Assembly (NCBI GenBank): GCA_002269645.1
Contig: NIVC01004429.1
Span: 1 to 64,000 of the forward strand
DNA length: 64,000 nucleotides
Origin: Macrostomum lignano
Lineage: Eukaryota
Reading direction: 5' to 3'
The notes below the pieces were generated by a model, which searched no databases, was not told the DNA's origin, and saw only the letters and a list, made by a program, of their open reading frames with translations. This document shows positions 1-64,000 of this stretch, piece after piece. The translations under genes were made by a program, and so were the position numbers. Each line of letters opens with the position of its first letter. Position 1 is the stretch's first letter.

Positions 1-114
1 TTAATTACAATTAGGAGGCTGTTCAGAAATTCGCATTTCGAATAGATTGAAGAATAATTCTGACTCGATTTCATTCAATGTCTGGTTCTATGAGCGTATC
101 ATCTCCATTTCTAG

Positions 115-1337
115 GCCAGCTGGGCCTCGGAATCACCAAAGCTCAAGGCGGCATCGTCGAGGTGCAGGGTCTCGACGGTAAGGCAGTAACCGGCGTTGTC
201 TGCGGGCCGCGGTTCACCCTCTGCCAGTGTGCCGACAGCGAACTACTCCTGTGGGGCCTTCGAGTCCCACTGCCCGACCGGCATCCGTCGCAGCAGCATC
301 GGCAGAGGCGTCGCTCTTTTGAAAGCGTCGACTCAGATGACTCGGACGATTCCGGCGATGGCGCCGGCGGCGGGCGGTGGCGGTAGTGATGGTGGCGGTG
401 GCGGCGGCGGTAGTCGTGCAAACGGGCGCCGCGGCGCCCATCCGGAACTGCACCTGACCCCGGTGCCGATCCTGATGCTCAACAACAACCAGAAGCCCAG
501 CCCATCGTCAGCCACAGCGACGGCCGTGGAGCAGGTGAGCCTCGGCGCGGTGCTCACCCAGCGGGACAGTCTGATGGTTCAGGTGGAGACCACCGCACCG
601 GCGCCCAGCCACCGCCGGCGCACCAGCAACAGCCTCAGCGGCGGGAGCGCAGCATCTCGTCATCATCATCAAGCGCCGCGGCTAAACGGCTGCCCTCGGC
701 TCAGCGCCGCCGTCGGCGCAATCGTCGTCGTTGAGTCGGCGCCAACTGAACGGCAGCGGCGGAGCTGCGGGCGACTCTTCGGACTCGGCGCCGGAGCCGG
801 AGCCGTGCCGACCTGGGTGAAGCGCGAGTTCGAGGCCGCGCCGCACCTGCCGGCTCCGTCGGCCTCCCAGTCCAGCAAGACAATGACGTCCGTTTCGTTG
901 ACTCGCCAGACGTCAACGTCGTCGGTGGCCTCGGCCGCTGTGCGACAATGTCATCGTCGGCGTCTTCGGCGGCCCCGCTGCTGGAGGAGCTGCACGTGCT
1001 GCGCCAGGAGAAGCTGCTGGCAGAGAAGAAGCTGTCGGCCCTGGAGTCGGCCAGCCGGACGGAGGCGGAGGAGGCGCGAAATCGCGAAGCGATGCTCAGA
1101 CGGGAGCTGGACTCGCTGCGCCGGGAGCTGGCAAAACAGCAGGGCCTGCTGACAGAGAATCAGCAGGCGGTCAGCAGCCTGCAGCGCCAGTTCGGCTCGA
1201 AGCCTCAGCCGCAGCCGCAGCCGCAGCCGCAGTCAAGACTGCACTCTGCGTCTCTCTCGGCTTCTTCGTCCTCGTCATTCGCCACGGCCGCCTCGTCGTC
1301 CGAGCCAAGAAAGTCGCGAGTTTGTTCAGTCCAATAA
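115..1337 (+). CDS. Terminal exon of an RCC1-repeat protein with a C-terminal coiled coil and CaaX box (NEK8/9-like or RPGR-like architecture); two apparent frameshifts
   Basis: Splice acceptor TTTCTAG ends at 114 and is followed by the RCC1 signature GQLGLG...VVCGPRFTL...LLLWG. The coding-like frame moves from ORF 78..386 into the frame of ORF 196..1152 at the GGG run 372-374, then back into ORF 948..1337 at about 941-944. That last segment is a heptad-like coiled coil ending KSRVCSVQ*. AATAAA at 1333-1338 overlaps the stop. Confidence 0.6.
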
Positions 1338-2608
1338 AATTTGAACTGACGCCAAAAACGTGCAAAAAAACTGCTGAATTGCTACTTGCATCACTTGTCC
1401 TAGTGAGTAGCATCTTAAGTGAATTTTTTTAGTTTATTTTCACAGATACTAGAATAACTAGATGGACCACTCAGGCATAAATACTTAGTTCAGTAGCAAA
1501 GAAGAATACATAAGCTATTTTATAAAAATAAAGGCAACTGAAACGACTTTGATAAGTTTAGAAGCCCAAGCTTGCAGGTGCAAACAAACTTGCTAATTGG
1601 TTAAGCAATAATGAACATTGGCCAGTCCACTGAAATGTACATGGCAGCTTTGGGCTGGAATTCCAAGAAAGGCAATAAAAATTGGGATGGGCGCGGGGTG
1701 TGGAAGGCGGTTTAAGCGGGGGGGGGTGGGGTAAGAGCCAATAAAAAGCAATCCTTGGCTTTAAAAATACACCAAAATGCTTTTGTATAACTTGCTACTG
1801 AATTGAAAGTAGCTTACATGCAAATGTGCTGAATGGCCCATCTAGTTGTTCTAGTATCCGTGGTTTATTTTTAAATTGAAAATGTTAAAAAATGTTATTT
1901 GTCACTTTTAAAGTCGATATATAAAGTTTTCTAGTCGATCGTTGGTGTAAACCAAGTGTACATTTTGTACTTGAACCAATAGCTTCTTCAGGTTTTAAAA
2001 GGAGTTTTAAGATTTCGGCGAGGTTAAAAAAGCTTCGACCAGAATCAATATTCCCAGGAAGATCAGTACGTCCTTTGCGCTGCAGAGCATGGAAACGTGA
2101 TAACATTTTTCCTATCTTTCTTATCTTACTGAAGCTCACAAATATATATATTGAACATGCCTGTCTTAAATAATTTAATCAGGATGCGCCTCTGCGAGCT
2201 TTCACATTTGAGATATATATTTGTTTTTTTTAAAAAGCGCGTTGCTTTTTCTATTTGAGATTCGGGATGTGTCATCACATCGGCTTGTCTAATCCGGAGC
2301 CCAACGGCAGATTTGGCCTGGCAGATTGCTGACAGCTTCACGACCTTGATGAGGAAAAAGAGGGGGGGCTAAACAAGCGACAGGTGAGCAGCGGCCTCTA
2401 AATATTATAATTTTTGGAGGAGCTTATGAGGGCCATTTGCCCCGCTATTATGCAGCCCATAATTTGCAGGGAAGCGTTTCCTGAAATGCGTAAAAGCAGA
2501 TTGCAATGAATGCAAATCCAAGCACAGACAAACAACATACTACTATGAATAGCTTCATTTGCTATTCGGAAAACTAGATATTGTCTGCTTAGTTAACTAG
2601 ACATGTCA

Positions 2609-2925
2609 GGGGATTTTAGCCTAGTGGTTAGAACGTCGGACTCGCGACTTGAAGGTCGGGGGTTCGATTCCCGATCCCACTGGAACAATTTGTGTCCTTG
2701 GGCAAGACGCTTAACTCTGCATTGCTTCAGTTCACCCAGCTGCAAAATGGGTGCCAGCATTAGCTGGGGTAATTGAGGGTGTGTGGCGACCCCCCAGTCC
2801 TTGGACTGAACAGCCGTACGCAGCCTTCAGATGCGCCGCGCAATAGCTGCGGCTGAGCTCTCGGTTGCACATCTGCCAATCAATTAGGGCAGCTGTAATA
2901 AATTATTATAATATTATTATTATTA
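2609..2925 (+). mobile_element. tRNA-derived SINE with a CORE-like central domain
   Basis: A-box TAGCCTAGTGG (2617-2627) and B-box GGTTCGATTCC (2661-2671). These are followed by TGTGTCCTTGGGCAAGACGCTTAAC...CCCAGCTGCAAAATGGG (2691-2751), which resembles the CORE-SINE domain, and an (ATT)n-type tail at about 2902-2925. Confidence 0.75.
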
Positions 2926-3359
2926 AAAAATTGTTAAAACATTTCCCCTATCTTGCTAATGCCTTTTACAGTGAAACCTGGTACCCAGCGTCCTGAGCTA
3001 ACCCATCTGTCCAAAAGTACATGTGTACTTAATACTCGCCATCTCTCACAGGCCATGTTTTTGTAAACATGCCAATCAGTGCAGATGAAATAATCGTCAT
3101 AGACTTTGAAAAATATTTCTTCATCTTTGAATCCTCACAAACATTTCCTGGGGTACGAGCGTCCTCGCCAGAATTTAATTAAATCAATGAGTCTTGCAGC
3201 CCTGACTCAGAGTAACTCTTAATAATTTATAGCTCTGTCCTGCCTTGCCAGATACTGTATAACTGTCTTGTCGTGACATTTCTGACTTGGCATGGCAATG
3301 ATAGGAGATCATAGGGCGAATACTGCTTCACAACTGAATCTGCTTCTCTAAACACATCT

Positions 3360-3650
3360 TTAAACATCTCTCCTATCTCTACCTCTCTCTCATCTCTACC
3401 TCTTTCCCATCTCTACCTCTCCATATCTACGTCTCTCCCATCTCTACCTCTCCCATATCTACGTCTCTCCCATCTCTACCTCTCTCCCATCTCTACCTCT
3501 CCATATCTACGTCTCTCCCATCTCTACCTCTTCCATATCTACGAGTACTTCCTTCCATCTCTGCCTCTCTCTCATTTCTACCTCTCTCCCATTTCTACCT
3601 CTCTCCCATCTCTACCTCTCTCATTTCTACCTCCTCCCATCTCTACTTCT
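3360..3650. repeat. CT-rich minisatellite (CTCTCCCATCTCTAC-type units)
   Basis: Degenerate tandem units visible directly. Confidence 0.85.
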
Positions 3651-4120
3651 ATCCCATGCCATACCCCCTAATTTTTACACTTGTTTATCTCTCTCCCTTG
3701 TTCTGTCCTTGCGTCCAAGTGTCTGTGTCTCTTTAGCAATAAACTAATTATAGTTCGGGACAACTGCAGGCCTGCATCTTGATTTCTGCTGCACTTTTTC
3801 GCAATCCAACTGTAGCTGATCATAAATAAAGGTATCAAATTATCAGGAGAGGTCTGGCAATCTCGGTGTCATTTTGTCATGAAATAATCAGAGACCCTCT
3901 TTCTGCCTGAGTGCAGCTTTAACTATAATTCGATTTTCGATTTTACACGGCTGGTAGAAATCCGAAAACACGATTTAATCAACCTTCAACCTTCAGGTCA
4001 CGTGAAAGCAAAGCATCGTCAAGATTTTAGCCCCCCCCCCGTAGAGAAAGGCTTAAGATTCAGATTTTCTCCTATTTCTCGTAAATTATTGTGCGTCACA
4101 CTTCTAAGCTGACAAAGAGG

Positions 4121-4424
4121 TTTTAGCATCAGGGGCTTTAGCACCGGGGGCGCCAGCACCGGGGGCTTTAGCACCAGGGGCTTTAACATCAGGGGCTTTA
4201 ACATCAGGGGCTTTAGCACCAGGGGCTTTAGCACCAGGAGCGCCAGCACCGGAGCGCCAGCACCGGGGGCGCCAGCACCGGGGGCGCCAGCACCGGGGGA
4301 GCCAGCACCGGGGCGCCAGCACCGGGGGAGCCAGCACCGGGGGCGCCAGCACCGGGGGCGCCAGCACCGGGGGAGCCAGCACCGGGGCGCCAGCACCGGG
4401 GGAGCCAGCACCGGGGCGCCAGCA
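4121..4424. repeat. 15-bp minisatellite (AGCATCAGGGGCTTT grading into AGCACCGGGGGCGCC)
   Basis: About 20 tandem units; source of ORFs 4019..4411, 4104..4382 and 4228..4425. Confidence 0.95.
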
Positions 4425-4942
4425 TTTTTAGGATAACTTTAGCCGCTCATTGATTTTCCAAGGCTTCCAAACCAGCGGTTTCTAGCAATGTGTCGCCCCT
4501 GTGTCTTCACTGGATCAATATTGATTTTTGCTAATCGGGCAGGCTGGGCACACAGACAGCCCAATACGTCAATCATATGCTAGTTCAAACCTATAAATAG
4601 CCGTAATACCTGTCTGAGAATTGAGTCCTAGGCGTGAGCGGTCATAAATCATTTCAAACACATTCTTTTGTCAGAAGCCATATCTCATAATTACTTTGAA
4701 AGATTTTTTCTACTTATTGCAGAGTTCAGTTAGTGCTGATCACTTTGGGATTTCTCTGAGTCCCAGAGTGAACCGGCCAGTCAAAGGCGCCTCGATAATT
4801 TGCATATTTTTACTGACCAGAATAAAAGCACCTCCTACAAGCTATTAATAGACTTTGTAGGCTTAAAGGACACGTTGTACTTTAATTAAATGGATTAATA
4901 AATACATATTAATGCAGCTGGAACTTATCTTGTGCTAGAAAG

Positions 4943-5726
4943 GAAGCTGAGACAATCCTATTGTTGAAGCTGAGATAATCCTATAGTTGAAGCTGAGATA
5001 ATCCTATAGTTGAAGCTGAGATAATCCTATAGTTGAAGCTGAGATAATCCTACAGTTGAAGCTGAGATAATCCTATTGTTGAAGCTGAGATAATCCTACA
5101 GTTGAAGCTGAGATAATCCTATAGTTGAAGCTGAGATAATCCTACAGTTGAAGCTGAGATAATCCTATAGTTGAAGCTGAGATAATCCTATAGTTAATGC
5201 TGAGATCTATAGTTGAAGCTGAGATAATCCTACAGTTGAAGCTGAGATAATCCTATAGTTGAAGCCGAAATAATCATATAGTTGAAGCTGAGATAATCCT
5301 ATAGTTAAAGCTGAGATACTCCTACAGTTGAAGCTGAGATAATCCTATAGTTGAAGCCGAGATAATCCTATAGTTGAAGCTGAGATAATCCTACAGTTAA
5401 AGCTGAGATAATCCTACAGTTGAAGCTGAGATAATCCTACAGTTGAAGCTGAGATAATCCTATAGTTGAAGCCGAAATAATCATATAGTTGAAGCTGAGA
5501 TAATCCTATAGTTAAAGCTGAGATACTCCTACAGTTGAAGCTGAGATAATCCTACAGTTGAAGCTGAGATAATCCTACAGTTGAAGCTGAGATAATCCTT
5601 TAGTAGAAGCTGAGATAATCCTATAGTTAAAGCTGAGATAATCCTATAGTTGAAGCTGAGATAATCCTTTAGTAGAAGCTGAGATAATCCTATAGTTGAA
5701 GCTGAGATAATCCTATAGTTGAAGCT
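4943..5726. repeat. 23-bp minisatellite (GAAGCTGAGATAATCCTATAGTT)
   Basis: About 34 tandem units. Confidence 0.97.
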
Positions 5727-6094
5727 ATTTTGCGCAACTAACAATGGAGTTGAGCTGAAAAAATATAATGAGCCATTGTTGACAAACAAGAATGACAAAA
5801 AGCTACACAATAATTGTTGTCTACACTTGTTTAAGGCAGAGTAGGCATAGAGACTCACAGAGAGACACGGAGAGAGTGAGGGAGGGGTGAGAATTTCCCA
5901 GCGAATCCCAGTTAAGATGGCGTCTAGCGAATTGCAGGATTTTTAAGCTCAAGCAGGTAGAAAGTACAGCCAGGTGGAACAGACGATGATGGCAGATAAG
6001 GATAAATTTCTGAGAAACTAAAGGCATCCGATTCGTTAAAGCATTCAAAGGATCAGACGGATTGACTAAGAAGGATTTTGAAAAATTCAATTAT

Positions 6095-6345
6095 TTTCGG
6101 AGAAAACTCGGACGGAATCGGGACATTTTCGGTCACACTCGGACAATCTCAGACAGATTCGGACAAACTCGGACGAAATCGGAAATTCTCTGACAGATTC
6201 GAACAAACACGGACAGATTCTGACAAAACGAAGACGGAATAGGAAATTCTCGGACAGATTCGGACAAACACGGACAGATTCTGACAAAACGAATACGAAA
6301 TAGGAAATTATCGGACAGATTCGGACAAAACTCGAACGGACACGC
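6095..6345. repeat. Degenerate CGGACAGATT/CGGACAAA repeat immediately upstream of the globin
   Basis: Multiple imperfect copies of cggacagatt and cggacaaa. Confidence 0.7.
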
Positions 6346-6357
6346 CCAGATTTCGGC

Positions 6358-7077
6358 ATGGGATGCGCATCCTCAAACCCCAGCAACGATGGTGCCCGGC
6401 AGCGGTACTCGCCAAAAGCCGATCAGAAAGCCAACCGAGGCGTCGGGCTCGCGCAGGACGGCCACTTCAACAAGGACTCGCCGCCAGCGGACGAGCAGAA
6501 CGGCGCCGCCAACCAGCTGCAGGAGAAGCGGCTAATCTACTGCAAAGTGAAAGACGAAGAACGCGAATGGGACGACAGGTGCATACTAACACAGCAGGAG
6601 ATCTTCAAACTGTGGACGTCGTGGAATTTCGTGCACGATCGGGTGTACCGAGCCGGGGTGCACATGTTCCTGCTGCTGTTCAAGCAGCACCCAGTCCTGC
6701 TGGCCATCTTTAAACGCTTCGGCGGAGTCGAGAGCGGAGAGGGCGGCCTGGACGGCTTGCTGACCAAGGACAACCCGGATCTGAAACGGCACGCGGCCAC
6801 GGTGATGGGGCTGCTAGACGATGCCATAGTGAATCTGGACAAGTACGAGCTGGTCAAGGCTCGCCTTCACTGCACCGCTCGAACGCATCGCCAGTTTGTC
6901 GGCTTCGAGGCGCGTTTCTTCTGGCTGATGCGCGAGCCGTTCCTCGGCTCCCTGGAGGCCATCCTGGCCGAGAAGTACACGGACGCGATGAAGCAAATCT
7001 ACGAGAAGACCATCGATTGGATTCTGGGCGAGTTGTACAACGGGTTCCAGGAAGCGCCGCGAATGTCGAACGGCTAG
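6358..7077 (+). CDS. Single-exon globin, globin X/neuroglobin-like, with N-terminal MGC acylation motif, 239 aa
   Basis: Globin fold residues present: C2 Pro and CD1 Phe (HPVLLAIF), distal E7 His (LKRHAATVM), proximal F8 His (ARTHRQF) and an H helix (MKQIYEKTIDWIL). An N-terminal extension of about 70 aa begins MGCASS. Confidence 0.92.
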   Translation: MGCASSNPSNDGARQRYSPKADQKANRGVGLAQDGHFNKDSPPADEQNGAANQLQEKRLIYCKVKDEEREWDDRCILTQQEIFKLWTSWNFVHDRVYRAGVHMFLLLFKQHPVLLAIFKRFGGVESGEGGLDGLLTKDNPDLKRHAATVMGLLDDAIVNLDKYELVKARLHCTARTHRQFVGFEARFFWLMREPFLGSLEAILAEKYTDAMKQIYEKTIDWILGELYNGFQEAPRMSNG

Positions 7078-7079
7078 TC

Positions 7080-7082
7080 AGG

Positions 7083-7118
<36 letters not shown>
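7080..7118. repeat. (GA)n microsatellite
   Basis: Seen directly. Confidence 0.95.
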
Positions 7119-7300
7119 TTGCCGACTCTAACACGATCTCTATATCTAACCGGCTGGATGCACCCACTGCGTTACTGTCTATTCGTGCTGTAATATTCAT
7201 TCTAGGTACCGAAAAACACTACGCTACCTGGAAATTTCTGCTTTGCAACTTTAAAGAGTCCTGTGCTGACTTGTAAGTGTTAGTTGAGCCTCCATAGCCT

Positions 7301-8007
7301 TGAATTGTTGATTTGGCTGTGGATTGTTAAATTTGGCTTGTTTTATTGTTGAATTTGGCTTTGGATTGTCGTATTTGACATGTTGGATTGTTGAACTTAG
7401 GATTTTTGGATTTGGCTTGTTGGATTGTTGAGTTTGGCTTGTTGGATTGTTGAGTTTGGCTTGTTGGATTGTTGAGTATGGCTTGTTAGATTGTTGAGTT
7501 TGGCTTGTTGGATTGTTGAGTATGGCTTGTTAGATTGTTGAGTTTGGCTTGTTGGATTGTTGAGTTTGGCTTGTTGGACTGTTGAGTATGGCTTGTTGGA
7601 TTGTTGAGTTTGGCTTGTTGGATTGTTGAGTTTGGCTTGTTGGATTGTTGAGTTTGGCTTGTTGGATTGTTGAGTTTGGCTTGTTGGATTGTTGAGTTTG
7701 GCTTGTTGGATTGTTAGATTTTTTATTTTGGCTTGTTGGATTGTTGAATTTGGCTTGTTGGATTGTAGAATTTGGCTTGTTGGATTGTTGAATTCCGCTT
7801 GTTGGATTGTAGAATTTGGCTTGTTGGATTGTAAAAATTGGCTTCTTAGATTGTTGGATTGTTTAATTTGGCTTGTTGAATTTGGCTTGTTGGATTGTTG
7901 AATTCGGCTTGTTGAACTTGGCTTGTTGGATTGTTGAATTTGGCTTGTTGGATTGTTGAATTTGGCTTGTTGGATTGTTGAATTTGGATTTGGCTTGTTG
8001 GATTGTG
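7301..8007. repeat. 22-bp minisatellite (TTGGCTTGTTGGATTGTTGAGT)
   Basis: About 30 tandem units. Confidence 0.95.
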
Positions 8008-8744
8008 CTTGAAGTGTTGGAACCCTTGCTTGAACTTACCAGTAACCATTCACCCAGTTTGTCACCAAGAATTCACAAAAGTTCAACGCACCAAATGCAG
8101 CACTGTAAATCGATGTTGTTCGTCTATTCTTTAACAGACGATTCGCGATGCTATATAAATGACAGAGAAAAGTTTCTACGAGAAAGTGCGTGGAAATCAA
8201 TGTATGCTGTGCACTCATGTGCCCTGTATAGTGATTGCATCCAGTAGTGTCTGTATACTGTAATCTCATATTGTGTAGAATGTAGTGCTGTGTGTAAGCA
8301 AAACGGAGTTGCCCGAGTTCGCCTGTCGTTCTGGAAGGGCGATCCCGCAGCCCGAGGCGCTATATGTGACCACAGGCACCCCTCTTCAGCCCATTTCTAT
8401 CATTTTTTAGCTTAGGACCTTGACAGCAATAAATCTAGTTGTGTTAGCTAAACGAAAATTGAAACTGTCGTCCTTTTTTCGTGGCAGATGTTCACAAGCG
8501 ATTTGTTCGTTAAATTCTAGGCATCTGTCGAATGTTTAGTACAGTGCATCTGCTCTGTAGCGAAATGGGATACTGATCAACTTGTTAAGTTTCAAATTTT
8601 GTTGCATGTACAAGAAAATACTGATGTAGAGGTCAATTTGTCTCGGCTAGTCATGGCAACCAAGGGAGGAGAGTGAGAATGAAAAAAATTGAGTTAGTTG
8701 AGTCTGGCACTGCAGAATTGCATTTTAAAGTGTTGAATTTGAAG

Positions 8745-9475
8745 GCTGGGACTCTAATATTGACAGCTGGGATTCTAATATTGACAGCTGAGACTCTAAT
8801 ATTGACAGCTGGGATTCTAATATTGACAGCTGGGATTCTAATATTGACAGCTGAGACTCTAATATTGACAGCTGAGACTCTAATATTGACAGCTGAGACT
8901 CTAATATTGACAGCTGTGACTCTAATATTGACAGCTGAGACTCTAATATTAACAGCTGAGACTCTAATATTAACAGCTGAGACTCTAATATTGACAGCTG
9001 AGACTCTAATATTGACAGCTGAGACTCTAATATTAACAGCTGAGACTCTAATATTAACAGCTGAGACTCAAATATTGACAGCTGAGACTCTAATATTGAC
9101 AGGTGCGACTCTAATATTATATTGACAGCTGAGACTCTAATATTGACAGCTGAGACTCTAATATTGACAGCTAAAACTCTAATCATGACAGTTTAGACTC
9201 TAATATTGACAGCTGAGACTCTAATATTGACAGGTGAGACTCTAATATTATATTGACAGCTGAGACTCTAATATTGACAGCTGAGACTCTAATATTGACA
9301 GCTAAAACTCTAATAGTGACAGTTTAGACTCTAATATTGACAGCTAAAACTCTAATAGTGACAGTTTAGACTCTAATATTGACAGCAGAGACTCTAATAT
9401 TAACAGCTGAGACTCAAATATTGACAGCTGAGACTCTAATATTGACAGCTGAGACTCTAATATTGACAGCTGAGA
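8745..9475. repeat. 21-bp minisatellite (ACTCTAATATTGACAGCTGAG)
   Basis: About 34 tandem units; source of ORFs 8673..9125 and 8725..9186. Confidence 0.97.
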
Positions 9476-9792
9476 TTGACTGCTGTTGCTCTGAAACCGG
9501 CAGCTGGATTTGACCTGATCATCAAAAAAGCTTATACTGATTTCCCAGAAGCCGCTCTGCGTTCTCTCTCAGAATATGTAATTGAGTTCCAGTGCCATCA
9601 GGTGAGAAAGCCGCAATTGATTCTTTAATTATTGTCGCATAATTGATAGACAGAATCCCTCAATCAACCGTTGTGCACGCCACGCCATACAGGTAGATGT
9701 CTGCAGTGTAAGCTCAGAGAGATAGCTGAACAAAAATTCCTATTCGCATTTCTGTCCTTCTTATAATTATTTGCGTTGGAAGAGCTCTCAAA

Positions 9793-10201
9793 GGTAGCAT
9801 CTCACCCTGAAGGGCCACGAGGGGTAGCATCTGACCCTGAAGGGCCGTAACAGGAAGTGCCTGGCCCTGAAGTGTCAAAAGGGGTAGCATCTGACCCTGA
9901 AAAGCCACAAGGGGTAGCGCCTGACCCTGAAGTGCCACAAGGGGTAGCGCCTGACCCTGAAGTGCCACAAGGGGTAGCATCTGACCCTGAAGTGCCACAA
10001 GGGGTAGCGCCTGACCCTGAAGTGTCACAAGGGGTAGCATCTGACCCTGAAGTGCCACAAGGGGTAGCGCCTGACCCTGAAGTGTCACAAGGGGTAGCAT
10101 CTGACCCTGAAGTGCCACAAGGGGTAGCGCCTGACCCTGAAGTGTCACAAGGGGTAGCGCCTGACCCTGAAGTGCCACAAGGGGTAGCGCCTGACCCTGA
10201 A
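9793..10201. repeat. 30-bp minisatellite (GGGGTAGCGCCTGACCCTGAAGTGCCACAA)
   Basis: About 13 tandem units. Confidence 0.97.
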
Positions 10202-10690
10202 GGGCTGCAAAGGTGGCAGCTTCAGTGTCCTCGGAAGATTTCATTGGAAAATACATTATATTTTTTAAGAAAACAGAGCAGAAAAAGCAGAGCAGCGAAC
10301 ATCTCATAGCTAATCAGACAAAATACTGGCATCTTCAAAAAGCAAATCTTTGAAACAGCGCACCGCGAAGTCAAGCAGGCAAGACTTTTTCTAACTTTTC
10401 AACCCGTCCTTGTAGCGATCCGTGCACACGGAGCGCTCCGCCTCATCAAGATCTGAGTAAGCTAAGCTCAGCTTTCTTCTCTTTGTGCTTGGACGCAAAG
10501 ATGACATAGTGCTCCAATTCTACAACCAGAGTCTAAGAATAATTTGCACTAAGTTCCCAGTGCGTTTGCTTAGTACTCGTACGTTCAATGGGACACAGAC
10601 AGCTTCTTTTAGTAAGGACTCTTTTTCTAAGCCTGATAAACTTGGTTACAGAAGGCTTATACTTGTGGCCAGCTGCAATAAAACTATGCC

Positions 10691-11917
10691 AGGGAAAGCA
10701 CAGGGGAGAAGACAGGGAAGACACAGGGGAGATAACAGGAAAGGCACAAGGAAGAAGACAGGGAAGGCACAGGGGAGAAGACAGCGAAGGCACAGGGAGG
10801 AGAAGACAAGGAAAGCACAGGGGAGAAGACAGGGAAGGCACAGGGGAGATTGAAGACAGGGAAGGCACAGGGGAGAAGACAGGGAAAGCACAGGGGAGAA
10901 GACAAGGAAAGCACAGGAGGGAAGACGGAAAGCACAGGGGAGAAGACAGAGATGGCACAGGGGAGATTGAAGACAGGGAAGGCACAGGGGAGAAGACAGG
11001 GAAAGCACAGGGGATATTGAAGACAGGGAAGGCACAGAGAAGACAGGGAAGGTGCACAGGGGAGAAGACAGGGAAGGCACAGGGGAGAAGACAAGGAAAG
11101 CACAGGAGGGAAGACGGAAAGCACAGAGGAGAAGACAGGGATGGCACAGGGGAGATTGAAGACAGGGAAGGCACAGGGGAGAAGACAGGGAAAGCACAGG
11201 GGATATTGAAGACAGGGAAGGCACAGGGGAGAAGACAGGGAAGGCACAGGGGAGAAGACAGGGAAAGCACAGGGGAGATCGAAGACAGGGAAGGCACAGA
11301 GAAGACAGGGAAGGTGCACAGGGGAGAAGACAGGGAAGGCACAGGGGAGAAGACAAGGAAAGCACAGGAGGGAAGACGGAAAGCACAGAGGAGAAGACAG
11401 GGATGGCACAGGGGAGATTGAAGACAGGGAAGGCACAGAGGAGAAGACAGGGAAAGCACAGGGGAGATTGAAGACAGGGAAAGCACAGGGGATATTGAAG
11501 ACAGGGAAGGCACAGGGGAGAAGACAGGGAAAGCACAGGGGAGATTGAAGACAGGGAAGGCACAGAGAAGACAGGGAAGGTGCACAGGGGAGAAGACAGG
11601 GAAGGCACAGGGGAGATCGAAGACAGGGAAGGCACAGAGAAGACAGGGAAGGTGCACAGGGGAGAAGACAGGGAAGGCACAGGGAGAAGACAAGGAAAGC
11701 ACAGGAGGGAAGATGGAAAGCACAGAGGAGAAGACAGGGATGGCACAGGGGAGATTGAAGACAGGGAAGGCACAGGGGAGAAGACAGGGAAAGCACAGGG
11801 GAGATTGAAGACAGGGAAAGCACAGGGGATATTGAAGACAGGGAAGGCACAGGGGAGAAGACAGGGAAAGCACAGGGGAGATTGAAGACAGGGAAGGCAC
11901 AGAGAAGACAGGGAAGG
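10691..11917. repeat. Purine-rich ~23-bp satellite (GAAGACAGGGAAGGCACAGGGGA), left part
   Basis: Tandem units with higher-order variants; resumes at 16580 after the copia insertion. Confidence 0.97.
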
Positions 11918-12175
11918 TGTTAAAGATGCTATAAGTAATCGTTTATCTTAAAATAGTCAACTTTATATTTATAGTAAGTGAATCCAAGTTTTCCTTCTAG
12001 AATTTTCTATAACAGACTTCTTAATTATATCTATGGTTTTCGACTCCCTTACCTGTACCACTAAGTTTTGTTTGAGCTACGCCAGTGCTAAATTCCATGT
12101 TAACCCTTTTTTTGCTATCTTTCTCAAAACTCAATAAACGCCGATTCATTATAACTTAACAAGGCTTTCTTAATA
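11918..12175 (+). repeat. Copia 5' LTR (258 bp)
   Basis: TGTTAAAG...TTCTTAATA, with AATAAA at 12133-12138; differs from the 3' LTR by 3 substitutions and 1 indel. Confidence 0.97.
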
Positions 12176-12189
12176 GGTTATGGGCCCAG
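12176..12189 (+). promoter_or_regulatory. Primer-binding site, copia-type (internal tRNAi-Met)
   Basis: GGTTATGGGCCCAG directly abuts the 5' LTR, the same PBS as in Drosophila copia. Confidence 0.93.
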
Positions 12190-12329
12190 CACGCTTCCAC
12201 TGCGATCTACTGCAGTGTGAACAATAAAGCTGCTTCAGTGGCAGTGCGTCAGTCGGCGTGATTGTCAGGCTCTACCGTCTCTTAGAAAGTTCAAGCTCAG
12301 CAGTCCAGTTGTGCTGGTGGATCGACACG

Positions 12330-15300
12330 ATGTCTTTCGATGCCAAACTACTGGTTGAGAAGTTGGATAGTTCCAACTACACTGTCTGGAAGTTCAAGAT
12401 GAAGAACGTCCTGATGGAGCGAGAACTTTGGGAAGTTGTTGATGGTACAGAGACACTTGCTGAGGACGCGACCAACGAGGTCAAAGTTCAGTTCAAGCGG
12501 CGTGCGAACAAAGCCCTAGCGACTATCGTATTGGCTGTTGCGGATAGTCAAATTCATCTAATTGAGGATGTAGAAACTCCGAAGGAAGCGTGGGATAAGC
12601 TTCAAGCATATTTCGAGCGGAGTTCGCTGGCAAATAAATTGTTTCTTAATCGGAAACTACAAGCGCTCAAGATGGTGGAAGGTGCATCCATGCAGGAGCA
12701 TGTTAATCAGTTCAAGGATATCGTCAAACGACTGTCGGCTATCGGGGCAGGTGTTCCCGAGGACTATCAAGTCACGATTCTGCTAAACAGTTTGCCGAAG
12801 TCATATGACGGGTTGATTACTGCCCTGGAATCGCGAGCGGACGACTTGACGATGAATTTCGTACTCGAGCGGCTTTTGCACGAGGAGTCAAAACGACTTG
12901 AACAGGAAAGCTGTGAACCTAGCAGCAATTCAAAGGCTCTGGTTGGATTCAAGAGGCAACAGCACCAGAGTGTCAGACCAAAAGTATGTTTTTTCTGCAA
13001 TAAGCCTGGTCACCTAAAGAAGCACTGTTACAAATTCAAGAATAGCCTCTCAGTGACAGGTGGATCGAGCACAAATTCAAGACCAAAGGATTTGAAGAAA
13101 TCCAACAGAAGGCATCAGGCGAGGATTGCAGACGCCCCAGCAAATGACTTAAAGGACTTTTCAGCTTCAGATGAGGAAGATTCTGCATTTCCGGCGTTGT
13201 CTATGGGCACATCATCGACAGCTAACGAGTCTAGTACATGGATTGTGGACTCAGGCGCAACGAATCACATGACTAATGATCGGACAAGTTTTGAGGAATT
13301 TGAAGATTTTTCGGTACTGGAGAACATTTCGCTAGCAGATGGACATAAGCTCGAAGCCACTGGAAAGGGAACCGTTCGGTTGTATATCAATACTGCTTCT
13401 GGTAAGAAATTGTGCGAGCTGAGCAACGTTCTATATGTACCACTTATGGAACAGAATTTGTTCTCAGTATCAGCAGTTACAAGAAAAGGCTTCCGTGTAT
13501 AATTCAGCGACGACAAGTGTCAGATTTTGAGCGCAACTGGTAAGATTGTTGGAGAAGCTTTGAAAGTTGGCAGACTGTACAAATTGAAAGGCTTTAACCT
13601 AACTAACGAGACTGCATCTGTCGCGAGAAACAACAGCATCGACCTATGGCATCAGCGCTATGGACACCTAGGTGAGCAAGACCTGAAATCTCTAATTAAT
13701 GGAAAGCAAGTGGACGGAATTGAGCTTAGCAAGGATGACGTAAAAACTGAAGGCATCAGTTTCTGCACAGCATGTGTGGAAGGAAAGCAACATCGAACGC
13801 CATTTGCAAAGGGTGAAGCGTCAAGGTCAACTGAACTATTGAGTCTAATTCACAGTGACGTGTGCGGTCCCATGAAAACTACGTCAATTGGAGGATCAAA
13901 GTATTTTGTCACATTTATTGACGACTATTCACGCTATTGCTCAGTTTACTTCATTAAAAGTAAGTCAGAAGTCTTAGAAAAATTCAAGATCTTTCAGGCT
14001 CTCGTCACGAATCAAACAGACAAGTCTATCAAGATTCTTCGGACTGACAATGGTGGAGAGTATACATCGGGAGAATTTGAGGCATTCTGTGCCCGAAACG
14101 GAATCATTCACCAGACTACAGTCCCACACTCTCCTGAACAGAACGGAGTAGCCGAGAGAATGAACCGAACCTTGGTGGAGGCAGCACGAACAATGATTGC
14201 ACATGCTCATATTGGCAAGGAATTCTGGGCAGAAGCAATCTCTACGGCAGCATATCTGCGTAATCGATCAATAACGAGTGCAGTCAACAAAGCGACACCA
14301 TATCAAATTTGGACCGGCAGCAAGCCGAGTGTTCAGCATTTGCGAATATTTGGATGCGTTGCCTACGCGCATGTCCCAGCTGAGAAACGTCACAAGTTTG
14401 ACTCAAAAGCTCGGGAAGTCAGATTTATTGGATACTCGGAAACCTCAAAAGGATATCGTTGTTTTGATTTCCAAACACGATCAGTTTTCGTCAGTCGCGA
14501 TGTAACGTTCCAAGAGTCGTGCTTCGTGAAGCAATTAGTGGAGAAGCAGGAGACACTTCAACTGAATGCAGGTACCGAACCAGCATCGTCTGATTTCAAA
14601 TGTGTTCCTGAAACTGTCGACAAGCAAGAAGTTCGGAGATCAACTCGAGAGAAGAAGCCCGTTGACAGGTACGTGGCATCCGTCGCAACACAAATTGACG
14701 AACCGAAAACTCTACAGCAAGCATTGGACAGCTCATTCTCTAAAGACTGGCAAGAGGCTGCGAACGCAGAGTACGAGTCACTGATGGAGAACAGGACATG
14801 GAAACTGGTTGAGCTACCAAAAGGACGTCAAACTATTGGCTGTAAGTGGGTATTTCGTGTCAAGTATAAGGCAGACAACTCAGTAGACAGATTCAAAGCA
14901 AGATTGGTAGTCAAAGGATACTCTCAAGAGTATGGAGTAGATTATGAGGAGACGTATGCACCAGTAGCTCGATTTACATCAATTAGAACTCTACTGGCTG
15001 TTGGAGTTCAACGAGATTGGAAAATTCACCAGATGGATGTCGTAACAGCATTTTTAAATGGCAAACTAGACGAAGAAATTTACATGGAACAACCGGAAGG
15101 ATTTGTGGTTCAAGGCAAGGAAACACTAGTATGCAAACTAGAAAGAAGTCTATATGGACTCAAGCAGGCTCCTAGATGTTGGAATCAAACTCTGCATGAT
15201 GAACTTTTAAGTCTTGACCTAGTGCAGGCAAAGTCAGAACCGTGTATCTATGCTAACTCTCAATCTGCGATCGGTGTGTATGTGGACGACATTCTATTAA

Positions 15301-16223
15301 CAGCATCTGACGACTATATGCCCGTGCTGAAGCAAGAACTGCAATCTAAATTTAAGATGAAGGATCTAGGCGAATTTCACTATTTTCTTGGAATTCAAGC
15401 TACCTGGAAGAATGGTTCATTGTTTCTAAACCAAGAGCGGTATCTAAATACCATCCTTTCTAAATTCAACATGATGGACTGCAAACCGGTATCAACACCA
15501 ATGGACGCAAGTGTCAAGTTCTACACTACACAGACCTGTGATGCTAAGGTGGACAAGACTATGTATCAGGCGGCAGTAGGAAGTCTAAACTACGCAGCAC
15601 TAGCTACACGACCAGATGTGTCATCTGCAGTGGGAGTTCTCGCGCGATATTGCTCAGACCCAACTGAACAGCATTGGAGTGGCGTGAAGCGTGTCCTGAG
15701 ATATCTAAAGGGAACCATTTCATCAGGATTGGTTTTTCAGAAGGACTCGCGTGCAATCGATCTAATTGGATATTCCGATGCAGACTGGGCTGGTGATCAC
15801 AATGACCGACGTTCTACAACCGGATACATCTTCAAGTTGGCTGAATGTCCGATTAGCTGGAGTAGCAAGAAGCAACAAACTGTAGCTTTATCGACGACGG
15901 AGGCCGAGTACATGGCACTCTCAGCTGCTACCCAAGAAGCCACATGGTTACAACAGTTACTACTAGATCTTCGCGTAGAAAGTCTCAAATACGTTACTAT
16001 CCTAGAAGACAATCAAGGCTGTATTGCTCTAGCTAGGAATCCTGTCTTCCACAGTCGTTCTAAGCACATTGATATCCGTCACCATTTCGTGCGTGAGAAG
16101 TTGGTCGGTGGAACTTTAAAGCTAATTTACTGTCCGTCAGAGGAGATGATCGCTGACATTCTTACTAAAGCACTGTCTAATGCCAAGTTTCAAGTGCTCA
16201 AGGAACTGATTCCTGTTCGTTAA
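12330..16223 (+). CDS. Copia gag-pol polyprotein interrupted by one in-frame TAA at 13500-13502
   Basis: ORFs 12258..13502 and 13527..16223 are in the same frame. Motifs: zinc knuckle CFFCNKPGHLKKHC, protease WIVDSGATNHM, HHCC (LWHQRYGH...CTAC), integrase RTDNGGEY...QNGVAER, RT YVDD and RNase H YSDADWAG. Confidence 0.95.
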
Positions 16224-16322
16224 TATAACTGCTAACTCTTTATCTAACTTTGATATTCAAGACACAATATGAACTGTTTGTACCAGTATGCACTAGTTTT
16301 TAAGCTAAACATTAAGTGGGAG

Positions 16323-16579
16323 TGTTAAAGATGCTATAAGTAATCGTTTATCTTAAAATAGTCAACTTTATATTTATAGTAAGTGAATCCAAGTTTTCCT
16401 TCTAGAATTTCTATAACAGACTTCTTAATTATATCTATGGTTTTCGACTCCCTTACCTGTACCACTAAGTTTTGTTTGAGCTACGCCAGTGCTAAATTCC
16501 ATGTTAACCCTTCTTTTGCTATCTTTCTCAAAACTCAATAAACGCCGATTCATTATAATTTAATAAGGCTTTCTTAATA
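16323..16579 (+). repeat. Copia 3' LTR (257 bp)
   Basis: Direct repeat of 11918-12175. Confidence 0.97.
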
Positions 16580-17513
16580 GAAGGTGCACAGGGGAGAAGA
16601 CAGGGAAGGCACAGGGGAGAAGACAAGGAAAGCACAGGAGGGAAGACGGAAAGCACAGAGGAGAAGACAGGGAAGGCACAGGGGAGAAGATAGGGAAAGC
16701 ACAGGGGATATTGAAGACAGGGAAGGCACAGGGGAGAAGACAGGGAAAGCACAGGGGAGATTGAAGACAGGGAAGGCACAGGGGAGAAGACAGGGAAAGC
16801 ACAGGGGATATTGAAGACAGGGAAGGCACAGGGGAGAAGACAGGGAAGGCACAGGGGATATTGAAGACAGGGAAAGCACAGAGGAGAAGAGAGGAAAAGC
16901 ACAAGGGAGAAGACAGGGAAGACACAGGGGAGAAGACAGGGAAAGCACAGGGGAGATTGAAGACAGGGAAGGCACAGAGAAGACAGGGAAGGTGCACAGT
17001 GGAGAAGACAGGAAAGGTACAGGGGAGAAGACAGGGAAGGCACAGGGGAGATTGAAGACAGGGAAGGCACAGGGGAGAAGACAGGGAAAGCACAGGGGAT
17101 ATTGAAGACAGGGAAGGCACAGGGGAGAAGACAGGGAAGGCACAGGGGAGAAGACAGGGGAGAAGACAGGGAAGGCACAGGGGAGATTGAAGACAGGGAA
17201 AGCACAGGGGATATTGAAGACAGGGAAAGCACAGGGGAGATTGAAGACGGAAGGCACAGGGGAGATTGAAGACAGGGAAGGCACAGGGGAGAAGACAGGG
17301 AAAGCACAGGCGAGATTAAAGACAGAAAAAGCACAGGGGCGAAGACAGGGAAAGCACAGGGGAGATTGAAGACAGGGAAGGCACAGGGGAGAAGACAGGG
17401 AAAGCACAGGGGATATTGAAGACAGGGAAGGCACAGGGGAGAAGACAGGGAAAGCACAGGGGAGATTGAAGACAGGGAAGGCACAGGGGAGAAGACAGGG
17501 AAAGCACAGGGAA
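16580..17513. repeat. Purine-rich ~23-bp satellite, right part
   Basis: Same unit as 10691-11917. Confidence 0.97.
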
Positions 17514-18079
17514 GAGACCACGTTTAGTAAATCAGCAAATGAAGCATCGTTAACTACAGCGATTACAATTATACAAAGCACAATGCAAATTAAAGTAAGC
17601 ATGAGTACAAATTTATAGATATATTTATTTAACGCATCGAGTCAGCCTCACAATTGGGTCACTCGGTTTCATTGGCTGCTTCTTTCAAAAAAGCAATGTG
17701 CGATAAAGTTATGACACAATAATGCAATAAGATTACAGTATACAGTATAAAGAGTTGCATTAACAGGCCCTTATGTAAGAAAAGTTAGCTAGCATTAAAT
17801 TTACATAAACAGGCTATTTATTAGTCTAGGAACAAAAATGCTGCACACCTGATGGAATAATATTTTGTTTCAGAAATATAGAAGCTGTCTTATATTATGT
17901 TGGCTTGCCTCATCAAATTTAATTGCTTCCACTTAATTAATATAGCAAACAGCTTAGCTACAGGCAATAAAGCTATCTTATATCGGCTAGAAAAAATTGA
18001 AAAATGCGACGCACAACTTCTTTTGTTTTTTTTCTGCCGGCAATCTAGTTAGAATAAGTCTACTAAAATGAAAATACCA

Positions 18080-18715
18080 ATCAATAAGCAAATCAACAAA
18101 TCAATCACTCAATCAACCAACCAATCAACAAATCAACCAACCAATCAACAAATCAATCACCCAATCAACCAATTAATCAACCAATCAACACTCAATCAAC
18201 CAACCAATCAACAATTCAATCACCCAATCAACCAACCAGTCACCCAATCAATCACTCAATCAACCAATCAATCACCCAATCAATAACCAAATCAACAAAT
18301 CAATCACTCAATCAACCAACCAATCAACCAATCAATCACTCAATCAACCAACCAATCAATCACTCAATCAACCAACCAATCAACCAATCAATCACTCAAT
18401 CAACCAATCAACCAATCAATCAACCAATCAATCACTCAATCAACCAATCAACCAACCAATCAACCAATCAATCACCCAATCAATAACCAAATCAACAAAT
18501 CAATCACTCAATCAACCAACCAATTAACCAATCAATCACTCAATCAACCAACCAATCAACCAATCAATCACTCAATCAACCAATCAACCAATCAATCAAC
18601 CAATCAATCACTCAATCAACCAATCAACCAACCAATCAACAAATCAATCAACTAATCAATCACCAAATCAACCAATCAATAACCCAATCACCTAATCAAT
18701 CAACCAACCAACTAA
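18080..18715. repeat. (AATC/AACC)n compound microsatellite
   Basis: Seen directly, just beyond the CHERP stop. Confidence 0.95.
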
Positions 18716-18746
18716 AAGCTAATAAATCAGTGGAACAATTAACTAA

Positions 18747-20381
18747 TCAATTATCCGGCTTCGAAGATTTCATCGAATCCACGTAGCCCCTGGACATTCG
18801 CGCTCGAAACGCTGTGAATGGATCGGCGGCAGCGGAGCCTCCCCGCCGGTCGCCGCCGCCAGTTGCCGAGCCAGTTGACGAACACTCCGCGCCAAGGCCC
18901 AGTCGATCTTCTGAGGACGCCGCCGGCCTGTCGAAAGCGGCGCCGCCTGCTCGTCGGGGCGCGAATCCGCCGCGCGGCCCAACAACCAGAGCGCCGATAG
19001 CGCGCGGCATCCGACTGCTCGACGAAGCCAAAGCCGATGGACGATTGACGCGGCCGGCTGACGTGAACGAAGGCGGACTGGGCGACCGCGAGCCGGCAGC
19101 AGCAACTCCGCCTTCGCCGCCGCCTGCGCCGCCTCGACTATTGGAGGCCGAACGGCTGCGGCTGCGACTAGGGCTTCGGCTTCGGCTTCGGCTGTCGCTG
19201 CGGCTGCGACTCCGGCTGCGGCTTCGACTTCTGCTGCGACTGCGGCTCCGGCTGCGACTCCGGCTGCGGCTTCTGCTGTCCCCGCTGTCACTGTGTATGC
19301 TGCGGGCTCGACGCGACAAGAAGCCGAGAGTGGCGCCGGGGCCGGCCCGGCTAGGCGGACTCGACGGGTTGCCGCCACTGCCGCCTCCGCCGCCGCCGCC
19401 GCTTCCTCCGCCGTTGCCGTCGCCGCGATGCCGCCTTTCTTTGGCTCGCTCCTCTAGCCAGTCGTCGCGCTCAAACACGCGGCCCTCCGCTGTCTCGCCG
19501 TCAGCTTTAGTAGCGGCTAGCAGCGATTTCCTAGCCCGATCCTTGGCCTTGTAGAATTCAAATAAACCGAGCCGCTCCCAGCCTTCGGAGTCTCGCGGAC
19601 TGTCGTGCGACGGCGGCGCCGAATAGGAGTCTAGTGCGGCCCGGATGAACTCGCTGATGGGATGGCGAGCGGGCAGCATGAGCTGGTCGGGATCCAGCTC
19701 TGTATAGGCGGTGGCGTGCAGCGGTATTAGCGGCACCATTAAACTGGCCGGCTGTTGGTAATAAGGCGCCTGAGGCTTCTCCGGCTTGGATATGAGAGCG
19801 GCCGGCGGCGGCAGCAGCGGCTGCGGTGGCGGCGGCGGCTGGCCGGGCGCGAACCCAGGCGGAGGCATGGAGAGGTCCGGCAGAGGCAGCAGGCCGCCGG
19901 GTTTATTTGGACCGAAATTGCTATTGGAAGCTGTTGAATTCAAAGACTGCGTAGCAGTGGAGGAAGATGCGGCGGGCACCGACAAAGGGACAGACGCAGC
20001 GCTCTCGGAGGACCTGGCGGCGGCGGCAGCGGCGGCGGCAGCGGCCTGCCCGATGATCTGCTGCACCCTGGTCCGCTGCTGCTCGATCTGGTCACGCAGA
20101 TGCTTCTCAAACTCCGTGTGCTGTCGTTGCAACTCCTCGCACTTGGCTTGACATTGGATTCGAATCTGGGACGCCTCCTGCGCCAAGTCCGACTCGGCAA
20201 GGCGGTCCTGACGCCACTTGGCGTAGGCGGCCTCGCAGTCGGAAGACAGGGCCTGAGTCACCGCCTCGGGAAAGTAGGCGTTCTGCACCCACAGTGAGCG
20301 AACCTTCTCCAGCTTCTGGGCACGTTCGGGGTCGCTTGCTACTAGCTTGTGCGCCTGGCTGAACATTGGGACTATCACCGC
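18747..20381 (-). CDS. CHERP: CHERP/SCAF6 orthologue, exon 2 (end of CID, Pro-rich region, conserved PPSHDSPRDSEGWE block, RS domain, C-terminus)
   Basis: Acceptor CCACCGCAG| followed by AVIVPM. Contains APYYQQPASLMVPL...YSAPPSHDSPRDSEGWERLGLFEFYKAK, an RS run and DPFTAFRARMSRGY, all matching recalled CHERP blocks. Confidence 0.92.
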   Translation of the reverse strand, partial: AVIVPMFSQAHKLVASDPERAQKLEKVRSLWVQNAYFPEAVTQALSSDCEAAYAKWRQDRLAESDLAQEASQIRIQCQAKCEELQRQHTEFEKHLRDQIEQQRTRVQQIIGQAAAAAAAAAARSSESAASVPLSVPAASSSTATQSLNSTASNSNFGPNKPGGLLPLPDLSMPPPGFAPGQPPPPPQPLLPPPAALISKPEKPQAPYYQQPASLMVPLIPLHATAYTELDPDQLMLPARHPISEFIRAALDSYSAPPSHDSPRDSEGWERLGLFEFYKAKDRARKSLLAATKADGETAEGRVFERDDWLEERAKERRHRGDGNGGGSGGGGGGGSGGNPSSPPSRAGPGATLGFLSRRARSIHSDSGDSRSRSRSRSRSRSRSRSRSRSRSRSRSDSRSRSRSPSRSRSRSASNSRGGAGGGEGGVAAAGSRSPSPPSFTSAGRVNRPSALASSSSRMPRAIGALVVGPRGGFAPRRAGGAAFDRPAASSEDRLGLGAECSSTGSATGGGDRRGGSAAADPFTAFRARMSRGYVDSMKSSKPDN

Positions 20382-21341
20382 CTGCGGTGGGTGATGGGGA
20401 ACGATAGATTTTTAGTTTATTGATTGCATGAGTATTTATTAACATTCATGTCAAATTTTTGGACAATTCACTTTTTTAAAAAACTAGAAATCCGACAGTT
20501 GACGTTTCCAATAACACCGAAAAATTTACGTTCTTAATAACACCGGAATATTTACGTTCTAAATAACACCGGAAATTTTCCATTTTTAATACCGAAATAT
20601 TTACATTCTTTACACCTGAAAATTTGCAGAGGTAACTACACCAAATTTGAAATTTTGTATTCTGAATGACTCAAGAAAATTTAGATTAGCTATAAACCCG
20701 GAAAATTTATATTTCAAACAAACAACTACAGCGTTCACATTTAAAGAATAAATCCGGAAAATTAATGTTACGAATAAAATACGGATCATTGCATAAACCT
20801 TCATATTTTGTAAATCCTGAATCTATTTACCTTTTTAAAGGGCCCTAGGCCTTCTGTATTGTCCTTAACATTCTTCCGTCATTTTATAATTATCTCAAGA
20901 GACCGGAGTCTATTTGAAAATCTGTTAACAAAGGAATGTACAAATAGACAATTCTCGAAACGAAACGGGAATATAAGATGAGGAATATTTGAAGATCTGA
21001 CTAATAGCTTAACAGGATTCCCACTGCCATTGGCCCGTGCTCTTGCCAGTTCTGAATTAAGAAAGAAATAGAGTGCAGCTTTCTTCAAGCGCATTTGTTG
21101 CACACACGGAAATTCTAGACAGAAAGCCTGTGCAGAGTATCGATTTTTTTATTTTAACACCTCAACACAAAAGAAAAATTCAAGACGCTTCGCTTCCTTA
21201 GAGACCAGAGAGGACTGTTGAAGGGCCAAAATTTCTTTGATCTAATTTAATTAGCTCACAATTTTTCCTGATTTATTTCTGCCTTCTGTGTTCTCATTGC
21301 AATTTTTTCTAATTGACGCTACCATCTCTTGTTCAACCTCT

Positions 21342-22490
21342 CAGTCCTTCTGCTGTTCCCCTTCCAGTCTTCTGCTGTTCCCTTCCAGCAGTCTTCTTCT
21401 GCTGTTCCCTTCCAGTCTTCTGCTGTTCCCCTTCCAGTCTTCTGCTGTTCCCCTTCCAGTCTTCTGCTGTTCCCTTCCAGTCTTCTGCTGTTCCCCTTCC
21501 AGTCTTCTGCTGTTCCCCTTCCAGTCTTCTTCTGCTGTTCCCTTCCAGTCTTCTGCTGTTCCCCTTCCAGTCTTCTCTGCTGTTCCCTTCCAGTCTTCTG
21601 CTGTTCCCCTTCCAGTCTTCTGCTGTTCCCTTCCAGTCTTCTGCTGTTCCCTTCCAGCAGTCTTCTTCTGCTGTTCCCCTTCCAGTCTTCTTCTGATGTT
21701 TCCCTTCCAGTCTTCTCTGCTGTTCCCTTCCAGTCTTCTTCTGCTGTTCCCCTTCCAGTCTTCTCTGCTGTTCCCTTCCAGTCTTCTTCTGCTGTTCCCC
21801 TTCCAGTCTTCTTCTGCTGTTCCCCTCCCAGTCTTCTTCTGCTGTTCCCCTTCCAGTCTTCTCTGCTGTTCCCTTCCAGTCTTCTCTGCTGTTCCCTTCC
21901 AGTCTTCTCTGCTGTTCCCCTTCCAGTCTTCTCTGCTGTTCCCCTTCCAGTCTTCTCTGCTGCTCTCCTTCCAGTCTTCTCTGCTGTTCCCCTTCCAGTC
22001 TTCTCTGCTGTTCCCCTTCCAGTCTTCTTCTGCTGTTCCCCTTCCAGTCTTCTCTGCTGTTCCCCTTCCAGTCTTCTCTGCTGTTCCCTTCCAGTCTTCT
22101 CTGCTGTTCCCTTCCAGTCTTCTCTGCTGTTCCCTTCCAGCAGTCTTCTTCTGCTGTTCCCCTTCCAGTCTTCTTCTGATGTTTCCCTTCCAGTCTTCTT
22201 CTGCTGTTCTCCTTCCAGTCTTCTCTGCTGTTCCCTTCCAGTCTTCTCTGCTGTTCCCTTCCAGTCTTCTGCTGTTCCCCTTCCAGTCTTCTGCTGTTCC
22301 CTTCCAGTCTTCTGCTGTTCCCTTACAGCAGTCTTCTTCTGCTGTTCCCCTTCCAGTCTTCTTCTGATGTTTCCCTTCCAGTCTTCTCTGCTGTTCCCTT
22401 CCAGTCTTCTTCTGCTGTTCCCCTTCCAGTCTTCTTCTGATGTTTCCCTTCCAGTCTTCTTCTGCTGTTCTCTTTCCAGTCTTCTGTTGT
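21342..22490. repeat. Pyrimidine-rich ~23-bp minisatellite (CTGCTGTTCCCCTTCCAGTCTT[CT]) in the CHERP intron
   Basis: About 50 variable units; source of ORFs 21288..22531. Confidence 0.96.
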
Positions 22491-23279
22491 TCCGTTTTTC
22501 TATTTATCATTTCACTTTCTTTTTCGAATAATAATTACTATTTCGCACGCAATGTTTTTATCTTGCTGATCATTTTTATGACTTCAGTTAATGCTTTAAA
22601 ATTCCGCCAAAGCAGAGCTTTTAAATAGCAAAAAGCAAATTTAAAAAAAAAGTTATGCGTTGTATTCGTTTCTTCATTCGAAAAGAGAACTGAGAAACCC
22701 TTGCAAAAAATTATGATTGCCCTGTGTCAGCAGAAAATGTAAAGAAGGGAGCAATGAAGCATTAAAAAGTTGTACAACCTTCTTGTGCAGCATTGCTTTT
22801 AGCTTTTTTAAGTCGCACTAGCATGCTAAGGAAATGCCTTTCTTGCCTGTGTTTGTCTCCACTTGTCGCGCAGGAATCACGCAAAATAAATCATGTGAAC
22901 CCCTCTTTTTCACTTCATCTCTTTGCTGTAGCAAGCAGGCTAGAGAAATAAAAGATAAAGAAACACAGTGATCCGATTACTGTTGCGCTAGCATCAGACA
23001 CTGAAATCTATTGACAGGCTTTAGGGAGGCGAGTCATTCTGCCTTCAACACACACGCACAGCTGTTGTTAATCCCCCTACAGTTGTTTGGTTCGGCTCAC
23101 CTCAAGCTTTCGGGCCTCAGTTTGAGCATTCAGCTTCCCTACCTGCATTCAGCCTCCCCATCTGCATTCAGCCTCCCCATCTGCATTCAGCTTCCCCATC
23201 TGCATTTAGCCCCCACTCAATCTTCATTTCTTATTCAATATTCATCTCCCACTCAATCTTTTCAATCAATCCTTGTCAA

Positions 23280-24070
23280 TCATCATCTCTTACTCAATCA
23301 TAATTTTCTACTCAATCATAATTTCCAACTCAATCGTCATCTACTCTATCATCATCTCTTACTCAATCATCATCTCCTACTCAGTCATCATTTCCTACTA
23401 AATCGTCATCTCCTACTCAATCATCATCTCCTACTCAATCATCATCTCCTACTCAATCTTTATCTGCTACTCAATCATCATCTCCTACTCAATCATCATC
23501 TCCTACTCAATCTTTATCTGCTACTCAATCATCATCTCCTACTCAATCTTTATCTGCTACTCAATCATCATCTCCTACTCAATCATCATCTCCTACTCAA
23601 TCATCATCTCCTACTCAATCATCATTTCCTACTTAATCTTTATCTCCTACTCAATCATCATCTACTAAAATTTCATCTCCTACTCAATAATCATCTCATA
23701 CTCAATCATCATCTCATACTCAATTTTCATCTCCTACTCAATAATCATCTCATACTCAATCATCATCTCCTACTCAATCATCATCTCCTACTCAATCATC
23801 ATCTCCTACTGAGTCATATTCTTCTCAATTTTCATCTCCTAATCAGTCATATTCTATTCAATTTTCATCTCCTACTCAAATGACCAACTCCTACTCGATC
23901 ATCAACTCCTACTCGGTCATCTCCTACTTAATTATCAACTCCTACTCAATCTTCATCTCCTATTCAATCATCATCTCCTACTCAATGATCATCTCCTACT
24001 CAATGATCATCTCCTACTCAATTTTCATCTCCTACTCAATCATCAAATCCTACTCAATCATCTCCTACTC
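23280..24070. repeat. 18-bp minisatellite (CATCATCTCCTACTCAAT) in the CHERP intron
   Basis: Tandem units seen directly. Confidence 0.93.
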
Positions 24071-24143
24071 AAGGCACATGAACTGTAACAAACATAACAG
24101 TTATACAAATCATATATACTAAAAATGAAAACACATAACTAAC

Positions 24144-25028
24144 CTGCAAAGCGCCAATCAGAGATTCTGCATTGCGTCGCCTACAATGATGCAACAGATC
24201 ATTAACCAGATAGATCAGATGCAGCCTAGGCGCGAATTCTTGTCCCAAAGCGATTGAACGAGCTAATAGAAAATTAGCAAATACTTCGGTGGCCGCTGAA
24301 TTCTGCGCACGGTCTAGCATCCAATTCTTAGCGGCGCTGATGTTCTCTTTAGTGCAAGCGTCAACTACAGGCTGAACTGCAGCGTCAATCTCTTCTAATG
24401 ACATGCTCATCACGGTGCACAGAGAATGCAATTGTTCCAGTCGGCGACGGTTAATTAACTCGTCAGATTGCTGCTCCTGCGAGGCGATTGCTGCTTCGAA
24501 TTGGGCGGTTAAATTTGTCTCGCTCTGGCTTAGCCTCTGTTCAGCATTTACTAACATCTGTTGCAGAGTCTGCTGCTCAGCCTGAGACTGTTGCTGCAGC
24601 ATAGCAGCCGCAGCGGCCGCCTGTTGCTGCTGCTGTTGAAAAGATGCAATCGGCGGACCGGATGGCGGCAGTGCCGGCGGCGGCAAACTGAATGGCGGCG
24701 GCGGCGGCGGCGGCTGAGTCGTCATCTGCATCGGCATTGACGTCATCGGCGGCTGCTGCGGCGGCTGCTGCAACGGCGGACCGGGCATCAGTGGCCGGAT
24801 TCCCCCACTACTGGCAGTGGACGATGCTGGCGGAGAGAATCTGTGTATGGCGCCTATGGCACCTATGGGCGGCCTGGGCGATTCTAAAATGCTCCCGCCG
24901 CCGCCGCCAGAGGAGTCCCAACGACTGCCACCACCAGAGCTGGACTGAGATCGGCTGCCCCAGCGACTGCCGCTCCCACTACCGCTGCCGCCATTATCCC
25001 ATTGGCTATTTGATCCCCTGGAGTGCAT
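24144..25028 (-). CDS. CHERP: CHERP/SCAF6 orthologue, exon 1 (Gly/Pro/Gln-rich N-terminus and CID domain)
   Basis: Contains QPVVDACTKENISAAKNW...RLHLIYLVNDLLHHC. Donor CAG|GTTAGT at 24143 is phase 0; the intron is 20382-24143 and the joined ORF is 839 aa. Confidence 0.92.
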
Positions 25029-27749
25029 TGTCGTCTAATTCTGATTAGAATGCTAATTGGTGTTGCTGTTAGGTTTCTCCGATTCAGTGTGAATCTGGAA
25101 AATTTAGTTTTTAGCAGTTATCTGTTTTAGCCTACTGCAAGTAGTAAACGGGAAAAACATTGTTTTGGCTTAAGTTAAGAAATAAACCTAACAAAAATGG
25201 ATTTGATACAGAAAGCTTCAAAGTAATGAACTTAGATCATTTGTATTAATATATTCTGATATTTTGATTCTTCATGGCACTTTTTTCTCTTTTTACTCAG
25301 CTACTATAAATCACAATTTTTGCTAAGAACTTGTATTTGATAAACTTTTCTTATGATCCTATCCCTTTTTAACTAAAATTAATAACAAATTAAAGATTTT
25401 TTCTTTGTTTTTGGGTAAGTTGCAAAATATTCCTATACTCAGCCAATGCAATAGGTTTAGTTATTTAAATTGATTATTGTTTTTATAGTTTGAGATCTAC
25501 TTTTTTATATAATTTTACTTAGTTAGTCCTATCAATAAATAGCTTTTTAACTGCTATTTGTTCAACAAGTATTATTTGCAGAACTTCTGTAAGGTGCAAA
25601 TTTATAGTTGCTTTGGTAGGAATAAATTTTTGCAATAGACACTTTAATTATTATGAACCTGAAATGAACAAGTGGGTGCAGTTTAGGTGAAGTCTCACTA
25701 TCTATTTTCTTTTTAAGACTTATTTGCACTTTTCACTTTAAGAAATTACACTTTTAGCCTTAAAATTGCACCTTGAAATTAAGCACTAGGTGCCACTTTG
25801 CACCCTGTCTTTGGCAAAAACCCAGGGCACTTCAATGATAATCATTTTGTGTCCTATTAGAATAAATTTAGAAAACCTATAGATATATAACATAATATAG
25901 CATAAGTGCCAAAAATAATATATTGTAATAGTTAAACTACTATATAACTAACATTAAAAGCATATATAGATTCGAACATGTGCTTTATAGCCATTACCTT
26001 GTCATGCTTTATAAGAGCTATATGTCTAATAAATAAACTTTTACTTTCTTTCTCTTATAATTTCCTTTATCAAGCCTTTAAAAATAAGGTCTATACCAAA
26101 AAGAAGCTTTCTATATATGCCATTTAATGCATTAATAGTTTAGCTCAAAGCCATATAGGCAATAGTTTTATACAAGCCTATAAACAAATGTATAAATAAT
26201 GGCAACTTATATAGGCTCTTTGTACTTGGCATATGTAATAGAATTGTGATTTTTTATTATATACAAAATAATTTCTACTTGTTACACTTTATGATTTTTT
26301 AACTTATGGCATACAATTTTTTGCCTTAAACTATACAAGTTTTTTGGCTTCTGAATTTTACAAGAAACATTTTATCAGTTTTTCCATACTAAATTTTATT
26401 AAATATCTAAAAGATTAGAATTTTTTTCTTTAATATTAATTTAGTACTCTGTGGCTTTGCTTTTTAATGCAATAACTTTTGTTTTATGTGTAACAAGTGC
26501 ATTATGCAACATTTTAAAATGAAATCCCATAAGATTCTTATGATTACAAAAAACCTACATATATAAACCTTTTAATTATACAAGTTTGCCAAAAATGTGT
26601 GCACAAATGCTCAACTATTTATTAACCTAAATGTAACATGTCTAAGATTTTGCACAAAAATTATATCTTGGATTATAGACCTCTTCATTTTGTTTTATAT
26701 ATGTGTTCTAAGAGAAAGTTCTGGGGGTTTTTAATCTCTATCAATGCCATGTATTTGTTCTAGTGGTCTTTGTTGATTTTGTCATTCTAGGCCCTACTGC
26801 TAACACTAAATTGTGATAGGGAATTCCAGTACTTCTTAAAGTTATAGGAGGGAGGGGGAAATTTTGTATCTATATTGCTATAAAAAGTATGCTTGATTAA
26901 TATTCTGGTAATGTAATTGTCCAAGGGGCAAAATAGTCTAAGTAAAGCTAAATTCAATCTAGGAAGGAGAGAAAAGGCTATGTAGTGGACTAGAGTTGCC
27001 TGGGAAACAAAGGTGCATAATCATAAAGGGTAATTCTAATAAAGAATGGCAATATGCTTAATGAAGAATTTGATAAGGGTGGGATGCCTAATAGATAAAA
27101 AAGGAAGGATTTATAGCTTAAGGATAAACAAAAGGCCTGATGTCTAGAATGTCTAGAATGGCAAAAGGAGGCAGTATATCTAGAAGATAGAATGTCTAGT
27201 AAAAGGAGAAGCAACATACCTGTCAAATAGGACTAGTAATTGGCAAGGTTAGAGAGGCCCAAGAGGGCCTAAGCAAGATGCTAGGAGAAAGATCTATATA
27301 TCTAGGAAAGAAAAGAGCAATATACCCCTAATCAATAGTATATTCTTAGATAAAGAGGCAGAATGTCTCAGAATAAAAAACAATCAGCCAATTTTATTGT
27401 TAGTACTAAGATTGGCTCTTTCTTTTGGAGGCACTTTCAAGCATATTCACAAAGCAATCTGAACAGAATAAGGATACAAGATATTGTTTTGTATATTTTA
27501 GCTATGTATTTAGGTTTAGTTATATAGAGATAAATTGCAAAAATGCCAAAAACTATTTTAATAAGAATTGTTACTGTTTTTATGATAAAAAGATTGGTAC
27601 TGTTATATATGCAAATATTACATTACTTATTTATGCATTTAAACTTTTTTATTCAATTTTATGATGCAATTAGATTTAAACTTAAACTAAAGCTTTGTTG
27701 CATAATAATTTTTAGCTCAATTGCAAAATACATTGCAGTTTTTTTACCC

Positions 27750-28050
27750 TAGGCCTAGGCCCTAGTCTATAGCATTGTATTTCATACTATATATTTTAAC
27801 TTCTAAAGACTCTAAGAATGCAAATTGTTTTCAAGGGAGTGCCTTCTTCTGACCAATAGAATTAAAATTAAAATCTCCTAAGATAACTTCTATCCCTATT
27901 GCAGCCAAGGTCTGTATTGCACCAAATACCTCCCTTTTTATGCCAGCTAATAGTCTAGAGGTTTAGGGTTGTTGTGACAATGCAATAAAGGACTCTTCAT
28001 TTTTTGGGGTTGCTGCTACACAATGTACAATTATTTGCTTAAATAGTAGT
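27750..28050 (-). pseudogene. Decayed reading frame with an EEP/APE-endonuclease-like motif
   Basis: Manual minus-strand translation: IIVHCVAATP...IGIEVILGDFNFNS...NAID, with GDFN at 27878-27867. The frame has few stops for AT-rich DNA. Confidence 0.35.
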
Positions 28051-28711
28051 ACATTTTAGTCATGTTTTATGCGCATATATTTAGCCTTTAGGCCTACACA
28101 GTGACAGCTTAGGCATAAATTTCAAATTAAGCATTTGATTACAAAATGACATTAAATCCCATATCAATCCCATATCAAAAGCCCATATGTATGAATTCAG
28201 TTTATGTGCGCTGGTCACTGCAGTTTCAAAGAAAAGTAAACTAAAAAGATTTGATTGATAAAACAAAACATTTTTAGTTAAGAAAAGCCCATATTTTTGT
28301 ATTAAAGTTTAACAGTATTTTTGCAAAATAAAAATTTTCATTTTTGACTTGCGATACTTATGTAAATTAAATTAAGTGAAAAGAAGAAGTAAGTTCCGAT
28401 AAATTGCCACGCCGGGGTGGTTGATTTTCAGCCTTTTAATTTATTGAGTTTCTTTCAAAAGCGTGGGTAGACTCTGCTAAATTTAGGAAAATAAATGAGC
28501 TAAATATTTTCGAAGTAACTCATTCTTTCGATAACTCATTCTTCGCTTTAATTAAATTTTGATCGAAGTACCCGCAGTACATGTTATGTGTCTGGATGCA
28601 CCGTCGTGTTGACTCTGCACCTTACATGGTACTTTAATAGCCGCGGAAAAGCACATGGGATTAGATCAACCGATTAAGCTTTCTTTGCTAGAGAGGAAGC
28701 GAAAATGTTAA

Positions 28712-30429
28712 AGGGGATGTCAACTTAAGCACCAGAATGGAGCCCGAAGTTCAGCTCCGGACCAAACCGACTGCAATCGATAACTTGTCGGCCCAGACGA
28801 CTAGAATCGCCGAGACATCCCATCCGGCTCCCTTCCTTGGGGTCCCAGGGGATAAAGGGGATAAAATGGGGATCTCATGTCAACTTAAGGCTCTGGAATG
28901 GAGCCCGAAGTTCAGCTCCGGCCCAAACCGACTGCAATCGATAACTTGTCGGCCCAGACGACTAGAATCGCCGAGACATCCCATCCGGCTCCCTTCCTTG
29001 GGGTCCCAGGGGATAAAGGGGATAAAATGGGGATCTCATGTCAACTTAAGGCTCTGGAATGGAGCCCGAAGTTCAGCTCCGGACCAAACCGACTGCAATC
29101 GATAACTTGTCGGCCCAGACGACTAGAATCGCCGAGACATCCCATCCGGCTCCCTTCCTTGGGGTCCCAGGGGATAAAGGGGATAAAATGGGGATCTCAT
29201 GTCAACTTAAGGCTCTGGAATGGAGCCCGAAGTTCAGCTCCGGCCCAAACCGACTGCAATCGATAACTTGTCGGCCCAGACGACTAGAATCGCCGAGACA
29301 TCCCATCCGGCTCCCTTCCTTGGGGTCCCAGGGGATAAAGGGGATAAAATGGGGATCTCATGTCAACTTAAGGCTCTGGAATGGAGCCCGAAGTTCAGCT
29401 CCGGACCAAACCGACTGCAATCGATAACTTGTCGGCCCAGACGACTAGAATCGCCGAGACATCCCATCCGGCTCCCTTCCTTGGGGTCCCAGGGGATAAA
29501 GGGGATAAAATGGGGATCTCATGTCAACTTAAGGCTCTGGAATGGAGCCCGAAGTTCAGCTCCGGACCAAACCGACTGAAATCGATAACTTGTCGGCCCA
29601 GACGACTAGAATCGCCGAGACATCCCATCCGGCTCCCTTCCTTGGGGTCCCAGGGATAAAGGGGATAAAATGGGGATCTCATGTCAACTTAAGGCTCTGG
29701 AATGGAGCCCGAAGTTCAGCTCCGGACCAAACCGACTGCAATCGATAACTTGTCGGCCCAGACGACTAGAATCGCAGAGACATCCCATCCGGCTCCCTTC
29801 CTTGGGGTCCCAGGGGATAAAGGGGATAAAATGGGGATCTCATGTCAACTTAAGGCTCTGGAATGGAGCCCGAAGTTCAGCTCCGGCCCAAACCGACTGC
29901 AATCGATAACTTGTCGGCCCAGACGACTAGAATCGCCGAGACATCCCATCCGGCTCCCTTCCTTGGGGTCCCAGGGGATAAAGGGGATAAAATGGGGATC
30001 TCATGTCAACTTAAGGCTCTGGAATGGAGCCCGAAGTTCAGCTCCGGACCAAACCGACTGCAATCGATAACTTGTCGGCCCAGACGACTAGAATCGCCGA
30101 GACATCCCATCCGGCTCCCTTCCTTGGGGTCCCAGGGGATAAAGGGGATAAAATGGGGATCTCATGTCAACTTAAGGCTCTGGAATGGAGCCCGAAGTTC
30201 AGCTCCGGACCAAACCGACTGCAATCGATAACTTGTCGGCCCAGACGACTAGAATCGCCGAGACATCCCATCCGGCTCCCATCCTTGGGGTCCCAGGGGA
30301 TAAAGGGGATAAAATGGGGATCTCATGTCAACTTAAGGCTCTGGAATGGAGCCCGAAGTTCAGCTCCGGACCAAACCGACTGAAATCGATAACTTGTCGG
30401 CCCAGACGACTAGAATCACCGAGACATCC
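28712..30429 (+). repeat. Left arm: about 10.7 tandem copies of a 161-bp unit
   Basis: Unit ATGs at 28737, 28898, 29059, 29220, 29381, 29542, 29702, 29863, 30024, 30185 and 30346; one unit is 160 bp. Confidence 0.98.
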
Positions 30430-31432
30430 GCTGTGCCACTATGTTCCGCTATGTGCTACTTTGCTGCCATTAAGCAGGACAAATGTGTTAACGAGAGGCA
30501 CAAACCGTATCAGTGGCTGCCGTCAGCCGGCTTCAGTGAGCCCAGCCGATTAGACGTTGTTATCGAGCCTCGATGGCAAAGTACAACCGGGCGCATCCAG
30601 GTTTTGAATCATTTAAACAGCTCCACCGTCATGGACAGGGCTATCGTTGTTCGAATTCGGTCAGAATTTCATGCGCCGAGTGCCAACGAACTGAACGAAA
30701 TTGAGCAGCTGCACTTCAACTGTGATCTGAAGCGTGCCCCCCTGCTAACACAAGGGCATGGATTGCCGTCAACCCGCTGGATCCAAAAGCTCGGGGTTCC
30801 CCCGAATTCACACAGTGAATTTGTCAGAGGTTTCGGTGGATCCGTATCAACTAAATCAAGCCGATTATTACATTCAAAACATTCGTGTCAAGGAGGTTCT
30901 CGATAGCTACGAAGGTGACTCCTGGAGAGACTTTGAGTTACACATCCAAGCCGCCGGGAGTGTTGGAAGTTTCGGCAAGCGACGCCGCTAGAAAACTGGA
31001 GCAACCGATTCGGTCGGTGGCATCCGTCTTGATTTTTCTTGATTTGATTTTGTCGTTTTCTCGCGCCATAATTCAAAATCCTACCGCGTGATTCTTAGAG
31101 TGTGTGACAGCAGCGGACAATCGCTTTGGTTTTAGAGATCCAGGATTGCAACTTCTTCCTGGCTTCTACTCGTCAGCAAAAGCAGGAAGTAGGACTGCAG
31201 GCTGCGATTGTCATGTACGAGCGTAATGGCAGTGCTCAAACTCCTGGGCTGCTACGCTTACCACCAAGATACATATGTAGCTATCGAAGGTCTGGTGCCG
31301 GCCTTCGCTTTGTTGATTTCGCTCTTCCACGCAGCCTTGTTGCCAGACTTTATGCTAGAGAAAACGCATTACCACAGCAGCGAAAGCCTACTGAGCAACA
31401 GTTTAGGGGCCAGCGAGAGGAGTTTCAGTCAG
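30430..31432 (+). pseudogene. Fragment of a divergent DDE_Tnp_4-like transposase with a SWIM-like C-terminus; several frameshifts and a stop
   Basis: SRLDVVIEPRWQSTTGRIQ (30544-30600), FPRI...PYQLNQADYYIQ (30797-30877), GFYSSAKAGSRTAGCDCHV (31161-31217) and SVMAVLKLLGCY appear in the order expected from recalled invertebrate DDE_Tnp_4+SWIM transposases (SRLVTxxRWVVESxNGRIK, GxYQLKQAxSY, GWYCxCKxGARTVGCCAHVASV). Confidence 0.6.
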
Positions 31433-33494
31433 CCCAAGGAAGGGAGCCGGATGGGATGTCTCTGCGATTCTAGTCGTCTGGGCCGACAAGTTATCGATTG
31501 CAGTCGGTTTGGTCCGGAGCTGAACTTCGGGCTCCATTCCAGAGCCTTAAGTTGACATGAGATCCCCATTTTATCCCCTTTATCCCCTGGGACCCCAAGG
31601 AAGGGAGCCGGATGGGATGTCTCGGCGATTCTAGTCGTCTGGGCCGACAAGTTATCGATTTCAGTCGGTTTGGTCCGGAGCTGAACTTCGGGCTCCATTC
31701 CAGAGCCTTAAGTTGACATGAGATCCCCATTTTATCCCCTTTATCCCCTGGGACCCCAAGGAAGGGAGCCGGATGGGATGTCTCGGCGATTCTAGTCGTC
31801 TGGGCCGACAAGTTATCGATTGCAGTCGGTTTGGTCCGGAGCTGAACTTCGGGCTCCATTCCAGAGCCTTAAGTTGACATGAGATCCCCATTTTATCCCC
31901 TTTATCCCCTGGGACCCCAAGGAAGGGAGCCGGATGGGATGTCTCGGCGATTCTAGTCGTCTGGGCCGACAAGTTATCGATTGCAGTCGGTTTGGGCCGG
32001 AGCTGAACTTCGGGCTCCATTCCAGAGCCTTAAGTTGACATGAGATCCCCATTTTATCCCCTTTATCCCCTGGGACCCCAAGGAAGGGAGCCGGATGGGA
32101 TGTCTCGGCGATTCTAGTCGTCTGGGCCGACAAGTTATCGATTGCAGTCGGTTTGGTCCGGAGCTGAACTTCGGGCTCCATTCCAGAGCCTTAAGTTGAC
32201 ATGAGATCCCCATTTTATCCCCTTTATCCCCTGGGACCCCAAGGAAGGGAGCCGGATGGGATGTCTCGGCGATTCTAGTCGTCTGGGCCGACAAGTTATC
32301 GATTGCAGTCGGTTTGGGCCGGAGCTGAACTTCGGGCTCCATTCCAGAGCCTTAAGTTGACATGAGATCCCCATTTTATCCCCTTTATCCCCTGGGACCC
32401 CAAGGAAGGGAGCCGGATGGGATGTCTCGGCGATTCTAGTCGTCTGGGCCGACAAGTTATCGATTGCAGTCGGTTTGGTCCGGAGCTGAACTTCGGGCTC
32501 CATTCCAGAGCATTAAGTTGACATGAGATCCCCATTTTATCCCCTTTATCCCCTGGGACCCCAAGGAAGGGAGCCGGATGGGATGTCTCGGTGATTCTAG
32601 TCGTCTGGGCCGACAAGTTATCGATTGCAGTCGGTTTGGGCCGGAGCTGAACTTCGGGCTCCATTCCAGAGCCTTAAGTTGACATGAGATCCCCATTTTA
32701 TCCCCTTTATCCCCTGGGACCCCAAGGAAGGGAGCCGGATGGGATGTCTCGGCGATTCTAGTCGTCTGGGCCGACAAGTTATCGATTGCAGTCGGTTTGG
32801 GCCGGAGCTGAACTTCGGGCTCCATTCCAGAGCCTTAAGTTGACATGAGATCCCCATTTTATCCCCTTTATCCCCTGGGACCCCAAGGAAGGGAGCCGGA
32901 TGGGATGTCTCGGCGATTCTAGTCGTCTGGGCCGACAAGTTATCGATTGCAGTCGGTTTGGGCCGGAGCTGAACTTCGGGCTCCATTCCAGAGCCTTAAG
33001 TTGACATGAGATCCCCATTTTATCCCCTTTATCCCCTGGGACCCCAAGGAAGGGAGCCGGATGGGATGTCTCGGCGATTCTAGTCGTCTGGGCCGACAAG
33101 TTATCGATTGCAGTCGGTTTGGTCCGGAGCTGAACTTCGGGCTCCATTCCAGAGCCTTAAGTTGACATGAGATCCCCATTTTATCCCCTTTATCCCCTGG
33201 GACCCCAAGGAAGGGAGCCGGATGGGATGTCTCGGCGATTCTAGTCGTCTGGGCCGACAAGTTATCGATTGCAGTCGGTTTGGGCCGGAGCTGAACTTCG
33301 GGCTCCATTCCAGAGCCTTAAGTTGACATGAGATCCCCATTTTATCCCCTTTATCCCCTGGGACCCCAAGGAAGGGAGCCGGATGGGATGTCTCGGCGAT
33401 TCTAGTCGTCTGGGCCGACAAGTTATCGATTGCAGTCGGTTTGGTCCGGAGCTGAACTTCGGGCTCCATTCTGGTGCTTAAGTTGACATCCCCT
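31433..33494 (-). repeat. Right arm: about 12.8 tandem copies of the same 161-bp unit, inverted
   Basis: Unit ATGs on the minus strand at 33469, 33308 and every 161 bp down to 31537. Confidence 0.98.
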
Positions 33495-34673
33495 TTGTCA
33501 TGAAACATTTTGTCATATGTAATTGTTGTTCACATTGTTTTTTATTTTATATAAGATCAAAAGTTGTAAATACTCACAAGTGGCATTAGCTTTAGAATTA
33601 TTGATTTAGAAAACTGCGGCATTTGTAGGTAAAGTCTTAATAAAGTCCTAAAGTCCTAGTTTGAATTTTGCTTCCGCAAGCATCTTTAACTGCATTCTAT
33701 ATTTAGACGTAATCAGACGTTGATCGTGGGTTGAATTTTAATATTCCATGAACCTGCAGCACGTTCTTCTCAATGTACGCCCTCGCTGCATTGTGTGATC
33801 GCACTTACAATGATTTAGGTAACCCTTACATCTAAATGTAGTCTCGACGACAGAATTCAACCTCTGTCAATGCATCCATGTATATAGAGTAAGCAATCGC
33901 CTTGGAAGCGATGACGCTGAGTGCACAAGCCAGAAAAGCGTAGTATATAGTGTATTTTTATACACATCTATATTTTTTTCTAATTTTTAGCGACCCAAAC
34001 CGGAAAATGTGCCAGACTCTAGAACTTTGCCTCCTATAACAGCTATAGCTTAGGCATGACTTCGTGCGGTCAATGTGAGCACTGTATGCGGTGCATTTAC
34101 ACTGAGCAAATATACGACTCCCCAATTGCTGAACTATGATAGCGGAGCAGTTGCCAATAATCCTGCCTGCATGGAGATTCGAGAGTTCAAGGCATGGAGA
34201 TGTCCCCTGCCTACCTAACTACCTCACTATCCTGATTGCCTGTCGAGAAGAGAACGTAGGTTCACCTTTTTTTAGCTGAGCTGCCTGGTGTGTGTGCACT
34301 CTTGTCCAAGCTGTCAAGTTTGCTATCAAGCCATGCAGCCTGACAAGTTAGCAGACATGCGAATATAAGTTTATAATATATTGAATAGTATTGCACGTGT
34401 AGCAGTGGGCTTAAACACGAGAAATTTACCTTGGATTAAAACTTAAGCTATGGTATGCCTTTCTGAGGGAGCAACGTAGATAGCTAGCTAGATAGATAGC
34501 CACGTACAGGTAAATCTAACAAATCCATGTTAAATACGTTTGTAGACAGGAGCCTTGGAGACAAGTATTGAAATAATGAAAGATGACTGACAACCGATAA
34601 ATTAAAAATATCCATATGCTAACATATTAATATCAAGGATGCTAATATAAACCTACATATGTATACACAGGTC

Positions 34674-34866
34674 GGGGGGCATAGCCTGTAGTGTGGTCTG
34701 TCGCGGTGCTCTGGTGTGCCAGAGGCCCAGGCTCGATTCCAAGTGCAGTCACATTAATTTTGGCTTGATTGGAATCTCGGCTTGGCTCTGCTCGTGCAAT
34801 TGACGGCCTTGAGGACCAACCCCAAGGCACAGTGAAGTGTACATGCCTAACGATAAATAAAGTTAG
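34674..34866 (+). mobile_element. Second tRNA-derived SINE-like element
   Basis: GGGGGGCA start, A-box-like TAGCCTGTAGTGTGG, anticodon-like hairpin CTCTG-GTGTGC-CAGAG, B-box GGCTCGATTCC (34730-34740) and an A-rich end. Confidence 0.5.
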
Positions 34867-34924
34867 GGCCGCTGTACACTCCTGTGTGAGTGTGTGCCTG
34901 TGCGTATGACTGCGCAAGTATCAG

Positions 34925-35134
34925 CGCTCTTGTATGCCACATCATCCACGCCGAGTCGTACTGCCCACAGCCGGTGCAGGATCGATGCTGCTGCTGACGC
35001 TGCAGGCATCCTACCGGTGGGTGCAGGCCCGCACTCAGCGCATCGTCGATTGCCTGCTGGCTGACGCCGGCGCCCAGGATGCGGCCGGCGGCGTGGCGTT
35101 CGTTCGCGACCCGGCCCTGAGGCGCGCCCTGTGA
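34925..35134 (+). other. GC-rich exon-like fragment of unknown product
   Basis: Acceptor-like GTATCAG ends at 34924. It reads LVCHIIHAESYCPQPVQ, then after a one-base shift GSMLLLTLQASYRWVQARTQRIVDCLL...RRAL*. Confidence 0.3.
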
Positions 35135-37179
35135 CGCTGTTGTATTTTGTTGTTGTTGTTGTCGTTGTGTGCCTGCTCAGGGGAGTGGGCGAAATGGGCT
35201 GTCAATGCCTCTCGACGGCTGTGTGACGCTGTCGCACGCCGCTAAACATTCTACTGAAGGACTGTGGCAACAGAACGAGGGCACGATTGAATTGGCTTAG
35301 CTTAGAATGTTTCTAAGACTCGGAATTTGACAAATATCTTTCAATGGCCGAGACAGGTCCTCTAAAGACAGCCTCTCGCTAGGGGTTGGCTCAAAAAAAA
35401 ACGAAGAAAAGTCAAAGAGACTGAATAGTCTGACATCTGCGGTCTTCGTTCTATCCTTTCAAGTTTTTTTACTCAAAGTCGAAGAGGAAGAGAGAAAAAG
35501 AAGGGGCAGGAGAGCGTTCAGGGTCAGTCCGAGGTTCGGTCGGATAAAACACTCCTCGCCCAGGTGGCATCATATAGCTAGAGTAAAATTGGAGCACCTA
35601 TCGTGACCGTGTGTAGAGCTGAGACAGAAAGTTGAGACCCCGGGCGCGCGGCTACTCAGATATTCGCTACTCAGATCTATAACAGTCTCCGCTCGATCCC
35701 AGCCGCCTTTGAGCACAGGGGAGAAACGAGAATTAAGGAAAAGGGAGAAGGGAGGGAGGGAGAGAGAGTTGCAGTGCGGGCTGCTTCATGCGGATCGAGG
35801 CCGGCAGATCACGCAACTGAGAGCGATCTGAGAGAAAAGCGGCTAAAAAGAAAGGATTGAAATTGGAGCCATTTACCCCTATAGCGACCACCGCCTCCGC
35901 CCTAGCAACCTTCTCTTCCCTTTTCTTCTTCTGCCTGAGGAGTCTTTGGCAATCCGAAGACAGACGGCAGGAAGACTCGGTAGCAAAAGACGCCATAAAA
36001 GACGAAGATTCCCTCACAGCGTGGATAGGCCTGTATGGCCTCTAAAATTTAACTACCAAGTAAAACAAAAGGAAAGGGAAGGAATATTTCCTCCTCATAG
36101 CTACTACATCCATAAATGCAGGCACTCTAGGCTACCTTTTCAATTGGTATTAATTCTAAGAATTGTTCCCCTAAGCAGACGGCATCCCCTCCCCCAGTTC
36201 CCTGACCGATCCCTACAGCGAAGCGGGTGAGCAGATAATTCTCCCTTCTCCTCTCCCCTCCGTTGACCTATGCAAAAAAACGGTATTGAATCCCAGAGAG
36301 CCAATTTCTGGCCGCGCGGACGCTTTAAGTCCCCCCAGGAGGCTTTCCAGACCTTTTTTAGAGTCTGTCTGAAATCGAAGCGCTGGCTCTGGTCCTCATC
36401 AGAGTGGGCATGAGCGCGGGGCAGGGGGGAGCGATATAATGCGCCTGAAATCCGATTTCGATCCTTTGCATTTTTGCCGACTCAATCGAGCCAAGCTCTG
36501 TGCTCTTCTCTGCTCTGACTGTCTAGCATTTTTTATCTCATTCTCGGGTCATTTTATTCCCGGGTCCTGCGCAAAAAACGGGCATTCAACATTTATGCTG
36601 TTTGGAAGACGGCAACAAAATGAAATTATCTGATAGCCATGGGGCAACGCGTCAAGCAAATGCAGAATTAAATATTGTTGAGCACAATACGGCACTAATG
36701 ATGGTAGGAGAGATGGCCGGCTTCTCCTAAATGCAATATTGATTGACGGAACAAAATCACAGGGCACGCAGGGCCTGTTAAATTTGCAATTTCTCTTACC
36801 TTTGGGAATTCAATGCCTTGCCCAAACTTATAAAATTTTTGTCTATCTAGAAAAAAATAGAAGAAACCTTGGGCTAAAGACTCAAGCCTAGTATCGCGTT
36901 CCAAGGCGGATTCTGTCGCCTTAAAAGGCTTGCATTGACTTAAGCAAAGCTTTTAATTAAACCTAAGTATTTCCTCCGGCTGGTTCTGCGCCATCCCATC
37001 AGTGGAAGTCGTAGTTTATGATGCCTTGCAGTCTCATATTTGATTATAATGATCTCTTTCAATGCGAGATCCGCAGTCTCAGAAAGCTTTACAATACATA
37101 AAATATATAGATACAGACCTTGCATGCAGAACTATAATCCTCTCTCAGTCTTCTCTCTTCTCTCAGCTTCGGTCCCTTT

Positions 37180-37986
37180 CCCCGTCACACCTGGAGCTTG
37201 TCTCCTTCTCCACCGTCACACCCGGAGCTTGTCTCCTTCTCCACCGTCACACCCGGAGCTTGTCTCCTTCTCCACCGTCACACCCGGAGCTTGTCTCCTT
37301 CTCCACCGTCACACCCGGAGCTTGTCTCCTCTCCACCGTCACACCCGGAGCTTGTCTCCTTCTCCACCGTCACACCCGGAGCTTGTCTCCTCCACCGTCA
37401 CACTCGGAGCTCGTCTCCTTCTCCACCGTCACACCCGGAGCTTGTCTCCTCCACCGTCACACTCGGAGCTCGTCTCCTTTTCCACCGTCACACCCGGAGC
37501 TTGTCTCCTCCACCGTCACACTCGGAGCTCGTCTCCTTCTCCACCGTCACACCGGAGCTTGTCTCCCTTTATACCTGTCACACCTGGAGCTTGTCTACCT
37601 CTCTACCTGTCACACCTGGAGCTTGTCTCCCTCTATACCTGTCACACCTGGATCTTGTCTCCCTCTCCCCATCACACCTGGAGCTTGTCTTTTCTCTCCG
37701 TCACACCTGGAGCTTGTCTTTTTCTCTCCGTCACACCTGGAGCTTGTCTTCTTCTCTCCGTTACACCTGGAGCTTGCCTTCTTCTCTCCGTCACACCTGG
37801 AGCTTTCCTTCTTCTCTCCGTCACACCTGGAGCTTGTCTTTTCTCTCCGTTACACCTGGAGCTTGTCTTTTTCTCTCCGTCACACCTGGAGCTTGTCTTC
37901 TTCTCTCCGTTACACCTGGAGCTTGCCTTCTTCTCTCCGTCACACCTGGAGCTTTCCTTCTTCTCTCCGTCACACCTGGAGCTTGT
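37180..37986. repeat. ~31-bp minisatellite (CACACCTGGAGCTTGTCTCCTTCTCCACCGT)
   Basis: Tandem units; source of ORFs 37040..38259. Confidence 0.96.
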
Positions 37987-38959
37987 CCCTTTCTGCCCAA
38001 GTTCAGCAAAGAGGTTATTTTAAAATTGTTTTTTTATCAGTCTGAAAAAAATATTTTATGCTTAGATTCGTTTACAACGCTTGATTTGCTTACGGGTGTT
38101 AAAAATACATTGGAAAATAAAATTTTTGACCGTTGCAGCGAGCGGAGATACCTGCGTATTTATAAAACCAGATATTTACCAACTTTACCCACTGCCTCTT
38201 CCCGCTTCGATCTTTCACTGGACCTCGAGTTCATTTTATGCCGGAGTTTTACTGCTTAGGAAACGCTAAAAAACAGTTACAAATGAAACAAACAAACAAG
38301 AAACTGCTTTAGTTGTTCATCTTATACAGAACACTTTCACAGAATAATTCATCCCGTTTAACAACAGTCAAAGGGTTTCCAACTTTATTAAAATTAACAC
38401 TGAAACACGAGAAAGAAGAAATAGATGATTTAAACTAAACTTTCTGATTTTAATTTTGAGATACGTTGACTCTTTGTGCCAGATAAAAAGCATATACTGG
38501 TACAATGCAAAATAGACAGAGATTAGTAAGCAAAAGATTAGGTTCCTGTCTGATAACAAGTCCAAGAAGCTTATACGAACCAAATATTTAGTGTTCATCA
38601 ACAAAAATAAACAGAATTTCGCTTGCATGTTTTTATAAATGATGTATTCTACTATTACAAGATTAATTCAGAAAAAAATTATATTGACGTTGGTTGGATT
38701 GTCTGTTCACGGACTATTGTTCGCACTTCAAGGACGCTGCACGTTGAAATTGTACAAATTTCACTTGATGGGCCGAATTTTTCTCAAAAAATTATTTTAC
38801 CGAGATAGGAAGTTGACATTAGTATAAAAGACTGTCAATCCGCAAAAAAGGTGAAGACATATTCCCTGAATTTTAATTCAGGGCTTTACCATAGACAAAC
38901 TCGGAGGGAAAAAGGGAGGAAATAGATACGGTTGAAATTTTTTACCTTGCCTGCCTCAC

Positions 38960-39335
38960 TCCCTGGAGCTTGTCTCCCTCTCCCCCGTCACTCTTTGAGC
39001 TTGTCTTTCTCTCCCCGTCACACCTGGGGCTTGTCTCCCTCTCCCCCGTCACACCTGGAGCTTGTCTCCCTCTCCCCCATCAAACCTGGAGCTTGTCTCC
39101 CTCTCCCCCGTCACACCTGGAGCTTGTCTCCCTCCTCTCCCTCATCACACCTGGAGCTTGTCTCCCTCTCCCCCGTCACACCTGGAGCTTGTCTCCCTCT
39201 CCCCCATCACACCTTGAGCTTGTCTCCCTCTCCCCCGTCACACCTGGAGCTTGTCTCCCTCCTCTCCCTCATCACACCTGGAGCTTGTCTCCCTCTCCCC
39301 CGTCACACCTGGAGCTTGTCTACCTCTCCCCTCGC
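38960..39335. repeat. Second block of the ~31-bp CACACCTGGAGCTTGTCTCC minisatellite
   Basis: Same core and orientation as 37180-37986. Confidence 0.94.
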
Positions 39336-39443
39336 ACCTTACACCTAGGAATAATTCCAGCCAGATTCGCACGATTTGGCGGTGCAGCATTGTACACAAT
39401 TAGTCCGTTTACCGGTTGCCAGACAGCTGCAGGTGGCAGCCAA

Positions 39444-39908
39444 CTACCTGCCCAGCGTGTTCATAACCTCCGGCGTCTGCAGGATGCGCAGCAGGTCCGG
39501 CTGCAGCAGACAGCCGTCAACGAACTCCTCGTGGGAGATCTCGCAGTTCTTATCGGTGTCGAGTCGTCGAAAGAACTCCTCACAGACCTCTTCGGGTGTT
39601 TTGGTGAGTTGCACTCCACGGTCCCGCGCAGTCTGGAACACCGCGTGCATGATAGCCAGCACCTCCTCCCGAGAAATGCTCCGATCTTTATTACTGTCGA
39701 ATAGTTCGAAGAATTGTTGCGCTTTTTTGCGCACGGTCTCCAACGAGCTGTGCCGCTGGGCGACCATGTTGAGAAAGTCGGAGGTTCGACCAGTCGGCTG
39801 GGCGGCCTTGAACTCGGCGTAGAGCTGGCGAATCTCCTGACCGCTGAGACGGCTGGCCTCAACTAAAAATGCCACCGACTGAGCGTCCAGTTCGAGCGGA
39901 GCAGCCAT
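39444..39908 (-). CDS. Single-exon EF-hand protein of the neuronal calcium sensor (recoverin/NCS-1/KChIP) family, internally shortened, 154 aa
   Basis: NCS N-terminal helix (EIRQLYAEFKAAQPTG), EF3 loop DSNKDRSISREE, TPEE linker, EF4 loop DTDKNCEISHEE and FVDGC..PDLLRIL tail. Confidence 0.85.
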   Translation of the reverse strand: MAAPLELDAQSVAFLVEASRLSGQEIRQLYAEFKAAQPTGRTSDFLNMVAQRHSSLETVRKKAQQFFELFDSNKDRSISREEVLAIMHAVFQTARDRGVQLTKTPEEVCEEFFRRLDTDKNCEISHEEFVDGCLLQPDLLRILQTPEVMNTLGR

Positions 39909-40401
39909 TTCTTCGGTCTCTTCTAGTAGCAGTAATGAGGAAATTTTTGAGGAAACTTTTAGGGAGCTTTTGAGAGTCTATAATCCCGGCTGTGCCATTG
40001 CCAACCAGTGCTGAAGGCTGTTCAGGGGTTAAACACTCGCTGATCTCTCCTTCGCTAATTTAGGTAACGGTCTGTTCCCCTTTTTCACTTGTTACGCCCC
40101 TTAACCCCCCTCGCGCCCACCTCCTCCACCTTCCTCTCCCTGGCAATCTTCAGTCCAGCCGAGCCGCTGCTGCCCATGCAGCACAGCTGCTCATCTGGGG
40201 TAGGCCGGCCTGTACTCAGAATTGCACAACGCTGCCCCCCCCTTCTGTCTCTCTCTTGTCGGATAGTTGCTAAGTGGACCAATGCAGTGCTAGCGGTCGG
40301 CGGGATTGGCCAAAGCACTGTGCGGTTTTCCTACTATGGAGTTTGGATTTTGGTGTTTTTACTTAAGTTTCTTAACAATCTATGCAAGTTGTTGAGAGAT
40401 T

Positions 40402-41070
40402 GAGGGTAGACAGGAGGGTAGACAGGGGGTGGACAGATGGGTAGACAAGAGGGTATATAGGAGGGTAGACAGGAGGGTAGACAGGGGGTGGACAGATGGG
40501 TAGACAAGAGGGTATATAGGAGGGTAGACAGGAGGGTAGACAGGAGGGTAGACAGGAGGGTAGACAGGAGGGTAGACAGGAGGGTAGACAGGAGGGTAGA
40601 CAGGAGGGTAGACAGGAGGGTAGACAGGAGGGTAGACAGGAGGGTAGACAGGAGACAGCAGAGGGTAGAAAAGGAGACAGCGGAGGGTAGGCAGAAGATA
40701 GCGGAGGGTAGAAAAGAAGACAGCGGAGGGTAGGCAGAAGATAGCGGAGGGTGGAAAGGGGACAGTGGAGGGTAGACAGCAGGGGACAGCGAAGGGTAGA
40801 CAGGAGACAACGGAGGGAGATAGCAGGGGACAGCGGAGGGTAGACAGGAGACAGTGGAGGGTAGACAGGGAACAGCGGAGGGTAGACAACAGGGAACAGC
40901 GGAGGGTAGACAACAGGGGACAGCGGAGGGTAGACAGGAGGGGAAAGTGGAGGGTACGAGTAGAAAGGAGATAGCGGAGGGTATCCAAGAGACAGCGGAG
41001 GGTATCCAAGAGACAGCGGAGGGTAGACAGGAGATACCGGAGGGTGGTCAGTAGACAGCGGAGGGTAGAA
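40402..41070. repeat. 13-bp (AGGAGGGTAGAC-type) minisatellite grading into longer ACAGCGGAGGGTAGA variants
   Basis: Seen directly. Confidence 0.95.
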
Positions 41071-42061
41071 AAAGAATCTCTACTACGAGTGATCCAATTG
41101 ACCTTAAAAAGCGCGAATGATTAAAAGATGTAAAAGGTGGCTTTCTATACTTAGTATACAGTGCAGGGACTAAGACGCCTTGAAGCCGCAGAGGTGAGAA
41201 GACAGCTCATTTAATCAGAGAGCCCGTCTCCAACCGTCCATGTCTAATAGATTTAACAGTTTTCTCATAATTTAGTTCAATGTACTATTTTAGCCTGCCT
41301 TCTGCAGAAGCAGAATGAAACAGATCTTATAAGCAGGTAGATTTTGAGCAAGATTGCTATTTACATTAACACGGCCTGGTATATGAGTCTGGGAAGCCTC
41401 ATCTCTATAATAAATTGGGGTAGTTGCACAAAAGTGCACCCGAGAAGGAAGAGGCTTCCTTAGATAAGACTGAATGCAACTGGGTATGGGGTGCGTTGGG
41501 AAATATCCCTGATGCTGGGGAGAAAAAGAAGTGAGTTACATTCTTTCATCTGGGATAATAGTACTCCTCAAAATTCCAAACTGTTTATCCAAATTAGTCT
41601 GTCATCTTATTGAGTTCCCACGCAAGGTTTGGCAGGTGACGAGCTGCCGAAGACTCAAAGCTGGCAGGGCTGCTGTGGGAAATTTCTACATGTAGCAACG
41701 ACAGTCGACCTGAGACAGGCAGTCAGGCAGGCTGGGTGCTGGCCCATTGTCTCGCTTTTCTCCGCATTCAGTCGGGCGTTTCCTGGGCGCTTTTAGCGCT
41801 TTTTCTCTTTCTCTGTCTCTCAGGCCAAAGAGCTAAAAGAGAGGCAGGAAGAGGGGAGCCGGTTGAAAACAACAGACGAAAGACGAGTGCAATGGGGAAT
41901 ATTGGCAGAGGAAAAATCAATAAGGCATGCATGGAGGGCCTTGCCTTTCTTTGACAAAACATGCGGTCTCTGCACCCAGCCATGGTCCCTTTGTCTGAGC
42001 CGGCTGAAGGCAACTGTCTGACACCTAATATTCCCGATCAATCCATTTCTCTGAGGCTAAG

Positions 42062-43130
42062 CTGCTCTGGGTGATTCTGTCTGATAATTGAGTGATTCTG
42101 CCTGATAACTGAGTGATTCTGCCTGATAACTGAGTGATTCTGCCTGATAACTGAGTGATTCTGCCTGATAACTGAGTGATTCTGCCTGATAACTGAGTGA
42201 TTCTGCCTGATAACTGAGTCATTCTGCCTGATAACTGAGTGATTCTGCCTGATAACTGAGTGATTCTGACTGATAACTGAGTGATTCTGCCTGATAACTG
42301 AGTGATTCTGTCTGATAACTGAGTGATTCTGCCTGATAACTGAGTGATTCTGCCTGATAACTGAGTGATTCTGCCTGATAACTGAGTGATTCTGCCTGAT
42401 AACTGAGTGATTCTGCCTGATAACTGAGTGATTCTGCCTGATAACTGAGTCATTCTGCCTAATAACTGAGTGATTCTGCCTGATAACTGAGTGATTCTGC
42501 CTGATAACTGAGTGATTCTGCCTGATAACTGAGTGATTCTACCTGATTACTGACTCAGTCTACCTGGTTACTGACTGATTACTGACTCAGTCTACCTGAT
42601 TACTGACTCAATCTACCTGGTTACTGACTGATTACTGACTCAGTCTACCTGATTACTGACTCAATCTACCTGATTACTGACTCAGTCTACCTGGTTACTG
42701 ACTGATTACTGACTCAGTCTACCTGATTACTGACTCAATATACCTGATTACTGACTCAGTCTACCTGGTTACTGACTGATTACTGACTCAGTCTACCTGG
42801 TTACTGACTGATTACTGACTCAGTCTACCTGATTACTGACTCAATCTACCTGATTATCGACTCAGTCTACCTGGTTACTGACTCAGTCTACCTGGTTACT
42901 GACTGATTACTGACTCAGTCTACCTGATTAGGGACTCAGTCTACCTGATTACTGACTCAGTCTACCTGATTAGGGACTCAGTCTACCTGATTACTGACTC
43001 AGTCTACCTGATTACTGACTCAGTCTACCTGATTAGGGACTTAGTCTACCTGGTTACTGACTCAGTCTACCTGATTAGGGACTCAGTCTACCTGGTTACT
43101 GACCGATTACTGACTCAGTCTACCTGATTA
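42062..43130. repeat. 21-bp minisatellite in two adjacent variant blocks
   Basis: CTGATAACTGAGTGATTCTGC up to about 42540, then CTGATTACTGACTCAGTCTAC. Confidence 0.97.
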
Positions 43131-43957
43131 TTTGCTGACGTTGCACAGGGACTACTAAAACAGTCTCTGTTTTATAGTCCCTGGGGTCGCATAGTTTTCC
43201 TTTAATCCCGTTTGCTTTTGCGTATTTCTTGCCGAAAATTCTTTGTCGAATGTCGACTCAAATTTCTTTCAGTGTGGAAAAATTCCAACTGATTGAAGCA
43301 CCGATCGGATGGATCCCGGAGATATCGCTGACCGCTGGCTTCCCAAAGAAGGAAATTTGATAGGATCATCAATCCCTTGGGAAATTTTTCGCTAAAATCT
43401 CTGGCGATTTATTTGATTTGAAAAAATTATTTCCATAGGAAGTTTTACACCCTGTGTGAGCCTGTGTATGAGTGTGTGCCTGCGTACGGCATTGGCATGC
43501 TTGTGTGTCCTCAGGAGTCAGCGAAATGGGCAGCTTTGCCGTCAGCGATGGATGCGGGACCATGATGTCGCTCACAGAGTATCTTGTATGTCATTACCAT
43601 CGATGGTCATGCTAGCTACTACTCTCTGTAGTAGTAGAAGATACTCCTCATCAATTAAATGTTACACCTTAAAATCAATCAAATCTCGAATACTTAATGG
43701 GAGTATCTACCGCAGCTGGGCAGTTTGACTTTGAATATCATTATTTAGTGTAAAAAAAACAACAAACTCAAATTAGCGTTTTTTGTTGGTTATTGAAAAA
43801 GAAAATTTTATTGAATCTTTTTGAGTTGCATTTTGTAGAGCGTGTAGTTTGCGCAGAATTGCATTAGCTATCTATAGACGTACGGTAGCAACTGCGTAGG
43901 CTATGAAGTTATGAATAGCTGTAATACTTTTTACTGTAACCAATAATTAGAGCGTCG

Positions 43958-44348
43958 AAGATGGTGCCAAGGTTCCTCACTGACGATCAGAAATGGCTGC
44001 AGTTGAACATCGAGACATTGAGACAGTCTTTGGCCAACAGAGTTGAGCCAAGCACCTTATTCACCAGATATGGCACCGTGTGATTCCTGGCTCTTTCCCA
44101 AGGTGAAGCAGGTCCTCAAAGGATCCAGATTTGAAGACTTGGATGCCATCAAGGAGAGTGTGACAGGGGTACTGAGGGGCATCATGAAGGAGGGCTTCCA
44201 GGGCTGCATCAGGAGCCGGAACCAGCGATTGAGGCGATGTGTTGAAAGTGGCGGCAATTACTTTGAAGGCTGCAGTTGACTGAATTTGCATTTTTTTGTT
44301 CTGAAAGTTTTTGTAGCTAAATTCTCGTTACTTTTTGGCCACACCTCG
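43958..44348 (+). mobile_element. Mariner transposon remnant, 5'-truncated and internally deleted
   Basis: KMVPRFLTDDQK, then QAPYSPDMAPCDSWLFPKVK...CVESGGNYFEG (YSPDLAPxD motif), then a TIR-like end GTTACTTTTTGGCCACACCTCG. I did not find a left TIR. Confidence 0.88.
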
Positions 44349-45367
44349 CAGTAAAGGCTATTCGGTACGTAAACAAGCAGTTTATTATGTAACTTCGTAT
44401 ATCTTGTGGCAGACTAACCCAAAAAATTCTACTCTAATTCATGGACAACAAAGTTAAAATGATCCGCTACATTTAGCAATTCGTCCGAAATGTATAGCTT
44501 TTTGCAGTCAGTTTGAGCCTAGGGGCTGCTGACTCGATCCAGAGTGGCAGAACTCAAGACAACTGCTGCCCCGAGTCTATGGCCCAAAATTTTGACTGGT
44601 GAACAAAGACCTTAATCTTTGGAGCATTGAATCGACCTCGCATGTCTGCTAAAGGCTTACCATCGCTCTGTAACCTACAAATCAGCAAAAAACATTAGCG
44701 AGCTGGGAAGATGAAGATAGCAACGCTAGCAACGAAACGGCTTCAGACGAGCAGGGGACGAACCAAGAACATGGACAAAGATCAGTGATGAGATGCACAG
44801 CCTAGTCATCGAACCGGTCGGTATCGCGAAATGGACAAATATTAACGTCAAGACAGTAATGTCAATTGCTTGCATTGCTTTGCGATAATAAGAATGAAAT
44901 CAAGATCCGAATAGAGGAAAATGTACTAAGTCAGTGCTCCAAAGATTAAGTCCCTGCTCACCTGTCAAAATTTTAGCCATTGGACTATAGATTTCACAAG
45001 GATTCGTTGTTGCGTAGTGTTACCTAAGTTTTACCATAGACAAAAGCGTTGAGAAAAAATCTGTCTAGAAAATTCCGATTAAGAAGAGCTAAGGAAGTTC
45101 GCGCTTGTCGGCACTCTCCGGTAGCATTTTTTAAACTGAATCAACCTTGGTAAAATCATTTACCAACTTTTTCAGCAAAAAACACGAGCCTTAAGTGAAC
45201 CCAATTGCACCATTAGCAACATTTTTACTTTAGTTGTCAAGCTGCAAAAATGCCCTAAAGCGAGAAAATCACAAGTTTACATGTACATGTATAAAATATC
45301 AGCACTTGGTCCCGCGTTACTGCTCATCCGCTTGCATAGCATGCTACTTTACCATTGTCCGAGTGTA

Positions 45368-46197
45368 TCAGTAGTACCTAGCGCTTGGCGTATCCGCCCT
45401 TCGGAAGAAAAATGGCCGACAAGCATACGGCCAGTTGGCCGGCCCGTCCAGTGACGTTTCGACGCCAGACGGTCGAGAGGCCCACCGGCCGAATTCGTAG
45501 CGGGCCGCCACCAGTTCATCAGTCGGCGGCATTGGACTGACAGCTTCCCGCTGCTCAAAGTCTGCCGGCTCGAGTTCGTAGCGCTCGAATCTTGAGCAGC
45601 TCTCATTCCAGCAGCAACCGTTGCCGGTGCAATCCGGTGTTGATAGCCGCGGAGTCGCGGTGGCGAAGGCAGTTGCACAGTTCGAGCAGAATGAATTGCG
45701 GGTGGCTGCAGTGGTTGATAGTCGCGCAGCTTGCGCTCCAGGTAAGCGCGAACTCCAGCGTTTCGCTCGTCGTCCAGCTCCAACGCAGTCGGAAGGCGTG
45801 CTGCTCTTGTCGAAGTCAGCTTTGCATCCACCCTGAAGCCGTTGTCGTCGCTCCAATAGGGACTGAACTTCCTGCCGACACTTCCGACACCTACCAGACG
45901 GGGGTCTTCTATGCGCTCGTCAGCTCGGAAGTGTCGGTCGCTGTCCCACCTCGAATCAGTCGGGTAGCGAGCGGCCGTCCTGGGAGCGGCGTCGTCAGAC
46001 CAGTAGTCTCGCTGATCCTCGCTGTATAGAGCGCGCCGACGACCAACAGAATCGTCGTAGTCGTCGTAGTCGTCCATCTCCATGTGCCACTTCAAAGTTT
46101 CTACAGCAGCTTCGTGCCTGGCGATAGAAGCGGCAAGACTGCGCCTCATCTTTCGATCGTCTGCCGTCGAGTCGTCGGTGTCGCGAAAAACATTCAT
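45368..46197 (-). CDS. Intronless GC-rich ORF of unknown function with a probable frameshift near 45600
   Basis: The first ~190 aa of ORF 45349..46197 and the tail of ORF 45368..45856 (YELEPADFEQRE...SARYY*) both look protein-like. An acceptor-like TTTCACAG lies 8 nt before the ATG. Confidence 0.5.
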
Positions 46198-49100
46198 TGC
46201 TGGCTCTGTGAAACGCGATTTGAGCTCATTTTTAGTAAATAGTAAAGTAAAACACTGGTAAGTGACGTACTGAAGTAGTTTGGATTGAATTAGTTTGGAT
46301 TTTTATGACTCAACTTACCATCATACTCTACTGCTGCAGGAAGCACTTACTGTGATTAACAACACAGCTTGCTTTTTCAAAGACTTGTAAATTGCTTCAA
46401 CACTGGCTGCGCTTGCTCTTATGGCATTTCTTTCTGTTTTCTTTCCGAAGGGTCTCTCTTCTTTTGGCGAAAGTTTACAAGCCCTCCCCCTCAGTGACAT
46501 TCGCGGGGTTAGGCTAAGCGAGCAAGTACTCCTGCTCGTGATAACGAAAGAGAGAGAAAGGACAGAATCTACAAAACTAACGAGTGGCTGTTATGTGGTA
46601 GAAGAAAACAAGTTCTGCTTGCTGTGCGAGGACCGAGGAGCCTTAATCGGTGCCTCTGACATGTACGCCTGAGAATGCATACAAGCTGAGACCATGTGCA
46701 TGTGATACTGTGCGCATAGGTGAGGTAACTGCACATGTTATGCTCTTGATATGTTGACAAATGCATGCGTTAGGGCCAAGGACCGCTGTAGTTGATAAAA
46801 GGCAACCAAGCAGATAATTCTGATCTTTACAATATGATTTCAATGAGAGAGGTTGCTGCTGTATGGAATCATTCTTTGTGCCGATGTCTATGACCGAATT
46901 ATCAAGCTTGCTTGCCTTTTTCGTCTATGTCTATGTCTATCCTCTACGGGCAAGACTAAAGCAACTGCTGCCAAATGCTGCTCAAGTGCTCAACTTGCCT
47001 GGCAGCCCTGCAGCTGATGAGGCCCTGCAGCCATGTCAATTTTGAGGCCCCTGCAGCCATGTCAATTTTGAGCCTGCATGTGTTCTTACCACTAGTTGAC
47101 TTAGCAAAATGGCAATGACTTGACAGAAGATGCAATGAGAACTGCCAACAAGCACTGGCGGGTGACGTTGGGAGCAGAATAGGCGTTTTAGATGTATTCA
47201 TTTTTGCAATTGCATTAGCTGAATTTGCTCACTCTAAACTGATGGATCTGTATATTTTCCGCTTTCTATACAAGCTACCTCTACCTCTTTAAAAGGCATG
47301 GATCGAGCTAGCTGAATTGTGCTTTTATCTTTTTTCATTGCACTGCTGCACTCGCCGTTTTCTGTGCCTACAGCTTCAGTGATTTATTTACCATTCAGTT
47401 ATGAAAGAAAATTGATTCCTGTATCGCTGATTGGTAATTGTTTGCTTTGAATCCCGGCAAATTAAAATCCCCAAGTACGACGGGAAAGGCCGTGCTTAGA
47501 AATTTGGAATGTGCAGCTTTACCTTTTAATCGATGCATAGATGTATCATCTCACTGCAAATATGCAGGCTTTATTGAACTTGAAAACATGGAAGTTGATT
47601 TCTGGGTGCGACTAGTTGCATCAAATTATTGTTGCAATCGTTTTTTTGTAATTCAACCAGTCAATGTATTTACAATCGCTTGAATGTAAGTTGAAAGAGG
47701 TACATGTATTGCCTAGCTAGCGCGCTCAGCAATATAGAGCACAGTCAAATAGATGCTATTTTTGACATCAGCACAGTTATATACACATCCATACAGCTGG
47801 TGACTTGCCTAATTGGTCTAACGATAAGCGCCGGTGATAGAGAAATGAAGGAAATAAGAGTACAATCGATAACATGATTAATCATTGCCGTACTAAAGAA
47901 TAAATTCTTATAACGTCTTTTTAGTTAAACCTAAATAGTTCTGACAGTTAATAATATGTTTTTATATTATCCTAGATTTCGTTGTCATTTAGATTTGTTT
48001 TGTTATTTTGTGTCGAAAATAAAAGCGTTGTTTTTTAAGTTTTACTCTTTGCGGATCTAATACATGATATATATCTGTTTCGAAAGTCATAGTTAGACTG
48101 GAATGCTTCTCTACTGGAGGGACGGCTTGTGCTGATTCCAGTAAGTAAGTCGTATACCTGAATAATAAATTATAGAAACGAAACAAATTGATTTCATTGT
48201 AGATTAAATTTTAATTAAGCTAAATTAATTATATGTTAGGTTGTAGGACATCCATTCCACCATAAAATAGTTGATTTTGTGTATTAATAATATTATAGAA
48301 ATTTTATAGAGTTAATCTTCAAATTAGATTATCAACACTGACTAATTCCAGAGGATTGTCTTCTTTATTCAGAGATGATCAAGGATGAAAGTATTGATGA
48401 GATATCCATTTTAAAGGTAAGAATTTTGAATAATAATGATTGAATTTAAGTCAGAATTTTATTTTTTAGAAATGGGACAAATTTTAACGAAAAATATTTT
48501 GAATATATGTTTATCTAGGGAATCGCTGGATTAGTGCTGTGTTTTCTCATACTTTTTGTTTTCTTACAAAAGTATAAAAGACATGTGAGTTTTATTGTTT
48601 TAGATATGCTTCTATTATTTTATTCACAAATATGGATCAATGATTTACTTTTACTAAATGCTTACTAATAAGATTATTTGAAGGGGTCATTTTTTCAAAT
48701 TAATAATGTACATATTAATTTTAAATTAAGTAATTGAATCTTGTAAAATAATATAATGATTGCTTAAAATTGAAAACTTATTTAATGCTTGTAATTTTAT
48801 ATCTAGAATGTCTTTCAAATTTTTGTATTTCAGATCTGGTTCTTACTCTTTTGCTCCATAATCTACCATTCAGTTTTTCTAGCTAACTGTATTGTTATTT
48901 TAGCTAACTCTTATCATTTTGATTTAAGCAAAAAGCAATTTCTTGTATCATGCTCTTCTCTTCATTTCTGCATTATCCTTACATTGTACAAGGTTCAAAA
49001 GTGCAAAATGTTCTTTTTTCTAATCCAAAGGGACATTAAACTGACTTATTTCTTGATGCAGATTTGGGCACCCAAATATCAAATCACTCAACTGCATGAT

Positions 49101-50296
49101 AGAGAAAGCTTCAATGTATAATTTGATTGATACAAACTAAAATATAGTTTACACCCAGGTTGAAACTATCGTCAATTTCTCACACAAAACTTGATACCCT
49201 GAAATTGTGGGGCAGAGTTGGAAAACCTGCTTCAAAAGCACGCGCATCCATTCGTGTTTACTCTGAGCATTTGTCTTGGCTGCAATTGTGCAGGTGAGAC
49301 AGAAAGAGGGCTCATAGTTAGCATGGTGTTGTAGCCAGGGCGAGACAAAATTCATGCCCCTCAAATCCTGCCATTTGTTGGCCACCCGAATGGAATGCGC
49401 AACAATGATTCACTGGCGCAGGGTATAACAGGGAATGCTGAGCCTAAGAAAAACACACATACACACACAGACGCCTCTGCCCCACTATTTTTAGGCTCGC
49501 CGTCAGCCTCAGCAGTCAGCTGCAGAAGCGGTGCCAGCCGCCAACGATACCAGTGCAAGTGAGCAGGAAGATTCTTCAACTGAATCCCAGGACAGAGCTT
49601 CGCTGCCTACACTGGCTTGCACTGGTACGTCAAATTGCCTGCTTAACTTGAGCGAGCTCTAATTTCCTCTTTCAAATATATTTGTTTATCTGTGCCAGTT
49701 TGGCCTTAACTAGCTAATTTGAATTCTTCCAAGCGTAGAAATTGGTTCGAAGTCATTCGAGTCTTCAACAGGACTTTCGATTCAACTGGTCCCCGTTGCA
49801 CTGCTGGCCTGTTCATTGGTGCTTAGCTTTAGCCGCTGCACTATTTATGGGGTAAAATGAGACGCAGCAAGTAGCCAAGACTTTTCTCTGACTTTTAAGT
49901 CACCCGGATTCTTTCTGGCCGAAGCTCAGTTTCTAGCCAAATTTGACCTAAAATGGAATGTGGAAGTGACGAAATTTCTGGACAGCCTTTTTCCTTTTTA
50001 GCTAAATTTATTTTTCTTACCACCAAAATTTTTAGCTTGGGCATTTTCGCAGTATGCACCAATAATTATTCATAATGGCCATAAAAGTTATTTGTATACC
50101 TCTTGGGGCTTGCCGGTTGACATAGTTTAGGATTTGCCGAATAAAACGCCAGCTCTGAAACGAAGTAATGAGCTCTTTAATTTAAATAAATGACCGTAAC
50201 TGCCTACTTGTAATAGTATATTAGAGACAATTTACCAGCTTTTATTCCGATCTATTGGAATTCATTTCAGACCAGCAGCAACAAGTCGAACCTGCG

Positions 50297-53200
50297 ATGG
50301 CCGCGCCGTCAACCTGCAGCAACGGTGGCGACGTCATGGACGACCAGAAACGCTATTTGACCTTCAGCGACATAGCCAGTGGCATCGACCCGGAGGCCAC
50401 GCCAAATCAAGCTAAATCGGTTGTACGCTCAGAGACCATCGAATTCGAGTCCAGCCTAGATTTGGACAGATATCCGGGCTTAAGCGGCGTCGGGTCAGGC
50501 AGTAAAAGTGGCATGCTGCTCAAGGACGCCATCATGCGTCGTAGGCGCGAATCCGGAGCTAAAGTTCTCCGTCAGGAGGAAATTTCCTTCCTAGGTATCG
50601 TCCGCCGACGCGTTGAGCACACCTACGGTCGAGCTTCCAACTACCGGACACGTCAATTGTAGCTGTGACTCATCGCGAGGTGTATCACAGCACCGATCCG
50701 GAAGTGGAGGTAATCGTTACTCTGGCACAAGCTGCTCCATCTGGTGGGCTCAAAACCAAGATCGGCGATGACATTAGTGTGTCTGAGTTAGCTAGAGAAA
50801 ACCGTTGGGCCAGCTTGATGCTCTCTAGCGATGGTTACTATGACGACCAGCTGTGCATGATGCTGCTCGGTTGTCACCGGTCGGGCCCAGCGCACCAAGA
50901 GGAGACAGTTGTAGAGCCGAATTCATCAGCCGCCGCTGAGGCTCAAGCCGACCCAAATGTTGTTGACACAACTCTTGCCTCGGAGATTAGCCTGCCGCAT
51001 CCATTCGAGTACCAATCGATGTACGATGGAGACAAAGCCAGAAACGTTGATGAAGACAGCGAAGTGGTTGATCCGGTCGATAGAGAAGCATTGGTGAGGC
51101 GAATCCTAGCTGACATTGATGCTTCGTACCGCTGCGGCTCCTGTGATTCTATTCGGCCAGACAATCGCCCAAGCGCAGTTGAAATCGGCGAGTTTTCTGT
51201 TGGCAGAGTTGGTGACCGAGCCCGGGTCATGTCAGCCTCAATGGATCACCTGGCTGTCACTGAGACTCGATCTCGACGCCGGATGCTCGCTTCGTCAGAG
51301 CGGTCCCAGGTGGCTGAGTCAGACTCAAATTTGGCGGCAAAGGTGGCTGCCGAAAAAACTTCCGCAAACACTTGCCAATTATCTAACGCTTCGAGCTCCA
51401 GTCTTGGCTACGATTCCCACTCGTCTGTTTACAGCTCAGTAAGCCGGGTCTCCCGGAAACTTTCCATGTCTGATCGCGTCTATCTTGAGGTTCTCAGCGA
51501 CGAGAGCCAATTAGTTAGCGACGGTGAAGAGAATGGCGACGATAAGGAATCGATTAATCGATGCCAGACGCAAGAGTTCTCACTGCCTCCGACGTCTACA
51601 TTCTCTGCTCTGGTTGATGAGCCTCATCATCAGAATCGAGAAAAGATTCAAGAGCAGCAGAACAATTCACAGCAGCAACAGCAGAAGCAGCTTCAGCGCT
51701 TATCTCGGGCAGAGGTGCTCAGCATGGACAGTTTCGAAACGGCTAGTGAAAAAACCACTGAACATACAAAGGACACCGTGGACACGAGTGTAGACCAAGC
51801 GTTTACAGCGTCAGTTTATGCTCGCCGACCATCCTTGTCACTTCCCGACTCTGGCGAACTTGCTCCTGCTGCTGCGCCAGCTATTGAACAAGTTTATGGT
51901 CCCGCTAACAAGGACTATGGCGCTATAGTCCGCCAGCGAGCCAAGAAATTTGAGAGTGCTGCACCGAGGTACGGTTCGAGGACAGCTGAAGAGCGTCGCT
52001 CATATCAGGAACTGCAGGACACCGGCGCGGTGGCGCAGACAGCCCAGGTTCACAAGGCGTACATCAAGCAGCATGAGATGCAGCCGGCTCCTGGGCAGTT
52101 TTGCCTTGATGTTGAATCTGATTCTCAGGAAAGATTTGTTTACCAACGAAACCAAGATTTGGAGAGTAAAGAAAGAGTTGACGAGATTACTCACAGTAGT
52201 AGAAGTGATCTATCAGCCATCGAACATGAGGCTATGATGATTAAAAGCAGCCTGAAATCGGCTCAAACATATCGCAGCCGTCCAAACATAATACCATCTA
52301 CCCTTGCTGGTCCGACTGCCGCTAACGAAAGTGCAGCGTCTGTCAGCAAAGGTGAACACCGAGCACAGGACGATTTGACACAGATTCTATCCGCTAACAT
52401 TGGCGATAGCTTTGCAGCAAAGGAATTGTCTTCTGTCGAAAATGCATCTTCCGTTAAGAGAGAGCAGCTTGAACCTAGCATGACTCCAAAGACGCCTGAG
52501 CCTAGCAAACAGGAGAATTTGGCGCCATTAGCATTAGAGGATACTGAAATTAGTGAAGAAAAAAGTTCCGCGGCTAAAGGCAGCACTCAAGCAACTAATA
52601 TTCATCACATGATACCTACAAAGAAACCTATTTTATCGTCTCCTGTAAATAAAAAGTCCGCCTCTACTACTTCAGTTGCCGACCATCGGGGCCAAGAGGA
52701 TCTGATTCAAATTCAACACACGTCAGGTACTGCCAGTGGGATTGAAATTTCAATCGTAGAAAACTCAGAAGCGACAGAAGAGACTCAGTTTAGTCCCAGC
52801 TTGTCTGAATCTGTGCTTGTTTGTCCAGCCGCTCCCAACGAAAGCATTTCTTTATCAGCAGCAACTGCAAGTCAGGAGCTAAGGGGTCAAGAAGATCTTA
52901 CTTTGCATATTCCGTCAACCGTCTGCGTAGAAAATGAGATGGATAAAATTAGAAAATCAGATGAGCTAAAACTGCTCAGCCCCAGCTTGCCAACATCTGT
53001 TCGGGTTCGACCAACGGACCCAAAGTTCAAGGGCCAGGAAAATTTTATTGCGGGTACTCAGGTTTTAAATGCCACACTAAAGGATGAAAACGAAGCTGAC
53101 GAAGGCCAGTTTGGTTGCAGCTCAACATTTCCGGTTAAAGCTGTATCAAAAATTGGCTCTACATCTACATTCGCAGTCACTAAGCACCGGGGACAAGAGG

Positions 53201-56200
53201 ATCGGATGCTTCGGATACCAGCGGCTGAAATTAGTGCTGAAGCATGCAAAGAGTCGGGCGGCAATGATGAGCAGTTTAACCCTCCTGACTTGCTATCATC
53301 GATCCGCACAAACACTGCCGAGCAGCCTAGTGCCAGTAGTTCAAGTTCGTCCTCTCAGACAGACAGCGATTCCGAAACGGATGAAGAGGCGAGCGCCTAC
53401 GGTGAAATTCCACGACAGGTAGCGCTCGGTCAGTCACTAATTTCGACGCCTCTCACTACGATTTCCGAGGAGCTGCCGTTGTCAAATCAGCCCAAAACTC
53501 TACAGCCTTCGGAGTCTATTGCTATTGTTGGACGTCATTCTGATTTGTCAAAAGAGCCAACAGTTCTTATTAGGCCGTCTGCTCCGCTAGTCAGGCTAGA
53601 AGACATGGAGCTGGCCTGCTCAAGCGTTGGCTCGCAGTCAGACGCCGGCTCCGGTACCGAATACGTGGAAGATGAAAGTTTTTCGAAGGCATCTAGTGCC
53701 ACTTTTCAATTGGGACGCGGTTCAAGCGTTAGTACCCCCGAAAAAAGTCAAAGCAGCAATTTAACGAAGACAAGTGATGCTGATACAGCTCCTGCGAGCA
53801 AGTCATTAGGGAAAGAAACTCAGAAAAAACCTAACAAGTCTCGTAGCTTTTGTGGTAGAAATCGAATCAAGAAAACTACACCTAGCAACAAGCCGGAGGA
53901 AGCTAGGGCTGCTGAGCATTTACAGAAGTCTGTTACTTCACAACCAGCATCGAAAGAGCAAAAGCCCAGGGCATCCGCTGACGACTCGCTGCAATGCTTG
54001 GAAGAAAGCTTTTCAATGACGCCTTCTGCAACACTTCAAGCAGGCCGCTTTGTAACCAGTCATTCCACTAGCAACAAGACAGTTGCTGCGGGCACTGAGC
54101 AGAAATCGGTTCCAGTCCCTAAATCAAGCCAATTAAATTCAGCTGCTGCAGCCACTAAGACAACTGATGATAGCCTTCAACAAACACAAAAAGAGGAGTC
54201 CAAATCTTGCGGTTCGCCATCATCTACCGGCAAGTCTCGAAGCTTTAGTAACAGAAGTCGCGTTAAGAAAAGCACACCTGGCAACAATTCAGATGTTAAG
54301 AGCACTGAACAGGTGCAAAAGTTAGTTTCGGTGCCCGGATCTAATGAGTTAAAAGCAAGCGCCACACCCTCCATTGAGGAGTCTTGCAATTCAACAAAGT
54401 CTCAGGAAGACCAGAATCTAGCCGCTGAGAGGCCGAGCAAAAAGGCGATCAAGTCCTCCTTTAGATCTAAGAAGACAACAGGCTCAGTATCACCGACATC
54501 GCCACTAGTTGAAGATGATGGTAAGAAGGCTGATCAGCAAAAGCCCGAACATCAAATGAACTCTATTGTACCGATCGAAGACAACATTGAAGCATTAAGT
54601 TTTTCGCAATTCGCCAGTCTTATGCTTCAATCGCACAGTGATATCGCGATCGAAAGCAGCAATAGCTTGCAGCTGCAGTGTCAGCAGCCGTCTCTGCATA
54701 GATCTCCCTGCAACAGCGCCTGTGCTATGAATGACAGTCTAAAACAGCCGGAGTTAATAGCGTTTGCTACGTCCACCTCGGCACTTAAGCAGAACATCAG
54801 GAACAGTAATGTTGGATCAGTCAACTGCACAGCAGATATTGCTTCCGTCGAGGCGCTATCTTTTGCACCAAAAAGACCACTGCGGCTTTGTAGTCACATG
54901 GAGCCAAGTGTGCTACCAATTGCTACCCATCGCCAGCAGCTGCCGCAGCTACCAGTCCCACGCCCCAGCCTCGACGCTTTAAATTCAGCCGGCGAAGGCA
55001 GTCACAAAAGAAGCTTAGCAAAACATCATCGCCGTCGTCGTCGCCGCCTGTTGAACGCTCGTCGACTTTACCAATGCCATCTCCATTCTCACCGAAGTCA
55101 CCATCGTCAACGCTGTCTTCGTCATGGCCGGTAACACAGGATGACTCGAAACCCGACAGTAATCAGCAACAGACGCCAGTCTATTCGCGCCAGGAGACGG
55201 GCGAATTTTATTTGCGAACTTCCGACGGCGAAGAGAATACAGGCGTCGAAGACGACACTAGGTCTTCAGCCGTTGGCGCAGCCGTCACGCCTCTGTCATC
55301 ACTCACTCCTGCTAGTTCGCCATCGCCAACGCCGTCGCCTTCGCTTCCGTCGCCGACGGGCTTCGCTGGCATTGTCAACAATCCTCTGTCGGCTTCGTCA
55401 GATGGTGAGCTACAATTTGAGGGCTATATTAAATTAGAACCGAACCTATGTAACCGCTCCTATTTTGTTTCATTAGAATCGGAAGAAAATGACATGGCAT
55501 CCATCGGTGACAGCGAACTGCCAGGTGCTCAATCCGTTGAGGCAAGCTCCGACAAGCCGATAGAGCGTCAGGGTGCGGCGGCTACGGTAACACCAGCAGC
55601 GGCGGCCTCCAAGTCGCTGCCGCAGCCGCTGCCAGCCGATCCGTTCGGTGCCGGCGCTATCGACTTCCTGCTAGCCTGTTTGAATCGGCGCGAACTGCCG
55701 AACCAGCCAGTGGTCGCGACCCGATCAAATCCGTATCTCAGTGTGACACCTGCCGCCGCCGCTGGTCCGACAGGCGTCAATCCAGCTGCCTCTGCGTCAA
55801 TGGACGAGCTCAACCGTCGGGCTTATCTGTCCAAGGGCATCGTCGACGTCAAACAGCAGCCGCGTCATCGACGCCGGATTCGTCGACGCCGACACCGGCT
55901 TGGCGGCGGCTCCTACTACCGGCACAGCTCGTCCGCACTGTCTCTGCTGCGCGAACCGTCCTACCTGGCGCTGGCTCTGTCCATCCGACGCCGGCACGAA
56001 ACGCCGTCCCCTAAACGATCAAGAAGCTACGTACGTTACAATACCGAGGATACGGACGAGGGCGAAGCTGACGACGGCGAGGATGTGAATGAGTCGGACG
56101 ATTACGAAGAGGAGTACAGCTACTATCAGCAGCAGTCCTATTACTACGGACAGACGGAGGCAGATCGGCGTGCCCAGGTAGCTCGGCAGCTTCATAAGCA

Positions 56201-56390
56201 GCGTCGGGCTCGCTCAATGCCGATTCCCGGACCGGAGGAGGTCGGCGGCGAAGTTGACGGTGAGGAAGCGGCCGGGGCGACGCTGTGGCCGTACGGCCGG
56301 CGTCGTAGACGACAGCGGCGTCAACGTCGCAAAGGTCGACGCGCGGTGTTCCTGTCGGCGGCCAATCTGGTGTATGAGACCAGCCTGTAG
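50297..56390 (+). CDS. Giant single-exon Ser/Glu/Thr-rich low-complexity protein (~2,030 aa) split by two frameshifts; product unknown
   Basis: ORFs 50255..50662, 50665..55134 and 55074..56390 are contiguous, with frame changes at about 50617-50660 and 54990-55020. Acceptor TTTCAG ends at 50270, first ATG at 50297, ends LVYETSL*. Confidence 0.7.
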
Positions 56391-56653
56391 GGGGGTACTG
56401 CGGTTTTGAATTCAAATCCAATATTTCCGAGTAAACTTTTGGTGTGCAAATTTTGTTAGGCTTTATAGTGTAAACATTCTTGTTTAAGCTTCTCAGTCAC
56501 TCCGCATGTGAGATTTTCGAGTCGGTGTCTCTCTATAAGTGAGATTTTGCTGTCGCTGTCTCTTGAGGCGGTAGATTTTTACTGTAGTGCTACATGCATC
56601 TGTCTACTTTTGTGTTAAATTTTAAGCCACAATTTTCATGAATTTCTCATGAA

Positions 56654-56980
56654 GAAATCCCGTGGGGAATCCCTGCTATGATGTAAATTGGTGAAATCCG
56701 TGGCCGGGGAATCCCTGCTATGCTGTACATTGGGGAAATCCATGGGGAATCCCCGCTACAATGTACATTGTTGAAATCCGTGGCCGGGGAATCCCTGCCA
56801 GTGCTGTACATTGGGGAAATCCGTGGGGAATCCCCGCTACAATGTAAATTGTTGAAATCTGTGGCCGGGGAATCCCTGCCATGCTGTACATTGGGGAAAT
56901 CCGTGGGGAATCCCCGCTACAATGTAAATTGTTGAAATCTATGGCCGGGGAATCCCTGCCATGATGTACATTGGGAAACC
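56654..56980. repeat. ~80-bp tandem repeat built from two ~40-bp GAAATCCGTGG..GGGAATCCC subunits
   Basis: TGGCCGGGG recurs at 56701, 56781, 56862 and 56942. Confidence 0.92.
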
Positions 56981-57594
56981 CTTAGGTAATACCTGCTTTC
57001 ATTGTAATGTTTCTGATAAGGAAGTTAATAGATATTATGTGATTACATATTATTGTAGCTTGTACTAAAAGGCCTATTGGCAATGCGTCATTAAGTTATG
57101 CTAATATAAGTAGTTCATAGATCTTTTCTGGTACGAGCGTACAATAATATTTTCAATTCGTTTCTAACATTCCGTGCGATCTCGCAATTTTACTAATAGT
57201 AGTATATAGCTACACAGATGCTACAGACCAATGCTTAAACGGTGCAGCGCACAATTTCAATGCTGTGATTCGAATATCAGTGTTTTTCGGTCTTTTGCCA
57301 TTAGTTTTTTCCGTATTACTAATATTTTACGCGCGACGATGTACAGCTGCGTATCTTTACATGTATCTCGATTTGACGTATTTAAGCTTTATTTACAAAG
57401 TCATTTCGATGTAGAATTGTTTTATTCCTTGGTCACTGGACAACCACACATTGTATTTCTGTATAATACAGCTATGCACTTTTGCATGCCGCCATTGATT
57501 TCGAATTTCGCTCCTCCAATGCCCTGATTTCTGTTGTTTAATCGAGGCAGTCTATTTATAGAGTTGATCACAATTGACATTGATCTATAGCCTT

Positions 57595-57990
57595 ATTCTA
57601 TAGCCTATATAGATCTATTCTTAGATCTATAGCCTTATTGGGGTGAGATTTTGGTATCTATAGCCCTATTGGGGTGAGATTTTGGTATCTATAGCCCTAT
57701 TGGGGTGAGATTTTGAGATTTATAGCTTTATTGTGGTGACATTGTGATATCTATAGCCTCACTGGGGTGAGATTTTGATATCTATAGCCTTATTGGGGTG
57801 AGATTTTGAGATTTAAGCTTTATTGTGGTGACATTGTGATATCTATAGCCTCACTGGGGTGAGATTTTAAAATCTATACCCTGAGATTTTGAGATCGATA
57901 ACCTGAGATTTCGAGATCGATAACCTGAGATTTTGAGATCGATAACCTGAGGTTTCGAGATCTATACCCTGAGATTTTGAGATTGATCAT
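57595..57990. repeat. ~31-bp (TATAGCCTTATTGGGGTGAGATTTTGGTATC) and 22-bp (CTGAGATTTTGAGATCGATAAC) minisatellites
   Basis: Seen directly. Confidence 0.88.
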
Positions 57991-59164
57991 CTCCACCGGC
58001 TTTGAATTCGAGTTTTCACGTCAAATTAACGTTGAAAGATTTCGATTTAAATGATTTTTAAATAATACCACACGGTCAATAAAGCGTTTTTCTCCAATAA
58101 CTTAGCTTGTACAAGCACGCACTGTAGCAACAGCTGACTAATGGTGTGATTGATCATTGCTTTAATCTCGGCAAACTAATTCCTATGTATAGTTATACAT
58201 CTATATTTATATTATAAATTTACTTCAAATTTCAGTCAAATGCATTCCCTATATTCAGGAGTATTAATATACGCCACAGAAGTTGATTTTTTAGACTTTA
58301 ATATCCGTAATGTTGTTTGAACAAGTGTTCCGGTTTTATTATTATTTCATTAGCTGAAAAGTAATTTTAATTGGGTCGGTCCTTGCAGCGGCAGAAACTA
58401 TTGATAATTCAACTGAAATATGAATTTTATAAATAATACGGAACTTTAACTACTACATGGGAAATGCAGGGTGTCAAAATTAGAATTGACGTGTCATGAC
58501 GTCCGCTATGACACTAAAGATACCCGGTATATAAGTTATTATGAGTGATAAGCTATAGCTATAATATGTAAAGCCTGCTTAAACGTGCAGTTCAGTCATT
58601 TCTGATTTCTCTCTATCATCGATAAATTGTCTGCTCTTATCAGCAACCACGAGAAGAGACAGAGAGTTGATGAAGAGAGATGGGGAGGCCATTAATCAGT
58701 TAGTCCAATATAAGCGATCTGTGTGCTGTGCTTTAACCTCCCCCCCCTTTAGCCCGCACGGTCGATTTGGATAAAGCCTAGTAGATGTACTGTATGTAAA
58801 TGCGGTGCCCAGGATCAGAGCATGCAGCCTCTCTCTCCCCCTGCTCCTAAGCCTCCCATCTCGCTGACATCAGCTATATAGATTTACTAATTGCGACCTC
58901 TTCTCTGACCACATGCGAGTATTGGATCCCTACAGCACTGCAGAGCTGCGCTGAGGGCGGACTGTCTATCTCAATCTTAGCTATGTTTAGTCAATTATAA
59001 TCGGTGATGGAGTTATAATACCTGATTTAATTAGCGTTTTATTAAAGCTAGACAATGTCCGATATCGTTCTCTAGAAATTCAAACAGTCGTTTCTGTATT
59101 ATTGTTCTCATCAATCTTTACAGTAACCCCTTTTTGCCATAAAATCAATCCTGTCTCTGCCTTT

Positions 59165-59808
59165 CGGGGTCACCCTGTCATTTCCCGATCCTTCCGCTGT
59201 CACTCTTCCATCCTTCCGCTGTCACTCTTCCATCCTTCCGCTGTCACTCTTCCATCCTTCCGCTGTCACTCTTTCATCCTTCCGCTGTCACTCTTCCATC
59301 CTTCCGATGTCACTCTTCCATCCTTCCGCTGTCATTTCCCGATCCTTCCGCTGTCACTCTTCCATCCTTCCGATGTCACTCTTCCATCCTTCCGCTGTCA
59401 CTCTTCCATCCTTCCGCTGTCACTCTTCCATCCTTCCGCTGTCACTCTTCCATCCTTCCGGTGTCACTCTTCCATCCTTCCGCTGTCACTCTTCCATCCT
59501 TCCGATGTCACTCTTCCATCCTTCCGCTGTCACTCTTCCATCCTTCCGCTGTCACTCTTCCTTCCGCTGTCACTCTTCCATCCTTCCGCTGTCACTCTTC
59601 CATCCTTCCGCTGTCACTCTTCCATCCTTCCGCTGTCATTTCCCGATCCTTCCGCTGTCACTCTTCCATCCTTCCGCTGTCACTCTTCCATCCTTCCGCT
59701 GTCATTTCCCTGTCCTTCCGCTGTCATTTCCGTGTCCTTCCGCTGTCATTTCCCTATCCTTCCGCTGTCAGTTCCCTATCATTCCGCTGTCAGTGGCCTA
59801 TCCCTCCA
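59165..59808. repeat. 22-bp minisatellite (CACTCTTCCATCCTTCCGCTGT)
   Basis: About 28 tandem units. Confidence 0.97.
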
Positions 59809-59970
59809 GAATAATTCAATGATAATTCCGGTATCCTTCCGAGTTTAATTAATCAACTTATCCCAGGTCATTAACTTCTGCACCTCCCCCCCCCAGAAAA
59901 GGTCGGGCAGAACTTTAATTTTAACCAAACATCAGCAGCGCTGGGGCGAAGGGTTCCATAGAAAGGAAGG

Positions 59971-60004
<34 letters not shown>

Positions 60005-60539
60005 CAATTGATAAGAGTAGAAGAACATGCTTCTCGGATCAATGGCCTGAGAATCGAGGCCAGGACTAGCAGGACGCTGCGCAGAGCGGGCTGGGGCCGC
60101 ATCATGGCAAATCAGAATCGAGGCGCACATAAGCCTGAGGGGCTGGGAGAGGCAGGCAGAGAGACACAGAGGTTACTGGGGATCTGGCGTGTGTTTGGTA
60201 GCCTTGAGTTTGAGCTGGAAGGATGAAGGCGGAGGCCTAGCACGCGGATGATCGTTCCTTTTTCCTCCAGCCTTGCTCTCTCTGCCCCCCCCCCAGCTCC
60301 GCTCTCTCGTCGTGGATTTTGCGAGGAATCGCGCGAATCATACAGATAGAGAGAGAAAGAGGTCACAATATTGGCCTGGCCCTATAGCCTATAGCTTAAC
60401 TCCAGGCTACCAATCTCTATATAGCGTTCCCGTTGCTAAAGCCCACTATTGCTCAGGCGACTGAGCTAACCAGTGCTATATTGTGCTTGGAAATTCAGAC
60501 AGACTCCCTGCACCCGGGTGATTACTCCCGCCCGGAGCG

Positions 60540-60983
60540 ATGGAGCCGCAGATTCGCATCCAGCTGGAGCCGCCGGCTGAGGAGAGCGGCAAGGTGACGA
60601 TCATTTCGCCGCCCGACATCGCCGGAGCCGCGCCGCCGGCAGTCGCTGGCGACACCGTCCAAGTTCGCCGCCAACTGTCGCCCAATTCGTCTACGTCGTC
60701 TCGATCCCGACGCTCCCGCTCGCTGCCCTCGGTGCACGAGGAGCCATCAGCGGGTGGATCGACTGCCGCAGGCGGCTGCGGCGGTGGCAGTGGCAGCGGA
60801 GTCGGGGTCGCCGATAGCGACGCCGCCGCTTCGCCCTGTAGTCGGCGCAAGCTGTCGGACTCGGTGCGTCGCCTCGCCATCGACACGATGCCGGCGCCGG
60901 TGGACCCCAACGCTAGGCAGCGGCGTCGGTCGTTTGACGCTTCGGCTCTGCAAAATTTGAGCTCCATTCAAGAGACCGAATAA
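60540..60983 (+). CDS. Short single-exon Ser/Arg/Gly-rich ORF, 147 aa, unknown function
   Basis: GC-rich island with codon-like periodicity, an acceptor-like AATTCAG at 60498 and a sharp return to AT-rich sequence after the stop. Confidence 0.5.
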   Translation: MEPQIRIQLEPPAEESGKVTIISPPDIAGAAPPAVAGDTVQVRRQLSPNSSTSSRSRRSRSLPSVHEEPSAGGSTAAGGCGGGSGSGVGVADSDAAASPCSRRKLSDSVRRLAIDTMPAPVDPNARQRRRSFDASALQNLSSIQETE

Positions 60984-61489
60984 TGGGATTTTTATCCTCC
61001 TACAATTAGTCTGCGTGCGAACTTACTACTAACTTTTTGTGTAAGAATGAGGCTCTTAGCATCTTCATATGTCTGGGTTCTCTGGAAGGGAATCAGCATC
61101 TTTAAAAGGTTGTCAGGCTTCTTTTAGAGGGTCTCGGCATCGTTTGAAGAGTGTCAGCGACTAGAAAAGATTGAGCAAATTTTTAAAATGTCTCCAGTGT
61201 CAGTGTTTTTTTGAAGGCTGTCAGCATATCTACAGGGTGCCGGGGATTTCTATAAGGCTGTCGGAATCTCGGTAAAAGGCTTTAGCATCTTTATTGGGTG
61301 TCAGGGTTTTGTACTGGTAGAATGCACCAGACTAGCATCTCTAGAATGGTGTCAGAACATTTGGAAATGTTTTTGCGCATCTATAAGCTCTCTGGAGGGA
61401 TGTCCGCATCTCAGCTTCTCTAGAAGGTGTTAGCACTTTTAGGATTATCAGCATCTCTATGATGTGTCAGGCTTCTCTAAAATTCTGTC

Positions 61490-61805
61490 AGCATAGAAGG
61501 GTGTCAGCATCAATAGAAGGGTGTCGGCATCAATAGAAGGGTGTCAGTATCAATAGAAGGGTGTCAGTATCAATAGAAGGGTGTCAGTATCAATAGAAGG
61601 GTGTCAGTATCAATAGAAGGGTGTCAGTATCAATAGAAGTGTGTCAGTATCAATAGAAGGGTGTCAGCCTATCTATAAGTGTCAGCTTATCTAGAAGTGT
61701 GTCAGCATCTATAGAAGTGTGTCAGCATCTATAGAAGTGTGTCAGCATCTATAGAAGGGTGTCAGCCTATCTATAAGAGTGTCAGCTTATCTAGAAGTGT
61801 GTCAG
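61490..61805. repeat. 20-bp minisatellite (GTGTCAGTATCAATAGAAGG) with degenerate copies back to ~61080
   Basis: Seen directly. Confidence 0.93.
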
Positions 61806-62419
61806 TAATCTGAGTTCTCCAAGGGAAAACTCAGACATCACTGGTTCTTCAGTGATGGCCTCTGAGTTTTAAAATAAAATTCTTATCTAGCCAGATGTCA
61901 GTCGGAAAAACCCATTTGATTATATTTATCAACCATAGCTTCACGGACAGCTATAATACACTTGAATCTGTCTATGGCGATACCTCATTCAGCGCTGTGC
62001 AAAAAGTCAAATCTTTTTGCTTAGTTTTAAATCCCTCTCTGGGCCACGCGCCTCTATCCAGCAATGTAAAGCAGATTCCAAGCATTATTGAGTCAATCCT
62101 GTTTTATCATTTATCTGCCGTGATATTTATTTGCATTAATAAACCAGATGAAACTCGCTCATCCATAGTAGATACGAGCACCCGTGACAACGTTTGTCAC
62201 TTTGCTTGTGCTGCTTGTCAAATCTGTCACTGCACGACAGCTCGCGATTCATTTTTAGCAAGTTCTCTGCCGCCGGTATTTTATCTTCCCCCTGATCCCC
62301 TGACTAGACTGCCCTCCCAGATTTTTGTTCACTTTTGTGACGTGCTGCACCCGAGGCCCTTTCTGTGCACCTGCTGACCGGCTTCTCCGCCTCTGAGTTT
62401 ATTCACTCTCCTGCACTTC

Positions 62420-63660
62420 TCTGCTTCCTCTCGCTCCCTCTCCCTCTCCTTCTCCCTCTCCCTCTCTCTCTCCTTCCTCTCCCTCTCTCTCCTTCCTCTC
62501 CCTCTCCCTCTCCTTCCTCTCCCTCTTTTTGCCCCTCTCCCTCTCCTTCCTCTCCCTCTTTTTGTCCCTCTCCCTCTCCTTCCTCTCCCTCTTTTTGTCC
62601 CTCTCCCTCTCCTTCCTCTTGCTCTCGCTCTCCCTCTCACTCTCCCTCTCTCTCTCTCCCTCTCCTTCCTCTCCCTCTCCTTCCTCTCCCTCTTTTTGTC
62701 CCTCTCCCTCTCCTTCCTCTTGCTCTCGCTCTCCCTCTCGCTCTCCCTCTCCTTCCTCTCCCTCTCCCTCTCCCTCTCCTTCCTCTCCCTCTCCCTCTCC
62801 CTCTCCCTCTCCTTCCTCTCCCTCTTTCTCTCCCTCTCCTTTCTCTCCCTCTCCCTCTCCTTCTTCTCTCTCTCCCTCTCCTTCCTCTCCTTCCTCTCCC
62901 TCTTTCTCTCCCTCCCCTTCTCCTCTCCTTCCTCTCCCTCTCCTTCCTCTCCCTCTCCCTCTCCTTCCTCTCCCTCTCCCTCTCCTTCCTCTCCCTCTTT
63001 TTGTCCCTCTCCCTCTCCTTCCTCTCCCTCTTTTTGTCCCTCTCCCTCTCCTTCCTCTTGCTCTCGCTCTCCCTCTCGCTCTCCCTCTCTCTCTCTCCCT
63101 CTCCTTCCTCTCCCTCTCCTTCCTCTCCCTCTTTTTGTCCCTCTCCCTCTCCTTCCTCTTGCTCTCGCTCTCCCTCTCGCTCTCCCTCTCCTTCCTCTCC
63201 CTCTCCCTCTCCCTCTCCTTCCTCTCCCTCTCCCTCTCCCTCTCCCTCTCCCTCTCCCTCTCCTTCCTCTCCCTCTTTCTCTCCCTCTCCTTTCTCTCCC
63301 TCTCCCTCTCCTTCTTCTCCCTCTCCCTCTCCTTCCTCTCCTTCCTCTCCCTCTTTCTCTCCCTTCCCTTCTCCTCTCCTTCCTCTCCCTCTCCTTCCTC
63401 TCCCTCTCCCTCTCCTTCCTCTCCCTCTCCCTCTCCCTCTCCCTCTCCCTCTCCCTCTCCCTCTCCCTCTCCCTCTCCTCTCCCTCCTCTCCCTCTCCTT
63501 CCTCTCCCTCTCCCTCTCCTTCCTCTCCCTCTTCCTGTCCCTCTCCCTCTCCTTCCTCTCCCTCTCCCTCTCCCTCTCCCTCTCCCTCTCCCTCTCCTTC
63601 CTCGCTCTCCCTCTTCTTCTTCTTCCTCTCCCTCCCATTCTCCGTCCTCTCTCTCCCCAA
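62420..63660. repeat. Polypyrimidine (CTCTCC/CTTCCT)n low-complexity array with internal block duplications
   Basis: Almost purely C/T on the plus strand; source of all ORFs between 62329 and 63901. Confidence 0.97.
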
Positions 63661-64000
63661 CTCCCACTCCTTCTCCCTCCCACTCTTCTTCCTACTCCTT
63701 ATCTTCTTCCCCCTTCTGCTACTCTTCCCTCTTCATCCCTCTCCATCACAATCTCTCTACCTGCCTAACAACACGGATTTCCATCCCACCTGCCTTTTCA
63801 TTCCCTTTCTCTTAAATCTAGTCAGCATAAAATTCCCTGAATTTTCGAAATCCTCCATCATTATTACCGGCTTTTGTTCTCCACAGAGAATCCGTGTTTG
63901 ACTGACTGTTCGAAAACAAACACTTGACTAGACATTCGAGAACTAATCCTCCAATACAGGCTGGAACTACTTGAACGTTTCTTTTGAATGAACCGACTCA

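What the first reader, a model, noticed from the sequence alone, without database searches (positions are those of the whole stretch)
28712..33494. Foldback-like DNA transposon whose inverted arms are 161-bp satellite arrays
Seen: a 1.7-kb array (+) and a 2.1-kb array (-) of the same 161-bp unit face each other around a 1-kb unique core, and only the outermost units carry the distinct terminal sequence AGGGGATGTCAACTTAAGCACCAGAATGG. Known: Drosophila FB, Galileo and Tetris have repeat-built TIRs, and Tetris seeded satellite DNA. Inference: a possibly undescribed family that transports a nucleosome-length satellite, can fold into a kilobase hairpin or give dsRNA, and has a transposase relic of a different type from those elements. 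This is the best candidate for a novel system in the window.
Basis: partly seen in the sequence, partly recalled or inferred. Interest (0 to 1): 0.85.

Follow-up and report, generated by a model that had tools for sequence, protein, structure and literature searches.

The report
Flatworm foldback transposon with satellite arms
This is a real 4.8-kb defective cut-and-paste transposon in the flatworm Macrostomum lignano whose two inverted ends have each grown into an array of 161-bp repeats; its transposase remnant places it in the PIF/Harbinger-Spy superfamily, where such repeat-built arms had not been described, so it is a new variant of a known phenomenon, not a new kind of system.

Summary
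Two inverted arrays of one 161-bp unit (10.7 and 12.8 copies, units about 99.4% identical) flank a 1,003-bp core, and only the two outermost units carry the variant end GGGGATGTCAACTTAAGCACCAG. The window is contig NIVC01004429.1 of Macrostomum lignano (Mlig_3_7). The core is not anonymous. It holds the frameshifted C-terminal ~200 residues, plus 3' region, of a transposase found intact elsewhere (P0010, 560 aa). That protein family has a C2H2 finger, an HTH_Tnp_4 domain (above Pfam cutoff in a second homolog), a weak DDE_Tnp_4 match and a D..D..R(3)E motif, so it is PIF/Harbinger-ISL2EU-Spy (PHIS) type. The P0010 element starts with nearly the same 20 bp. All three ends seen abut AAA. The window copy lies in AAA|TTT with no target-site duplication, which is the Spy signature. 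The other Spy criteria (DDE spacing, GGANNNNG end) are not met. Two M. lignano gene models from other loci share the same arm/core junctions. Best reading: a non-autonomous, trans-mobilised PHIS (Spy-like) element with foldback-type arms, structurally convergent with FB, Galileo and Tetris. Genome-wide copy number, satellite status, mobility and hairpin or dsRNA formation remain untested.

The parts
28710..28712 (.). AAA: left half of the presumed AAA|TTT target (or outermost 3 nt of the TIR)
   Evidence: Similarity between the window's left end, its right end (reverse complement) and the L004 end stops immediately outside AAA in all three.
28713..28741 (+). Left terminal sequence GGGGATGTCAACTTAAGCACCAGAATGGA (presumed transposase recognition and cleavage end)
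   Evidence: Present only in the outermost units. It is 91% identical over 23 nt to the end of the transposase-bearing element L004.
28713..30429 (+). Left arm: 10.7 tandem 161-bp units, the innermost truncated at about unit position 104-108
   Evidence: TRF; units in register.
30430..31432 (+). Core: the 3' third of the parent transposon, left after an internal deletion
   Evidence: Collinear with L004 at 2019-2096, 2544-2623 and 2745-2795 (76-82% DNA identity). No Pfam hit on its own.
30433..31032 (+). Transposase relic: frameshifted equivalent of P0010 residues ~360-560 (CATMFRYV..FAAIKQDK..NERHKPYQW..LSLFEFGQNF..VSVDPYQL..CWKFRQ..LEN). The catalytic E region is damaged; HTH and both catalytic D residues are absent.
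   Evidence: phmmer hits P0001, P0002, P0005 and P0010; tblastn across three frames; alignments.
31166..31368 (+). Conserved segment downstream of the transposase stop (YSSAKAGSRTAGCDCHV.., RFVD..LPR.L); possible second exon or ORF of the parent element, frameshifted here
   Evidence: tblastx against L004 2746-2931, 17/19 residues identical in the best patch; no Pfam family.
31433..33493 (-). Right arm: 12.8 tandem 161-bp units in inverted orientation, the innermost truncated at about unit position 125-130
   Evidence: TRF; inverted repeats; units in register.
33465..33493 (-). Right terminal sequence, the exact reverse complement of the left one
33494..33496 (.). TTT: right half of the presumed AAA|TTT target
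   Evidence: The reconstructed empty site is ...AAAATGTTAAA|TTTGTCATGAAACATTTT... No perfect direct repeat of 3 bp or more at any of 8 boundary offsets.

Best explanation

Shown:
- Its core is the frameshifted C-terminal third, plus 3' region, of the family's transposase gene.
- Its ends carry the family's conserved ~20-bp terminus.
- Each end is the first unit of an array of 161-bp repeats.
- Every internal unit contains a copy of the terminus interrupted by 5 nt and changed in the next 7 nt.

Inferred:
- It cannot move by itself. It is mobilised in trans by a family transposase that binds the HTH/zinc-finger recognition sequence at the two outermost units and cuts there.
- It integrates Spy-fashion between AAA and TTT without duplicating the target.
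- The arms arose by tandem duplication of the terminal ~161 bp. They expand and contract by unequal exchange or slippage and are kept alike by exchange between arms (shared outer order T,C,.,C and shared variant pair 58A-95A).
- The terminal units keep the ancestral ...CCAG end sequence because only copies with intact ends transpose.
- Internal units may act as extra transposase-binding sites, as reported for Galileo.
- The near-perfect 1.7-2.1-kb inverted arms make the element foldback-prone and recombinogenic.
For: Structure.

Transposase relic. Exhaustive phmmer with the core ORF finds P0010 (560 aa), P0005, and the M. lignano models P0001 and P0002. tblastn maps P0010 residues ~360-560 onto 30433-30996 in three frames.

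Transposase type. P0010 has a C2H2 finger, HTH_Tnp_4 (E=2e-4) and DDE_Tnp_4 (E=0.011 whole protein; 0.0015 for the isolated core), with D197, D291 and R368(3)E372. The second homolog's N-terminal ORF hits HTH_Tnp_4 at 33.5 bits, above the 27-bit cutoff. The R(3)E signature is the one given for all PHIS/IS5 transposases in PMC4122938.

Shared terminus. L004 reads cgcttAAA|GAGGATGTCAACTTAGGCCAG; the window reads tgttAAA|GGGGATGTCAACTTAAGCACCAG at both ends.

Target. AAA...TTT flanks with no TSD match the Spy definition and none of the other five PHIS target types.

Other copies. P0001 and P0002 span the identical left junction, and P0001 also spans the right junction. Their other parts have no match in this 64-kb window, so they come from other loci.

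Precedent. Foldback arms have evolved independently in the Mutator and P superfamilies.
Against: - Only one copy could be inspected at DNA level in M. lignano. No empty site, insertion polymorphism or intact autonomous copy in this species was seen.
- AAA could be the outermost part of the TIR and not host DNA: AAAGGGGAT also recurs inside every unit.
- DDE_Tnp_4 is below Pfam's cutoff.
- P0010's D(93)D(80)E spacing lies outside the D(79-80)D(44-62)E given for Spy. It has a zinc finger, which most Spy transposases lack. The end is GGGGATGT / GAGGATGT, not GGANNNNG.
- The M. lignano assembly is highly redundant (180-312 Mb duplicated), so extra copies could be segmental duplicates.
- Copy numbers within arrays may be mis-assembled.
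- The structure prediction of P0010 failed (pLDDT 30.7).
Confidence: 0.75

Rival explanations
1. It is a PIF/Harbinger-proper (TWA-duplicating) or other TSD-making PHIS element. Its duplication is missing because the copy is a recombinant between two insertions (as with Galileo at inversion breakpoints) or because the duplication has decayed.
For: Two of the three ends read TAA immediately before AG[A/G]GGATG. Foldback-type elements are known to recombine ectopically. DDE spacing and the zinc finger do not fit Spy.
Against: The right flank reads TTG where TAA or TTA is expected, which needs two substitutions in an element whose arms are 98-99% identical. AAA is present at 3 of 3 ends. None of the TWA, AT, ANT, CWG or TNA signatures fits at any offset.
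Confidence: 0.12
2. It is not a single mobile unit. It is a local rearrangement: an inverted duplication of a satellite array around a dead transposon fragment, or two truncated elements lying head to head, now immobile.
For: The arms differ in length and in the phase of their inner ends (unit position ~104-108 versus ~125-130) and in variant order. No second full copy was inspected at DNA level.
Against: Both outer ends are identical, precise, and homologous to the end of a transposase-bearing element. The order 5' end, C-terminal transposase, 3' region, 3' end is collinear with L004. The same two arm/core junctions recur in gene models from other loci.
Confidence: 0.07
3. It is an assembly fold-back artefact of the PacBio/Canu assembly.
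For: Long-read assemblies can create palindromes from unrecognised SMRTbell adapters. The genome is hard to assemble. Reads could not be checked here.
Against: The palindrome is not perfect. It has a 1-kb asymmetric core with real homology to a transposase, unequal unit numbers and different variant orders. It lies mid-contig at 28.7-33.5 kb of 79 kb. Gene models from the other assembly (ML2) also read unit, core, inverted unit, although ML2 shares the same PacBio reads.
Confidence: 0.03
4. It is a transposon-derived hairpin locus that the host now uses, for example as a source of hairpin RNA, siRNA or piRNA against the family; its mobility is irrelevant.
For: The arms are 1.7-2.1 kb and nearly perfectly complementary, so a read-through transcript would form long dsRNA. 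This is compatible with the main explanation and does not replace it.
Against: There is no expression or small-RNA evidence. The single unit has no special fold (z = -0.81). No Rfam family was found.
Confidence: 0.03

Closest known systems
Spy transposons (PHIS superfamily; Han et al. 2014, PMC4122938; cgSpy, PMC11304231)
   Same: Cut-and-paste element bounded by host-like AAA...TTT with no target-site duplication. TIR starts with G. Single transposase of more than 500 aa with an N-terminal HTH and an IS5/Harbinger-like D..D..R(3)E core. Spy TIR length is highly variable (9-1,474 bp).
   Different: Spy long TIRs are stated to lack subrepeat structure, whereas here the arms are pure 161-bp arrays. 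D(93)D(80)E spacing instead of D(79-80)D(44-62)E. A C2H2 finger is present. The end is GGGGATGT, not GGANNNNG. Flatworms are not among the reported Spy hosts. Clade membership was not tested.
PIF/Harbinger and ISL2EU (other PHIS groups; PMC4482050)
   Same: HTH_Tnp_4 + DDE_Tnp_4-type transposase; AT-rich target; TIRs starting with GG.
   Different: No TWA (Harbinger) or AT (ISL2EU) duplication. No THAP domain. No Myb/SANT or YqaJ second ORF was detected in the 3-kb L004 contig, which is truncated at its 3' end.
Galileo (Drosophila, P superfamily)
   Same: Foldback-like: long TIRs built of internal tandem repeats, many non-autonomous copies, and repeats that carry extra transposase-binding sites. 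This is the best functional analogy for the internal units.
   Different: Galileo has a P-type THAP transposase (its TSD, 7 bp from my own knowledge, was not checked here). This element has a PHIS-type relic and no TSD.
Tetris and FB (Drosophila foldback elements, Mutator-related; PMC4079207)
   Same: Arms of tandem repeats (Tetris ~220 bp; FB subrepeats per my own knowledge). The repeat is derived from part of the terminal sequence. Arrays can expand into satellite DNA. Copies lack a transposase.
   Different: Tetris has an 866-bp non-repetitive flanking domain outside the repeats and 8-10-bp TSDs. Here the array starts at the very terminus, there is no TSD, and a recognisable transposase remnant of another superfamily is retained.
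Tandem-repeat-bearing MITEs (Xstir and miDNA4 in Xenopus, bivalve MITEs; reviewed in PMC12628747)
   Same: Non-autonomous DNA transposons that carry and disperse satellite-like monomers.
   Different: In those elements the repeats lie between short TIRs in one orientation. Here the repeats are the TIRs, in inverted orientation.

Membership tests
Foldback-type elements (structural class: FB, Galileo, Tetris) | Very long TIRs made of tandem subrepeats that make up most of the element | tested here: met
   Arms of 1,717 and 2,061 bp out of 4,781 bp (79%), 161-bp units, 98-99% complementary.
Foldback-type elements (structural class: FB, Galileo, Tetris) | Middle domain with little or no coding capacity (non-autonomous copies) | tested here: met
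   The 1,003-bp core holds only a frameshifted C-terminal transposase remnant.
FB / Tetris (Mutator-related foldback elements) | 8-10-bp target-site duplication | tested here: not met
   No direct repeat of 3 bp or more at any of 8 boundary offsets. Tetris TSDs are given in PMC4079207.
Galileo (P superfamily) | P-type transposase with THAP domain | tested here: not met
   The relic's full-length relative has C2H2 + HTH_Tnp_4 + DDE_Tnp_4-like domains and no THAP or P-element domains.
PHIS superfamily (PIF/Harbinger-ISL2EU-Spy) | N-terminal HTH of the DDE_Tnp_4-associated type | tested here: met
   HTH_Tnp_4 at 33.5 bits (cutoff 27) in L005 ORF1, and 21.3 bits at the homologous position in P0010.
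PHIS superfamily (PIF/Harbinger-ISL2EU-Spy) | DDE catalytic core alignable to the IS5/Harbinger type, with conserved D...D...P...R(3)E | tested here: inconclusive
   DDE_Tnp_4 E=0.0015-0.011, below cutoff. D197, D291, P348, R368(3)E372 are present. AF2 model unusable. No reference sequences were available for a tree.
Spy group | Element bounded by host 5'-AAA and TTT-3' with no TSD | tested here: met
   Window: ttAAA|GGGG...CCCC|TTTgt. L004 left end: ttAAA|GAGG. Joint chance about 3e-5 if the boundaries are independent of the motif. No TSD.
Spy group | Uninterrupted AAATTT at the empty (paralogous or orthologous) site, proving that AAA/TTT are host bases | not testable with these tools
   No eukaryotic genome search was available. 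Flanks are unique in the window. AAAGGGGAT also occurs inside each unit, so AAA might belong to the element.
Spy group | Single ORF transposase with D(79-80)D(44-62)E spacing | tested here: not met
   P0010 is D(93)D(80)E (criterion).
Spy group | Terminal 5'-GGANNNNG-3' motif | tested here: not met
   The ends are GGGGATGT (window) and GAGGATGT (L004). Only the leading G/GG agrees.
Spy group | Transposase falls in the Spy clade in a DDE-domain phylogeny | not testable with these tools
   No Spy, ISL2EU or Harbinger reference sequences could be obtained.
PIF/Harbinger proper | 3-bp TWA target-site duplication | tested here: not met
   With the element taken as AGGGG...CCCCT, the flanks are TAA and TTG.
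ISL2EU | AT duplication in an A|AT|T target, and a THAP-bearing transposase | tested here: not met
   No AT flanks. P0010 has a C2H2 finger, not THAP.
Satellite DNA | The same monomer in long arrays at many loci, independent of the element | not testable with these tools
   23.5 monomers here, all inside the element. None elsewhere in the window. One other M. lignano locus shows at least 1.6 tandem units (P0002). No hits in metagenome, prokaryote or viral collections.

The most novel reading that the evidence does not exclude
This is the first Spy-like (TSD-less, AAA|TTT-inserting) transposon lineage reported from Platyhelminthes. It has a divergent transposase (C2H2 finger, D93D80E spacing), and its ends have expanded into homogeneous 161-bp arrays. 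That would give a concrete mechanism for the unexplained TIR expansion and contraction noted in Spy, extend the foldback architecture to a third DNA-transposon superfamily (after Mutator and P), and mark a likely seed of a 161-bp satellite in M. lignano. The near-identity of units and arms suggests recent activity, so an intact partner transposase may exist and could serve as a native, footprint-free vector in this transgenic model.
Probability: 0.3. Interest if true: 0.6.

Novelty: new variant of a known kind. Interest (0 to 1): 0.45.

Why it matters
It extends foldback-type, satellite-building arms to the PHIS (PIF/Harbinger-Spy) superfamily, after Mutator and P. That supports the view that this architecture is a recurrent outcome of TIR elongation plus loss of the transposase. 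Unlike Tetris, this element keeps a readable transposase remnant and a related full-length gene, so its parent lineage can be identified. If the AAA|TTT, TSD-less insertion is confirmed, Spy-like elements reach flatworms, and an endogenous scarless transposon becomes a candidate tool for M. lignano, where transgenesis matters. Such elements may also contribute to the unusually high tandem-repeat load and the assembly difficulty of this genome, and long inverted arms are potential hotspots for rearrangement.

Tried and rejected
- Direct Pfam scan of all core reading frames and of the unit ORF: nothing (one search failed on stop codons).
- Word-indexed homolog searches: the unit ORF gave none; the globin gave none at 1e-10, a threshold I set too strictly; the CID-gene exon was swamped by low-complexity words.
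- Exact-protein look-ups of the globin, copia pol, unit ORF, P0001 and P0002: not on record.
- Unit motif scans of metagenome, prokaryote and viral collections: zero hits.
A longer pattern would have been better.
- Transposase-based scans of viral and prokaryotic contigs: no relatives.
- Idea that the whole 161-bp unit is recognisable in L004's single-copy end: rejected, since the alignment beyond 35 nt is no better than shuffles.
- Candidate TSDs: GAAA (4 bp, at offset 8, seen by eye and outside the offsets scanned) and TGTTA/TGTCA (4 of 5). Both are within chance given the many offset and length combinations examined.
- Intrinsic structure of the unit: none (z = -0.81). Rfam: none.
- AlphaFold2 of P0010 with a 2-sequence alignment: pLDDT 30.7, so no fold search was done.
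- PDB and NCBIfam searches: only the zinc finger.
- Spy paper supplements: no transposase sequences held, so no phylogeny.


Full report
**Observation.** Tandem Repeats Finder reports a 161-bp array at 28717-30429 (10.7 copies, 98% matches). The same unit appears in reverse complement at 31433-33489 (12.8 copies). The arms pair as inverted repeats of up to 971 nt at 98% complementarity, reaching from 28705 to 33501. Units printed in register show that unit 1 of each arm begins AGGGGATGTCAACTTAAGCACCAGAATGG. All 22 internal units instead have GGGGA-TCTCA-TGTCAACTTAAG-GCTCTGG. So each unit contains a copy of the terminus interrupted by 5 nt and altered in the following 7 nt. The exact terminal 17-mer occurs only twice in the window even with three mismatches allowed (0.12 expected by chance). 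The core is 1,003 bp (30430-31432). No other copy of unit, terminus or core exists in the 64 kb.

**Fine structure of the arms.** Units differ by about 1 nt in 161, equally within the left arm (1.04), within the right arm (1.09) and between arms (1.03).
- From the outside, both arms start with the order [terminal unit, 45C, consensus, 45C]. This is a 322-bp higher-order pattern.
- Both contain the adjacent variant pair [58A, 95A]. These are units 6-7 on the left and the two innermost units on the right.
- The arms stop at different phases of the unit: about position 104-108 on the left and 125-130 on the right.
- Each unit ends with three GGGGAT motifs, at positions 137, 146 and 157 in the register starting at 28873.
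- A single unit has no unusual fold (z = -0.81).

The arrays are therefore young or actively homogenised, share a common origin, and have since changed in unit number independently.

**Source.** Exact-protein look-ups of two neighbouring ORFs place the window at positions 1-64000 of contig NIVC01004429.1 (78,989 bp) of assembly GCA_002269645.1. NIVC00000000 is the Mlig_3_7 assembly of the flatworm Macrostomum lignano. It is a Canu assembly of about 130x PacBio data polished with Illumina reads. In this genome 15% is simple or tandem repeats, and 180-312 Mb of the assembly is duplicated (PMC5730564). That explains the very high minisatellite density of the window.

**What the core is.** Pfam sees nothing in any frame of the core. 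An exhaustive phmmer search with the longest core ORF (30421-30903) returned four meaningful relatives:
- P0001, UniProt A0A1I8IYQ6, from M. lignano.
- P0005, from a Logan contig of run SRR31252247 (locus L005).
- P0010, a 560-aa ORF on a 3,023-bp JGI metagenome contig (locus L004).

P0010 has an N-terminal C2H2 finger, HTH_Tnp_4 (E=2e-4) and DDE_Tnp_4 (E=0.011 whole protein; 0.0015 for the isolated catalytic region). It carries the motifs GDHTY (D197), FDRGY (D291) and RFAVE (R368-x3-E372). The N-terminal ORF of the independent homolog L005 hits HTH_Tnp_4 at 33.5 bits, above Pfam's 27-bit cutoff. R(3)E and the D...D...P...R(3)E pattern are the signature given for IS5, PIF/Harbinger, ISL2EU and Spy transposases (PMC4122938).

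tblastn maps P0010 residues ~360-560 onto 30433-30996 across three reading frames. DNA homology to L004 continues past the stop codon: L004 2544-2623 matches window 30961-31039, and L004 2745-2795 matches window 31166-31216. That downstream region includes a strongly conserved peptide, YSS[S/A]KAGSRTAGCDCHV, which has no Pfam family.

The core is therefore the 3' third of a transposase-bearing parent element. The HTH, both catalytic aspartates and the 5' region are deleted, and the glutamate region is damaged.

**Ends and target.** L004's element begins cgcttAAA|GAGGATGTCAACTTAGGCCAG (position ~101). The window's two ends read tgttAAA|GGGGATGTCAACTTAAGCACCAG and tgacAAA|GGGGATGTCAACTTAAGCACCAG. 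The proteins are only ~40% identical in the shared region, yet the terminal ~20 bp are 91% identical. That fits a conserved transposase recognition and cleavage site. The terminal unit shares ...CCAG with L004 whereas internal units have ...CTCTGG, so the outermost unit keeps the ancestral end. Similarity stops exactly outside AAA at all three ends.

The window copy sits as AAA|element|TTT. No direct repeat of 3 bp or more is present at any of eight boundary offsets. From local trinucleotide frequencies the joint chance of AAA, TTT, AAA is about 3e-5, provided the motif is not part of the element. Insertion between AAA and TTT without a duplication defines Spy transposons (PMC4122938), and this behaviour was confirmed experimentally for cgSpy (PMC11304231). 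The signatures of the other PHIS groups do not fit: TWA, A|AT|T, ANT, CWG and C|TNA|G.

Two caveats apply. As in the original Spy study, AAA/TTT can only be assigned to the host with an empty site, which I could not obtain. AAAGGGGAT also recurs inside every unit.

**Other copies.** P0001 and P0002 read through the identical left arm/core junction (...IAETS|AVPLCSAMC..., which in the other frame is ...RHP|LCHYVPLCA...). P0001 also reads through the right junction (...SFSQPKEGSRMGCLGDSSRLGRQ). P0002 contains 86 residues (1.6 units) of unit translation. The remaining parts of both models have no match in this window and differ from each other. The same deletion derivative therefore exists at two or more other loci. 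This favours amplification of the non-autonomous element. Because the assembly is redundant, segmental duplication is not excluded.

**Mechanism proposed.** The shown and inferred steps are separated in the Best explanation section. In short, this is a trans-mobilised, internally deleted PHIS (Spy-like) element. Its terminal ~161 bp were tandemly duplicated. The arrays then expanded by unequal exchange or slippage and were kept alike by exchange between arms. Selection for transposition preserved the true ends on the outermost units. By analogy with Galileo, whose TIR repeats carry extra transposase-binding sites (cited in PMC4079207), the internal units may add binding sites. The long, nearly perfect inverted arms make hairpin or cruciform formation and ectopic recombination physically plausible, but nothing here tests that.

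**Rivals.**
- A TSD-making Harbinger-type element that lost its duplication by recombination or decay (0.12).
- A local, immobile rearrangement (0.07).
- An assembly fold-back artefact (0.03). This is argued against by the asymmetric homologous core, unequal arms, mid-contig position, and the same unit, core, inverted-unit order in gene models from the other assembly, though that assembly shares the same reads.
- A host-used hairpin-RNA locus (0.03), which is compatible with the main reading.

**Comparison with known systems.** The architecture is that of foldback-type elements (FB, Tetris, Galileo), but membership in those families fails on TSD and transposase type. Superfamily membership in PHIS is supported: HTH_Tnp_4 is met, and the DDE motif is present though below the Pfam cutoff. 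Within PHIS only the Spy target signature fits, but three other Spy criteria are not met or are unclear: DDE spacing, the GGANNNNG end, and absence of a zinc finger. The clade could not be tested. I therefore call it 'Spy-like', not a Spy.

The Spy paper states that long Spy TIRs show no subrepeat structure. A 2025 review of transposon-derived satellites mentions no Harbinger, PIF or Spy case. Flatworms are not among the reported Spy hosts. No paper on this element or satellite in Macrostomum was found.

**Verdict.** It is a new variant of a known kind and of moderate interest (0.45). It would be more interesting if TSD-less insertion, recent activity and satellite seeding are confirmed by the genome-wide analyses listed under next steps.

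Noticed in passing
window 10690-17515: A young copia-type LTR retrotransposon lies inside a 23/50-bp minisatellite (GCACAGGGGAGAAGACAGGGAAG) that continues on both sides (10690-11917 and 16586-17515). Its LTRs are 11917-12176 and 16322-16580 (~260 bp, 98-100% identical), with a gag ORF at 12258-13502 and a pol ORF at 13527-16223 carrying RVT_2 and rve domains.
   Followed up: partly
L004 2746-2931; window 31166-31368: A conserved peptide lies downstream of the transposase stop codon (YSS[S/A]KAGSRTAGCDCHV, then RFVD..LPR.L). The L004 frame stays open to the contig end. There is no Pfam family. It may be a second exon or ORF of this transposon family.
   Followed up: partly
window 28702-28709 and 33504-33511: The flanks of the element form an 8-bp inverted repeat (AAAATGTT / AACATTTT) around the reconstructed AAATTT site. 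This may be chance or a palindromic target preference.
   Followed up: no
window, whole: Minisatellite density is extreme: 94 TRF rows, with many 12-50-bp units in kilobase arrays (for example 4943-5726, 8745-9475, 21347-22485, 37175-37987, 42067-43130, 62416-63698). This is consistent with the 15% tandem-repeat content reported for M. lignano.
   Followed up: no
window 6358-7077 (+): A 239-aa globin ORF (Pfam Globin, E=1e-13) has an N-terminal MGC extension, a possible acylation site. It had no homolog at E<=1e-10 in the word-indexed protein search.
   Followed up: partly
window 18747-25028 (-): A split gene encodes a CID domain (exon 24069-25028) and DUF7819 plus a long SR/RS-rich tail (exon 18747-20378). 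It looks like a CTD-interacting, SR-related factor. The element lies about 3.7 kb from its 5' end.
   Followed up: no
window 56654-56975: A second, unrelated tandem repeat has an 80/161-bp period (4 x 80 bp). The match to the 161-bp length is coincidental.
   Followed up: no
L005 442-1116: The transposase homolog from run SRR31252247 is split over three frames and reads GTHTY where P0010 has the catalytic GDHTY, so that copy is decayed. It is closer to the M. lignano relic (~70% DNA identity) than P0010 is, which suggests it comes from a related host.
   Followed up: partly
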